64,000 nt of DNA, taken from Dicyema japonicum. Its lineage: Eukaryota > Animalia > Dicyemida. The notes under the pieces were generated by a model. That model saw only the letters and a program-made list of their open reading frames with translations, had not been told where the DNA came from and ran no database searches. The stretch is from positions 15,545 through 79,544 of the forward strand of contig RDEW01000046.1 of assembly GCA_011109175.1 (NCBI GenBank), in the 5' to 3' direction. The stretch's first letter is position 1; each line of letters begins with the position of its first letter. This document shows positions 1 to 64,000 of this stretch, one piece after another. The position numbers and the translations under genes were made by a program.

Positions 1-525
1 AAGAGAGGAGAATTCAATAGGGTTGTTTATATATTTGATTGTTTGATAAAAATTGCGATGTCTTGAATCGAGAAAGAGATTTAGAAGAGCCACCTGGTGC
101 TTCGAATTGAATAGAAGACAATTTTGTTAAATATCATGGAGAAAATAAGAGAGCAGTCTTTAATTTCAAAGCAGGAATTTCTTCTTTTTTGGAGTAACAT
201 TTAGAATTAGGTTCAGTTATATAAAAGTAATTTCTTGATTTGCAAAAAAAGCGACTGGATTAGATAACTCTTTTGTTTATTAACGAAGAAGGAAACTACT
301 GATACTATCAATCTGCTTCCGAATTGGAAAGCATCTGGAAAATATTAAAACTTTTAAACATGTTACAGAGGGCTTCCAATGCTAAATTTAGGCATAAATC
401 ATTTGGTAAACTTTTTTGCAATTGACAAAATTCAAAATTTTTTAAGTTTTTAAAATATCGTCTTAGTTCAAATAATTAAATAAATTTTGATACGAAAAAA
501 ATTGAAGACGGGTTACGAATTAAAA

Positions 526-1839
526 TTAGTTAGTTAGAGAGATTAATGCAACGCTTTCCTGTATTTCATTTTGTGATTTCAGTTTGATAAAAATTGCGAC
601 AATGAGACATATAAATATTATTCCAACAACTCCACACACGATTCCAATTATTTGATTTTTCGTCAATTTTTTTACGGCTTTACTTTCAAACGAAATAAGT
701 TTTTCAAAACTTATTGTATCTAAATTTCAGTCGAGTTTAATAACCATCTGAAACATAATGATGTTTAATCGTGGATTTTTTGTGTTTAATTTCTGTAGAT
801 GATTGTGTTTCAAAGCATCCTTCATCTAAAATTCAGTCGGATTTATGTACCATCTCCAATAAATTCAAAAATCAAATCATCACGGAAAAATTGTAATTTA
901 AAAGATGAAATTTTGATAGACACATTTTTATAGTTTTGTGAGATGGATCAACAGTGATTATATCCTTGCATTTTAATTTGTTTAAATCGCTTTTTAAGCG
1001 AAACACATTTATCTTTTTTATACCCAACACAAACAGAAAATCTATTAATACGATATTTATTCCCATTTTGTTTATATGCCGTAATATATATGTTAGAATA
1101 ATCACCACGCAATATATATTTATTGTCACTATAATCTTTTGTTAAGACATTATAGTAATAATCACTAAAATGTTCATTTGTTATCTACTTATCAATGCAA
1201 ACGTGTACAATTTCGTTATTGTCAATATATGATATTTTGATAATTCCACTTATTACTGCTCGGATTCTATTTTGGTTAAATAAAAACCAAATAGGCGTAT
1301 TTGGGTCATTATTTGGGTTACAGTCATTAGCTAAATAAATTTTAATAAAAACCTTTTCCATTAAAATAATACGAAAGACTTTTATCGTGATATTGCAACT
1401 TGATTGAATAAATTGTAACAGATATATCATTTGAAAAACTAATATAAGCATAACCACATCGGTAGTAATCCCCATATTTAGTTTTAGGAATCTTTGTGAT
1501 ATTCGTATATCGCTTACCACCTTAAGTACAACAAAAAACGTACCATAATCAATTTCTGTTACTAAGTCAATAGTATAAAACTCATTGTAGAAGTATGGAA
1601 TAAGTTTAAATTTTATGAAAGTGAAAGAAAACAAATCGGTACCATTAGTTTGCCATACATCTATATGTTTCTCGGAAAGTAACATTGATAAACTATATTC
1701 CTAAAGTTAACGAAATATATACTATTGAAGGATTCTTGTAAATTACATATGAATCAATTAATATATATCTCTCATCACATTTTATTTTGACTATTTTGCT
1801 AAACAGAATAATTATGATATAATGAATAGTTCTGTTCAT
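526..1839 (-). CDS. Orphan type I membrane protein, about 405 codons over 5 exons (signal peptide, ectodomain, C-terminal TM helix), with an in-frame TGA at 948-950
   Basis: Manual splicing: ATG at 1839; GT-AG introns 1701-1722 (22 nt), 1165-1188 (24), 826-850 (25), 720-744 (25); TAA at 526-528. Exon lengths 117+512+314+81+194=1218 nt keep frame. N-terminus MNRTIHYIIIILFSKIVKIKC is signal-like; IIGIVCGVVGIIFICLIVAIFI followed by KLK is a TM helix. No family recognised. Confidence 0.7.
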
Positions 1840-2229
1840 GTAGTCTAAATTTTATTAGGTCAAATTTTATTTAAATTTTTATCATGATTGTTTGATATAA
1901 TTATATATTAAATATCTATGATAAAAGATATTTCATTACCATTTTTTATTAAATATCTTTAATTATTGAAAATATAGTTAACATTATCAATTTCTCTCCT
2001 TAACTATTCCTCCATTACTCAACAACGTGAGAATCTTGAAAAATAATTCCAGCTTCATCACTATGCGGCTCCGAATCCTATCGTTTTACTAATCAGCTAT
2101 ACAAGTCAGTAAAACACGTAAATTTAAGAATAAAACCCACGTCACTCCAAATTCTTATTAAAGAGTACCGATTGGAATCAGAAAAGCTGTGGTACTATGA
2201 TGGAACACAGCAAAAACCTCTCATTCCTG

Positions 2230-4480
2230 TCGAGGTCTCTTAATTGATTGTCAGAAGTGTTGTCGGAAGTGTCGATCTAGGTCGTCCGCGGAAGGGTTTC
2301 TCGCAACTGTCAAAGTAATCTTCCATCGCTTTGTTAGCGGGTGCGTCCGGGTTCATTCTTAGTACATGCCCAAATAGCCTCCACCGGGCGTCTATCACAT
2401 CCTTGCTGATGTAAGAACACATACACTTGTTATAGATACCAGTGGTTGATATTCTACGTGGCCACTTCATTCCGAGTAAACTTCTTAGTTGCCTTCTATG
2501 GAACGAATCCAGTTTCAATAGTTCGTTGAAGGAACTTCCCCATGTCCCAGCGTTATACAGTAGGATCGGTTTCACGAACGCGTTGTAAAGCCTGCATCTG
2601 ATGTCAATTCCAAGACTTTGGCCCTTAGCCATACTTTATTCAGTTTAGCCATTGCCGCATTTGCCAGTGTTTTCCTCCTTAGTACATCTTCAGCGTCTCC
2701 TAGTTAAGAGCCGAGCTTATTAATACGTCTCCATCTTTCATGAGTAATATCGTCTTCTCTTTTGATTTCCGTAATTTCAGTTTTGTTAACATTTACGCTG
2801 AGAAACCATTTCTCAAGCTCCGCAGGTGCATTTTCTAGCAGGTGTTGGAGTGCGGTCACGTCCCTTGATACAAAATCCACATCATCCACATAAGATGTCT
2901 CTTCTATGTCTCCTATATAGCATTTACGGAGGTCGCGGAGTGCAGATTCAAGGTATATGGTGAATAGTAAAGGGCAGAGGGAATCACCCTGGGGTGTCCC
3001 AATCGTTGTTTTGAAACTGCGGGAAGTGGCTCCTTCTGACCTCACAGATAGTCTTGTGTTCGAAAGTAGTAGTCTAATTATCCTAACCGACGATTCATCC
3101 AATATTTGCTCAAGCACATTCATCAGTTTCTGTCTGTTTATTGAGTCGAAAACTCTGGAGAGATCTATTCCCAACACGGTCGTTGCGCTCTTGAATCTTT
3201 GGTGCGTTGCGCAACGCCATCTTTGGCTCCATACAATGTCTGCCGTAGATCTCCCTTCTCGGAACCCACTTTGATTTGCTGGCAGGTATAGATCTGCCAC
3301 ACCCTTTATCCGGCTTAGTGCAACGTTTGCCAGCACCTTGCGTATCGAATTCAGAAGTATTATCGGGCGGAGATTTTCTACTGGTCCTTTTGATTTGTTC
3401 GGTTTTTGTATAAGTATTAATAGTCCATTTCCAAGTCCTAGATCGGTATTATTTTCAAAGTCGTCATTTAGGGTTTTTGCAATTGTGTCGCTAAGTTTTT
3501 TTGGCCCATATTTTAGGAGCTCAGGGCTTATATTGTCCGGCCCAGCACTCTTGTTGTTCTTCAGTTTATTTATCCCTAATTCCACCTCTTCCACTGTGAT
3601 TGGGATTTTTAGCGCTTTTGCTTCTCCTTGGAAAGGGGAAAGTCCTTATTTTCTTTATTCAACAGTGTTTCGAAGTGTCGTGCAATCAATTCTGCTTTTT
3701 CTTTCGGGTTACCCACGAATTTTCCATTTTTGTCTTTGATGTGAAGGATGTTTTGTCCTTTCTTTGTCCGCAGCAGCCGCAAAGCCGCATACATCCTTGA
3801 ATTGTCTTTTAGGCATTCCACATCTTTTAATAAAGATGTAATAATTTTTCGTGAGTGTTTTCTGTTCATCTTTTTGATTTTCCACTTTAGTTCCCTTTGT
3901 TGTATATTAAGCTCTTTTTTTTAATCTCGTCTGACGTGTTTGCCGCTTTAAGCCGTAGCTCTCTGCAATGCTTTACCATATCTGGCACGTTCAGGTGGTG
4001 ATCCAATTTTAGGGCGTGATGATTTCGGACTCCAAGGCATATATTGGCCGACTTGGAGATTGCCTGTTTTGTTTGATCCCACAGAGTTTGTACTTATGAT
4101 TCCGGTGAGGTTTTCTCCATAAGAGTCTCGATTTGTTCGTGATAATTAGCTTTACAAGTGGGCTCTAACCACAATTTTTCTGTCTGAAAGTATATATTGG
4201 GCCTTTGTCTCGCCTTCTTCGCGTTTTCAATGTATTTTTTCCCAGTCAGGTGCTTTTTACACAAAGTTTTGCAATGACGATCCTTTGGTCGCTGTCGGTT
4301 GTTGTTCCCTGGGAGGAACGTGCATCATTTATCAGGTGTTTATCAGAATTTTGGCAGATAATTTTTAGCTGTAAACATAAGCAGCTAAAATCGGTATTAT
4401 GAATACTATGAGCAGCATGACTGATACTCACATGATTTTCCATAGAGACACCTTCCTCAGGTAGGCTGGAGTCAATCAAA
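2230..4480 (-). mobile_element. RTE-clade non-LTR retrotransposon, copy A (5'-truncated, frameshifted)
   Basis: RT motifs SAGPDNISPELLK, NLRPIILLN, QSGFREGRSTAD, GTPQGDSLCPLLF, YVDD and RTE-type C-terminus LYNAFVKPILLYNAGTW...RWRLFGHVLRM in ORFs 2240-3594. Highly similar to the copy at 43834-46685. Confidence 0.9.
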
Positions 4481-4559
4481 GACTCCGATCTCGTACTTCA
4501 CGGAAATCTATTTTGCCATTACCATCTGACACGACACGTTTGAGAGCATCCACCACTAC

Positions 4560-6110
4560 ATCCATTTCTTGATAGTCCTTGTTACTTAAAATTTAAATAA
4601 AGTCGTCCCCAATTTGAGTGACTTGGAACATGGAATTTGTTCAACCAGTTTTGGTATTGTGTGAGTGAGGTATTATTATTAGTATTGAACCAGAAAACCA
4701 CAGTCATATCCAAAATAAACAAAATTCAGGTGATCCCAGCCTCCGCATCTTTTCTCGGTGTTCCGACTGCGTTCCTGTGCATTTCCGATATGGACGGGTC
4801 CGCATACTCGAGTCCTTCCAGGGGCACAGTACCAGTCGCCTTTATCATATTTTCTAGGTTTCTGGGCAGGATTTCCACACGGGAATATTTTTTAGTAGGT
4901 TTGCTGCCTTCACTTGAATGTTGCAGATCTTGTCCAAATTCGTTGCAGCAAGGTTAGATCCCCAGACATTACATGCGTATCTTATTGTAACCTCGATGAA
5001 CTGTTTGTATATGACATCCAGTCCACTCAGATCTTTTTTGTCTCTTAGGTTTCCCAAGAACGCCTTCAGGAAGTTGATTTTCCTCGTACAAGTCAATAAC
5101 ATATTTTCGACATGTTTTGTAAAGGTTAAGAAAGTGTCAAAGGTAATTCCCAGGATTTTCTGGTATTTGTTTTGCGAGATTTTCTTCCCATCCAGTGTGA
5201 CGTCAATTGATACTTTTCCTAGTCTTCTGTTTGTCGTGAATAGGGTCAACACCGACTTCTCCGTGGTAGCAGTCAACTGATTTCTCCAAAGCCATAAGCT
5301 TAGTTTATTCAGATTGTCCTGTACTCTTCTCGTTGCTTCGATAATACTCACATTTCTCGAAGCAATAACTATATCATCCGCATACGTTAATAACATGTCA
5401 TCGTCCACCTGTTGGAGTGGCAAGTCATTCATCATAGGGTTAAACAAGAGCGGAGATAATGGGGAACTCTGAGGAACTTCATTTGCTAATAATCTCGATA
5501 CAGAACATCGATTGGCATAGTGTACTCGTCGACCACTCAAGAAATTTAAGATTTGCGGATTTGCGTCAATGTTCGACGAATATATTTTGTGCGTGATAAT
5601 TTTCCTCGAAACCGAGTCAAAAGCCTTCTGGATATCAATTGAGCCTACAATCGTCTTTTTCTGTCCTGGTATTTTGTTAAGGCCATCTGTTATGAACTCC
5701 TTTAATGTATTTAGGTGTGTGATAGTTGATCCTCACTCTTTAAAACCATGCTGAAATCTGGCATCCGGGAAAGAATATCGTGTGTGTCATAACCATCTTT
5801 TCTAGGATTCTTGTCTGGACGCACAAGAGCGACAAAGGCCTGTAAAAAGCAAGGTCTTCCCTTAGTTTCCCAGGCTTCAGTATTGGATGAATATTCGAAA
5901 GTTGAGCGCTCGGAGTGAGTTGATGAATTTCTCAATAGTTCAATCTCTTTAAAAATACGCGTTACGATTATGTACACATATTTTGTGTTATCTTTTAGCC
6001 ATTAATTAGTCAGAAGGTTGGGGTGGTGTCGTATCTACTCAGCTTCCTGATTGTTGAAGGCCCTTGTTTCCTTCTCCTGAGCATCGATAAGATGGCAGAC
6101 TCAGGATACG
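4560..6110 (-). mobile_element. I/Jockey-like LINE, reverse transcriptase fragment
   Basis: ORF 4854-5540 contains VPQSSPLSPLLFN, YADDIVIAS, KILGITFD; upstream IDIQKAFDSV read in a shifted frame. Confidence 0.75.
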
Positions 6111-6339
6111 TTAAAAACCTAAGGTTTTAAATAAAAGAATCGTCTAGTCACATAGGATTCGGATTTGAATCCAGTTTAGTTGTAATTGGGAGAACTTGGG
6201 GGATATCCATCACAAGCTACATGTGTAAAATGATAGTACATTCTATGTATGATCTAGTGATAATATTATGTCTTTGACTTTCGCATTTTTCGACAAAGAA
6301 TGCATATGTGAACGTGATTTGACTTTCGCATTGCTCGCC

Positions 6340-6440
6340 AAAGAATGTATATGTACGAGATTCGCTTAAATAACCAGCAGCTCTCACAGGGTTCTCCTGA
6401 TCGTGTAGAAATCCAGTTAGCTGATAGATTCTCAAATATG
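6340..6440 (-). mobile_element. CRE-like retrotransposon C-terminal fragment
   Basis: DQENPVRAAGYL resembles the DPRE..GYLFQRLS motif; DNA is similar to 59180-59240. Confidence 0.45.
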
Positions 6441-6454
6441 TTTCGAAAGACAAT

Positions 6455-6632
6455 ATCGAAAAAAACAATAAATATTTTTTACTGAAGAAGGAAACTATTT
6501 TGAAACATTCAAAAAATTGTCAACTGTCTTTTAAAGCTCCACAATCGAAAAAAACAATAAATATTTTTTACTGAAGAAGGAAACTATTTTGAAACATTCA
6601 AAAAATTGTCAACTGTCTTTTAAAGCTCCACA
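6455..6632 (+). repeat. 89-bp direct tandem duplication
   Basis: atcgaaaaaaacaataaatatttttt...aaagctccaca starts at 6455 and again at 6544. Confidence 0.9.
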
Positions 6633-8199
6633 TAAACCAAGTTTCCAAAACTTGAAAAAAATTTGGTTGAATGGATGGAAGTAATAGAGTCTGAAGGTAC
6701 TTTTCGAATTTCAAAAAGAAATCAAAAAAATAAAAGTAGTTAATCAAAATTCAATAAGGGTATTTGAATGTTAGGATAAGTAATATCCACCATTATATAA
6801 AAACAACTGTAGTGATTTACTATACAGCTCAACTCTCGGTATATAGGGCAGTACAAGTTTATTAATAGATTATCTACTATAGATGTGGAACGGGATTCCT
6901 TCACTTTTGTAAAGAAAACAGAAACTCACTTCTCATATTCCTGTTCCAGAAAAAAGAAAGTCGGTGCTCAGAGGTTTTCTTCCACAATCGATTTCCTGCA
7001 AAAGCGCGAAAGAAGGCGCTTCCGGACAATGCTAGATACAATGAGGACCACAAACGTAAAATATTTGGGGTGAAGTGGGATCATCTAACTGTCCGGTGAA
7101 ATGAAAAATTCCAGATCATGGTAACATCAACCTAACTTTAACGAGATCCAGACGAGTTCCAACATATCTGCAAGCTTTTCCCATCTTCTACATTACTGGT
7201 TTTCATGAGAAAATATGGGGGGAAGCCATTATCAGTTGATTTTGATTCCTTTTTCCGTTTATTTAGTTTAACAAAATTGTCCGCAATACCAAATATGTTT
7301 AATTGAGTCATCCAGAAATAAGACTAAGGCGAAAATCCTCGATTATGTTATCTTCTTTGACAACTAATTAAATGAAGAGATCGGACGAAAACTAGTGATT
7401 TGAAAGAATATTCTCGTCGTAGTGACAGCAAAAGAGTAATCAGCTACATTTAACAACTACTATCTTAACGAGGTCAGTGTGCATGAATGTGCCTCGTGAA
7501 CTTTTCTTAAGGATCACTCGAAAAATCTTCTTTTCCACGGAACAGATAAATTGGAAGTGAATTAGGTAAAACTCTCACCAGCATGTAGCTGGCTGATGTT
7601 TGTTTTTCGTAACGTGTTTACTTTTGAACTCTTCGACCACTGTTTGTACTGAGCATTTCCTACATTCGAGTGATCTTAAACGACTTTACTGTCGACGAAC
7701 ATAGAACTGAATAGTCAGGTAATTGAATTTTATGACTGAATCGACCAAAGTGGATAAGCAGAGAGGTCACAAATTTATAATCATTTCTGTGTTTCAGTGA
7801 AGAACCAGGAAACTCATTAGGAGAAGGAGTTACCTAGGAGAAATCCCGATTGACTCTTAAAAAAGATACTTCAACCGAGTTCTAAAGGAATTCTAAAAGA
7901 AACTTTCATAAGTCTTTCGTGTTAAAAATCAACACCATTAAGCATACAAAATTATTTATAATTTTACTAAAAGGGAAATTGCTCGAACTTACGAGAATTT
8001 CAAGATAAAAAAATACGACAACCTCTCCACAAGATTCCATATACAGCCCGTTTTTGTAGAGATGAGTAAAGCCTTCGGGTCCAAACGGTCCCTTTTCTAA
8101 GATCGCTTGGGTAAATGATTTCAAAAGTTAGTAATGAGCGTCAGGAAACCAAATGGTTGCTCCAAAGGATTTTTATGGTAGTTGTCAGGAGTAACAGCT

Positions 8200-8450
8200 A
8201 TTGAACCATCCGTCAAATAATTGACTTTTTTTAAAGAAAATATACAATATAAAACCAACCCAAATAGGGGTCGGCACTCCTGGGGATGTGAAGCAGCAGT
8301 TCATGCTGTCCGTAAATTTACTAAAACGAGCGAGAATATTTTTCGTGTAATCTTCAAAATTGATATCAAAAACGCCTTCAACACGATAGGACGTGATACA
8401 ATTATTGAGGATTATTTTACATTCAACCCATCGATGTACAATTATGTTCA
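8200..8450 (+). mobile_element. CRE-like retrotransposon RT fragment
   Basis: GCEAAVHAVRKF...KIDIKNAFNTIGRD matches the CRE-clade GCEAAVH...DFxNAFN RT signature. Confidence 0.65.
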
Positions 8451-8652
8451 TACCTCATGGAAAACATTCCAGCCTGGTCTACTTTCATGGTATTTAGCTT
8501 CTCAAAAAAACGAATTGAAAACATCCGAGAACGAACTTCAAGAACTGAGAAAAACGATTCGATGCAAAAACAAGTCGATAAATTGAGAGTTTATAGTCTC
8601 ATCATGTTAGAACATTATATATAAAAATCGATAATTTTACATACGCGCTTGG

Positions 8653-9075
8653 AGGAAGTAAAAAGGAGTTGCAAGTAACATAGAAAAATTTGGCCAAAGT
8701 CAAGGTCGACCCCACCAATTTGGGGACAAAGTCAAAGGAGCTATCAAATGTGTAGAAATGTCATTTTTTTTATATAAAAAAACAATGTCTCCTTCATTTC
8801 TAGGCGACAAAGGAATTAAGTGATAAGATCTAAGATTCGTGTAATCTTAAAAAAGATATTTTTCTGTAANAGGAAGTAAAAAAAGAGTTGCAAGTAACAG
8901 AAAAATTTGGCCAAAGTCAAGGTCGACGCCACCAATTTGGGGACAAAGTCAAAGGAGCTATCAAATGTGTAGAAATGTCATTTTGACTTAGAATGAAAAA
9001 AACAATGTCTCCTTCATTTCTAGGCGACAAAGGAATTAAGTGATAAGAGATAAGATTCGTGTAATCTTAAAAAAG
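8653..9075 (+). repeat. About 219-bp tandem duplication with an N at the junction (probable assembly artefact)
   Basis: ggaagtaaaaa...agttgcaagtaac unit starts near 8653 and 8872; lone n at 8870. Confidence 0.8.
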
Positions 9076-9188
9076 ATATTCTTCTGTAAAATCTCAAATT
9101 TCTCAATGAGATGGTCACAAGAATATTTTTTCAATATTAAAGTTAGCAAGCTTCTCAAGTGAATTGTAGACTTGACTAAAAAGAGTAA

Positions 9189-9494
9189 TAACAATAACAG
9201 TCTTTTCACGAGAGCCATAATATTTATAGCTCCGCATAGGCAGGACACACACTTTATCTAAGTAAAGAACAGTTAATTTTAACTAATCGTAGAACCAAAA
9301 AATGATCTTCACTTTTTTTTCTTGTGTGTGGGTCCTTTCTAGACAATCCAGTTCCGCAGTGAATATCCGGCCCACTCGTCAAACCCTTTTAGCATCGTAG
9401 ATGCGTGGAACCTTACACCAGGTGAATAGCAGCGAGAATCGAACCCGTAACCTAAGTCACTTTAGCCTGACACCGAACCACTATTCCACCCGGC
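9189..9494 (-). mobile_element. tRNA-derived SINE, subfamily 1, full length with target-site duplication
   Basis: Head GCCGGGTGGAATAGTGG (A box) and GGTTCGATTC (B box), shared core, tail ...ctatgcggagctataaatattatggctctcgtgaaaag; direct repeat ctaaaaagagtaa at 9176-9188 and 9494-9506; near-identical copies at 41483 and 53435. Confidence 0.9.
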
Positions 9495-10472
9495 TAAAAA
9501 GAGTAACTTTTGATTAAATAAAAGTAAAATTAGTCTGATTGGTGTTATCTCATATTCTTACTCCCCCGAAGCATTCGTTCATTCTTTTGCTGGTTTTTAT
9601 GAACTCAGAGTTTAGCTTGTTCTATATTACCGGATCAAATTCCTACTATCTATTTGTCCCCCATAATTTAGAACTTCAACCTGATTACCTGCATGTGCGT
9701 TATACCTTCTCTCATGTTTCCTTATTGATGTTCAGTCTGCCTTTATAATAATTTTGATTTTTTTGTGGCGAGATATCCAACACTTAAGATCTCCTCACTT
9801 TGACCTCCTTTTCCTTCAACCTACTTTTAATTAAAAATTCAACCTCTTGTAGGCAAGAATGATCAGTCTTGATGCCATAGGAAGGACACGTTGACTATTT
9901 AACTAATATGCTAAAACTAAATTCAATGTAAAAAAATCATAGACAAAACATCGTAAAAGATGATAGCTTCTTTGGGTCATAAACAACGTCAAAATATCTG
10001 GACTTTTGTGCAGATATCACAAAAAATATATCACAATCTGACAGCCATCGGCCAATCATTCTGGAATGAATGCTTCAAGATTCAGTTATGAAAATAAAGT
10101 ACAGTTTGATGCACCAACACGGATGACTTCATAACTATAATTGGAGATAAAAACGTATGTACTTGTGTGGGAAATCAAATTAATGAATTGATTATTTACA
10201 CTTGGTTTTAATAAAGAAATCCTTGAGGAGACTTTGAATGGAAAAGAAGGTTGTCAATTAATTAGTTATTAGTTTAGTTTTTTTTCTAACTCAATCTAAA
10301 AAAATCCTTTAGACACGAATTCAATAATAAGAATCAGGAACCGATCTCCAAATTAGATGAGGTCGAAGACCTGTTTTATCAAAATAAGGGTAAAAGTGAT
10401 GATGTAAATTAAATATTAATTTGCAGAGAAAAGTTGTAAATAAAGTAAACAAAGGTAATAATATTAAATCAA

Positions 10473-10880
10473 TCATATTGTTTCTTTAAGAACAAATCGT
10501 CGATGCTGCTCTTCAGGGTACACGTGGACGAATGTTTTGAATATCTTCAGTCCAGAAATGACAGGCTCGTAGAGAGGACTGTCTTCCAATGGTTTTAGCT
10601 GCTCACATGAAAATAGAACACGTCCATCAGTCATCGCAGATAACGCAGATGTTCTTCTATTCAAATGAACCTAATTTGAATAGCACGTGGTAACATTTAG
10701 TCCGGGGTACCAGTCCAGTCCTCTCCCTTGTGTTACGAGTACTGAGTGCTTCAAAACGAATTGTCCTTCCAATACTTTTACTCCACGATTTTTTCTTGGA
10801 CGGCGTTTACATTGAATTCCGCGATTTGCAGCAAAGCGGACTAATTCTTTTGTGAATGAAAATGAAGGGAAAAACCGCAT
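10473..10880 (-). CDS. MRPL27: Mitochondrial ribosomal protein L27 (bL27m)
   Basis: One 24-nt GT-AG intron (10671-10694) joins two ORFs: RGVKVLEGQFV...LVTQ...WYPGLNV...LSAMTDGRV...KTFVHVYP...FVL, collinear with animal MRPL27 (GIKKMEGHYV...TQR...WHPGAHV...KTFVHVVP...FKL). Confidence 0.9.
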
Positions 10881-11079
10881 TTATAACTCACAATACTCTC
10901 ACCACAAAACAAAATATTTTGAATTTTTTATTAAAATCACCATTTAAAATTATTTTCAATTATAATTAAATAAAATGTATATTCTCCACCAAACAAAAAT
11001 TGAAACACGTTTATGGTTGGTTGAACGTCACGTAACTCGCCAAACTGGAGACATTTTAAAGAAAAGAGTTACACTGCCC

Positions 11080-13270
11080 CTATTTTACAAGGTGGATTGA
11101 CAAGGACGGACTGTCTCTGTGTGGGGACGTCGAATCGAACCACGGACCCCTAAAGATCTTGCAAATAAGTATAAACGGGATCAAATGTAAGATTTTCGAA
11201 CTCAGAAACCTTATGGAGAAATATAGAATTGATGTCCTTCTATTACAGGAATTCAAACTCAGAAGTGCGAACACAACTCCAAAATTTCCTGGATGCTCAG
11301 TTATCCGCAGAGATAGATGTGGAAAATTTGGGGGAGGCTTACTAACTATCTTACGAAACGGGATCCCTTATGAAGATATCACCAAATACGTTTACAACCG
11401 CCTCCAAAATCATGAAAGTATCAAAATTCTGGCTACAAAAATCCAACTCCCAAGGTTACGTCTTACTCTGATCAATTCATATCTACTTCCTTTATCATCA
11501 GCCACTTGCCCAAAACTTTCGTCGATCAGCTCACTAAAGAACGTTCTTATTTGCGGTGACCTAAATGCAAAATACCTGCTCTGGCTGATGGTCAGACGTC
11601 AAACAGGCGGGGAGACGTGCTAATCGAAGAATTGGGAACCTTTTGCATCCTAAACGACCCTAACTGTCACAAAAGAACCCCCTCAAGACAAAATGATAAA
11701 CCATCATCCCCTCACGTTTCAATCGCGTCTCCCTTTCTGGCTTCTTCAATTTCATGGAGCGTGAAATACGAAACTATGAATGCTCATAATCCGATCATTT
11801 TACAAATAAAAACAAGATCAAATTATAGAAGGTCACTCACTTTGATAAATTACAAAAGTACAGTATAAAAGGTCTGGAACAAAATCAAGTCTATCAAAAG
11901 GTCTTCTGATGAACTGCAAAATTGGATATCATTACAACCAAACACGTTAATGAAATACTATGATTACATAGCTCATAAAAATTACTCCAAAGAACACCAA
12001 GTACTCTTAAACAGAATAAAACTGAAAGGATCATACATGTGGACCATATTTACGGCGAAGGACGTCTAGTGGGCAATATCAAAGACCCGAAACTTAAAAA
12101 CCCGAGGTCCAGACAATATTTCTACAACGGAACTAAAGCATATAGAACTTCTTGCTTTAGATTTAATTGCTTACATATTCACAATGTCAATAAATATTAA
12201 CATTATTCCGGATGTCTGGAAGAGATCATACATCAAACCGATCTTGAAACCAGGAAAATCCGAAAATGACCCCTCTTCCTACAGATCAATCTTCGAGAAC
12301 TGGATTTTTTTACTTCCCATTCAGATTTTATGGATGGCCTTGAGTGTGATATTGAAAGGTCTCTGCTTCTACAACGCGGGTAACTGGAATTGCCTCATTA
12401 TTCAGTCTCTTCGAGTGAAAGAAACCTATGGCTAACTGAAAGTAACTACCAAAACGATGTCCCAGGGAATCGTCAGGTTTGTTGATTTGATGCAGAAATC
12501 TAAGGCGGAGCAGGACAAAAAAAAGAAATTGTAATAAAACTGCCTAATCCTCTCCTATGTCGACGATATCATTCTTGCCTCCAAGGACAGAACCATTCAA
12601 TCAGCGACTCAGTCCGCTCAACAAACGCTTGAAAAGCTGGAACTATGGCTCTCAAAGCGGAGACTCGACGCATCAGCAACAAAGTCCTCTGTCACGCTGT
12701 TTACCACTTACAAAAGACAGCTCTGTGTCGAACCAAAAATCTTTATGAAGAACGAGGCTATTCCTATTAGCAAAACACCGAAGATTCTGGGAGTCACCTT
12801 TGATCAGGGACTCATTTTTATCCGACATATTGAGAACATAGTAACTTCTCTGAGGAAAATGAGAAATTTAAAAGACCTCTCAAAAACGCTTAGAGACCAA
12901 ACTGGTTGCCTTGTCACGATTTATGAACAATTTATCCGACCCACGATGACGCATGCAAGTCCTTTGTGAGCAATGCAGATTTCACGATCCTTTTCATTGA
13001 AACTATCCGCAATCGAGGAGACCGAAATTGGACCAGATTACAAAATCCAGCCCATTGAAAATTTCTTAATCGAATTACAACGGAAACTCTTAAAGGAGGC
13101 TAGTTTACCGAGCTGCCCTCTATTCTATACACTATCGAAATATCTACAATCATACAAAAATTTTTAGCCCATGCTATGTCCAATGAGAAAAGCTGTACAG
13201 GGTTCTCGACCCCACCGGACTCGTCCTCTCTTTTGTCGGTCTGGGATCACTTAGTTAGATGAGAATTTTT
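11080..13270 (+). mobile_element. I/Jockey-like LINE ORF2 (APE endonuclease plus RT), degenerate
   Basis: QISINGI...DVLLLQE, ICGDLNAK, WKRSYIKPILKPGK..PSSYRSI, YVDD, PKILGVTFD; 3' motif gggatcac at 13243. Confidence 0.85.
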
Positions 13271-13912
13271 CTTTGATCCAGTGATCCAGGAGGTAATAAT
13301 AATCTCCAACTAACAAGATTAGAGATTTTTAAATCAAATTAAAAAATCAAATAGTTTTTGGTAAATTGAGATGAAATTAAATATGTTACAAGCGTGATTA
13401 TTCACTAAGAAATTTGAAATTATGAACCCCAGTGACTTTAAAAAATGATTAATAGTATCTCTAATTTAAAATAAATTACTTAGATGAATGATCGTGGGAT
13501 GTCTTTCCATAGGTTAGTCCTTCCCTCTCAGGGAAGGCCAATGAATATTCTCTGAATTCAATTAAAAGATTTATTTTTTAATTAAACTATATAAGCTTCA
13601 ATGTTAATAGTAGTTTATCATCCTCTAAGTTCAGATATACCGGAAAGAAGTTAAGAGATCTGAGTTACATGAATCTCATGACTCCTCTAAAGAACTGCTG
13701 AAGTAAAAAGCAGAACGGAATCTTTCGACCAGATATATAGCGATGTAGGAATCAAACACACAGCTAATCTAGACTCGAGCGAAAACATTTGAAACCACCC
13801 AAATAGGTAAAGAATAATTAAATTAAAATTTATTCACAAATCAATTTATAATTATTTATTATTGAATAATCTTAAATAAAAAATTAAAAATGGACAAAAT
13901 AAATAAATAAAA

Positions 13913-14867
13913 ATGGATAATCCCGATGTTGTAATCTCATTAACTTCATCAATGGTAAGAGATCTAATGAGCCTAAACAGTGTTGGTTTCAATATTAGTT
14001 TTAGTTCTTTACGTCGTCCTCCCTATCCTCAATAATGAATCCTGACAACACTATCAACCCATCTGCATTGATAGCCAACGTAACTCTCATTTGTGGCTGG
14101 ATTGGGAGACAACGAAGCGACTCAAACAACATCAAAGAGTAATTTCATTACCTATTTTTCTCAGTTTGGTCCCTCGACTGGAGTCAGACCTTAAACATGC
14201 CAATTCCGTGATATATCGTCTGAAGGATGAGGGGGAAGCTTTGCGTAAGGAGCTGGTCTCTCACCAGACGAGCAGTAAGCTTCTGGAGGGGAAAGTGGGG
14301 GAATTAGAACGGAAACTGAGTAGTGAGCGCGATGAGGCACATCCTTAGATTATTATAGAGAGCGAAGATGGAGGGGATATTTTCCCAGTCGCTTTCTCTT
14401 CACAAACATGACTCCAGGAAGAAGGAGATCGAGATCAAGAATATGAAGGACCGAATGGACAAGATCATATCGAATAGGAACGGAATTACTTTCCCTTGTA
14501 TGGCTTCAAGGTTATCTTAGCTAAAAAGAGTAATCGGGGGATCGAACCTTCTAGGAAACAGTGGGGAAAGGTCAGGCCTATTTCTGAGGATGTCACGTGG
14601 TCGGGGGAGAATGAGAAGATTACCAAGATTTCATGGGGGTCTGTGAATGAGAGAATCAATCAGATACTTCATGAGAATGGGGAGTTGAGAAAACTTGTAG
14701 GGAGATGTGTGGATAGAATGGGGGTGAATTTGTCTCCCCAAATGCTAGAAATGCCTGTGTCTGTCATTGTATCTTCTCTGTGTGATGATAATGACCAGTC
14801 TTTCGTCAGTAATTTGGATTGCAGCACAGAATTCTTTTCTGCTTGTGATAATAGTGTTGATATATGA
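13913..14867 (+). CDS. SSX2IP: SSX2IP/ADIP/Msd1-like coiled-coil protein (afadin- and alpha-actinin-binding family)
   Basis: Introns 13982-14004, 14139-14164, 14337-14358 (GC-AG) and 14498-14520 give an open frame: RLESDLKH...RLKDEGEALRKE...SSERDERAKME...HKHDSRKKEIEIKNMKDRM...RKQW...QILHENGELRKLV...LSPQ, matching SSX2IP KLGSDMDH...KNEKDE...HDMKRKERE...LKERL...QILMENAELKKVL...LSPQ. Confidence 0.75.
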
Positions 14868-15204
14868 TCTTGATAATTTATATGTTCTTTTTTCGCCTTA
14901 ATTTATTCAACTTTTTATATCTGTGGTAAGTGAATTTATTCAGGAAATTACAAGTGAAAACAAGGACTACATAACTGTGATCCTGATGTCTCTGCAGAAC
15001 TCTCAATTTGCCTCTGTGCTCCTCAGTCGAGCCCACAAAAGTGTGTTATGTAGTTCTTGTTTTTTTGTGATAAGCGGATAACCGATGCTTTTTGATTTTG
15101 TGAGTACATACCTCACTGTGGAACCGGATTGTCTACAGAGACTCACACGTTACAAAAAAGGAGTTAAAAACATTCTCTGCCCCTCTCAACGATTACTGTT
15201 CTTC

Positions 15205-15290
15205 ATTTTAGATAAAGTGTGTATCCTGCCACACGTAGGTGCTGGAGATATCATTATGGCTCTCACGAAATTGCTAATATTATTTTTTTT
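15205..15290 (+). mobile_element. SINE 3'-tail fragment
   Basis: ataaagtgtgtatcctgcc...attatggctctcacgaaa matches the SINE tail at 53690-53745. Confidence 0.65.
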
Positions 15291-15439
15291 ATTTTCCTAG
15301 TATTAAAAAACATAAAACTTGTGTTCGATTTTCCGCAAAATGCATCGCCCGGGGACGAGAATGTCCCCAGGAGGATAAAGTCTATCGGTCCTTTTTCGGT
15401 TGGCATTAGGTGCCTCCTGGGCGTTTCCAATTCCTTTTG

Positions 15440-15980
15440 AATTGGTAGACCACATATGCCGATGACATAATTGTCGCATCTAGGGACGTAAATGTCATAC
15501 TAAAGAAAGACTATAAGGAATACTAAATAACAAATATGGATGGTTGTGCGAAAATCGATTAAATGCATGTTCCGGAAAGTAAGCTGTCACTCAATTCACT
15601 AAGAATAGAAAGATGGGAACGCAAACAATTGATGTCACGTTAATGAAGTACCTACACCACAAAAGAAATCGCAGAAGATACTAGAAGTAACTTTTGATAC
15701 TCTCCTTTCTTCTCAGTCCGTGGAATCTATCATATCAACCTGTGCAAAGAAGATCAATTTTGTAAAAGCCTTCCTTTGGAACTGTTGAGGAATTTATCCG
15801 CCAGGTGTCTGGACCCTCTACAAGGAGTATATCGAGCCAACAATAGGCTATGCATGTGCTGCGTGGGGATCTAACCTGGCGGCAACTAACCTAATAAAAA
15901 TTCAAGAGGTCAAAAGCAATCAATTTACTGGAAAAATATACGGATAGAAAAATTGTCCCCAGAACATTTGAATCTATCGT
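15440..15980 (+). mobile_element. Degenerate I/Jockey-like RT 3' fragment
   Basis: YADDIIVAS-like and KILEVTFD-like remnants with many stops; DNA resembles 4854-5540. Confidence 0.55.
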
Positions 15981-16009
15981 AGATTCAACTGAAGGCGATT
16001 TCAGAGAAG

Positions 16010-17700
16010 GAAGAATAAAATACCCCCCGTCATAGAAAATGTATGGAGCCACGGTCGGAACATCGAGCAAGTATGTAGCGAGTTAGTAAGAGTCCTAGAG
16101 GAACACAAAGGATATAAGTATCTGGATGTTACCGAAACTCCAAAGTCCCTTATAATGCCTGAGACAAAGCGACAAATTACTGAAGGCATTCGTAGAAGAG
16201 CAGCGTTGTTATGTAAGACGTCTCTAAATGCAAGGAATTTGTCCCTATCATTAAATGAGTATGCTGTTTCGCTGCTAAACTACTACATAGGTGTTGTGGA
16301 GTTTGAGCCCAAAGAGTATGATGAGATGGATGTTATGATCCATGAAGTACTCAGAGAAAACCATATCCTTGTGCTGACTATATTTCCACCATGATGAATA
16401 CATCCGTGGACTGTGTGGAATAGTCCAACTAAGTGAGCGTATCCTAATGCGAATGCACGACACCCTGATAACTGGGTTAGTCTGTCTAGTATGAAACACG
16501 CCATAATAACGACCAGAAATCACGAGCAATTCACCTAGGCACTATCAGACCTTTTTTGTCTGCTAAAGATTGTGTTGATGATGGTGGGCTTGTAAATGTG
16601 AAGGCGTTGATCGAATTACAATATAATAATTTGATGGAAAAGATCAACTTAAAAAGCATTCATAAGGTCCTCTTCAGATATTTTAATAAGCCGCGTGGCG
16701 CCATGTGGTGCTGCGTGGTTAATTTGTTGAAGTTTTGTGTTTGCTTGTCTATTCCTCCTCTCTCTTCCTATTAGAGTGGCGCCCAGTGCCAGGCCGGCAC
16801 AAAAAAGGATCATTTGCTCTCCCCCACTCCACTGGAGGGGTTTCCACAAATGCATGTAATGGACGTCCTACCTTTTATGCTGATTCCCGATGGACTCTGT
16901 TTCTGTAGAAGTGGAAACTGGATACATTTAATTAGTTGTTTACTTTAACTTCTTTCTCGGTGTATTCGGGGTTAATAAATTAAATAAATTAATGGACAAC
17001 CCACATTTCGACCTTAAGTCGTCGACAATATGGCTAAAATACGGTGACAACTCACCTAGATCGGAGGCGCTGTACACGTATATGGAAGACCGCAATATTT
17101 TTTGGGGTCGATTAACAAATACATGTCCCCACTGTAAGTCAAGGAGCATGTCGGTTGATCATTTAGCCACTCGGTGCGGATCTATGATCTGCCACGACTA
17201 TGTGTGAAAGCATAACGAGGTAGTAAGGAGTCTTCATCTTTTACTATGCAATAAGTATGGTATTCTCCACATCAGAAAGTTGCGGACTCAGAAGGTGCAA
17301 TCTGTAGTAGAGAACACCAGGGTCCAATTTAAGGTAGACAGTGTTATCCGCATTTCGGTGCTAATCAAGCACAATAAATCGGACATTGTCGTACACGATA
17401 AGGAGTCTGGCCAAATCCTTATCATAGAAGTTGGTATTACGTCTCTAGACCGTTGCAGACTGTGGAGGTGAAGAAAAAAGGAAGTATGACTTGCTTGCAA
17501 GCGAAATGAGGAAATGTTTGGTTGCAAGGTCCTCGTTATTCCAATAGTAATGACGTGGTAAGGAATTGCAACAAAGTACCACAAGGGTTATCTGAAGCAG
17601 TTAAGGGTAGATAGAAAGCTTCAGTTTTATCTACAGTCAACTGTATTAAAGCGGACCCTAGAGAGCCTGACACTGGAGTATAGGAGGCAGAGCCGGCGAT
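16010..17700 (+). mobile_element. R4/Dong-like non-LTR retrotransposon 3' half (RT end, CCHC knuckle, REL endonuclease), degenerate
   Basis: YKYLDVTE, LNEYAVSLLNYYIG, DGGLVN, CPHC..SVDHLATRC, HNEVVRSLH, NKSDIVVHDK...IIEVGIT, IPIVMTW. Confidence 0.8.
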
Positions 17701-19539
17701 GCTATATGGGCAGAGGGTTCAATTGGACAAGGCGCTCTCGGAGTTGTTTCAACAACCACAATTGAACCTGCCTGAGGAGGTTGTGAACAGGCAGGCGAGG
17801 AAGGTTCTGATTATTAAATATTAACTTTTTATTGTTGGTTAAATAAAGTGGATTAATTGTATTTCTAGTATTTATTAGGTCGTGAGTTAAACAATAAATA
17901 AACTTATCTTTCTTGTCGAATTCTCACCATTTTCCGTTTATCTTAAAAATTTATAGTTTTCTAGTGTTTTTGACAGTCAACTCCTCATAGTTATCACGAC
18001 AATTTGATTCTTACTATTAATTTGTTTATCGGTTTTTTGACTATTTCTTATCTCGCAGCACAGATAAGCTGGAATTAAGCTGAAGAAACAGGGTATGGAC
18101 AGATTATTGACGATATGGTAAAAATACTTGTACACATTGACATGTTCGATTTAAGGGGTGTCCAAACGAAGAATAGACTTAAGATCCTTTAAATTTAATT
18201 ATTTATTTTTAGGCTTATTTTTTACATTACCTGAGTTCGATGGCGAGTAAAAAATCAAACTTCCTATTTTGTTCCCCAAGAATATTCATTTGATTCGTTG
18301 CTTAACTTCAGGGACAATAAATAAGAAGAACCTTTAATCAAGTTCATCGAACCTTCTGGTGAAAAAGCCACCTGATTAATTCAGACGAGATTTGGAATTA
18401 TCACAAATCTAAAAAACTAAGCAAGAAGGAACCGTTTATTGACAACAGACAGTATAGCAAAAAATATACATCTGCTAATTCTAAAAAATTAGAGAAAATC
18501 TAAAAACAAAAAAACAGCTGAATATTACTTCAGTGTTTAGATATTCTTTGATATAAAAGCTTATTGTCAAGATTGTCAACTCAGGAAAGTAAAATTAATA
18601 AAACGTCAATTTTTTAGAAGAGTGGAGGATTAGATAAGTTTATTAAAGTTAATATTTGATGGCGGATTCTAGATGTTTTCCTGTATTTGATGTTTTCTCC
18701 CATCACAGTCATTGAATTTGGTTAGTCATCAAACAGGAAATCAAAAAAGGAATCAGTGATCAACTTATTAACTACCGAAAACACAAAAAATAAGAGTTAT
18801 AGTATAAGTGATCCCTCTGACACGTACACTTCTTCTTACGGCTTGTTTTAGAATCCTTGATTGCATAAAGGAGAATCTATGACCCCAAGTATGATCTTCC
18901 ATTTCGAGAAGATACTCTGGAGATTTTACAATTTTAAGTAAATCTTGCTGTCATTCTCTCAGTTGATCCATGACAGGAAGAACATTTAACGTTTTCTATA
19001 ACTGCGTAGCAAGTGTCAGTAATAGGATTCTGATGAAGTTCTCAATCCCACGGGTTTGTAATGAACTGATATAAAGAGTAATCAATCTATGCTTATGATC
19101 AGTAAGACTTCTTTTTAGAGAAGCTTGAAGGGAGAGAAGCTAGCGAAGAATGCGAAGGAAATCTTGAAGCTGTCTCTAGTTGAGACAGTATAGCACAGAT
19201 GCTAGCGACTGGTCGACAGAAGAAGGAGTTGGCGGGAGATTTGCTTCGCTTCAAAATGTGGTTGATGAGGTATATTTTCTGCAGTAAATCTTGTTTTGAC
19301 AATTTGAGTTAGTGTTTATGTAATAAGAGGTCCCATGTGTTTTAATTCGTGAATAAATATATTATTCTTCCTCGGGAGTTTTTCATATTTCTGGGTCTAG
19401 AGAAAACATCTTTAGCCTCTTTATATACTTCCATTATGTTGTGGAAGGCGTTTTCTCTGGAGTTTCATCAGATATGTTAAGTAAAATTCCTTTAGGTTTA
19501 TAAACCTTCCCATTCACATCAGAGGACTATTGTCAAGTC

Positions 19540-19875
19540 ATATGTGGCTCAGTGTAACGGTTGACGGGCAAGAGGCCTTAAGGTCGCTAGTTCGAATCCC
19601 GATACTGTAGATTCGGTTGAAGGTTCCACGCATCAATATGTTTTGGCTTGACGAGTGACGCCGTCATCAGTAAACATTTCACTGCGGAACCGGATCGTCT
19701 ATATAGGACATACACCCAAGAAAAAGAAAACAAGAAAGTGAAGAGCTTTCCTTGATTCTCCTTCATCAATTGGCTATGATAACTGATAACTGTTCTTTGC
19801 TTAAAATAAAGTGTGTGTTCTGCCTGAGGGGAGCGATAACTGATATGGCTCCACGGAAAGTGCATTGTTTTTTGT
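19540..19875 (+). mobile_element. tRNA-derived SINE, subfamily 2 (different head, shared core and tail)
   Basis: A box TGGCTCAGTG, B box GTTCGAATCC, then gaaggttccacgcatc...gacgagtgacgccgtcatca...cactgcggaac core and taaagtgtgtg...atggctccacggaaag tail. Confidence 0.8.
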
Positions 19876-20929
19876 ATGTGGGACCTGGTTTCTAATTTAA
19901 ACAGATGAGAAAGATATTGGAGTAACGCACTTGAATTGTGAGAATTATTTTGCTAAGATATCTGTCAGTCGGACCGATTGAAAGGAAATTATCTAACTAT
20001 TTCCAGCATAGGCAATACGCCGATGATCTTCCGGCATCATGTAAATAGGATGGGAAAAACTCCAATTTTTTTTTAAAATAAATAATTAAAATTCACTCTG
20101 AATATGTCTCTTAGTAAAAAAATTGAACCTATTGTCGGATAATCCGATTGAGACGTGATTGGACACCGTGACAGCCACTGAGGTTCAAAAAACGGCAATA
20201 ATGAGATCGTCTGCATAAGATAGAAGTATTGTGATTTTTGATTGTATCATGCACAAACAAATTATATAGAACAGGAGACAGGGGAATTCTTCTGGGACCT
20301 ATTAGAAAATAAACGTGATCTTGAATATAAAGAGCTCTTATGCGTCGTCCCAAAGAATTTTAATAGCCATAAATTGGTTAACTATCGAGTCTTAGTAGAT
20401 CGACCTGCTCTAACAGTAGAACAAGACTCTCCAGCACTTTAAGGCGGTAGAAAATTTTCTAGTCTTCAAAATTGGGCAATCAGTTAGTACCTCCAGATTT
20501 TCGAAAGTGCATATGTGAATTGGTATAAAAATTATATAAAATGTGGTTAGCCTTTTATGATGGCCCCAACTGCGTGATCGAAAAAAGAACTCGTTACCTT
20601 TACTAATCGATACAATTCTCCTCCTCCTTTTATCTTGACTTGGCGAAATGTTTCTTGATCCTTACTGGGGATGTAATGACGAAATTTTGGTATCAATAAA
20701 GTATTAAACCTCACAAAATTGAACATCAACAGTGTAAAAGAAAAGTTAATTGAAAATTAATTCATTTTTTAATTCTAAACATAAAAACTGACTTTTGCCT
20801 TCTATAAGAAACAAAATTTACGCACTCTCCTCATCCCCCAACTAATCTGGTTATGACGTCATTCACCCGTCCGGTACCGGAGGAGGACTCATCACCCTTG
20901 ATGAGGTGTCAAGAAGGTAATCTCCTACA

Positions 20930-21790
20930 ATTAGTCAACACATTAGCCGACATACTACCCAAAATTGAATGCTTTGGAGTAATCGATTGTAACCGTTTGC
21001 AATGCCGGATGGACTTTACTCTATCCTGACAGAACTCTGAAAATCCAAAAACGTATTAATAGGTGGTGACTCTAACGCTAAGCAACAAACCTGATTCAAG
21101 AAACAATTGGCAGATAAGAGAGGTAAACTTTTAATATCAAGTCTGGAGACCCATTAATCTTAAACAATCAAGTAATGAAGATGAAACCAGAGTAGAGAAA
21201 AGGACAGTATTTCTTTTCCCGATTTTATGCTTGCTTCAAGTAGTATCGCTCTTCTCGTGAAATGGTCTGTGCTTTAAGACTTGAGGAGTGACCACAACCC
21301 AATACTTATTTCAGTAAAAGTATCGACTAGAGGAAATTCGTTTCTTTCATCGACAATAAAATGGTATTATAAAACGTGGAATCCTTTCAATCCATCAATA
21401 ATACAATCTCCCATTTGACCGGATAATTCAAGTCAAAATGAAAACGTCTATAAGAAAGTCTCCTACGAAGTTGATTGATCCAAAACTGCTAAATTAAAGA
21501 GAATAACAGTCTAAGAGTCTCCGAACCCGAGCTCTAAAAATAATATAGCTAAGGAAATTTTCCACGTAAAAGGCGGAAAAACGCTTGGCAAAGACTCAAG
21601 ATAATCGTGAGTAAACATGGCACTCTCTCATTGATGTGGGAAAACCTTAAAGAGTATACCAAAAAATGAAATAGCTAAGGAAATTTTCCACGTAAAAGGC
21701 GGAAAAACGCTTGGCAAAGACTCAAGATAATCGTGAGTAAACATGGCACTCTCTCATTGGTGTGGGAAAACCTTAAAGAGTATATCAACT
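20930..21790 (+). mobile_element. Degenerate LINE APE endonuclease relic ending in a 126-bp tandem duplication (21545 and 21671)
   Basis: IGGDSNAK and SDHNPIL remnants; exact repeat atagctaaggaaattttccacg... Confidence 0.5.
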
Positions 21791-22354
21791 AAAATAAACA
21801 AGTAGCAATGTCATGGTCCAGATGAGCAAAAAAACTCGACATGATTATGAAATTATAAACCAGCAATAGTTTCATTCAGCACAGGAAACTTGTGGGTTCC
21901 CCGTTCTCTTCTCACAAACGTAACGTTTTTTTACAAATGAAAAGATAGTCTGGGTTTCTTTACTACGCCCACCTAACATTAGTTCTGTTCATAATCATGT
22001 CGAGTTCTTTTTGTCCTTTGTGAGGGTTTGCTTGTCATGGTTAGAATGTCGAAACCCACTTATCCTCAGGTCTAGGCAAAACTCCCAACATAGTTCTGGG
22101 TTTCTTTACTACGCCCACCTAACATTTAGTTCTGTAAGTCCTTTGTGAGGGTTTGCTTTTCATAGTTTGTAAGCGTTGTCAGTCTGTCGAATGTTACCAG
22201 AAAATTGTGGGTACTCACACAGGGCCAACAAAGATTCTGGTAAATTTGAACAAGAAATTCCGCCCAAAATTTAAAATAAAAAACAGTTAATTTAAATAAT
22301 CTAATTAAATAAATTAAAAATAAAATTATAAAAAAAATTTAAAGTGCGGGTTAT

Positions 22355-24272
22355 ATGTTCCCTTCAGGACTCAATGATGAACAGAAACAAAGAAGTGAGT
22401 CGAACAGACTCAAAGCATTGGAGAGGTTACATGCCAAACGTCAACACCTGAATATCACAAAGACTACCACTTTTAGTATGAGCACACCAGACAAATATCC
22501 TCAGAACCATATCATTGTTAAATGTGATCTTTCAAAAACTCATATATTGCTGTCTCTATGGTCCGAGGACTCATTCAAGGCTGATTTCGAGTATAATCCT
22601 CACGTAATAGAGCTACTCAAGTCTCAGCCGCATAAGAGATACAGTTTTCTTACACTATTACTATAGATGCTTTTACAAAATGCTGGACATTCTCGATTCA
22701 GCACTACAAGACGATATGTTGCCCAAATTTGTGACAAATAGACAGCAATTTGAAATCTGAGTGTCTTGTGGAGGGAATTCCTATCAAAATAGTCGAAGAG
22801 TTGATCAACAAGTCCGGGACTTCTTTTCCTTGCACTCCTGAATGTCCCCTTTACTCACAACTGATGCCTTTTCAGAGAGAGTCTGTGAAGTTGTTTTTGT
22901 TTTACTTTTTGCCAGGGAATTTGGTAACAGGGGTGGAAGACTGCTTATTTCTGATGAAATGGGACTCGGCAAGACTTTCCAGACAGTCGACATCCTACTC
23001 CACTACAAAGCACACTGGCCTTCTCTTGTTGTGTGCCCTGCCTCTATGAAACACGTATGGCTTGAGGTTGGAGACTATTTTCAGTGGTAGCTTGTGAGGA
23101 AACTCCTTCCTTCAGCCTCTTGCAAACTCGGGACCGAAAAGAACGCCTCTTCGGCAGATATAATCATAATAAATTACGAAATATTGGGGAGAAAAACTGA
23201 GGTCACTAATTTTGGGATTCTTGTGGTCGACGAGTCTCACAATATAAAGAACACGTCGAGTATTCGATCAAAATGTGTCCAGAAAGCGTCCCGACAGGCA
23301 AAATACATCGTCCTTCTCAGCGGTACCCCGGCCCTCTCCAAGCCGAGCGAACTGTACGCCCAACTGAACGTCTTGAGACCAGATTTGTTTAGTAACTTTT
23401 ATGAGTTTGGCATGCGGTACTGCAATGGGAAGAAGGTTTGAAGTTATTATTACTTTTGACTACATGGGGACATGACTTTGGTGGATTATCTAACGAGACT
23501 GAACTCAGGGTCATCCTCAACAGCATCTTCATGATTAGGTGGTCCATAAATTCTAATTTAGACGCCTTAAGGCTGAGATTATCGACCAGCTCCCCATGAA
23601 GGAGCGCTTAAGAGTGGACTTAGACGTTGGAATATCTCAGAAGGAGTTTAAAGTTAAACATAAAATGACTCCCAGAAAAATTACTCAAAGCATCAAGATA
23701 AGGGATCTCTGTTAGAGTTTTTCAGTGAGATGACGATATTGAAGATATTCCATGTTTGGTAGATCAGTTGTATATAAAATAGTGAATATATTATCAAAAA
23801 ATTAAAGATTGTGCACAAACTGGTAATATTTGCCCACCACAAGGTCATGATTGAGTCACTCAGACGTTCACTCACGTGTGTTTGGAGTATTCTTAGTTTT
23901 AGTATTCGATCGTTGTCATTGATGGGTCCACCAGTTCGTTGAGTCGCTATAATTGTATTGATCAGTTCCAAAATGATGAAAACTGTCGAGTTGCTGTGCT
24001 TTCTCTCACGGCTGCCTGTACAGGAATTACATTGACACGTGCGAATAATTTGATTTTTGCTGAGTTGTCCTGGACTCCTGGGATGTTGGTGCAGGCTGAG
24101 GACCGTGTTCACCGAATAGGACAGATCAAACCTGTATTTGTCGAATATTTGGTTGGATTGGGGACTGCAGACGAGATTATCTGGTTTGGGTTTAGGTTAT
24201 TTTAGGCCGATAATCAACAAAAAGCTCGGAATCCTTAACAAAGTTGGCTTCACTGACCTCTCAAAATTATAA
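22355..24272 (+). CDS. SMARCAL1: SMARCAL1 (HARP) annealing helicase, SNF2 family, 11 exons
   Basis: RPA-binding motif LNDEQKQRSESNRLKALER; one HARP domain (FKADFEYN..VIELLK...TKCWTF); SDEMGLGKT, VVDESH, LLSGTPALSKP, IFAHHKVM, IDGST, AELSWTPG..VQAEDRVHRIGQ. Introns 22644-666, 22718-741, 22890-915, 23067-090, 23436-458, 23539-561, 23653-675, 23759-782, 23880-902, 24184-205. Confidence 0.95.
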
Positions 24273-24770
24273 TTTAAAAATTATTTTTCTGTGTGAAGAT
24301 CTCTAATGTGTTGGCTTTCTTAAATCTATAGTCTAGGATGATGTACGTGGTGCTAAGATGAGATAAATTTGAATCTTTGATATCAAGGACCGCGGGATTA
24401 GTTCCCAATTGAATAAAAAGTTAAAATTATTTTTACGAGATGCGTTCAACTTTTTTCACTTCTGCTGCAACGTGTCGGGGTCACGTGATTAGTTATTTGG
24501 ATCCACCGTGATCTTTTGAGTCTTGAATTAAAATTATTTTTAAGACCAATGGTAACCAAACTAACTCCTTGGTCCTGACTCGTTTCAGTAAGGTGGATCC
24601 AATGACACCATCGAAGGGAAGGAAAACAACTAGCCACATAGCGCCACGCGGCCAACTTCATAGTAGAGACCACAGGGAGTCCATAATTACCAAATGTACA
24701 GAGATAATTATTTTCTTGTTTAATTTGAATAACGAATAATAGTTTGTTTCAGGGTGTTAATTGAAAAAAA

Positions 24771-25665
24771 TCATTTATTAAGTTCACCAGCACATTGTCC
24801 TTTATTAAACTCTATAAGCGCAACACCTGAGATGACAATGAGGAAGGAGAATCCTGATCCGACAATATCATGCAAATCCATCTGTTTATAATCTCCAAAA
24901 GAAATTGACGAGGCCGTTGTTACTGCTCAAGTAAACTCCACGTAGTATATGGAGGTTACCAATGAGGTTGGGAAGGAATCCAAAGCCTTGTTGAAAAAGT
25001 TGACTTGTAGGCACAGAGTAGGACCAATAGCAGCACAAATTGATCAAAACAAAGATCTTGACAGTGCATCCAATAAAAATGTAGAGCGAAACAGAAGACC
25101 GAATGATTTTGACAAAATGACAAGCAGAGATCCGAATAGTGAGCAAATTGTAATGTATATTATCGGCGTTTTGTGGCCAAATGAGGGACTGAGGAGATAA
25201 ACGACACCAGAAACAACAACAAATACTATGCAGTACCCAATAAACTGTTGACTCGTCAAAGCGATCTGTATGTTCTCCTCTGATAAAGTGAACGAGTCTT
25301 TGGGACCGAAATATATGATGTAAATGCATCCAGTTATGCAAAGTAGGACTCCAACCTTGGCTAGTTTTGACAATTGTTCACCGAATATGAAGGAGGCGAA
25401 TATAAGGCTTTAATTAAACAATTACAGGATAACCTAAAAAGAAGACTGGCAGAACCAAGGGATGCGACAATTGGGGCAGCTAATTGACTGAGATTAGGAA
25501 AGTTACCCATCTCACCAATCCCCACTAAAATGTCATAAAGGTAATACTAGAGCAAAGACCTGCCCACCAAAACGGAGATTTCAGATATTCGTGTCCTCCG
25601 TTTTCTACGTGTAAAAATAGATTAACTGGCTTTGTTGTTGGTAGAATTTTTTTAAGCACTCCCGG
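24771..25665 (-). pseudogene. NIPA-family Mg2+ transporter with two in-frame TGA codons and no clear 5' start (pseudogene or recoded gene)
   Basis: GGHEYLKSPFWWAGL, GIGEMGNF, PIIYITICSLFGSL, QVNFFNKALDSFPTSLVTSIYYVEFT; introns 25605-626, 25525-547, 25408-433; TGA at 25044-46 and 24927-29; terminal TGA 24771-73; a LINE 3' end lies immediately upstream near 25690. Confidence 0.8.
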
Positions 25666-25689
25666 GAAATCAAAAATTAATTAGATTAA

Positions 25690-28420
25690 TTAAGTTCCCC
25701 TTGTGCCACGTCCAGTATCCTCCCACACATCCTCTTCCATGTTCCCCTGTTCCGGGCCATTGCTCGTAGTGAGTCAAGATCTTCACCATTTCGTAGAGTT
25801 TTGTTTATTCGGATTAGATGCAATCCGTACAAGATTTTCCGGGCCTGAAGCCACATTGTTCCACGAGGAGGTAGCTACTCTCTTCTACATGCCGGTTCAG
25901 CCTCTTGAAGACAATTCGCTCAGCGATCTTGGAGGTCGAGCAAATGAGGCTGATAGGCCTATAGTTGAGAGGGTCCCTCCCTGAATTTCATGGTTCCAGG
26001 ATCATCTTAACTACATAGGTTTTCCAGCTTCTTGGGACATATCCGTGGTCAATGCTTGCGTTGTTCTTTAGTACAAACACGTTCTTTAGTACAAAGAACA
26101 AGGCCTCCGGGCCTTCTTTAAGCATCCTCATGCTAACATGATCATGACAGGAGCATTTGCTTTGCATACTCATGACAGGTAACCACGACCTCCTCTAGTG
26201 TGATTCTCATTTCAACATAATTGAGATCGTTCTGAGAGCAGTTATAAAGTTCTTGTGAAGCCTCCAACTCTTTACATGAGATCAACAACATGGATTGACT
26301 TCTTGGATATGGTCTAGCTGTCTTTTAAAGATTTCCGAGGCTTCTCTTGGAGAGTGCGAGCCCCCTTCCGGTTGTTCAAGATAATCTTCTTTTCATTGTA
26401 CTTCTGGTAAGTTAATTTTTTATAGATTCTCCAGAAAGAGGGATCTTTAGTGTCCAGTTTGCTTGCCTCTATTCTCCATCTTCGCTCCAGAGCCAATCTT
26501 GTTTCCTCTTCGATGACTCTTTTGGTTATCTTTAGTCGATCGGTCAGAGGCATTTGGTCAATCCTGTCAGCGCATCTTCTTATCTTGATTCTCAGACGGT
26601 TTCTTTCTTTGATCAACTCCAAGGTAATGAGTGAAATGTCAATACTCTTTTTGCGGCTAGCATTCGAAAATTTCTTTTGGTATATAGTAGCAAATATCTC
26701 TCTATGACGATTGCGAGATTTCGGTCCATATTATCGATTTCAATCGGTGACTTAGGTTCCTGCGTCCAACTTTGGAGGTTCCTTGTGAGGTAATTTCGCT
26801 AGTGTTCCGATTCAAATCGTGACATGTCCTACATATCTCATGAACACTGCTTCCGTGTCGTCTGGGGTTAGGTGTTGAACTAGTTCCTGAAAAATGTGGT
26901 CACTGCCGATGTCCCACATTATCCTCGGCCTCTCCAAATAGGTGCAAAGCGAGTGTAAGATTAAGAACACATCAAGCATATCTCCTCCGTGGTGAGAGAA
27001 GTGGTTTGGCTCCTCCGACGTCATGATCTCGAATCCGGCTCTCTCACCCAGGATTTCTAGTTTTCGTCCGTCCGCGTTATTTCTGAAGCATCCGTAATTA
27101 ATGTTCTTGGCGTTTAGGTCACCCACCAAATTAGATATATCGATTTTTATCGAAAAAATTATTTCATCAGTGTAGAAGATTTCTTGATGTCTTTGAATAC
27201 ATTCCTCCAACGTGTATCCACGAGCCACAGTAGAGTATCTCAATCAACACAAATTTGCATTGTGTGGCCGTGATTATTTTCGGGTTTCGTGTTCGTAGGT
27301 CATCGCTGTAGAACAACGTGGTTCCAATGCCAGCCGCGGCTATTCTATAGAGTTGAATCTTTCCAGCGTAGTAGTGTTGGTCTTTTCATCTTGGGCTTGT
27401 TGACCACCAGGACGTCAATCCTGGTGGTTGTCAAAAGTAATGCTAGATCATTATGGCCTCTTCCTCAAGGATCGGGCATTCACCAGCACTATCTTCAGAC
27501 CTCTTCTCAATTGTTTTTTAGATGGCCTAGGCTCTCCATCGCCAGGTCCACCATCTTTCGTAAATCCACACCAAAAATTTTGCTCAGTTCTTTTAGCCTT
27601 GAAATTATATCTTCTAGTTCTTTTGAGATCTTTTCTGGCATATCACTTCGAGCTTGCCAAGTCAATTCTCGTGCCTTTCGAACCGGTTCATTGTTAATAA
27701 TTCGGGGGCCGATTGTCATTCTCTTTGTCGGTTTCACTGTTTTGGTGATTATTCTCAGTGGAGTTCCCTTATTGATTTCAATGTTAGTCTTGTCCTTCTG
27801 CCTTGATTCCTTTTTGTTGTTGCAAACATCAAGTTTATGTTTGGCTTCCAATAGCAAGGGGCATCCTCCATATCTGGCCCCGTGTTTGGAAGATCCGCAG
27901 TTAACACAATTGGTTTTTAATCCCGGATCCATATTGTAGTCTGAGATATCATGTTGTCCCGCACATCGGAAACACTTTTTTCTTTCCTTACACTGGTATG
28001 CAAAGTGCCCGACTTGCTGGCAGCTATTGCAGATCAGCGACCCTCTTCTCATCCATTCGCAAATAATCACGTTTCCTCGACAGCATTTGTGGGATTATTG
28101 GTGTGATTATAAACACGTGAAGGTAATGGAGTTTTGTGTTTCCTGAACTTTCACGAGGTTTTAGTTGGATGTGAATAGTTGAACGGATGCATTTTTCTCT
28201 CAAGGAAAGTTGAAATATTTCTCCCTCCATACATATAGAGGAGAGCCAAAAAAAATTTCTTTTTTTCGAATCGGGTGACTGAGGCAACCTTGAGATAAGA
28301 GAATGGTTAAAGTCGTCATCTTCGCAAGCAATGTAAATGATTTTAAATTTTGACGGATTCTGTTCCAACTCAAGTTCTGCAAGTGTAAATATCTACATAT
28401 GCCACCACAATTTTCCAATT
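25690..28420 (-). mobile_element. I/Jockey-group LINE with gag-like ORF1 (three CCHC knuckles) and internally deleted ORF2
   Basis: ORF 27507-28070 CNSCQQVGHFAYQC / CFRCAGQH / CVNCGSSKH; APE motifs VGDLNAKN, GSDH; related copy at 39610-41010. Confidence 0.85.
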
Positions 28421-28880
28421 CTCTCCAATGGTCTCATCAAGGTACATAGGTACATTGTGGTTCTGATCGCTGAAGCTGTACAATCGATGCCTAAGGCAAA
28501 GAGTAGGAGGCCAAGACAGTCACCTTGTTGGATTCCAGTGTTTGAATCGATGATGTGTTGTCCAAAGATCAGCGTGGATGGGGAACCATATATGAAAATT
28601 TTACTATCTTGCTAATTTCCGGGATCCTGGAGACGTTAGCTTCTATGATTCTATCTCTGCAGATGCTATTGAAGCATTACGGATGTCACGTTTGACTATT
28701 ATACCATTCGTAGTGTCAGGCGGACTGGCAAAGTTCCGGATTAAATTGATTAATGATTCGCATTCATGAGGAACTCCAACCTCAAGTTGTGTAGGGGTCA
28801 GTTCGGGGCTTAGAGTCTTGCTTGCTGATCTGACAGCAATCAACGCCATTAGGCGCCTGAATACGTAGCGATGGGTCTTA
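28420..28880 (-). mobile_element. CRE-like RT fragment
   Basis: PTQLEVGVPHECESLINLIR...VKRDIRNA resembles CRE PxQLGVGVxGGCE...DxxNAFN. Confidence 0.55.
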
Positions 28881-28907
28881 ACTCACCGCAAGACTTTCTG
28901 AAGGCGA

Positions 28908-29252
28908 TCAGTTTGAATGCAAAAAAGGAGTCCTCTGTAGAATCGGAGACTTCAGCCCGAAAATGCGGTCTGTCAGAATCTTTATTGAATTAATGAAGGA
29001 AATCCCCATATCGGAACTTCCGACCATGACCTTCTTATTCACTTCTGTGAATAAACATATTATTATAGGATCTATCGATANGTTTGAATGCAAAAAAGGA
29101 GTCCTCTGTAGAATCGGAGACTTCAGCCCGAAAATGCGGTCTGTCTGAGTCTTTATTGAATTAATGAAGGAAATCCCCATATCGGAACTTCCGACCATGA
29201 CCTTCTTATTCACTTCTGTGAATAAACATATTATTATAGGATCTATCGATAT
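28908..29252 (+). repeat. About 171-bp tandem duplication with an N at the junction (probable assembly artefact)
   Basis: gtttgaatgcaaaaaaggagtcc...gatctatcgata occurs twice, separated by n at 29081. Confidence 0.85.
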
Positions 29253-29389
29253 TTTGACTAAAGCAAAGATGTCAAACATGCGGCCCTCAGGCGGACCTTG
29301 ACAAGCATAAGTGCGGCCCAATTAATGGATATAAAACACAAAAAATCATTTTGTTATTTTTTACATTTAATTAATTTTTAATAGTATTT

Positions 29390-29555
29390 GTAGGACATAC
29401 ACCCAAGAAAAAGAAAAAAGAAGTGAAGAGCATTCCTTGGTTCTCCCTTTACGATATCTACGATTAGTTATAATTACTGTTCTTTACTTAAATAAAGTGT
29501 GTGTTTTGCACGAGCGAAACCCTAGGCATTTCACGTGCTTATGGCAACACGGGAG
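29390..29555 (+). mobile_element. 5'-truncated SINE, subfamily 2
   Basis: taggacatacacccaagaaaaagaaaa...gtgaagagc...taaataaagtgtgtgttttgc matches 19705-19830. Confidence 0.75.
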
Positions 29556-31239
29556 TGCTTAAAAAATAGTATTTGTAAATCTTGTTTGTCAATGCCACGT
29601 GCTTCTTCTGGAATTAAAAAACAGTGTTGGTTTGATCTACGAAATCGATATAAATATGTGTGAATACACAAATACATTTCTTTTATAAAAACAGAAAATT
29701 TTATTGATATTGGCTATCTACCCAAAATAATTCTGGTCAGAAGGAAAAATTATCTTGAAATTGTTAAATATTATTGCAAAAATTTTATTGAATTAAAAAT
29801 AACTATAATTTTAATAGAAATGGAATGTTAATAAAAAGATGCTTGAAAGTAATTCATTAAAATGAACTACTGAGCAATTTATCGACTAGATTATGTCAAT
29901 ATTGGTTTATTATTTGTTTAAGTTGACAGGGAAAATATACTTCAGCGTTGAAGACGCAGCTAGCCTATTCAAATTTGTATTTCAGTAACGATTTATACTG
30001 AATTACGTATTATCTGAAATTTAGATTTTCTGTTAATAAGGTTTTTCTATTAAAAATGAAAAAACAACATATATCTCATAGCTGTTTGATAAATATCCTT
30101 GTGTCTATTCAGAAAATATTTTTTATTAATAAAATTATTATCTAAAGACCGAAATTTTCAACCTGAAAACTTTTTTAATTGCATTATTCTATAGTTAATA
30201 AGTTATATTTAATAACGCTTTTGATTAGTTTTTTAATATTAAAATTTTTTCTAGATAAATTTTTCATAGTTAAAATAGTCAAAATTTTGAATTTTTTAAG
30301 TCAATAAAGTCAATTTTTAGGTCAAAATTTTGGATTTATAAAGTCAAAAAAATCCCTCTACTGGTAATATATACAGTATTATCTGATTTATCGATATATT
30401 CTGTTTATTTTATATTTTATTAACAATTTAATCAATAAAATTTTAAATATCCGTAAGAACAGAGGGACGTTCTCGTCTGACTATGGTTATATGGCTATAC
30501 ATGTTTGTCTATAGAAGAGCATCGGCCCAGGATGAAGTCTCTGTTTGAGTGAATCGGGATCACGTAAGTAGTTAGTTTTGTTTTGCCTTCGGCTTATTTC
30601 ATTTATATTAGACACAATGACATAAAATATTCAATTTAATGGATCTGATTCTTAATTTTGAGAAGCTCGTCCATTAGGCCACCTTGTACTAGGGCCCACC
30701 TGAGATAGGCGCATCACATTGACGACACGTTAGTAACAAAGAAAAAAAAAAAATTGAGAAAGATAACAGACGTACTCGGGACGACGCTCTTGAAGACACT
30801 TTCTGATGACGGTAAATTGTTATCATACAAGGAATGTGATCGTTAAGCTGGGATTACATAATAGTTCTGTTGACAGCATTTTTAGTGGCCTTAAAGTCAC
30901 TTCGTAATCTGTATGTCCGGGACAATGGATATTTGTTTCTCACAGTTTTGAGATCTGTACGTGTGCTTTTTAGAGTCAACCAATATGCTTCAGATTAGAA
31001 TATGTGGATATTTTCTTATACCATAGACGTGGGTGATTTCTTTTTTTCCTATTATGGGTTATATATAGTGTGCATGGAGCGAAACAAAATAATCGTACCC
31101 AACCATCAGAGTCGGACGAAGATCCTGCCCTTTCAATACACTCGACAAATACAAGGACAGCTTTTAGAATCCTAACCATGAGCATTAATGTGTGTCAGGT
31201 TTGAAATCAATTCAAGTACTTTTTGATGATCCATTGGCA

Positions 31240-31990
31240 CTCTTTCAGAAGGATAGCGTAGAGTCGATGACGTAGTATTCCTTGGAGGAGGCATGAATAA
31301 AAATTCCAATCGATAACAGCCAGGGCTCTTTTAGTCATTCCGACACATGACATGTGAAACCTCACAAACAAGCCATGAAGTGGATCATTCGTTTTCTTTT
31401 GTTGCATTTTTTGCAGATCTCACCTTTTTTTGCAGTTTGCTGCATCTTCTTTCTGATTATTATTTCTTTCTTTTCAATACACAACAAGCCCTGTGCAATT
31501 CAAATTATTTATTGTTGATTGAAAATAAGAGTTCAACTTTCAAGACTTTTCCAATCCTCAATTCAATTCACGATTGGACTGTAAATATTTTAATAACTCT
31601 TGTTCTCGAAATTGATGATCTTAAATTTTAGTAGTCTTGATGACCTCAAAAGTAAAATCAATATTTAAATTTAGGGTTCCACAAAAAAGGTTGGGATCAT
31701 ATGGTTTAGGTTAAATGAAGCTACTAAATTAGATATATTTTAATAACTCTTGTTCTCGAAATTGATGATCTTAAATTTTAGTAGTCTTGATGACCTCAAA
31801 AGTAAAATCAATATTTAAATTTAGGGTTCCACAAAAAAGGTTGGGATCATATGGTTTAGGTTAAATGAAGCTACTAAATTAGATGACGTGAAAATGACAA
31901 ATTGACTTTCCTTATTCCTTGATGGCACCATGCATTGCTTTGTACCTGCTTCTGGATCGATTTATTAGTATCATCGATCCTTGGAACTAG
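31240..31990. repeat. Dispersed repeat closely similar to 57830-58400, with an internal 150-bp tandem duplication (31591 and 31741)
   Basis: Direct sequence similarity, e.g. acaagccatgaagtggatcattcgttttcttttgttgcatttttt in both places; near-identical ORF translations at 31347 and 57923. Confidence 0.85.
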
Positions 31991-32449
31991 ACTTTTTTTA
32001 GTATTTCATGCTTGTGCAGCCAAATCCATCCTCCAATAATCCATCGAAAACTTCTGCTTCCGGCAAACGATGGAAAAGTAGGTCCGCCCTCTTCCATTAT
32101 TATCATACGTCCTACCGTCGCAAACATCTTTGCATTCTTAGACGGAAGAAGTTTTATAATGAGAATCTTCACCAGTAGAGTCCGACCTTTTGGCACAAAA
32201 AAGTTGTTGAAAGGGATCCTCCTACCTCATATCTGATCTAAACTAAGCCTAGCTGATATATACAAAATTATTAAAAATTGAACAATACTGTCAAGTTTAA
32301 GTTCAAAAATTTGAGAATAACAATGACTCTTATATTGGCTTCCTTTGCAAACATCTGGAGCCTTAAATTTATTAGATAATTTATTATTTTTAAACGGACA
32401 TTCACAGAACCAAAGAATTTTATATTAACAAGGTGTCGTTTGTTACACA

Positions 32450-33200
32450 ATTTAAGATCCTTTTCACCAGACGTCTCCAGAAGAGTCTCCATCTCGATTC
32501 AATGATTTCCATACTCGATGGGACTGATTTGGTTGCATAACATAATCTCTGCCAGATCCTACACTGCATTAACGTATCAGACGCTGAACCAGTGGATACA
32601 TGGGTTGGGAAGTCTGGACGCGAATAAGCGTGAGATTCCCGAAGAACTCTAATAAACAATGAGAATGGGACAAGTTTTATGTTCAAAAATCATAAACGAG
32701 AAAAAACCTGATCTTGACCAGTATTGTCTGGCTTATCTGGCTTCTTCGTCGACAAACGAAAGTAGTGCCTCGCTCTGAGCATTACCATGAACCTCACTTG
32801 GGACATTATTGGATGTCAACGCGACGAGGATTAGAGTTTCCGTCCGTCTCGGAATGGACGTTTGAACGATCCATCACTGTAAAAGTGGGGTACTGGTCGA
32901 CGCGAAAGGTCTTCACGCTCTTTTCTGCCGAAGGATTGCTGGAAGGAGTCCAAGACACGCTGCAGTCAACCGAGTTATTGCTTGGGAACTTGAGGCGGTC
33001 GGATTCCCTGTCCAATTGGAGCCGCTCAGACTCGCCCCAGCCAACCAAAGACCCGACGAAACTATTCTCTTCCCAGGGAAAAGCGGTAGATACCTTGCCT
33101 GTTACGCCACCAGTGTGGATAGCCTCTCTCCCTCCATCCTTGTTATGACAGCAACTAACCAAGGCTCTGCTTCGAAGAAGGCTTTAGTTTTCAATAATCT
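32450..33200 (+). mobile_element. CRE-like retrotransposon fragment including the REL endonuclease start
   Basis: RRGLEFPS (GGLG-like) and QRPDETILFPGKSGRYLACYATSVDSLSPS, matching CRE RPDGxTxxPWxxGxxLxWDxTxxDTLAxS. Confidence 0.6.
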
Positions 33201-33690
33201 TCTGTTCCAAATATTTTCCATTTTCTTATAGATTGCTGCTGCTGTAACTCTCATGTGCATTATGTTCTCACTGTCTCAAAGTAAAGATCTCAATTTTCTT
33301 TTTTTCTTCATCATACTCAAGTTCTCTTGTAATTTTTGTAAACTCTGTCTTTTCTTGGTTTACGTCCATAAACCAGTCTTTTAATTCATTGGGGATTATG
33401 CCGATAACCGTTCACAAAAATAAATACCGTTGGCAAAATTATTTCCATTGGCATATGTCCTTCGCATTTTTTTCTGAGAAATCTCAGAGCTGCTTCAAGG
33501 TATATAATAGAAAGTACAGGTGACAGTGAGTCACCCTGTGGCCTGGGTTCACTAGCGCATTTATGTGCCTAAAAAGAGATTGAAATATAACAAGGAAGAA
33601 GCACATCGCAGTTAAAATCTCTATTAACGAAAATCTTGTACAAAGTTATTTCAGGCAGATTATATTTGGTGTCTTTTCATAAAAAATTTT
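33185..33690 (-). mobile_element. Degenerate RTE-like RT fragment, duplicate of 58470-58960
   Basis: Shared DNA with 58470-58960, which translates as LFMDVNQEKTEFIKITRE (RTE RT domain 7). Confidence 0.6.
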
Positions 33691-35429
33691 TCGTAAAGTC
33701 TGTTTCCATGGAAATACATGTATTAATGTGGACACTGAATTTATCAATTTTTGGTGGGGCGGTAACACGACAGTTAAAAAAAATTTCTAGAAAGCGCAAG
33801 ATACAATGGCATGTTTTAAAACTGAAGCTGCTCACGTTCAAAGTGATATCAAAACCATAAGAGATATTATTTACAAGAAACAAGGTTACTGGTAGTTTCG
33901 ACGAAATCACCGAAATGTCGACTAATATGTCTAAAGCATAATGGACTCGGATTTGCTGTTCATTCGGGATCTTCTCTTGAAGTACATCGAATTTAGCGTA
34001 TGAGTGAGAGGATCGGCGATATTCAAATATGTCTCACCTGGAGTCTATGAGATCAGTGGCTAACTATCGAGGACCGTGGAAGAGACTGATATTGTGTATA
34101 AGCGGTCTATAAGTACTATGATGGTTAACGTGAAATTGATTAATGCTAATAATATATCAATATATTACTAGGAAAGCTCATTCAGAAATATAAACCCAAA
34201 TAAAAAGACAAATATATTTACTGCTCACATAAAATAGGTTAACTCTGATAAATATTATTAATATCAAAAAATGAAAAAAATTGTTAAAAACAGTATTTAT
34301 CGACTCTTACGGTCAATCCGACTAAAAAGTAGAGCATCGAATTGTTGATTAAAACAGATTTCCAGCCATTAGCCAAAGATCCGATTATTCCAAAGATTAA
34401 TGGCCGCATTAAATAACCACAAATTATCAGAATAAATTTTTGAAAATTTTTTAATTATTAAATTCCACAATTTAATAGTCAAAAAACTCTCTTCAATATT
34501 CTTTGGTTCAATCCACAAATGACCTCAACTAAAAGCAACTCCAAGACACAATTTAAACAACTTAGTTTCAATTAGGCCAGCATTATTATACCAAATTGCA
34601 CACTAATTTTCCCCAACAAATATCTGGCTGATTACTTCTAGGCTTTTATGAAGAAGAGTCGAACTTTAATAGTCAAATTTTGGAAGAATTTCTTGTAGGT
34701 TCCTTTCTTTTTAGTAACCGTTTATTGGATGGCTAGTGGGATCGACAAAATATCAAATCTTCCTTGGAGTTTTCCGCCTTAAGAAATAAATGTGGGAATG
34801 GAGTAAATAGTAGTGTACAAAGTACTGCATACTCAAGGACGGCCTTGTGGATGATATATCAGCTGACTCAACCCTGGCTATTCCCACATTAATTAAATCT
34901 GTCTTATTGTTCGTAATAGTCTTTTTTCAGTGCCTCATGTACTGTGCCAGGATATTGCCATGGAGGAAGTGCTTGATACTATTATTAGCAGAAACTGGAT
35001 TAGTAATCAAAACGTAATAAAATGAGTCCATAATATAATCATGAGTCATTCCGATAATTTAATAAAAATCAGCACAATCAAAATAATGAAAATTAAATAT
35101 CAATAAATAAAAAAGATAAAAATTTCAAAACAATACGCAAAACAAAGACAATTTCGCAGTTATGTCACAAGTTGGTTGAGATGTTGCTAACCCAACCGCT
35201 AGCATTCCTAAATTGAACAGTTGATGAAAACTGATAGCCTGATGCGAATAAAATTGAAAGGTCAAATGAAATGAACCAACTTCAAAGGCAACATAATAAA
35301 GTAATAGCATAAACTTGACTGTATCAGCACAATAATGCAAATTTCTCCAGCATCAAAAGACTAGTAAAGGGTAAATCAGTTTATATATTTTTCAAAAACT
35401 TAAAATTAATATTTTCATAGCTGATAACG

Positions 35430-36335
35430 CTACTTCACTTTACTTCTCAGATAATAATCGTGTTTAGTTTCGTTTTCATAATCCACAGAAGAGCTATTCG
35501 AGTCCTTCAGTAATTTTTCAGTCTTAATTGTCGACAGCGAAAAGTTATCGTATTTTTTTTCACCGCCTGGATCTTCAGAAACTTCCCCAGCGTTGATATT
35601 CAACGGCAGAACAAATGGTGTGTCGTTAAATGTATACTTCACTCCCTTACATGGGAGTCTCTCCCTCCTCCGGAAGCTGTATTTAATGGTATTTTCGGTT
35701 TTTTTGCTTTCATTAGTCGCCAAATGCCTCTTTGGCTTGGAAACAAGGTTAAACGAATCGTCACAATCGGAAAAATCAGAAAACACAGAGTTTTCTGGAA
35801 TTGTAGTGATCACCGACGGGGTAGAAGTCCCAAACGAAGAATCGTCTAAGTATAACTTGGGAAAATCACTTTGATGTCTTTGACTGCTGTAGGCCGAATC
35901 AGTGTCGCACTCATTGATCTTTTTAATCTAAAATATTGACAAAGGACAAACTTCAGGTGAGCACTTAACTCCCTTTACTCTAAACCTTAGAAGAACAAAA
36001 CTTACAGCTGTTCTAGTCGTTCTTGTTTTCTGCACTTCGAGCGTGTAAGCACGTGGGAAGTAAACTCATTTTCTTGAGCGGACTTATCTTCTACTTCTGT
36101 CCTTTAAAGCTCTTTATTACTTTCAAGCTGATCAAGAATCCACACATAGCTATCAATCAGTTCATCGAGGGAGGTTAAGCTGGGGTTCTCGTCTTCGGAA
36201 ACCTCGGCCAAGGACTTGCATTCACTCTTAAAAGTAAGAAATGACTTGCGACAGCCGATTTCTTTTAAATAATCTGTAATTTTACTACATATTTAAACCC
36301 AATACTAATTGGGCTTTTTTCTTTCCACTAACCAT
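35430..36335 (-). CDS. N-terminal LisH-motif protein, NPAT-like, about 270 aa, 5 exons
   Basis: ATG at 36335; introns 36274-298, 36097-120, 35986-36005, 35928-951 give an open frame MVSGKKKAQLVLDYLKEIGCRKSFLTFKSE...LDELIDSYV; LisH pattern resembles the NPAT N-terminus (ARLVLGYL...F..E...L..IL.EY); the remainder is low-complexity. Confidence 0.65.
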
Positions 36336-38149
36336 ACTAATCTAACATCAAATAAATCATACATAATATAAACGCAATCGTAAATTAATAAGACTGAAAC
36401 ACGACTAATGCGACCGCAATTTAAAAATTAATATTACAAATGTGGTTCTCCGAGGTATAATGAAATATTTTTCAATTAAAAAAAATTTTAATAATAATCC
36501 ATTTTAATAAATTCAGTTATTCAAATAAATCATACATAATATAAACGCAATCGTAAATTAATAAGACTGAAACACGACTAATGCGACCGCAATTTAAAAA
36601 TTAATATTACAAATGTGGTTCTCCGAGGTATAATGAAATATTTTTCAATTAAAAAAAATTTTAATAATAATCCATTTTAATAAATTCAGTTATTATTTTG
36701 ACGTAATATTGTATAAAGTGGCTAAAATCCAATCTATCATTCAAATTAACTAATTTCCGGTTGACCTTAATGTGGCATTATGAGTTGCTTTTATGGCTGA
36801 TGTGAAAAATCGAAAAGTCACCTTAGAAGTTTCTCTTATAACATTAAAGTCTCTCATATTTGATGTGAACTTGGTCTTCTCTGTTAATGTTGTAGCATTA
36901 CTCCCAATTCTATCAGAATCTATGAGCGATAATAATCCTTCATCCATTTTTTTGGGTGATTCGGATTTTGAAATTTGTGTACCTTTAGTTTATAAATTCG
37001 GGTTTCGACGTATGTTGTTTCTGTCACGAAGTGAAAAGAAAAAGCTTTGATCTGTCGTCAAGTAATGATTGAGTTAATGCTAAGGGAAAGGGTCACCATG
37101 CTACGGCCAACCGCAACATTTTGTTAGGCTTACCGAACATTGTCCAAAAAGGAGATTAAATAATAATTTTATCAGTAAAGGATAGTGAATCAGCCTGTGA
37201 AGTGGAATTATGTCCTGGCTATATATGATAATGTTAGAAATTTTGATTCTTATTGTAAAGTGACGTATCTCTAGCTGTTTAGACTTTTCTTATTGTCTTT
37301 AATTTCTGCTTTATTTCTATTCTACGACAGTCATGTTACTAAGGAAAATGTTGACATTGATGGATTTGGAAGCACTTTATTAGATTTTGGAGACAACCAG
37401 AAAATGCGGAAGGGAAAGCTTAGAATGACACGATGGCTCTTCTAGAACATTAGGCTAGTGTTCATGAGGGGTAACTTCCATTACGTGCTCAATGGTCACA
37501 AGCAATAATGGAGACTTTTGGCTTTAATTTAAGCAGGAAATTATTTTCAAAAATTTACGTGAAATATTGATTTATGGTAAACTTGATATGCTTAATTTTA
37601 TAATTATCAAAGGTCATACATAAGTTTAAATTATATCGATTGAAATGATTTTTATACAAATATCAAGTGCTTAGCAAAATGTTATATTCTTGATCACACC
37701 ACCAAGCCAAACAAGCCAAATGATAAAGGATACTTTGATTAATGGTTCAACTTGCAGTCAGATCATAAGTAGGTCATTTAGAGCAAAAATAATATTTATT
37801 AATATCTAGTTGTTAGCTGAGTGGTTAATTGGTCGGAAGGTGATCTGGTGACGTGCTTTTGTCGGCCGAAATGTCTGCATACCTTTGTGATGGATAAAAG
37901 GTGGTTTTCTTCTCGTTACCATGGACTTAATGATGAACTCATGAGACTTCAAAAATAAGAAGTTCTGAACAAAAAAAGTGCCGGACGCATGTATGATCTA
38001 GTGTTGCCTAAATTTGAAAGAATTTGCCGTTTGGCAATTTTTTGACTTAACAGGAAAGATTTCATACAAATCAGAGTGGAAGTAAATGTCTTCAATCAAT
38101 TTACTGACTCCAAAATCGTGTTCCCAAGGACTGGTTCGTTGTCTATAAG

Positions 38150-39640
38150 AGACAATCATACTTTCCAGGGTCTTTTTAGTGATAATGATTCTATATAAGC
38201 ATATGTCCTCTCGCTTTTGTTCAATGAAACTGCATATTTCGAAAAGTAGGATGTCACCACACTTCTTAACTAGCACTATTGGGACAACCTTTGCACGGTG
38301 GACTAACTCTAATTCTTTAGATAAATGTTCAATGAAACTGCATATTTCGAAAAGTAGGATGTCACCACACTTCTTAACTAGCACTATTGGGACAACCTTT
38401 GCACGGTGGACTAACTCTAATTCTTTAGATAAATGTCATATTTTCTATATTTCTACAATTCAACTAGTTTTAAAGGAATATAAAACTGTTCTTTTATCAA
38501 ACACGAATAGATCGGGTTTGTTGTTTTTGACCATTGAATCAGTTTTAATGAAAGTTTCTACCCTTATCTCTACATTCTCATTTATAGCCACAGTCTTTAC
38601 TGAGTGAGTCTTGAGTTTCCTTTCATTCTTTAAACCATAATTTCGACAAAAATTGAAATGTAGACATCACATAACTTCATTGTGTCTTCTTACGTAGTCG
38701 CCATGGAGTTTTTTTTCGTCCAGTGTCACAATGAGTGACATTTTCCGTTTCTTGCAGAACCTACGGACGTTCTGCGAATGACAAATTTCTGTTCTGAATT
38801 AGACAATATAAGGCGTGGAGAATTATTTCGATTTAAAATCCAGTAATAAGAGTTTATCGCGCAGTCGTGACTGCGAAGGTCCAGTCACTCGACCGATATG
38901 TGCTTGTGTGGGGACTAGATAGGTGCATCGGGCCAAGATGAGGTCCCTAAAAGCATTTTTTCGCTCATAAAGATAGGGACCGCTGACTTCCTCCAAGGTT
39001 ATCACGAGGAAGATATAACCTTTGTTTCTTCGCTTGTTTAAAATTTACGAATTACTGAATCGATTCATACTCGTCAGTTTTGAACGAATTACTTAATCAA
39101 TTTCCATAAGTCCTGCATAGTAATTGTATAAAGAAAGCGTATATTCATTTATTGCCTTAAATTTATTGAATTTATTTTCTTGTCACCAAAATCTCAATTC
39201 TTCTGTTAATTTCTGTAGATATTATTCCAACATTTATGAGCTTTGACACTTGTGGATATTTTTCAGAAAGGAATCTACTCAGTAGGACCAAAACTAACAC
39301 AAAAAGAGTTGGAGAAAGACTGTCCCCCTGGAGAATGCCTCTTTCACAAGTATTTTCATTATTCAATTTAAGTTTAACTCTCCAATGTGAAATAAAAGAT
39401 CCTATGACTACATCAATCCACTCAGGAATTCTCAATTTCTCAAGGACCTCCATTAAAAATTATGATCCACCCATGGAGCAAACAGTACATTTTTATTAAT
39501 TTTTTTGAGTGATTTGTTAATGATGACTTGTTCCTTAGAAACATGACACATTTTTCTTGTACCCATCTAGTTTTCAGAGGGAAAACTAAAAGCCTCCGCA
39601 AACTCCCCAGTTTTTGATTGATACATTCCGTCAAAAGTTT
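38150..39640 (-). mobile_element. R4/Dong-like non-LTR retrotransposon remnants (RT and REL)
   Basis: GILQGDSLSPTLFVL (39172-39453); DYVRRHNEV, NNKPDLFVFDK, KVVPIVL (38150-38720); contains a 108-bp tandem duplication and an unrelated insert at about 38800-39050. Confidence 0.7.
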
Positions 39641-41010
39641 ATACAGTAAGGGTACATGTTATAGCCATTTATTATTAGGACATGGATCTATGATGATGAG
39701 CCACAGAGGCTCAAGGACCTTCTGTCTCGAATTCTACAGCAACTTTGACAAGATGGTCTTTATGGAGTCCGTGAACGATGCTTGCCCTTTCGGACCGGAT
39801 AAGCACCGGTTCAGAATGATAACCTCTAGGCCTTCAGAAATTGTAATGAAGAACTTACCCTTTTGGGTCAAGGACAGCGACCTCCTGAAATACTTTTAAG
39901 AGATGAGCCCATCTACTACGAAGGTCTCTCGAATGTTCAAAGGAGGACAGACGTTGCCAATGGCCAAGGCGTCAGTCGGACACAAAGCCGAAGCCACATC
40001 GCTAGTCCGCAGCAGGTCTTTCATTGGAAGAAACGTGGTCACTTGCAAATGAATGCGTTGAGGGCCGTTGCTTTGCTATAACTGCCAACAAATCGGACAC
40101 TTTGCATACTAATTCAAGAAGAGGAAGAAATGTTTCCAGTGTGCAGGAGAACATGATATCTCCGAATGCAAGATGGATCCGGGATCGAAAACAGACTATG
40201 TCAACTTTGGGTCTTCTAAACACGGGGCCAGATATGGAGGATGTCCCGTCATATTAAAAGCTAAACAAAAATTTGATATTCGCAACAATAAAATGCAATC
40301 AAGACAGAAGGAAAAAACCAAATCTGAAGGCAACAGGGAAACACCGTTGAGATAAACACGGCCCTGGAATCAAAGATACCGGCCGAGAGAAGTAGAATAA
40401 TAATTGGTCCCCACAACAACAATGAATCGGTCTGGCATATCCGAAGTAGCATGTCTTAAAAGATTTCCAAAAAATTAGAAGATGTAATCTCAAGACCAAA
40501 AGAACTCAGTAAAATCATTGGTGTGGATTAAAGAAGACGACGGACCTAGCAATGGAGAGTCCAGTCCACCTAAAAAACAATTGAGATGAGATCTGAAATA
40601 GTGTTGGCGAATGTTTGATCCCTAAGGAGAAAGCATCGTGATCTAACACTATTTATGACGGCCACCAGGATTGAGGTCCTGGTGGTCAACGAGACCAAGA
40701 TAAAAAAGGCCATTAATACTAAAATGGAGAGACACAACTCGATATAACTACCATGGGTGGATGGCGCCACGGATGGTACGGGAACCTCCTTCTTCTACCG
40801 TGATGACCAACAAGCACGGAACCCGAATATCGTCTCGGCCACACAATGCGAATTCGTGTACATTGAAATACGTTGCTGCGACTCGTGGACAAACATCGGG
40901 GGTCTGTATTCGAAAGATATATGAAACTGTTCTACAGAGAATAACGAATTTTTTGAAAGAAATGCAATGTCAATTCTGATGGGCGAACTAAATGCCAAGT
41001 ACATGCTAGG
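39610..41010 (+). mobile_element. I/Jockey-group LINE 5' part (ORF1 and APE start), same family as 25690-28420
   Basis: EIVMKNLPFWVKDSDL, CYNCQQIGHFAY, CFQCAGEH, GSSKHGARYGGC, IEVLVVNETK. Confidence 0.8.
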
Positions 41011-41482
41011 AAACTTTAAAATGCACCCTTGTGGAAATGGAGAATGAGAAGTGGTATGACTTTGGAAAAAACTGAAAAGTTTGTTGGGAAGATGAAAAAC
41101 GCTTTCGTATGCTTAGAGATGTTCAAAAGATTCTACAACCTAGGATGATTTTCGTAATTAAAAAGAATCTAAAACCTAACATCCAATGAGAGTCAACACC
41201 AAATTTTAAATACTACCTGTTCTAAGGGAATATATGTGGACTGAACGGGAAAACAATGTTTATTTGGTAATTATCTATTCTAAGAAAATAAATAATTGAT
41301 ATATTTAATGTAATGATCTCAAAAAGAGCCATTATTAATGTTGCATGTTGTTGGCAGCCGATTACATTATAAAACGACCTTCTAGCCATGCATCACAAAA
41401 ATAATAATAAAACGTGACATATAATTAATTTATATAAATTTAAAAATTTTAATGAAATTTAATTTACAATAATTAATATTAA

Positions 41483-41790
41483 ATAGTGGTTAGGTGTCGG
41501 GCTTAAGTGGCTTAGGTCACGGGTTTGATTCCCGCTGCTGTTCACCTGGTGGAAGGTTCCACGCATCTACGATGCTAAAAGGGTTTGGCGAGTGACGCCG
41601 TCATCAATGAAATATTCACTGCGGAACTGGATAGTCTATAACCCACACACAAGAAAAATAAAAAAAAAGTGAAGATCATTCCTTGGTTCTACCATTAGTT
41701 AAAATTAACTGTTCTTTACTTAAATAAAGTGTGTGTCCTGCCTATGCGGAGCTATAAATATTATGTTGTTATTATTTTGTCTTTGAAACT
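41483..41790 (+). mobile_element. tRNA-derived SINE, subfamily 1 (first few bases missing)
   Basis: atagtggttaggtgtcgggcttaagtggcttagg...cctatgcggagctataaatattatg is near-identical to 53435-53768. Confidence 0.9.
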
Positions 41791-41843
41791 CTGGCATCCC
41801 GACGTGAATTGTTATTATTATAGACACGTACGTAATGCCAAGA

Positions 41844-42392
41844 TCATGATAAAGCATGTGCAACACGAAAAGTTACCAATCTAATTAACATCGACCATCT
41901 TTTTCGATCCGTTGCCATGTTCAGTGGCATATGTAGATCATCCCCATCTTTAAGGCATTTTCCAATCCTACTGAGATCTTCAACTAGGATTACTGGCAGT
42001 GTTGTCATCGGCCGTCGCGGAAACGCGAATTCTCTGTGGCTCATCCTCATAGATTCTGATTCGTCGTAAGGGTACAGAATATTTGCGAACTTTATCGCGC
42101 TCATAGCTGAGTAAACTGAAATCAGCACAGTCAGGTTGTTGGAGTGCTTATTAGTGGTCTCAGTCGTTTTCGTATCGCTTTCACTAACAGGTTCAGCTTT
42201 CTTGGTTATGGGTTCTGGGTTGGTCACCGATATAGGCATTCCATTTGCGGATTTAAATTCTTCAGCTCTGCACGTCGTCTTGTCCTCCGCAAAGGATTTA
42301 ACGATTGCAGTTTCGGAGGGCGAAGAGTTGCTATGCTTCGTTGCTCGTGTATTTGTCTTTAGTACAATGGTTTTTATTAATCGTACGTCCAA
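41844..42392 (-). CDS. Unassigned intronless ORF (182 aa), S/T/K/E-rich N-terminal half
   Basis: Open frame of 549 nt in AT-rich DNA; no recognisable domain; may be transposon-derived. Confidence 0.25.
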   Translation of the reverse strand: MDVRLIKTIVLKTNTRATKHSNSSPSETAIVKSFAEDKTTCRAEEFKSANGMPISVTNPEPITKKAEPVSESDTKTTETTNKHSNNLTVLISVYSAMSAIKFANILYPYDESESMRMSHREFAFPRRPMTTLPVILVEDLSRIGKCLKDGDDLHMPLNMATDRKRWSMLIRLVTFRVAHALS

Positions 42393-42596
42393 TTAATTCG
42401 AGAATTAATAGAGAAAGGGAGAATCTTTGAGGACATCATTCTGGAGGAGACGGGATCTCGATATTGAATGGCTTTTGCACACACCGGTAAGAAAATTGGC
42501 TATCCATCGTTTTAAAGTCGGATGAATGAAGGAGTTAAAGATTTTTTTCGTTAGTAGGATTCTTGGAAAAAAAATTCTTAAAATTTAATATTAATA

Positions 42597-43830
42597 ATGT
42601 TCGCACATTCCGAGGAGCCATATCAGTTATCACTCCCCACAGACAGAACACACAATTTATTATTAAGCAAAGAACCACATTCCTTGATTCTCTCTCGATT
42701 TGCTATAAAAAATAAAAAGACTTTTCAACATGGATTCAAAAATGAGAGATCCACGTCTACATACTTGCAAACATTGACCAAATTCATTCGAGGCGGATTC
42801 ACAACCAAGCTGAGACACTTTAAAACAGTGCTCTGCTTGATCGACATACATAAGCCTTTTGACTCAGTCTCGAGGAAGATTCTATCGAGAAAAATATTTC
42901 AATCGGAGATCCCAGAAAAGCTAAAGCTTTGGATTATTAACTTCCTAAGTGGACGAAGGGGACGTGTTCGTCTCGGAGGTCTGAAATCAATCTCACGGCT
43001 CCTCCCAAACGGAGTCCCTCAAGGATCGCCTATATCCCCTGCTCTGTTTAACCTCTTTCTGGCTGATATCCCGAGTCTTGAATCTGATAATGATGTTCTA
43101 TTTTCCTATATATGATATTATGTTGGCTTCGCGAGATCAGGACATCCAGAAGGCCACAGAAAGAATACAAATTAACCTTTACAGGCTTAATGCCTGGATA
43201 ATGGAAAACCGGCTCGTGGTGAATGCAGAGATGTCGTCACTATTTACCTCTGACAAAAGATTGGGAAGGAAGACAGTCACCTTGAAGTTAAACAAGGTCG
43301 GCATCCCTTTCCACAGATGTCAAAGGATCTTGGGTGTGACAATTGATATGCATCTCTGTTTAACACCTCACGTAGAAAACATTCTATTGAAATGCGAGAA
43401 GAAACTGAACGTATTGACAAGTTTATCTGAAATATGGATGAGTGGTACTCACCCAGTCTTAATGAACGTATACAAACAATACATCGAGCCATATTTCTCA
43501 TATGCATGCGCCTCGTGGGGACCATCCATATCTTGGACAAATATGAGGAAAATTGAGGAAATGCAAAAGAGGGCTTACAGAGTAACGGAGCGTTGAATTT
43601 GTGAAGATCATCGACTCGGATCTACGCCTCTAGAGGCCCTTATGAGACTAGAATTCAGATCACGAGAAGTTGGTCCTGAAAATTCAGGCAGCCTGTACGT
43701 TCATGCGCGGGCACAAAGGAAGAACACCGGGAAAAGATGAGGTCTGTTAGAATGCATCGGGATCACGTGATAATTAGTTTTGTTTTACCGTGGTCTTGGT
43801 TCAAATAAAAAAATAAAAATAAATTAAAAT
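42597..43830 (+). mobile_element. I/Jockey-like LINE 3' half with A-rich tail
   Basis: QHGFKNERST, IDIHKPFDSV, GVPQGSPISPALFN, ILGVTID; 3' motif cgggatcacgtga and an aaaat-type tail at 43803-43833. Confidence 0.85.
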
Positions 43831-43833
43831 AAA

Positions 43834-46685
43834 TTATGGCACTTTCACGAAAGCCATAATGTGTATAGCCCCGCATGTGCAACACTCAAAGAAACAATAT
43901 TTATAGTTAGTCTGTTCCATTTTCCTTTTTCGAATGCAAGTGATCTCAATTCGTCCAGGTTGTCCCTCGTCTTTAGATTTTTTTCTCACACGATTTAGTT
44001 CTTTGTTCAAGGCAGTCGGAAGTGTCGATCTAGGTCGTCCGCGGAAGGGTTTGTCGCAACTGTCAAAGTAATCTTCCATCGCTTTGTTAGCGGGTGCGTC
44101 CGGGTTCATTTTTAGTACATGCCCAAATAGCCTCCACCGGGCATCTATCACATCCTTGCTGGTGTAAGAACACATACACCTGTTGTAAAGCCTCCATCTG
44201 ATGTCAATTCCAAGTCCTTTGGCTTTTATCCATCCTTTCTTCTGTTTAGCCATTGCCGCATTTGCCAGTGTTTTTCTCCTTAGTACATCTTCAACGTCTT
44301 TTAGTAGAGAGCCGAGCTTATTAGTACATCTCTACTTATTAGTACATCTCCATCTTTCATGTAATATCGTCTTCCCTTTTGATTTCCGTAATTTCAGTTT
44401 TGTTTACATTTACGCTGAGAAACCATTTCTCAAGCTCCACAGGTGCATTTTCTAGCAGGTGTTGGAGTGCGGTCACGTCTCGTGATACAAAATCCACATC
44501 ATCCACATAAGATGTCTCTTCTATGTCTCCTATATAGCATTTATGGAGGTCGCGGAGTGGAGATTCAAGGTATATGGTGAATAGTAAAGGGCAGAGGGAA
44601 TCACCCTGGGGTGTCCCAATCGTTGTTTTGAAACTTGGGAAGTTGTTCCTTCTGTCCTCACAGATAGTCTTGTGTTCGCAAGTAGTAGTCTGATTATCCT
44701 AACCGACAATTCATCCAATATTTGCTCAAGCACATTTATTAGTTTCTGTCTGTTTATTGAGTCGAAAGCTTTGGAGAGATCTATTCCCAACAAGGTCGTT
44801 GCGCTCTTGAATTTTGGTGCGTTACGCAGCGCCATCTGTGGCTCCATACAATGTCTGCCGTAGATCTCCCTTCTCGGAACCCACTTTGATTTGCTGACAG
44901 GTATAGATCTGCCACACCCTTTATCCGGCTTAGTGCAACGTTTGCCAGCACCTTGGGTATCGAATTCAGAAGTATTATCGGGCGGAGATTTTCTACTGGT
45001 CCTTTTGATTTATTCGGTTTTTGTATGGGTATTAATAGTCCATTTCCAAGTCCTAGATCGGTATTAGTTTCAAAGATGTCATTTAGGGTTTTTGCAATTG
45101 TGTCGCTAAGTCTTTTTGGCCCATATTTTAGGAGCTCAGGGCTTATGTTGTCCGGCCCAACACTCTTGTTGTTCTTCAGTTTATTCCATCTCTTCCACTG
45201 TGATTGGAATTTTTAGCGCCTTTGCTTCTCCCTGGAAAAAGGGAAAGTCATTATTTTCTTTATTCAACAGTGTTTCGAAGTGTCATCAATTCTGCTTTTT
45301 CTTCCGGGTTACCCACGAATTTTCATCTTTGTCTTTGATGTGAAGGGTGTTTTGTCCTTTTTTGTCCGCAGCAGCCGTAAAGCCGCATACATCCTTGAAT
45401 TGTCCTTTAGACATTCCACATCTTTTAATAGGGATGTAATACTTTCTCGTGAGTGTTTTCTGTTCATCTTTTTGATTTTCCATTTTAGTTCCCTTTGTTG
45501 GATATTAAGCTCTTTTTTTTACTCTCGTCTGACGTGTTTGCCGCTTTTAGCCGTAGCTCTCTTCAATGCTCTGCCATATCTGGCACGTTCGGGTAGTTTT
45601 AGGGCGTGATGATTTCGGACTCCAAGGCATATATTGGCCGACTTGGAGATTACCTGCTTTGTTTGATCCCACAGAGTTCGTACTGATGATTCCGGTGCGG
45701 TTTTTTCCATAAGAGTCTCGATTTGTTCGTGATATTTAGCTCTAAAAGTTGGCTCTAACCACAATTTTTCTGTCTAAAAGTATATATTTGGCCTTTGTCT
45801 CGCCTTCTTCGCGTTTTCAATGTATTTTTTCCCAGTCAGGTGCTTTTTTACACAAAGTTTTGCATGACGATCCTGTGGTCGCTGGCAGGAACGTAAATCA
45901 TTTAGCAAATGTTTATCAGACTTTCACCAGCTAATGTAGTCGATTTGATTATATATATTCACGGTCTCTCCGACAAAGTTTTTTCTTTGTCCGTGCCACG
46001 TCGTCTTGTGGCAAGCTGAGTGCGTGAAGGCCGTGTTGCACAGTAAAAGGCTATTTGCCTCGCAGAAGTTCACCAGAGAGGCTCCAGATGCATTTCTCCT
46101 TCCGAGCCCGTGTCTTCCAAAAGAGGATTCTTCGGCCCCATTCGTATTCCGACCTTTGCATTCATATCTCCCGCAACAAAGACAAGGGACAAAGAAGCAT
46201 TATTAGAGTATGTGCTTGATAGTTCTGAGTAGAATCTCTCGAGCTCACCGGGGTTCTTGATTACTCGTCCACAGTGTGGTGTATGGACATTTATGTCAGT
46301 TAATAGACTTTTGGACATTTAGTTTGACTTATAGGACACATATTCGGTTGTTGACTCTCCAATACCAATGTAATTTTTTGTGGTAATCCACGTATAAGGC
46401 AAATCCCATTCCATAGTGCTTGCATTCAGTTGGGAAGAGAAATAGTCGGTAGTTGTTTCATGTCTCATCGCGTCCATTTTCGATTTTCTTCTCTTGTAGG
46501 CAGCCAATAGATATTTTGTATTTTTCGAGATCGTCACAAAGTACTTTCTTTGTCCAATCTTTCGATATTCCACGTACATTGAACGTCATTAGCCTGAGTT
46601 CTCGATTGTACAATGAGTGCTTTTTTAGACAATTTTTTAATCGTTGTACAGAGAAGAAACGAGGCACGTCACCACCTCACCAAAA
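43834..46685 (-). mobile_element. RTE-clade retrotransposon, copy B, near full length but frameshifted and internally deleted
   Basis: APE start LMTFNVRG..CLQE, VAGDMNAKVG; RT motifs as in copy A; 3' hairpin ttatggc...gccataa (43834-43859); 5' motif tggtgaggtggtgacgtgcctc. Confidence 0.9.
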
Positions 46686-46779
46686 AATATAGACTTAAAA
46701 AATAAATTCTTTGAGTTTTGATTAGAAACCAATTTATAATAAGAAATGGAATTCAATATGAAGATATTTCAAACAAATT

Positions 46780-47595
46780 CCGAAAATTCTATCCAGAAGA
46801 TGACCCTTTGGAACTAATTGGCATAAGTATTAGAATTCCTAAGTAAACTATAAATATTTTCAAGGTATATATTCCATCTACTAGCTCTTGTCCAAGTGGG
46901 TATTACCCTAACCTACAGAATTTCTCAAACCTCAAAAACGTACTACTATGTGGTGACATCAACGACAACGATCAATTATGGTATGAAGACCAGAAACCAG
47001 ACAGTAAAGGAAACCTACTGGCCAGAAATTTGGGACAATTTTGCATATTAAATAACACCCAAAACAACAAAAGAACACCTACTCGCACAGGAGACAAACC
47101 TACATCCACTGACCTCTCTTTATGTTCCCAATCAATGTTTCCCCTCATCAACTGGACTTTAAAAGATGAACTAAGAAGTGATCACAACCCTATTATGATG
47201 AAAATCAACACTGAAAAAAAATTTATCAGACAGAATTTTACTTTTTTAAATTTTGAAAGCGCGGATTAATCCAACTTCTCTAATTACATCGACATCAATA
47301 TGGAAGTATTTTGTACATTGGTATTCTCATCAATTGACCAAATGATCAAAACTTTCACGGATATTATACTCCAAGCAAGAAAACTATTTATTCCAATGGG
47401 ATGCCATCAATCAAGGAATACCTATTATAATACACATACAAAAACACTTATCAGAGAAAGAAATAAATTTAAGAGGCAAAAGGATTTATCAAATGACGAT
47501 TTCCAAAAAATGAAAACCTTAAATATACAAATTAAACAAGTTACCCAATCTAGAATCAAGAAGCGATGGACATCACTTATTGATTCTCTGTCGTC
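46780..47595 (+). mobile_element. I/Jockey-like LINE APE fragment, interrupted by an RTE element
   Basis: LLCGDIND, LRSDHNPI; DNA is similar to 11500-11850. Confidence 0.7.
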
Positions 47596-47599
47596 TATT

Positions 47600-48895
47600 T
47601 GGTTGAGCTGGTGACGTGGCTCTATTGCACACATGTCTTTTTCGTGCTTTTCTTCGGGATCTTTCACTATTAGCTCGTTCAATGTAAGAGGATTAAAGTC
47701 GGATACTAAAAGAAGAAATTTATGCGTGGATCTTGGATCGTACAAGGTAACCGTGGCGTGCTTACAGGAAACGAAAGTAAAAGGCGGACTAGATGAAATC
47801 AACAATGATTTCCGCCTGATTCTGCACCCTTCGAATTGCCCACACTACGGCATGGGATTTGCAATACAAAAAGAACTGAACAATCGAATCCACAAGACGT
47901 GGATGGTGAGCGATAGAATATGTGTTTTACAATTAAAATACGGTGAAAGGAACAATTCCATAATCTCCATTATTAATGTATATGCACCAACTTCGGTGAG
48001 AGTATCAATCAATGGAGACGAACTAGACGACTTCTATTCCTCCCTGTCGCAACTATATGCATCTTTGGAAACATCGTTCATGACATACATCGCCGGAGAT
48101 TGGAACGCAAAGGCAGGACGTGGGAGTAGTCACGAAGAATTCATGGGAAGCCATGGAAGGGGGATCAGGAACCATTCAGGAGAATCGCTTATCGAATTTT
48201 GCAATACATTCAAACTATTTTATGCAATACTGCTTTCAGGCACTCAGCAAGACATAAGAAGACATGGAGCTGCTACCGAAAGGATAAATCTGGGACTATC
48301 AAGCCTATATATAACCAAATAGATTACATGCAAACAAGCCTACAAAGCACTGCTAACATATTCTCGGAGTTACTGTGGGACACTAGTAGATAGTGATCAC
48401 AGATTGGTTGTGGCACGTTTTCTTTTCAAACGATATTTTGGGGTTTCCAAAGCGGCTGGTATGAGGATATCTTAGGGGAGGTTCGCAGTAGAGCAACTCT
48501 GCATGGTGGGACCGACTCGGGAAAGCTATCAAATTACATTGAGAGAAAAAATCAGACAGTGGAATAAAGAAAAAATGCCTGGGGAGCTGTGGCAAGACAC
48601 CATCGATGCAATAAAGTGCGCGGCCCATTCAACAGTTTGAGTAAAACTGAAGCATTTCAACGGGCACTATGACCACGAGCTTGAAGAACTATCCAAATTG
48701 CAGAGAAACCTAAGTTTACAGGTCGAAACCTGTCAGGACCAGGCAAAGGAACACACTCTAAGAGTCATGCGGAACCAAACCCTGTATAAAATAAAGAAAA
48801 GAACAAGGGAAATAAAGGAAAATAAACTTGCTGGAATGGCTAAAGAAGTAGAAAGACTCAAAAGCGGAGCGCAAATGTTCAAGGCTGTTCATTAG
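47600..48895 (+). mobile_element. RTE-clade retrotransposon 5' part (APE), family C
   Basis: ORF 47633: SSFNVRG..CLQETK..HYGMGFAI..SDRICVLQ..INVYAPT..IAGDWNAK; then NQIDY, DSDHRLVVA. Confidence 0.85.
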
Positions 48896-48899
48896 AGTG

Positions 48900-49380
48900 T
48901 AAACGGTGTACCAGGCAGTGACAATGTTAAGGGATTTAAGGTAACATTTAATTACATTAGTATCTCCAATAATATATGCATATTCTGTAATAAATTATAA
49001 TTATTTACTATTTTTGCATTATTTGTTCACTCAACTTGGTCTCCGTAAATGTGAGGTAGTTGGGAATATTTAAAGATAAGTCCTTCAGCAATTTGCCGGA
49101 ATAAAATTTCAGGCTTTTCCACCGATTCTTAATATTTAATTAAAATACTTGGCTTTATTACTTTTATAGTTGGGGAGTATATCACATTGTTTTTGATAGA
49201 GGCAATGCACTGAAAATCCCCAACTGTGGCTTCGTTGAAGTTTAAGATTGGTTTTCTGATGATTGTTCCATTGACTTTCCATTTAATTCTACATTTAAAT
49301 ACTAAATTCAACTTTGCCGAATAATCAGTTTTACAGTTAATTTCCATGTGTCTTGCTGAGATTGTTAAAAAATTTGGCAA
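48900..49380 (-). pseudogene. Immunoglobulin-superfamily domain fragment(s)
   Basis: Removing a 24-nt GT-AG intron gives INCKTDYSAKIKWKVNG...GDFQCIAS (Ig C-x9-W...GxF/YxC pattern); downstream GDTNVIKC...TAWY resembles a second domain; no start or signal peptide found and the frames are not fully resolved. Confidence 0.45.
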
Positions 49381-49574
49381 ATTAATTTTAGTGAATTTAT
49401 GTTAATTATAATTTAAAATAGGAAAAACATAAATGAACCGCAAAATAATTATTATCGTAACAAAATTTATACATGATTTTATTACAAAACAAAGTAATTT
49501 ACTATTTATATTTCATAAACTATTTTTTTATTTTTTTTAAACAAAATAATTTTTTTAACAATTAAACAAATGTC

Positions 49575-49830
49575 AGTTGAGGAAGCCGGCTGCGTGGATT
49601 GCGAACGAGTTCCCTCGGAGTATGGCTATTCCAATCTTTTGTCTTAGCCATAACCCTTCTCGTTGATCCCTTTTTTTTCTGGCAAGCAATCCTCCGAGTT
49701 CTCGCAAGAACTCAGCCGTCATTGGACCAACGGCTCCTGATGATTCGGTCGCAACAGGAGTAAATCGGTAGGGATCCCCGAGGAAAGAATATTTCTTGAT
49801 TTTTAGGTTCTCCGCAGTCGCTATTTTGAA
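49575..49830 (-). mobile_element. CRE-like retrotransposon 3' end (REL C-terminus)
   Basis: KIKKY...RFTPVATESSGAVGP...FLRELG...DQREGLWLRQKIGIAILRGNS*. Confidence 0.75.
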
Positions 49831-50224
49831 AACTATTTTGAAATTTCATAAATAAATTTCATAAACTAAAATTACAGATTTATTTGCAGTAAATTTAACA
49901 ACCAACAATATATCTCATCTCCATGGTAAAATTTCAAATTATAAATTCCAACAGCGAATTGTGAATTTTACTATTTTTGTTTTAAACTTAAAAATGTCTT
50001 ATGACAGATGTATGGTATTGATTTATTACTTTGATTATCAAATCCAAGTTTTACTACGAATAATCGCTTAGTCTCCCCAAATTCTATAATAATGTAGGAA
50101 TATAAATTTATTTTATGAAAAAACAGGTCGTGCACTTTTGTCATTTGTTACATCCTTCCTGATTTGGATGATTCATAACAGTTGATGACACAGTAGTGTT
50201 TTATTCAAAAACTCTAAAAATTAA

Positions 50225-50400
50225 TAAATAAAAATCAATAAAAATTTTGACTTTATTGACCTAAAAAATTAAATTTTGACCTTTTTGACATTAGAACCCC
50301 CCGCTCAATCCGGAAATGCGTTGGAACCCGGGAAGAACACCGAGCAAGAATAAAAAAAAATTTGCGGGGGCGATTAAATATAAAGGTTGAGAACCACTAA
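50225..50400. mobile_element. Possible hAT-type MITE end (one TIR-like sequence, subterminal ttttgac repeats)
   Basis: ggttgagaaccacta at 50386-50400 is the reverse complement of a hAT/Charlie-type YAGTGGTTCTCAACC TIR; ttttgactttattgac repeats recur inverted at 30275-30350; no partner TIR found. Confidence 0.35.
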
Positions 50401-50579
50401 TCTAATTGATTCCTCTGCCCATATAGCATTTCCTAAACTTGACCATATTTTCAAAATTTTTATTTAAAATTTATTTTTATTAACTAATTGTTTAAAATTT
50501 AGAATTTTAATTGTACTTAAATTGATTTATAACATATTTTTTATTTTTAAATTTAAATAAACTTTAAATCGAATCGTGT

Positions 50580-52512
50580 ATGTCGTGGTCAAGTGGGGAA
50601 TCGGATGAAAGTGACAAATACAGGAACAAATATAAACAAGACCGGTAAAATTACCAATTTATACTTTTCAGGGATCGTAAGTCATCCCACAACAGAAAAA
50701 GGCGATATTCTAATTCTCCAGTTGAGTCTTACAAGAAACAAAGAATTCATGATAACGAGAGTCCTTATCCTATCTCAATGCTGACTTTTAAGCAATTTTT
50801 AGCTACTCAGGATGATGGAATTGGAGATTCTGAGGCCAAAGTTTTGTATGACGATTACAAGGATGAATATCAAAAGAAAGTTGTACTCGAATTTTTCCAA
50901 ACCCACAAATACCAGGACTGGTTCCGTCAAAAATACCATCCGAAGGACTCTGTAACCCGCAGGGATGAGCGTCTTGCCCAAATTCGAGAGAGAGTGAGGA
51001 TCTTTCAGTGGCTAGCAGACAATGACTGGCTGGTTTCTCTTGAAACACAGGAATCCGGTTCTGTGGAGAGATTCCTTGATGCTGTTGTTTCCCTTTTGGA
51101 TGGCGGGAGTTGCGAGGACCTGGAAATCTTACGGAAAGGTGATGGAACTAAGGAAAATGGAAACAGAAAATCTATTCAGCGAAACCAGTCCCTGTCTTTC
51201 CGTAGCATAACTCCTGATATCAGCAAGAAAGAGATCGAGGCGGTTTATTTCCTTATATGACTTCAGCTTGGTCGTCAATATGAGGGATTTCTGCGTTGTT
51301 CTCTCCACGATCCCCAACTTGGGCGTCGATGGCTTCGATACGCATGGCTTACATTTGACCCTTCTGTGAATATCAAAGAGACGTGTTGGAGCGTAAATCA
51401 GCTCCGGGTCATGAAATTGTGTTTATTCTTAGTTGAAGGATTGTGAATTGTCAGCAGTTATAGATCACAACGCTTATGCAGAAAGAGTTAGGGTTACCTC
51501 AGCCAATTGTCGCTGTATTAGGATAGTGAGAACCGATATTCGTGTTTGTGCTGGAATCATAGCCCAGTTGGATAATAAGTGGGGCCTCTGGAAGGAGTAT
51601 GTTCCTGATACTAGTGAGTTAGATATGGTATCTTTGAAATTAACGTTTTAGCTGTTTGATTCAAAGAACCCATATCTTAATGGATTAGAAGACTATCTCG
51701 TTGATTCGGTGGATTTTGACCGGTTAGAAAGACTCGATTTAGAAACCTCTGAGTTTCTGAGACAGAGGGATGTTCCAATCGTCATGGATAGACTGATTTT
51801 GAACGTTTATTTTCGTCCTAATTGTAGTTTCTGGACAGATTGATCCTCTATTTGAGGGTTGTCTACTCCATTGACTACTATAAGGGGATTGAGTATGAAA
51901 ATGAAGACGAAATGCCATGTAAATGCCTGAGTATTCACATTCGGCCCTCAGATTGTTCTCTTTCAGACTCGATTAGTGAAAATGGTTAATTATTGGTGTT
52001 AATGTAGTTCTTGAAGAATGGATTGATGATAGACGGAAACGTGTTTCCCATCTGCTCAAGTCTTGTAAGCAGCTTAGTGAGGAAGAAGTGATGAAACTGG
52101 GCTTACGAGATGAGGAGAGGTTTGAAGGTTGAGATAATGTAGTGCTGTGAAAAAGTTCTTGGACGATAACACCCAGGAATTGGCTCATGAAAAGTTTCTG
52201 TGTCCTCTCAGTGGAAAGAAGTTCAAAGGACCAGAATTTGTGCATAAGCATATTCTGAATAAATACGGAGACAAGATCACTGAGTGCAAAGAGGAAGTTG
52301 TCTACTTCAATAATTATCTTCGTGATCCGTTGAGATCCAGTTTTTTCCCACACAGTCCTGTCAGGGAACCGGTAAGAGAATGTAGAAGTGAAAGAAGGAA
52401 GGATGACGTGGTGTCTGTGAAGAATAGGTTGGGGACTTTCGGTAATTTTAGTGATCCTCGTCCATTTGTTGATTACAGTAGTCTCGCGCCTTGTGATTTA
52501 TTTGAATTTTGA
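50580..52512 (+). CDS. SRRT: Serrate RNA effector / ARS2, 8 exons
   Basis: [12 protein letters not shown]...[17 protein letters not shown]; [11 protein letters not shown]; [17 protein letters not shown]; [24 protein letters not shown]; YFNNYLRDP; DPRPFVDY. Introns 50645-671, 51243-266, 51408-432, 51628-651, 51805-827, 51985-52007, 52120-142. Confidence 0.95.
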
Positions 52513-52768
52513 CTTTTTTGTCAATAATGGTCTTGTTAGATTTGTTTTAATGATGACTAACATAATAATAAATATTATGTGCGTAATTTTTAATTATATA
52601 ATTTAGTTTATGATTATTAGTATTGTAAAATAAAACAACTATTTTTATGGAAATAGTTCAATTAGCTACCCATCTTTTTTTGCTATCATATATTCGATGA
52701 CACGTAGGAAAGAAGGCTATTTGTGTCCACGGATTTTTTAGTTTTCAGCTGTGACGGGTTTTTAATTA

Positions 52769-54000
52769 CAGTAAACCCTCAATAATCCAAACTAAAAAAA
52801 TTTGAATGCCTATCAAATTGTGAAGGAAATAAATTATTTTTATTGTAATTAATATTTATGTTTTCATATATAATAATCTCTCATTTTCAACATCAATAAT
52901 TTCGTCGACATTTAATCTTAATAGAGAATGACGTTTTCGTTCTCATCGGGCATTTCTGTTTGAGTTATTTCTTATTCATTAGCAAGTTCAGTTCTTTCGA
53001 TACTCATTCAAAACAGGATCTTGCATTATATCTTCATTAGCAAATTAATTAAGACATTTAATTACCTCAGTCTTTTAAAACAATTTTTATGATTTTCTTA
53101 TACTTCGTGTGTGAGATACCATATTGATGGCTTTCCGTAAATTCACAAAAAATTCAATTTCCAAATCAAGGGCTTCCATATAATCCAAAATCAATTTTCA
53201 AAAAATTTCGTTAAAACATGGAGCATTATCAATCAGTAAAAAGAACTTTTTCTGTAACATTTTAATTAATCACTATGATGACTGATAAAAGCATTAAAAA
53301 GTTCTGTTGTCATTCAAACCCTTTTAGTTGCATAGTACAATAATTATCAAACTCAAAATCTTTTAAAAATTTTGGTCTTTTATTATGGCCAATAAAAAAG
53401 GATTAATTTTTATTTCCATTTTCATTAGCACAAAGCCGGGTGGTATAGTGGTTAGGTGTCGGGCTTAAGTGGCTTAGGCTACGGGTGCAAATCTCGCTGC
53501 TGTTCACCTGGTGGAAGGTTCCACGCATCTACGATGCTAAAAGGGTTTGGCGAGTGACGGCGTCATCAATGAATATTCACTGCGGAACTGGATAGTCTAG
53601 AAAGGACCCACACACACGAAAAATAAAAAAAGAAGTGAAGATCATTCCTTGGTTCTACGATTAGTTAAAATTAGCTGTTCTTGACTTAAATAAAGTGTGT
53701 GTCCTGCCTATGCGGAGCTATAAATACTATGGCTCTCGTGAAAAGGCTTTATTATTTTTTTATTATATATTATCACAAAGAGCTATAATAGTCCTTACTT
53801 TTGATTGAAATTGTTCTAGAAGGGTAAGATTGAAAATCCATTCGACAAGTTAATTATCTAGTTGATGATGTTTACCACTGTCTTAACTTGTTGATCGTAG
53901 TCTCAGTTTTCAAATTTTCAAGGTTTTTAAGAATTTCTGAAAATGTAGAAATTCCCAAATAAAGGTTCACTTTTTATTTTACAGATATGGGATAATTCTT
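52769..54000 (-). mobile_element. pogo/Tigger-like DNA transposon relic, interrupted by the SINE at 53435
   Basis: TA-flanked CAGTAAACCCTC TIR-like end at 52769; broken frames give IGHNKRPKF, MTTELF and DNAP-like DDE_1 remnants and GISTFSEILKN (CENP-B-type HTH); many stops. Confidence 0.5.
53435..53768 (+). mobile_element. tRNA-derived SINE, subfamily 1, full length
   Basis: GCCGGGTGGTATAGTGGTTAGG head, core, RTE-like tail; flanking near-repeat attagcacaaag (53424-35) / attatcacaaag (53769-80) fits a TSD. Confidence 0.9.
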
Positions 54001-54249
54001 TAGAGTCATTTTGGATGAACTTTTTATTTTACAAATATTACTTTTTCATGCAATAGAAATTTCCTCTTTCTATTAATTAGGCATCTTTTTTTTATGATGC
54101 GAGACGCGGATTTTCATCATACTACGAGTGTGGCATCATCAATTATATAGAACAGTTTATTATCCAAAAACAAACTCGTTACTAATTGAGAGATAAGCCG
54201 CCAAAAAAGAAAGAGAAGCTGAAAAAGTTTGAGTTTTTAGTCTGTTGGG

Positions 54250-57200
54250 GTCGACTATAATGAAACACCAGATGTCCTTTCCTCGAAAATATTGACCCCT
54301 TGCATCACTATTTGTTTAAGCGATGCAATAATTTTTCAATGGATCCTCAGATCCCTCTAACTTTGGAGATAATTTGGATTTCAGATCCAAACCATACCCC
54401 AGTTTAATGATATATCTCCGCATTTTCTCTAAGAGTTCCACATGTTTATTTCCCTCCCAGCTTTCGAACCATCCTTGAAATCCATGGATCAGGAAAGGTT
54501 CTATACATGCAAGTATACGTACAGAAAGGTTTCCAGTTTCAACCGAAATCGTTTAAGGGCTTTCAACATTGTGATAGCCTTCTTCTTTCTGCCGATTATA
54601 TAAGTATTAAAAGATCCAGACGCATCGACAACTATTCCGAGATATTTTAGACTGTCCACGGATTTTATTACTCCAGTGTTAATACAAGGAGCAGGTTTCC
54701 TTCGGTTTTTGCCAAATGATATTGATTTTCTCATAGAAAGATCTAGAAGTAAAATATTATATGCGTAAATGATCATCTCCATATTAAAGTGATCCACTTT
54801 TGGAATGTCACACATTACACAATTAAACAAAATTGTACTGATGACAGATCGCTGTGGAACTCTTTTCTTAAGCAAAATTCTCTTCGTTTTCGACCCGTAT
54901 GAACGATTCTCTTCCCGAGAGGAAACTCCTTATTCAAACCAGGGCCGTCTTTCCAACATTAAAATTGTATAAAGTTCGTAGTAACCCGGCATGCCAGACG
55001 CTATCAAACGCCTTTAACATGCGGCTGTAAGATATTCTTTTTTCCTCTGTGCAGTAAATATAGACTCCTTTAGCAGTGAAAAGCAATTTCTAATGCCCTT
55101 GTCACGCCGAAATCCCCATTGCTCTTGAAAGCGATAACAACAACAATAACGATCTATTAACAAAAGAGTTAAGGAGTTTTCTGGAGGGTATTACACCTGA
55201 GTCCTACCATCAGGCTTGTACTCCACATCTGAACCCTTACTCCTTTTTTTATTAATTTTTTCAGGACGTTTCTCGCAGCTTTATATTCGTGTTTTGGATC
55301 TTTGATCTTCTTCTGAAACCATTGATTCGATCCTCCACAATCCTGCTAATCGGTTCTAACAGCTTGTTTTCGTCCTCGCTTAGACAGTCTTTCAGTTTCT
55401 TGTTTAAAGAGAGCTTAATTGCAGCTCTCCTAGTCTTCTTTTGTAAGAATAAGATCTTCTCCCTCTTCGGAGAAAAGAACCACCCCCTCGCACCTATAAA
55501 GTAGGTTAGTGAGAATAACTCCCTTGAAGATGAACAGGTAGGTGTCACGGCTAACGTGTAACTTTTGTGTACATAGGAGCGACTGAAAAGCTCTTTTTTC
55601 CTCCCCTTTATTTCGTCCATGTAATCTCCTGCGTGTCCATAGTCGACTCCCAGGTAACGCAGGCTGTGTGCATTGTTTACTCCCTGTGTGTATTCTTGTT
55701 TCAGGTGCTTTTTCACATTGCTTATTCGGCAGAGAGCTTTAACCCTCTCAAGTTGCACCATTCAATCTGGTCCACATACTCACGGATTCTTCCTTCATAT
55801 ATAGAAGATTTTAGAGATTTGTCCACCACGATTATGTAATCCGCATAAATAAGAAAATTAGTATTAATATCCCTCGGAAGTGGAAATCTCGCGATGATAT
55901 ATTAAACAAAATAGGAGTCAATACTGAACCTTGTGGTACTCCCCTCTTGAATGATATTGTATCGAATATAGTTCCACACACATTCACAAAAGCTTGGCTT
56001 TCCTGAAGATAATTTCTTAGCCAAACAAATAGGTATCTTGGAACACATGCTGATACAAGCTGCTTTAACAACGCTTCATGGCATACACTGTCGAATGCTT
56101 TCGAGATATCAACACATAATAAGTTTATTTGCCTCTTGAAATTTTTTGCTTTCATGATTTCAGAATTCAGTAGAAAGAAACAGTATGCACAGCCTCTTCC
56201 GGGACGAAAACCCCACTGCTCCGGAAGTCATTCTCATCTATATGTCTGTTTAGCCTTTTGAAAATGATACGTTCAATCACTTTCGCGAAAGAACATATTA
56301 AGCTAATTGGTATGTAGCATTCCGGATCTATCTTTGGCTTCCCTGGTTTTGGAATCATCCTCACAACAGCTTTTTTCCATATTAAAGGGAGATGACCAAG
56401 TCGTAAACACCCATCATAAAGACATCGCAGATAGTCAAATAAAATATCCGGACTTTCTTTGATAAGTTTCATTGATATGCGGTCATATCCTGGGCATTGA
56501 CCTTGCATTCCCTGATAGCCGTCATCATTTCCAAGACGCTGACAGTGCTATCAGCAATAGGTAGTTCCTCGTCGGAGTATTTAAATATATCGGCAGACAC
56601 CTTTTTTTGTTATCAGAGATCAAATTCCACGGATTCACACCCTGAATTTTTTGGAGCTGATCCCTGAATATCGAAGGTGTTTCCTCTGTCATGCAAACTC
56701 CCCGTCTGGTTTATTCAATATATTTTTTTCTGCCCCCGACTTCAGACACATTATCTTCTGATAGCATTTCCAATAAGAGGGATTCTTCATATCAATTTTC
56801 GCAGCCTCAGCCTTCTATATACGGTCAGTTTCCTCCTTCCATATACTGCTGATTGCCTCCTTTATCATCCTGATTCTAACAGATATGAATTCCTCGTTTA
56901 TTTTGGCCCTTAGGAAATTCCTCTCACGAATAAGCCTCATAATAATTGGCGAAACAAAATAATAATTATTCTTTGAGAAAACCCTTTGTGCAGATAGGTG
57001 AAGATATGACTGCATGAGATTCATTACTTCTCAACTTGCAGTATTGATATCTTCTATGGTTGAAACCTTGCTTCTTCAAAGGTCACCATCTCCATCAAAT
57101 CCACATGTGCAATCGAACACAGGTAGTCTAGTCGTGACTTAATCTTCGATATTTCTGTGTATATCTTCTCTGATAGATTGGGTGGGAAATCGTTCGATTT

Positions 57201-57330
57201 TCGACGACGTAACTGTCATTGCTGTCCACGTTCTCCCAATATCGCCTATTATCGTCTGTCCATCGTTTTTAGTTGCTCTCCCCTGATCAGATTTCTTGGC
57301 GGCTGGACATCCACCATATCTGGCGTTCTT
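54250..57330 (-). mobile_element. Nested I/Jockey-like LINE fragments (RT pieces and an ORF1 remnant)
   Basis: PGYDRIS, WKKAVVRMIPKPGK..YIPISL, VDISKAFDSV, GVPQGSVLTPILFNI, LKYLGIVVD, LRYLGVD; NARYGGCP at 57300. Confidence 0.75.
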
Positions 57331-57829
57331 CCCAGGCAGGAAACACACTTTATTTTAAACAAAGAATAATTATCATAACTAATCAATTAAAGAGAACCAA
57401 GAAATAGCCTTCACTTTTTTTTCTTTTTGTTGGGTGTGAATCCTTTTCTAGACGATGATATGTTCACTAATGACGGAACACTCTTCAAGTAGTTTATATT
57501 TAAAAATTAATTTTTTGAATGCCATAAGGCACTAAACAAAACGTGATACTCGTCCAATCCTTCTAAAAATGACTGCTTGCACTCGTCAACTAAGAAATTT
57601 TAAGACTAGAATTAACTAATTTTTACGTTTTCTCCTTTTGCGTCAGAAAGACGTTTACTTAGGAATCTAAGAATATGGTTACTGATGGCTAAAGGCTTTC
57701 AAAGAGAATGGATACTAATCGAAACAGTAAAAGAAATTTTATCCACTCAATTATAAATGGGATGACAATCTTCCTTTTTGAAGCCGGGAAACCTCTTGTC
57801 TGTGAAGTCATTTGCACCGACACGTTTGT

Positions 57830-58960
57830 ACTTCGATGACGTCGTATTCCCTGGAGGAAACATGAATGAAAATTTCAATCAATAACAACCAGGACTCTTT
57901 TAGTCATTCCGAGACATGACATGTGGAAACCCCACAAACAAGCCATGAAGTGGATCATTCGTTTTCTTTTGTTGCATTTTTTTCAGATTTCACCTTCTTT
58001 TGCAGTTTGCTGCATCTTCTTTCTGATTATTATTTCTTTCTTTTCAATACACAACAAGCCCCGTGCAATTCAAATTATTTATTGTTGATTGAAAATAAGA
58101 GTTCAATTTTCGAGACTTTTCCAATCCTGATTCAATTCACGATTGGACTGTAAATATTTTAATAACTCTTGTTCTCGAAATTGATGATCTTAAATTTTAG
58201 TAATCTTGATTGACCTCAAAAGTAAAATCAATATTTAAATTCAGGGTTCCACAAAAAAAGTTTGGATGATATGGTTTTGGTTAAAATGAAGCTATTAAAG
58301 TAGATGACGTGAAAATGGCAAATTAACTTTCCTTATTCCTTGGTGGCACCATGCATTGCTTTGTACCTGCTTCTGGATCGATTTATAAGTATCATCGATC
58401 CTTGGTCCCATATTTCCGAGATGTACATCAGAACCGACTTTATGTATTATATATTCTTATTCTCAAATTAGTTTTCAAGAATCTTCTGTTCCATATATTT
58501 TCCACTTCCATATACATTGCTGCCGCTATGACCCTCCTGTGCATAATGTCCTCACTGTCTCCAAGTAACGATTGCAATTTTCTTTTTTTCTCCAACCTTC
58601 TTCACCATACTCAAGTTCTCTTGTAATTTTTATAAACTCGGTCTTTTCTTGGTTTACGTCCATAAACAAGTATTTTAATTCATTACGGATTATGCCGATA
58701 ACCGTTCTGATACAAATCAATGCCGTCAGCATAAACTATTTCCATTGGCAAATGTCCTTCGCATCTTTTCCTGAGAATTCTCAGAGCTGCCTCAAGGTAT
58801 GTAATAAAATGTACAGGTGACAGTCAGTCACTCTGTGGCCTGGGTTCACTAGTGCATTTATGTGCCTAAAAAGAGAGTGAAATGTAACAAGGAAGAAGTT
58901 AAAATCTCTATTAACGAAATTTTTGTTCAAAGTTATTTTAGGCAAATTATATTTGAGGGA
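57830..58960. repeat. Dispersed repeat (degenerate RTE-derived), homologous to 31240-31990 plus 33185-33690
   Basis: Direct sequence similarity to both segments. Confidence 0.8.
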
Positions 58961-59300
58961 AACCTCTTGTCTGGGACGTTACCTGCATCGACACGTTTGC
59001 CTCTTGCAACCTACTCCAGAGTGCCTCTGGAGCCTGTTCTGATGCTGAGAAAGGCAAGGGGTTGAAACTGGAAAAGTACGCGGTCCTTCCCAAGGATTTT
59101 TTGTTCGTTCCACTCGCCGTTGAGACGTCTGATTCCCTTGCGCTTGCAACGATGGAATTCTTGAGTCGTTTAGGGAATCGGATTTCTACGCGATCAGGAG
59201 ACCCTCGTGAACGCTGGTGGTTATTTGAGCAAATCTCTCTCGCCATCCTGAGTGGGAATAGCCACGCATTAAAACAGCCGTTATATGACAATATTTTTTT
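58955..59300 (+). mobile_element. CRE-like retrotransposon 3' end (REL endonuclease)
   Basis: KPLVWDVTCIDTFA...KLEKY...FVPLAVET...GDPRERWWLFEQISLAILSGNS. Confidence 0.8.
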
Positions 59301-59875
59301 TTTCCTAAACAAAATTTTATTTACTAAAAAAATAATAAATTAGAATTAACAAATTTTTAATTAATACTATCGTCTATTAAAGAAAATGAAATATATAACT
59401 TGTATCGCAAAACTAACAAAATTTATTGAGTTGAATTATGAATTTAATTTTTTGATACTGAAATGATAATATTTAGTAATATAAAGTATTAAAACGAATG
59501 ATAGTGTTGTTCACTTTTATTTACCTTTGTTAACCACTTTACGATTATAATCTTAGTGTTGCTACCAAAAAATGAAAGGAAAATCGAGAAGAGAAATGTT
59601 TAAGCACATTTTCATAATAATCGTAAAAGGGAATGCCCAAAATCACACGAGAGCTCTTTACTAGTTTATAACACTTTAGAATTATGGTTACTAATTTTTG
59701 TTATTGTTATTCAAGTAACACGTTTGTATCAAAAAAGATTTTCTATTTGAATAATAGTTTTATTATTTTTTAGTTTTATTATTAATAATAATTTTTTTGT
59801 TTGCGGAAGTATATTATATAAATTTTGACGGCATTTTGGATTGCTTAATTTAGGAAACATCGCAGAAAATTAATT

Positions 59876-60519
59876 ATGATCAACGATCGAACTACAAGAC
59901 TTGAGTATGAGCTCAACTTAATAAACCAAAATACAGTATTCCACATTTTTGTAATTTTAGGATGGATTTAAAATTGAATTCGAAGATAAGAGCCCATACA
60001 TAGTTTACGCCTATTTGCCTGGATCGGAAAAATCCCCATATTATAGCGGGAAGTACAAACTTGCTATTTCTATATCAAACCGTTACCCACACGATCCCCC
60101 GACTGTCTACTTCGACACCAAAATATGGCATCCGAATGTCTGCAAAAACACGGGACTTGTTTTCTCAGATCTGTTAACCACCAAATGGTACACCCGTTTG
60201 TTTACATCAATAGGCATCCCTCTTATACAATTTATTTTGTTCTTAAACATCTGCAAAATCTCCTAGCTAAACCTGATTTTGAAAGACGAATGAACCTTGA
60301 ATGCGACATAAAGCCCAGTTTGCTTAATTACTTGAGAACAGCCCAATACTGGACTCACTATTATGCTGAAGGTATTCAAGTGAATTTATTTTAGGCTTAA
60401 TTGCAGACAAAAATTTAACGGATATTCATAAAAGCATGGTCGATGAAGGATACGATGAGGATGAGGTCCTGTTGGAGTTGTCGTGCAATAATTGGGAACT
60501 CTTAGATTTATTAGACTAA
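59876..60519 (+). CDS. UBE2K-like ubiquitin-conjugating enzyme with a degenerate C-terminal UBA; catalytic Cys replaced by Phe
   Basis: Introns 59936-960, 60188-213, 60372-394; GSEKSPYYSG...YPHDPPTVYFDTKIWHPNVCKNTGLVFSDLLTTKW; AQYWTHYYA; MVDEGYDEDEVLLELSCNNWE (UBA-like). Confidence 0.85.
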
Positions 60520-60739
60520 CTTAATAAACTGTTAATTTTTAATTAAAAATTGAAAAAAGATAAAATTTCTAAAAAATATTTTAGATCCTTCCTTCCTATT
60601 TTAATAGGAAGTAAAACAAGGAAAATATCCCTTCCGATACTGAATAGATAATGTTTCCATTACTTAAATCTCACCTTAGAGAGAATTCACTTTATTTTAA
60701 AAACTAAGAACAGAAGGTCGGATCGCTCTTGGAGCATAT

Positions 60740-61200
60740 GAAAAATGTAGCTCGCTGGAAAATCCTTGTTTCTGGTGCTTTCAGAAACTTAGTAAAGTAA
60801 AGCTAAAGATTTAAAAATGCTTTGTCGTGCCCGTCCTAATTTATAATTGTGGGACATGTGGCTTGTCTAAACATAATAATCTATTGACAGCTTTCACCTA
60901 ATCATTCTCCGGAAGGCACTCGATATACGATATACTATGAAGATCAATAACGCAAAATTATACAAATTATGTAGCATATAACCAGTATCGCTAAAAATCT
61001 GATGATCGTGATAGAAACTGTTAGGTCATATTTTGAAAATGGTACCAGACAATCGTGTCATTGAACAAGGAAGGTCAAGGACAATTCTACCCTCTATGTT
61101 GAATGAAGAATTAAAAGGTGTCAGCAGAAAATAAAAATGGCAGACGATCTTGATGAACAAAGAGAACATGAGAAAAAGAAGGGACCTTAGATGAGACTGG
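60740..61200 (+). mobile_element. Degenerate RTE 3' fragment
   Basis: KLLGHILKM..D and GRSRTILPSMLNEEL remnants. Confidence 0.55.
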
Positions 61201-62436
61201 CTGGTACAAAGGGTGGATGGCGAGGCACAGGGAAACCTTAATTGACTTTTTGTTTTTTATTTGTTCTCAGCGGTGCCGATGATAATAGAACAGTAATGTT
61301 AGTTAATTAATCCAAGGCATATCTAAGACATTGAAAGTGTTCTTGACTTTTCATTCTTTTCTTTTTGCTTGTATGTGAGTTCCACAAGACAACCCAGTAC
61401 CGTGGTGATGAAACACTGACGATGGTATCACTAGTCGACCCCAAAGCATCGTATATGCACGGTACCTTTAACAGAATGGACATCAGCGATATTCGAATCA
61501 GGGAATCATGATTTTGGTGCAGAACTTATTACATTAAGCAAGTGATCCTTAAATAAGTAAATTTTTGAAAATTAATTTTAAATAAAGTTGTTGTGACATG
61601 TCTCCACTATGGCCTGCAGGCATTGAGTACTCAATGGGAGTTACCTCTCATAATCTCATGTCAAATTTTCTGGAAAAACCATCATTTTCTCTGTGCTGTG
61701 AAAAGTTTAAGCGTACTTCAAATCTTTGAGAGGGTATTTTAGTTCTTCAAAATAATTGTGTGTTTTTGCCAATCAACCGCGAATGTAAAAGATTCGTAAG
61801 TTGTTTAGAAAATTGTAGATTTTGCATGAATAAGCGATATGAGATTCCCATTGTATGTGGTATGCAGTTGTTTTTTTCGTGTCTTAATTTGACTCCAGAA
61901 ATACCAAGGAGAGCGTTAAGTTTTCGCCTGACTTTCAGAATAACATAGTCTTGTGGGACGTAAAGGAAAAGGAATTGGTTATAAATAATCCCAAATATTT
62001 TGCTGTGTTAGTTACAGGAAGATCTTTTCAAGAGATCTTCACTTCAATCGAACATTAAACGGAAATAGAAACTGACAGAGGAGTAAGTTGATTGGCTAGT
62101 AAAATATCATGATGTGTTTGTAGTACTGTCTATTCAGTGGTTTTAAGTCTTAGGGGGTTAAGTTTTATATTTTGTAGCAAGCAAATATTAATCGTAGTTC
62201 AATTATTTTGTCATTCACTCATTGATGTCAATCGTATGATTGGTAGCATCCAATGAAGTTGAGGAACGCGAAGGCTTATATTAACTATAAACTTGTAAAC
62301 TGAGATCTGTGTATAAACGAGACTAAGTGTCTACCCAAGGACTTTTCTTGTAATTCCTTCGAATTGCTTAATTATTGCTGTCAAAAAATTGTTCTACGTG
62401 GTTTCATCATAATTTGGAAAATTATACCCACTTTTC

Positions 62437-64000
62437 TGGTTGAGGTGGTGACGTGCCTCTCTTGCACTCAATATTCCCTATTTTGCATTGGATCATTCAA
62501 TGCAAAAGGACTAACATCATACGTAAAAAGACAACACTTATGTGCGGACCTCTAACGATACGGTATATTTGTATGCTGTCTCCAGGATACTAAAGTCCAC
62601 AATAGTCTGGATAAAACAATGAACGGGTATCGACTGCTCCTGTTGCCGTTAGACTGTCAACATTATGGGATGGGGTTCGCTATACGCGTGGACGCAACTG
62701 TGGTGGCTCATAGAGCATGGAGTATTAAGACAGGATTGCCATCCTCCAATTACGCCTTGGAAACAACCGTAATACTACTCTATCGATTATCAATATATAT
62801 GCACCGACCACAGTGAGGGTATCCGCCAACGCAGAAGAACTTGACAATTTCTACTCGTCCTTATTATCGGCTTACTCCTCCCTATCCAGCTCCTACATGT
62901 TCTTTATAGCGAGCGACTGGAATTCAAAAGTGGGGAAAAAGCGGGATGAATCAAATTGCCTGAGGCAGCCACGCTCGAGGGATCAGAAATCGTATTTCAG
63001 GTCCTGTAAATGAGTTCCTGAACCCAAGTCAAAGTGGATTCAGACCTGGAAGGTCGACAGCAGACGTTGTATGGAGTCACAGGTGGATGTGTGCAATTTG
63101 CCAGAAACACAAAGAAGAAATCTCAATCCTTGGAATTGACTTATCCCGTGCCTTCGACACTATAAACCGCAAAAGCTAATGCACGTACTGGAGAGTATTC
63201 TAGACGAGGATGCATCACGTATGATCAGATTTTTACTCCCAAACATCACTATCAGTGCGCGTGGGAAATTACAAATCAACAAAATTTAAAACCGAAACCG
63301 GCGCACCACTGGGAGACTCGTTATCCTCAGTCCTATTCATAATATAGCTGGAGGCATCTCTAAGACCTCTCCGGGAATAGAACTGTTTCACTAACGTAAT
63401 GGAAGTAATCTACGCAGATGATATTGATTTCGTCTGCCGGGATAGAGATATGCTGGAAACTATACTAAAAGTGATCCCTCAAGGCTTGGAGGACTGGTCC
63501 CTGGTAGTAAACCCAGACAAAACGGAAAGAACTAGCATATTCCATTGCATGACGAGAAACAAGGAAAAGTGGAGAACATGCAAGAAAGTTGGATCTCTCC
63601 TCAGGGACTCGGAGGACGTTATTCACAGGAAAGTTCTGGCGGTTGCTTCTTTCAAAAAATTTTGGGCGATCTGGATGCGGCGAAAGTACATATACACTCG
63701 CCTTCGAATTCGGTTGTACAATTTTATCGAACCAATTCTACTTTATAACGCGAGGACCTGGGGCCTAACCAACAAAGAACTGGAAAACCTCAACTCTTTC
63801 CACAGAATACAACTCGACTTCTTCTGGGAGTCTACTGGATAACCAACGACGAGCTATATAGAATTACTCAAACAACAAAAATTGGGAATAAAGTTACTTC
63901 TGAGAAATGGCAGCTCTTTGGACATGTCCTAAGAGCTTTGGAAATGGCACCGGCCAATCAGGCCATCGAAATACTTTTCTGTATTAAACAAAACGATGTA
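62437..64000 (+). mobile_element. RTE-clade retrotransposon, family D, internally deleted, running off the window
   Basis: 5' motif tggttgaggtggtgacgtgcctc; SFNAKG, HYGMGFAI, IASDWNSKVG, GIDLSRAFDTINR, YADDIDF, IRLYNFIEPILLYNARTW. Confidence 0.85.

Follow-up and report, generated by a model that had tools for sequence, protein, structure and literature searches.

A gene of seven exons on the minus strand of the window (by which we mean the whole stretch of 64,000 nucleotides of Dicyema japonicum DNA analysed here) carries one in-frame TGA, which lies between a predicted secreted ectodomain and its membrane anchor. The reading that we favour, to which we would give about an even chance, is that this codon is an ordinary premature stop common to a subfamily of genes, resulting in a truncated secreted product or in a dead gene. 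According to this reading, UGA-267 would act as an ordinary termination codon at which translation stops, with no bypass, and it would be common to most of the close paralogs. This copy, and probably also the abundant subfamily sharing the TGA, would yield a truncated, secreted 266-aa fragment of the ectodomain or nothing useful, while the anchor exons would represent the still-intact relic of an ancestral membrane protein of 389 aa. More speculatively, the TGA, which is part of a GTTGA donor-like motif, might go back to a former 3n micro-intron, as the fossil stop left behind when the AG acceptor was lost.

Structure of the gene and of its predicted protein

An earlier note on this DNA had described five exons separated by canonical introns of 22-25 nt. 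The description of the introns stands, all six of them being GT-AG, 22-25 nt long and spliced in frame, and the exons number seven instead. The features of this locus are as follows.

1839..526, minus strand: whole gene, 7 exons and 6 introns, with GT-AG introns of 22-25 nt
1723..1839, minus strand: exon 1, 39 codons, with the ATG at 1839-1837
1701..1722, minus strand: intron 1, 22 nt, GT..AG
1544..1700, minus strand: exon 2, 157 nt
1521..1543, minus strand: intron 2, 23 nt, GT..AG
1353..1520, minus strand: exon 3, 168 nt
1331..1352, minus strand: intron 3, 22 nt, GT..AG
1189..1330, minus strand: exon 4, 142 nt
1165..1188, minus strand: intron 4, 24 nt (3n), GT..AG, whose retention gives an in-frame TAG
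851..1164, minus strand: exon 5, 314 nt, roughly double its neighbours in size, containing the in-frame TGA
948..950, minus strand: in-frame TGA, codon 267, in the context CAC TGT TGA TCC, next base U
923..952, minus strand: candidate non-canonical 3n micro-intron, 30 nt, with GT at 952-951 and TG at 924-923
826..850, minus strand: intron 5, 25 nt, GT..AG, phase 1
745..825, minus strand: exon 6, 81 nt, which together with intron 6 forms a 106-nt module duplicating 931-826
720..744, minus strand: intron 6, 25 nt, GT..AG, phase 1, a paralog of intron 5
526..719, minus strand: exon 7, 194 nt, encoding a juxtamembrane stretch, the TM helix and a 19-residue tail, with the TAA at 528-526
586..651, minus strand: TM helix, 22 residues (IIGIV...AIFI), followed by a basic KLK
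41..58, minus strand: exact 18-nt copy of the coding end of the TM helix (582-599)

The spliced CDS extends over 1173 nt in one frame, and the TGA at 950-948 is its sole internal stop, with the position and the context that the earlier note had given for it. The numbering of that note has to be corrected, since the codon is the 267th and not the 282nd, the product ending before it has 266 aa and not 281, and the readthrough product would have 389 aa plus the decoded stop, and not about 405. Its claim of some 120 open codons running through two in-phase introns into a TM helix was right, with 123 codons following the TGA. When the 369 nt after the TGA are shuffled by mononucleotide, only 1e-5 of the shuffles remain open, and 9 and 16 stops are found in the other two frames, which puts the openness of the downstream frame far above what chance would give. 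As for the helix, the Kyte-Doolittle mean over 19 residues reaches up to 3.35 within residues 345-375. This frame, kept open through two in-phase introns and ending in a TM helix, indicates that the product of the ancestral gene was a type I membrane protein with a length of about 389 aa. The anchor exons are, or were until recently, genuinely coding. The piece downstream of the stop is devoid of Met and has, for that reason, no independent AUG start, so that either ribosomes or splicing must pass the TGA for it to be expressed.

Apart from this TGA, no stops, frameshifts or lost splice sites were found in the gene. A single stop suffices to disable a gene, and thus the absence of other lesions is also compatible with a pseudogene. 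Retention of either intron 5 or intron 6 puts a TAA in frame. The 106-nt module made up of exon 6 and intron 6 is a tandem duplicate of 931-826, with an alignment score reached by none of 500 shuffles.

The protein begins with about 21 residues that, judged by eye, resemble a signal peptide, with a short n-region and the hydrophobic run YIIIILF. Four N-X-S/T sites are present, as well as seven ectodomain cysteines in the full-length reading. The part encoded before the TGA would comprise the signal-like segment and an ectodomain with cysteines and N-glycosylation sites, and the part encoded after it would add more ectodomain, the TM helix and, at the end, a tail that is short and basic. No Pfam domain was detected below E=0.02 when all eight exon pieces were searched. 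The query used in the search for homologs was the 171-aa longest stop-free ORF, which includes exons 2 and 4 in frame around a false middle. No homologs of this query were found in a word-indexed collection of 5.8 billion proteins, and the lone match among 1.84 billion protein representatives was discarded as a repeat artefact, its alignment falling in the stretch of the query that is out of frame. This unclassified protein appears to be native and lineage-specific (an orphan), and resembles a type I membrane glycoprotein.

The gene lies in a 2-kb island of 26% GC, compared with 32-42% in the remaining window. The GC content of the whole window is around 37%, and the genome of D. japonicum has been described as 67.5 Mb with 36.7% GC and 49% repeats rich in LINEs (PMC6736024). 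Reverse-transcriptase ORFs are abundant in the window, with PF00078 matches at 2707-3594 and 4857-5540. No paralog of the gene was found within the 64-kb window by tblastn with both protein pieces or by blastn with a word size of 7, the only repeat being the 18-nt copy at 41-58. This copy is followed by a short tail unlike that of the gene and by a TAA, and by eye it looks like the relic of the 3' end of another family member.

A high-copy gene family in the sequencing reads

The locus is contained in four sequencing runs, none of them labelled as RNA, which come from one sample, possibly the same one used for the assembly. The contigs built from them retain all six introns, with no joints of intron size, and because every intron is kept, the four runs behave as DNA. 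A total of 2,309 short contigs, 90-99% alike, stack on 1.8 kb (X1), with a summed depth of 20,000-390,000 across the gene and of 2,000-18,000 in the 3' flank (X1). Such a pile-up at such a depth indicates that this gene belongs to a family with a very high copy number. The published annotation of D. japonicum masked repeats above 30 copies (PMC6736024), and a family this abundant was probably masked as well, which may explain its absence from the protein collections.

Regarding the stop itself, the summed depth over 910-970 is about 187,000, and no majority variant appears at 948-950 among the variants listed, which do include majority variants at 914, 967, 968 and 999. The contigs lose rare variants, so that minority sense alleles at codon 267 could escape those listed. 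The abundant copies seem to share the TGA. Being the apparent majority state in the abundant contigs, the stop would be older than much of the amplification of the family, and we take it to be a genuine stop and an old one in this family. The earlier note had proposed a recent nonsense allele or a base-call error as its null model, and these data disfavour it. An error in the assembly or in the base call, or else a rare private allele (the true codon being, for example, TGG or CGA), is very unlikely in our view. It does find some support in the letters of the window at 330, 378, 452, 487 and 967, which differ from all contigs and indicate that the assembled copy is not exactly represented among them. 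Against it stand the depth over the stop and the lack of a majority alternative there among the listed variants, when neighbouring positions do have some, although the argument from depth is tempered by the four runs being a single sample, possibly the one assembled.

The summed depth is equally high in the exons on either side of the stop (about 200,000, X1), and it falls around position 600, past the TM helix, and not at the TGA. Among the variants listed, indels with a share of at least 5% are absent from the 372 nt after the stop, compared with five sites in the 260 nt of non-coding DNA that precede the gene; if the rate of that flank applied, the probability of finding none would be about 0.02 by our own arithmetic on these variants. 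The 24 coding variants listed comprise 8 synonymous and 16 non-synonymous changes, about 21% synonymous being expected (P=0.10). The earlier note had suggested looking at the evolution of the downstream part, where 3 of the 7 variants listed are synonymous (P=0.17), which is not significant with such a small count. At two joints, the contigs leave out 115 and 116 nt and bring in 9 and 10 letters, respectively, so that each of them is shorter by 106 nt. This loss equals the module of exon 6 plus intron 6, so that the copies of the family differ by whole exon-intron modules. The retained depth, the lack of indels, and the module differences fit a constraint on the anchor, and they also fit recent amplification together with unequal crossing-over.

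Genetic code, splicing and the fate of the stop codon

Three conserved genes of the window were rebuilt with the standard code and with micro-introns only, a permissive search for spliced ORFs, which yielded numerous spurious chains, being used just for locating genes.

22343-24195, plus strand: SMARCAL1-like helicase, SNF2 domain, E=2e-13
50557-52459, plus strand: SRRT/ARS2, E=8e-26
59849-60518: UBC-fold E2 (UBE2), E=3e-16

Together they contain 1,325 codons, with 21 TGG and no in-frame TGA, and 109 TGA off-frame. UGA as a sense codon was rejected, since all 21 Trp of the three genes are encoded by TGG and none of the genes has an in-frame TGA. As for the signals that could recode an individual UGA, an Rfam scan of 1-2100 on both strands at E<=5 found no SECIS element and only five noise matches (E 1.3-4.5), and no tRNA genes were found in the 64-kb window. 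A leaky stop context (UGA-C or CUAG) is absent, the actual context being UGA UCC AUC. No stable downstream RNA structure was found in a stretch of 109 nt that takes in the stop and the sequence beyond it. Its MFE is -10.8 kcal/mol, whereas its shuffles average -13.9 (z=+1.25), and 181 of 200 shuffles fold at least as well. UGA recoding is unsupported, genome-wide or at codon 267, and its recognised hallmarks were not found in the parts of the window scanned for them.

The window also holds a NIPA gene at 24771-25665, in which two in-frame TGAs were confirmed. Its three pieces are colinear with PF05653 (profile positions 103-200, 222-250 and 253-293), each TGA standing for about one profile position. 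One of them falls where the family profile has its conserved Trp region, and the other at profile position 251, which we take to be Thr or Ser in human NIPA2. Profile positions 1-39 are missing along with the 5' end of the gene, which by eye adjoins the apparent tail of a retroelement ORF, and the flanking ORFs are devoid of Pfam matches. One motif, presumably highly conserved in NIPA proteins, is eroded here by eye. This gene looks like a decaying copy or pseudogene; as such, it provides no argument for recoding, and it illustrates that plain nonsense TGAs do occur in this DNA. A general decoding of UGA as Trp by the nuclear code, or its decoding as selenocysteine in a Cys-Sec pair, strikes us as extremely improbable. 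The NIPA TGA in the conserved Trp region and its in-frame companion would speak for a code change, and the ...H-C-UGA-S... of codon 267 loosely recalls Cys-Sec redox pairs. However, the former is opposed by the codon counts of the conserved genes and by the presumed Thr or Ser at the second NIPA TGA, and the latter by the lack of any SECIS match in 1-2100.

Ultra-short introns with minimal splice signals have been described in D. japonicum (PMC13644364), and the 25 confirmed introns of the window measure 20-26 nt. Retention leads to an in-frame stop in all six of the confirmed 3n introns and in 8 of the 19 non-3n introns, so that a stop inside a 3n segment starting with GT is what an intron would be expected to look like here. 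Within 50 nt upstream of the TGA, the only GT is that at 952-951, in the motif T|GTTGA that overlaps the stop. The earlier note had stated that no AG lies close downstream, which is correct, the first one being found at 855-854, 95 nt away. The removal options that keep the frame are a 30-nt GT..TG segment (952-923), a 99-nt one ending at 854, which would leave a 3-nt microexon, and a 127-nt one ending at 826. In the 30-nt segment the TGA occupies bases 3-5, and the GT donor and the 3n length are present, while the AG acceptor is missing and the size lies outside the range. A precedent for its TG end apparently exists in the SMARCAL1-like gene, where, according to homology, a 23-nt GT..TG intron (23436-23458) would be needed to join ...RYCNGKK to TTWGHDF... 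in frame, the profile match extending beyond the alternative canonical donor.

These elements allow for a second reading, in which non-canonical splicing from the GT at 952 removes the TGA and gives rise to a membrane protein of 347 to 379 aa depending on the acceptor, and in which retention exposes the in-frame stop, leading to a truncated or NMD-targeted message. We regard this as unlikely. It would account for the conservation of the anchor exons, and it is consistent with the sole nearby GT overlapping the stop, with the three acceptor options all keeping the frame, with the stops carried by all six confirmed 3n introns, with the GTTGA/GTTTGA-type donors of confirmed introns, with the GT..TG precedent, and with an exon 5 of twice the usual size. 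However, 30 nt exceeds the range of the 25 confirmed introns, and introns of 99-127 nt would be exceptional for this genome. The 30-nt segment is also exon-like (LLR -1.2 to -1.7, 58% of exon windows being at least as intron-like), and its 3' end is A-rich, in contrast with the TTTAG or TTAAG that close the six introns of the gene. By a rough estimate, chance would moreover put a TG in frame, 18-33 nt away, in about 20% of the cases, and the SMARCAL1 precedent rests on homology. More unlikely still would be programmed readthrough, where most ribosomes would release the soluble fragment at UGA-267 and some would insert Trp, Cys or Arg through a near-cognate tRNA to produce the anchored form. 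UGA is the leakiest of the three stop codons. In favour of readthrough we can mention the frame open beyond chance, with its two in-phase introns and final TM helix; the Met-less piece, expressible only via bypass; the TGA apparently shared by the abundant contigs; and anchor exons as conserved as the upstream ones and indel-free among the listed variants. In addition, all three in-frame stops of the otherwise colinear genes of the window are TGA, which makes up about 24% of the expected nonsense spectrum, even though this count is biased by what the earlier note selected and includes two NIPA stops that are probably pseudogene lesions. Contrary to what readthrough would require, the stop has a UGA-U context, no CUAG-type motif, and no stem-loop or pseudoknot signal downstream (z=+1.25). 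The ectodomain cysteines would be odd in number (seven) unless Cys were inserted, while the truncated and the 30-nt-spliced forms have six, and the downstream synonymous excess is not significant.

Ordinary termination at UGA-267, the reading that we prefer, draws on the standard code of the neighbouring genes, on the absence of SECIS and tRNA genes, on the UGA-U context without downstream structure, and on the atypical nature of the splice option around the TGA (30 nt, TG acceptor, exon-like). The lack of a significant synonymous excess fits a fast-evolving or decaying family, and the absence of the family from the protein collections searched, the location of the gene in a 26% GC island, and the decay of NIPA were counted on the same side. 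Counted against it were the TGA as the apparent majority state in the family contigs, the post-stop exons kept at full depth and indel-free among the listed variants, and the relic at 41-58, which continues the TM frame. All these counter-points are compatible with selection on the anchor, for which the stop would have to be bypassed. The argument is soft in both directions, since contigs drop rare variants and the comparison covers the listed variants. In a more novel reading, this high-copy dicyemid family would retain the UGA purposely, so that each gene gave rise to a released and an anchored form, be it via low readthrough or via the regulated removal of a stop-bearing non-canonical micro-intron at GTTGA, a scenario that we consider possible but doubtful. 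The soluble/anchored switch or UGA recoding put forward in the earlier note is upheld in its anatomy, an ectodomain followed by an anchor, and not in its mechanism, given the lack of a sense UGA, a SECIS element, a leaky context, or a downstream structure.

Significance and known systems

If the stop is an ordinary one, the interest of this gene would lie mainly in annotation, as it would reveal an unannotated, repeat-like and intron-bearing family of orphan surface proteins, of a kind that repeat masking would conceal where annotated genes are few. If the stop is bypassed, this would be one of the rare instances of a single codon, or a tiny non-canonical intron, choosing between a secreted and a membrane-bound protein, and hundreds of gene copies would share this switch, in a parasite living on the epithelium of its host. 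The apparent use of TG as a 3' splice site in 23-nt introns is also relevant to intron recognition by a minimal spliceosome, and apparent TG acceptors warn against calling recoding events from DNA only in genomes with micro-introns.

Several known systems resemble this gene in part. Selenoprotein genes also have an in-frame UGA beside a Cys, whereas a SECIS is missing here and the protein is predicted to be extracellular, multicopy, and fast-evolving. Programmed readthrough in animals has been described for kelch and headcase in Drosophila, and for AQP4, MPZ, VEGFA and LDHB/MDH1 in mammals. Common to these cases and the present one is a UGA after which a long, conserved frame stays open and contributes a functional C-terminal module. 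However, they favour UGA-C/CUAG contexts or a downstream structure, both of them absent here, and their extensions are short peptides or targeting signals, and not a whole membrane anchor encoded across two introns. The mu chains of immunoglobulins are made from a single gene in a soluble or an anchored form, depending on whether a segment with the stop is removed. Nevertheless, that switch relies on competing polyadenylation and on a canonical splice, and no canonical splice is possible at codon 267.

Jaillon et al. in 2008 are said to have described 3n micro-introns bearing in-frame stops in Paramecium. The likeness to these lies in the six stop-bearing 3n introns (6/6) of the window, and in a TGA that overlaps a GT donor-like motif and around which a 3n segment can be drawn. 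Contrary to them, there is no AG acceptor here, and the in-frame option nearest to the size range ends in TG and measures 30 nt. Finally, premature-stop paralogs and pseudogenes in expanded families of surface proteins have in common with this gene a single nonsense codon, an otherwise intact multi-exon structure, a high copy number, a fast evolution, and no homologs outside the lineage. In contrast to such paralogs, the stop seems here to be shared and not private, and the anchor exons are preserved to the same degree as the other exons, which is unusual for a dead tail.

Architecture of the surface-protein gene and its 3' flank

The orphan surface-protein gene carrying the in-frame TGA contains an internal duplication that involves both coding and intronic sequence. 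Within 720-931 (-), a module of 106 nt, made up of intron 5 and the 81 nt of exon 5 that precede it, is followed by its tandem duplicate, exon 6 plus intron 6, and introns 5 and 6, at 25 nt each, are clearly paralogous. Among the contigs representing the high-copy relatives of this gene (hereafter, the family), some lack exactly one module, with a net loss of 106 nt.

A second repeat links the gene to its 3' flank. The end of the sequence coding for the transmembrane helix (582-599) recurs at 41-58 as an exact repeat of 18 nt, past which the same frame runs into a different short tail and then a TAA. This downstream copy, 541 nt beyond the gene, looks like a relic of the last exon from another family member. 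One family contig connects the 41-58 region with about position 384, and therefore carries a 292-nt indel in the flank.

Micro-introns and conserved genes of the window

The 25 confirmed introns, drawn from four genes of the window, range from 20 to 26 nt, with GTT donors commoner than GTA. Six of them have a length divisible by three (24 nt in each case), and every one of these six would introduce an in-frame stop if retained, versus 8 of the 19 others.

A likely departure from the canonical borders is found in the SMARCAL1-like helicase gene, where a 23-nt segment at 23436-23458 (+) starts with GT and ends with TG. The conserved blocks ...RYCNGKK and TTWGHDF... join in frame only when this segment is removed, and the canonical alternative costs 41 nt of conserved coding sequence; from homology, the segment is a likely non-canonical GT..TG micro-intron. 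In the SRRT/ARS2 gene, the model extends beyond the motif ...NFDFF (52400-52610 (+)), the usual C-terminus of this protein, and the true 3' end perhaps involves one further tiny intron.

In-frame TGAs are also present in a NIPA gene:

24774-25659 (-), NIPA gene (PF05653), colinear with the profile apart from two in-frame TGAs
25046-25044 and 24929-24927 (-), the two in-frame TGAs

Profile positions 1-39 are missing from this gene. It probably represents a copy in decay and not a case for recoding. By eye, a retroelement-like tail with no Pfam match adjoins its 5' end.

Genomic surroundings and copy number of the family

Several non-LTR retroelement copies directly adjoin the 5' side of the surface-protein gene (2240-5540 (-)), including those with the following domains:

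2707-3594 (-), RVT_1 domain of a non-LTR retroelement copy
4857-5540 (-), RVT_1 domain of a non-LTR retroelement copy

Related copies occur at many other places in the window, such as near 43.8-49 kb. The gene itself sits in an island of 26% GC (1-2000), all other 2-kb bins of the window having 32-42%, and its codons are far more AT-rich than those of the neighbouring conserved genes.

Over 600-1900, contig depths summed across the gene are 20-100 times those in the 3' flank, and are also greater than at the adjacent retroelement edge. Such high depth, an uncalibrated measure of copy number, means that the family comprises hundreds of copies or more, or is amplified. Extrachromosomal circular DNAs have been reported in dicyemids (PMC6543705).

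Follow-up and report, generated by a model that had tools for sequence, protein, structure and literature searches.

A coding region of the NIPA (SLC57-type) family, interrupted by two in-frame TGA codons, was found in a 64,000-nt stretch of the Dicyema japonicum genome (contig C318, positions 15545-79544; referred to here as the window). The locus is probably a NIPA gene that was duplicated at the DNA level, was truncated at its 5' end and became inactive recently; on this reading the TGAs are ordinary nonsense lesions, and UGA here means stop. The first-pass annotation had rated pseudogene decay as at least as likely as recoding of UGA; decay is favoured by the loss of the exon carrying the ATG and by the young LINE tail at the break.

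In the history that we propose, the gene for a NIPA membrane transporter would have been duplicated at the DNA level with its introns kept. The 5' end would have been lost together with, or just before, the insertion of a LINE. The first in-frame stop (TGA 1) would be a plain TGG to TGA transition and the second (TGA 2) a small multi-nucleotide lesion. The copy would have been under purifying selection during most of its existence, with young lesions. Since it lacks a start codon and the first helix and contains two stops, it could not yield a NIPA protein with the standard code.

NIPA coding region and its paralog

The genome searched comprised 67,542,437 bases in 377 pieces. In the window the NIPA-family coding region (PF05653, Mg_trans_NIPA) was located at 25648-24771 on the minus strand, in four exons separated by three GT-AG introns (Table 1). 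Separate exon pieces were used as queries for the database searches. The joined coding model, with X at the stops, was used in local scripts only, for alignment and for estimation of dN/dS.

The minus-strand frame 25664-24771 translates to ...SRSLF*SICAAIGPTLCLQVNFFNKAL...YYVEFT*AVTTASSI..., where asterisks are stops. Re-translation bore out the reading given in the first-pass annotation, including the positions of the two TGAs (25046-25044 and 24929-24927) and the lack of a frameshift in the last exon. In the Pfam search, pieces of this exon were colinear with PF05653 over profile positions 89-200, 222-250 and 253-293. The exon pieces scored 67.1 and 29.0 bits against a gathering cut-off of 26.2, and a short upstream piece in another frame matched profile positions 40-60. 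In the genome-wide profile search the locus scored 124.2 bits over profile positions 89-293.

The frame changes upstream are due to three tiny GT-AG introns and not to frameshifts: excision of 22, 23 and 26 nt yields a sequence of exact length that is colinear with the NIPA family. As in the magnesium transporters NIPA1 and NIPA2, the window copy is colinear with PF05653 over positions 40-293 and carries family motifs, here Q-x-N-(F/Y)-x-N-K-A-L-D and YYV-FT. It differs from them in having two internal stops and neither an N-terminal helix nor a start codon, and its NFAAYAFAP motif, like that of the other dicyemid copy, is degenerate. A word search of public collections with a 121-aa exon piece gave no match. 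An exhaustive HMMER search returned 333 NIPA relatives at 40% identity or less, none of them a dicyemid sequence.

Table 1. Features of the NIPA locus and of other loci in the genome. Positions are those of the window unless a contig is named.
Feature	Position	Strand	Remarks
Young LINE 3' tail, 170 bp, 5'-truncated	25648..25817	-	Ends ...GCTTAAAAAAA, adjoins NIPA remnant
Older LINE fragment, start of RT domain	25817..26300	-	74-88% identity to other copies
NIPA exon 1 remnant, 22 nt	25627..25648	-	Starts at codon 37 of the full-length C24 paralog; alignment
GT-AG intron, 22 nt	25605..25626	-	Removal fuses ...NNKA and KNGGHEYLKSPFWWAG in frame; also in C24, 2 mismatches
NIPA exon 2, 57 nt	25548..25604	-	PF05653 profile 40-60; gene model
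GT-AG intron, 23 nt (24 nt in C24 copy)	25525..25547	-	Gene model, C24 alignment
NIPA exon 3, 91 nt	25434..25524	-	Degenerate NFAAYAFAP-type motif
GT-AG intron, 26 nt	25408..25433	-	Colinearity once spliced; kept in C24, 2 mismatches
NIPA exon 4, 637 nt, including terminal TGA 24771-24773	24771..25407	-	PF05653 profile 89-293, three pieces
In-frame TGA 1, codon 178 of remnant model	25044..25046	-	TGG in paralog
In-frame TGA 2, codon 217 of remnant model	24927..24929	-	ACG TTG in paralog, ACT TGA in window
HSP70 gene	C46:606400-606580	-	+1 insertion (GCC-T-TAT), then -1 deletion about 100 nt on
Cytosolic-type HSP70 gene	C73:25840-25935	-	Frame shifted by a single surplus A between ...KGQQQSI and TPEEVSS
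tRNA-Sec, anticodon UCA, 75.7 bits	C223:342051-342137		ARAGORN: tRNA-SeC (tca)

Exactly one other NIPA locus was found in the genome by the profile search, on contig C24. The two copies are about 90% identical over window positions 25657-24768 and nowhere else nearby. They share the terminal TGA, and similarity collapses in the alignment directly after it. The C24 copy opens with an ATG, shares the three introns and comprises 304 codons. Origin of the window copy as a retrocopy was rejected, as each of the tiny introns is still in place at its C24 position.

The C24 copy (minus strand) is itself damaged. It carries an in-frame TAA where the window reads TAC, at a position that is Tyr in 50 of 60 aligned homologs, and a 130-nt tandem duplication (99.2% identical, one mismatch) that disrupts the frame. 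Because of the TAA and the duplication, lesions in the NIPA copies are not specific to TGA. The check for a second intact copy that had been proposed in the first pass therefore gave a divided answer: the C24 copy has the start codon and the TGG but is broken as assembled. The genome as assembled appears, from these two loci, to hold no intact NIPA gene.

Downstream of the NIPA stop, positions 24472-24621 (minus strand) fold better than shuffled sequences (z -2.21), with perfect 10-bp arms UGGAUCCACC/GGUGGAUCCA and no match to an Rfam family. The flank of the C24 copy has 80% identity to an 86-nt stretch which this segment overlaps. Exons of a SNF2-type helicase, with DESHNIKN and LSGTPALSKPSELY motifs, lie at 22355-24205 on the plus strand, running towards the NIPA remnant and facing its 3' end.

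The lost 5' end and the LINE junction

The window copy is without its first 36 codons, that is, the ATG and the first membrane helix; profile positions 1-39 of PF05653 are absent and an in-frame TAA lies directly upstream of the remnant. The missing N-terminal exon was sought in the window by blastn and tblastn and in the whole assembly by a DNA search, and was recovered in the C24 copy only. A position for this exon beyond the LINE or elsewhere was rejected for that reason.

NIPA homology stops exactly where the poly-A of the LINE tail ends. At least 30 copies across the genome, on many contigs, match the tail (25817-25648) at 97-100% identity; they have the end ...GCTTAAAAAAA in common and differ from one another right after the A-run. 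LINE-like ORFs extend to about 28400. The near-identical 3' tails suggest very recent retrotransposition in a reduced genome. A 5' end broken by a LINE, as noted at first reading, is thus upheld by the position at which homology ends.

The junction resembles a LINE insertion with loss of flanking target DNA in its 5'-truncated tail, in the poly-A at the broken exon and in the unrelated sequence on the far side. It differs in that neither a target-site duplication nor a deleted segment was identified, and a mis-join at the repeat is possible.

Selection on the copies and origin of the lesions

Homologs were aligned at the two interrupted codons. In a set of 67 NIPA homologs, the residue aligned with TGA 1 is Tyr in 34, Trp in 19, Leu in 6 and Phe in 3. 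Judged from this column the site is an aromatic one, and the TGG of the sister copy makes it Trp there. The first-pass placement of TGA 1 exactly at a conserved Trp stands as far as the aromatic column and the paralog are concerned, but not for the family, in which Tyr outnumbers Trp. The column of TGA 2 holds T (29) and S (12), and also V or I; the paralog codon TTG is Leu. TGA 2 sits among three differences within 4 nt, for which a -1/+1 indel pair is an equally good reading. The two TGAs have no common amino-acid meaning.

Tiny introns hiding the stops were ruled out. GT-AG and GC-AG spans of 15-90 nt enclosing either TGA were listed, and none was in frame while sparing conserved colinear sequence; the sole in-frame candidates, of 60-90 nt, would each remove such sequence.

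In the joined coding model the window and C24 copies differ at 74 of 807 sites, distributed 16/16/42 over the three codon positions. The values obtained were dS 0.23 and dN 0.056, with a dN/dS of 0.24 (bootstrap 0.15-0.39), and the ratio was 0.23 upstream against 0.25 downstream of TGA 1. Apart from the C24 duplication, no frameshifting indel occurs in the 807 nt. From the ratio of 0.24 it follows that both copies would have been constrained for most of their divergence, and that the lesions are recent or not real. At residues that are among the most conserved of the family, the window copy has Asn for Ala (Ala in 52 of 56) and Ala for Pro (Pro in 48 of 57). Overall, neither copy is closer to the NIPA family than the other.

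The window copy resembles an unprocessed (duplicated) pseudogene in its parental introns, premature stops and lost 5' end, and in having a paralog with the ancestral codons. It differs in being very young, in its dN/dS and lack of frameshifts, and in that its supposed parent on C24 is also damaged as assembled. A ratio that is not relaxed past TGA 1, with no frameshift, is the signature of a constrained gene and speaks against recent inactivation. It is also rather unlikely that two stops and a truncation would be gained so quickly; a stop results from about 4% of random substitutions. In addition, indel errors in HSP70 genes and duplications of the gap-closing type mean that some or all of the lesions could be artefacts.

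A less likely but substantial alternative is that the gene is functional in the animals and that its apparent lesions come from the assembly or from haplotypes. The stops would then be consensus errors or null alleles segregating in the sample, the junction with the young LINE tail would be a mis-join at a high-copy repeat, and exon 1 would lie in a gap. The published assembly (67.5 Mb in 377 scaffolds, mean intron length 38 bp) was produced by merging Platanus (Illumina) and Falcon (PacBio RS II) assemblies, followed by GapCloser and HaploMerger (PMC6736024). The sample consisted of pooled animals, with a heterozygosity of 1.24% and a gap rate of 4.1% (PMC6736024); a pooled heterozygous sample and a merged, gap-closed assembly speak for this explanation.

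Errors of a suitable kind were seen in two highly conserved HSP70 genes, one with a +1/-1 indel pair and one with a +1 insertion (Table 1). The pair on C46 shifts 33 conserved codons (YFNDGQRQATKDAGAIAGL...NEPTA) out of frame and looks like an assembly error. In the window, direct repeats (28905-29087 and 29076-29257; 183 bp, 96.7% identical) lie on either side of a single N at 29081, an arrangement typical of a gap-closing artefact. The C24 duplication is of the same type, and both it and possibly the TGA 2 cluster, with its indel-pair reading, could be artefactual. The dN/dS and the absence of frameshifts also fit a live gene.

Against an artefact, TGA 1 is a substitution, unlike the usual long-read error. 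Two stops arising in an 807-nt ORF by error alone are unlikely, given the small share of random substitutions that lead to a stop. Outside the C24 copy, the assembly does not contain the missing first exon, and the losses at highly conserved residues look real.

Decoding of UGA and significance of the locus

It is very unlikely that the UGAs are decoded in a functional NIPA paralog, whether as Trp by near-cognate or context-dependent reading, as UGG after A-to-I editing, or as Sec. Such decoding would be in keeping with the aromatic position of TGA 1, Trp in the paralog, and with a dN/dS that is not relaxed beyond it. It has to contend with the missing start codon and first helix, and with the T/S/L position of TGA 2.

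The restriction of the stops to TGA was taken in the first pass as a hint of recoding. TGA accounts for about 32% of the one-step nonsense mutations possible in the window NIPA ORF, and the chance that two of two stops are TGA is about 0.1. TGA-only stops are thus within chance expectation. Moreover, the internal stop of the sister copy is TAA, and both copies terminate at TGA, as do MRPL27 and SRRT according to the first-pass annotation.

Reading of UGA as Trp found no clear counterpart in the decoding machinery. tRNA-Trp genes were located using a pattern of the D-arm and anticodon-arm. Only two were found, both with anticodon CCA and a normal 5-bp anticodon stem (TCTGA/TCAGA); neither a tRNA-Trp(UCA) nor a further tRNA-Trp paralog was found in the genome. 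The eRF1 gene (C101) retains GTS, NIKS, RVNRLS and YLCDNKFHTE, with TASNIKS to TATNIKS as its sole change, and its predicted stop-recognition motifs are essentially canonical. Another eRF1_1 match, on C68, was set aside as Pelota.

About 6,000 codons of CCT/HSP60 and HSP70 loci were without an exonic in-frame TGA. All stops inside these matches fell in 21-30 nt in-frame introns or in out-of-frame run-on. The EEVD/KDEL ends of the HSP70 genes were not found within the HSP70 loci examined. The suggestion of context-dependent UGA=Trp is not supported by any of these tests.

One CCT subunit gene (C323, about 1321735, minus strand) contains a 24-nt in-frame GC-AG intron that includes a TAA; tiny introns in the D. 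japonicum genome are therefore not all GT-AG. Phosphoglucose isomerase (PF00342) loci were noted at C1:928752-930409 and C223:789832-790962, with stops, intronic or exonic, within the matches.

Stop codons with ambiguous or reassigned meaning, including UGA=Trp, are found in Condylostoma and Blastocrithidia. The NIPA copy in the window shares with these codes one UGA at a Trp/aromatic position. It differs in that no adaptation of tRNA, no clear one of eRF1 and no UGA in conserved genes was found, TGA 2 is not at a Trp, and UGA is used as terminator. UGA-CUAG is the known read-through context. The stops here stand in UGA-U and UGA-G contexts, so that the next base is never C.

A selenocysteine system is present in the genome, judging from the tRNA-Sec gene (Table 1), which speaks for Sec-type recoding. 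No match to a SECIS element or other RNA family at E<=10 was found in window positions 23000-26500, and folding of the first 150 nt of the NIPA 3' flank was unremarkable (z -0.27). Cys was absent at either TGA column among the residues listed for NIPA homologs. Sec-type recoding, proposed at first reading, is not borne out by these results.

As to editing of UGA to UGI, two loci with an adenosine-deaminase domain (A_deamin), each ADAR or ADAT1, are present in the genome and would be compatible with it. RNA folding around the TGAs was no better than that of shuffled sequences (z 0.61 and -0.59), and no dsRNA-like structure is apparent at either of them.

It is likewise very unlikely that the window copy is expressed, from an upstream start or with a mis-assembled first exon, and that the UGA of codon 178 is read as Trp through editing or near-cognate decoding. 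If true, this would explain purifying selection on both sides of the stop, and would be the first sense UGA in a dicyemid outside selenoproteins.

A young truncated duplicate with nonsense mutations, the explanation that we prefer, is routine and matters little in itself. The wider points concern the genome. Apparent frameshifts in D. japonicum are usually introns of 21-30 nt, and genes should be modelled first and stops called only afterwards. Because the assembly contains duplications of the gap-closing type and, even in HSP70 genes, indel errors, isolated in-frame stops are not evidence of recoding unless they have read support. As assembled, this very reduced parasite has damage in both of its NIPA loci; should the damage be genuine, it is losing this transporter family.
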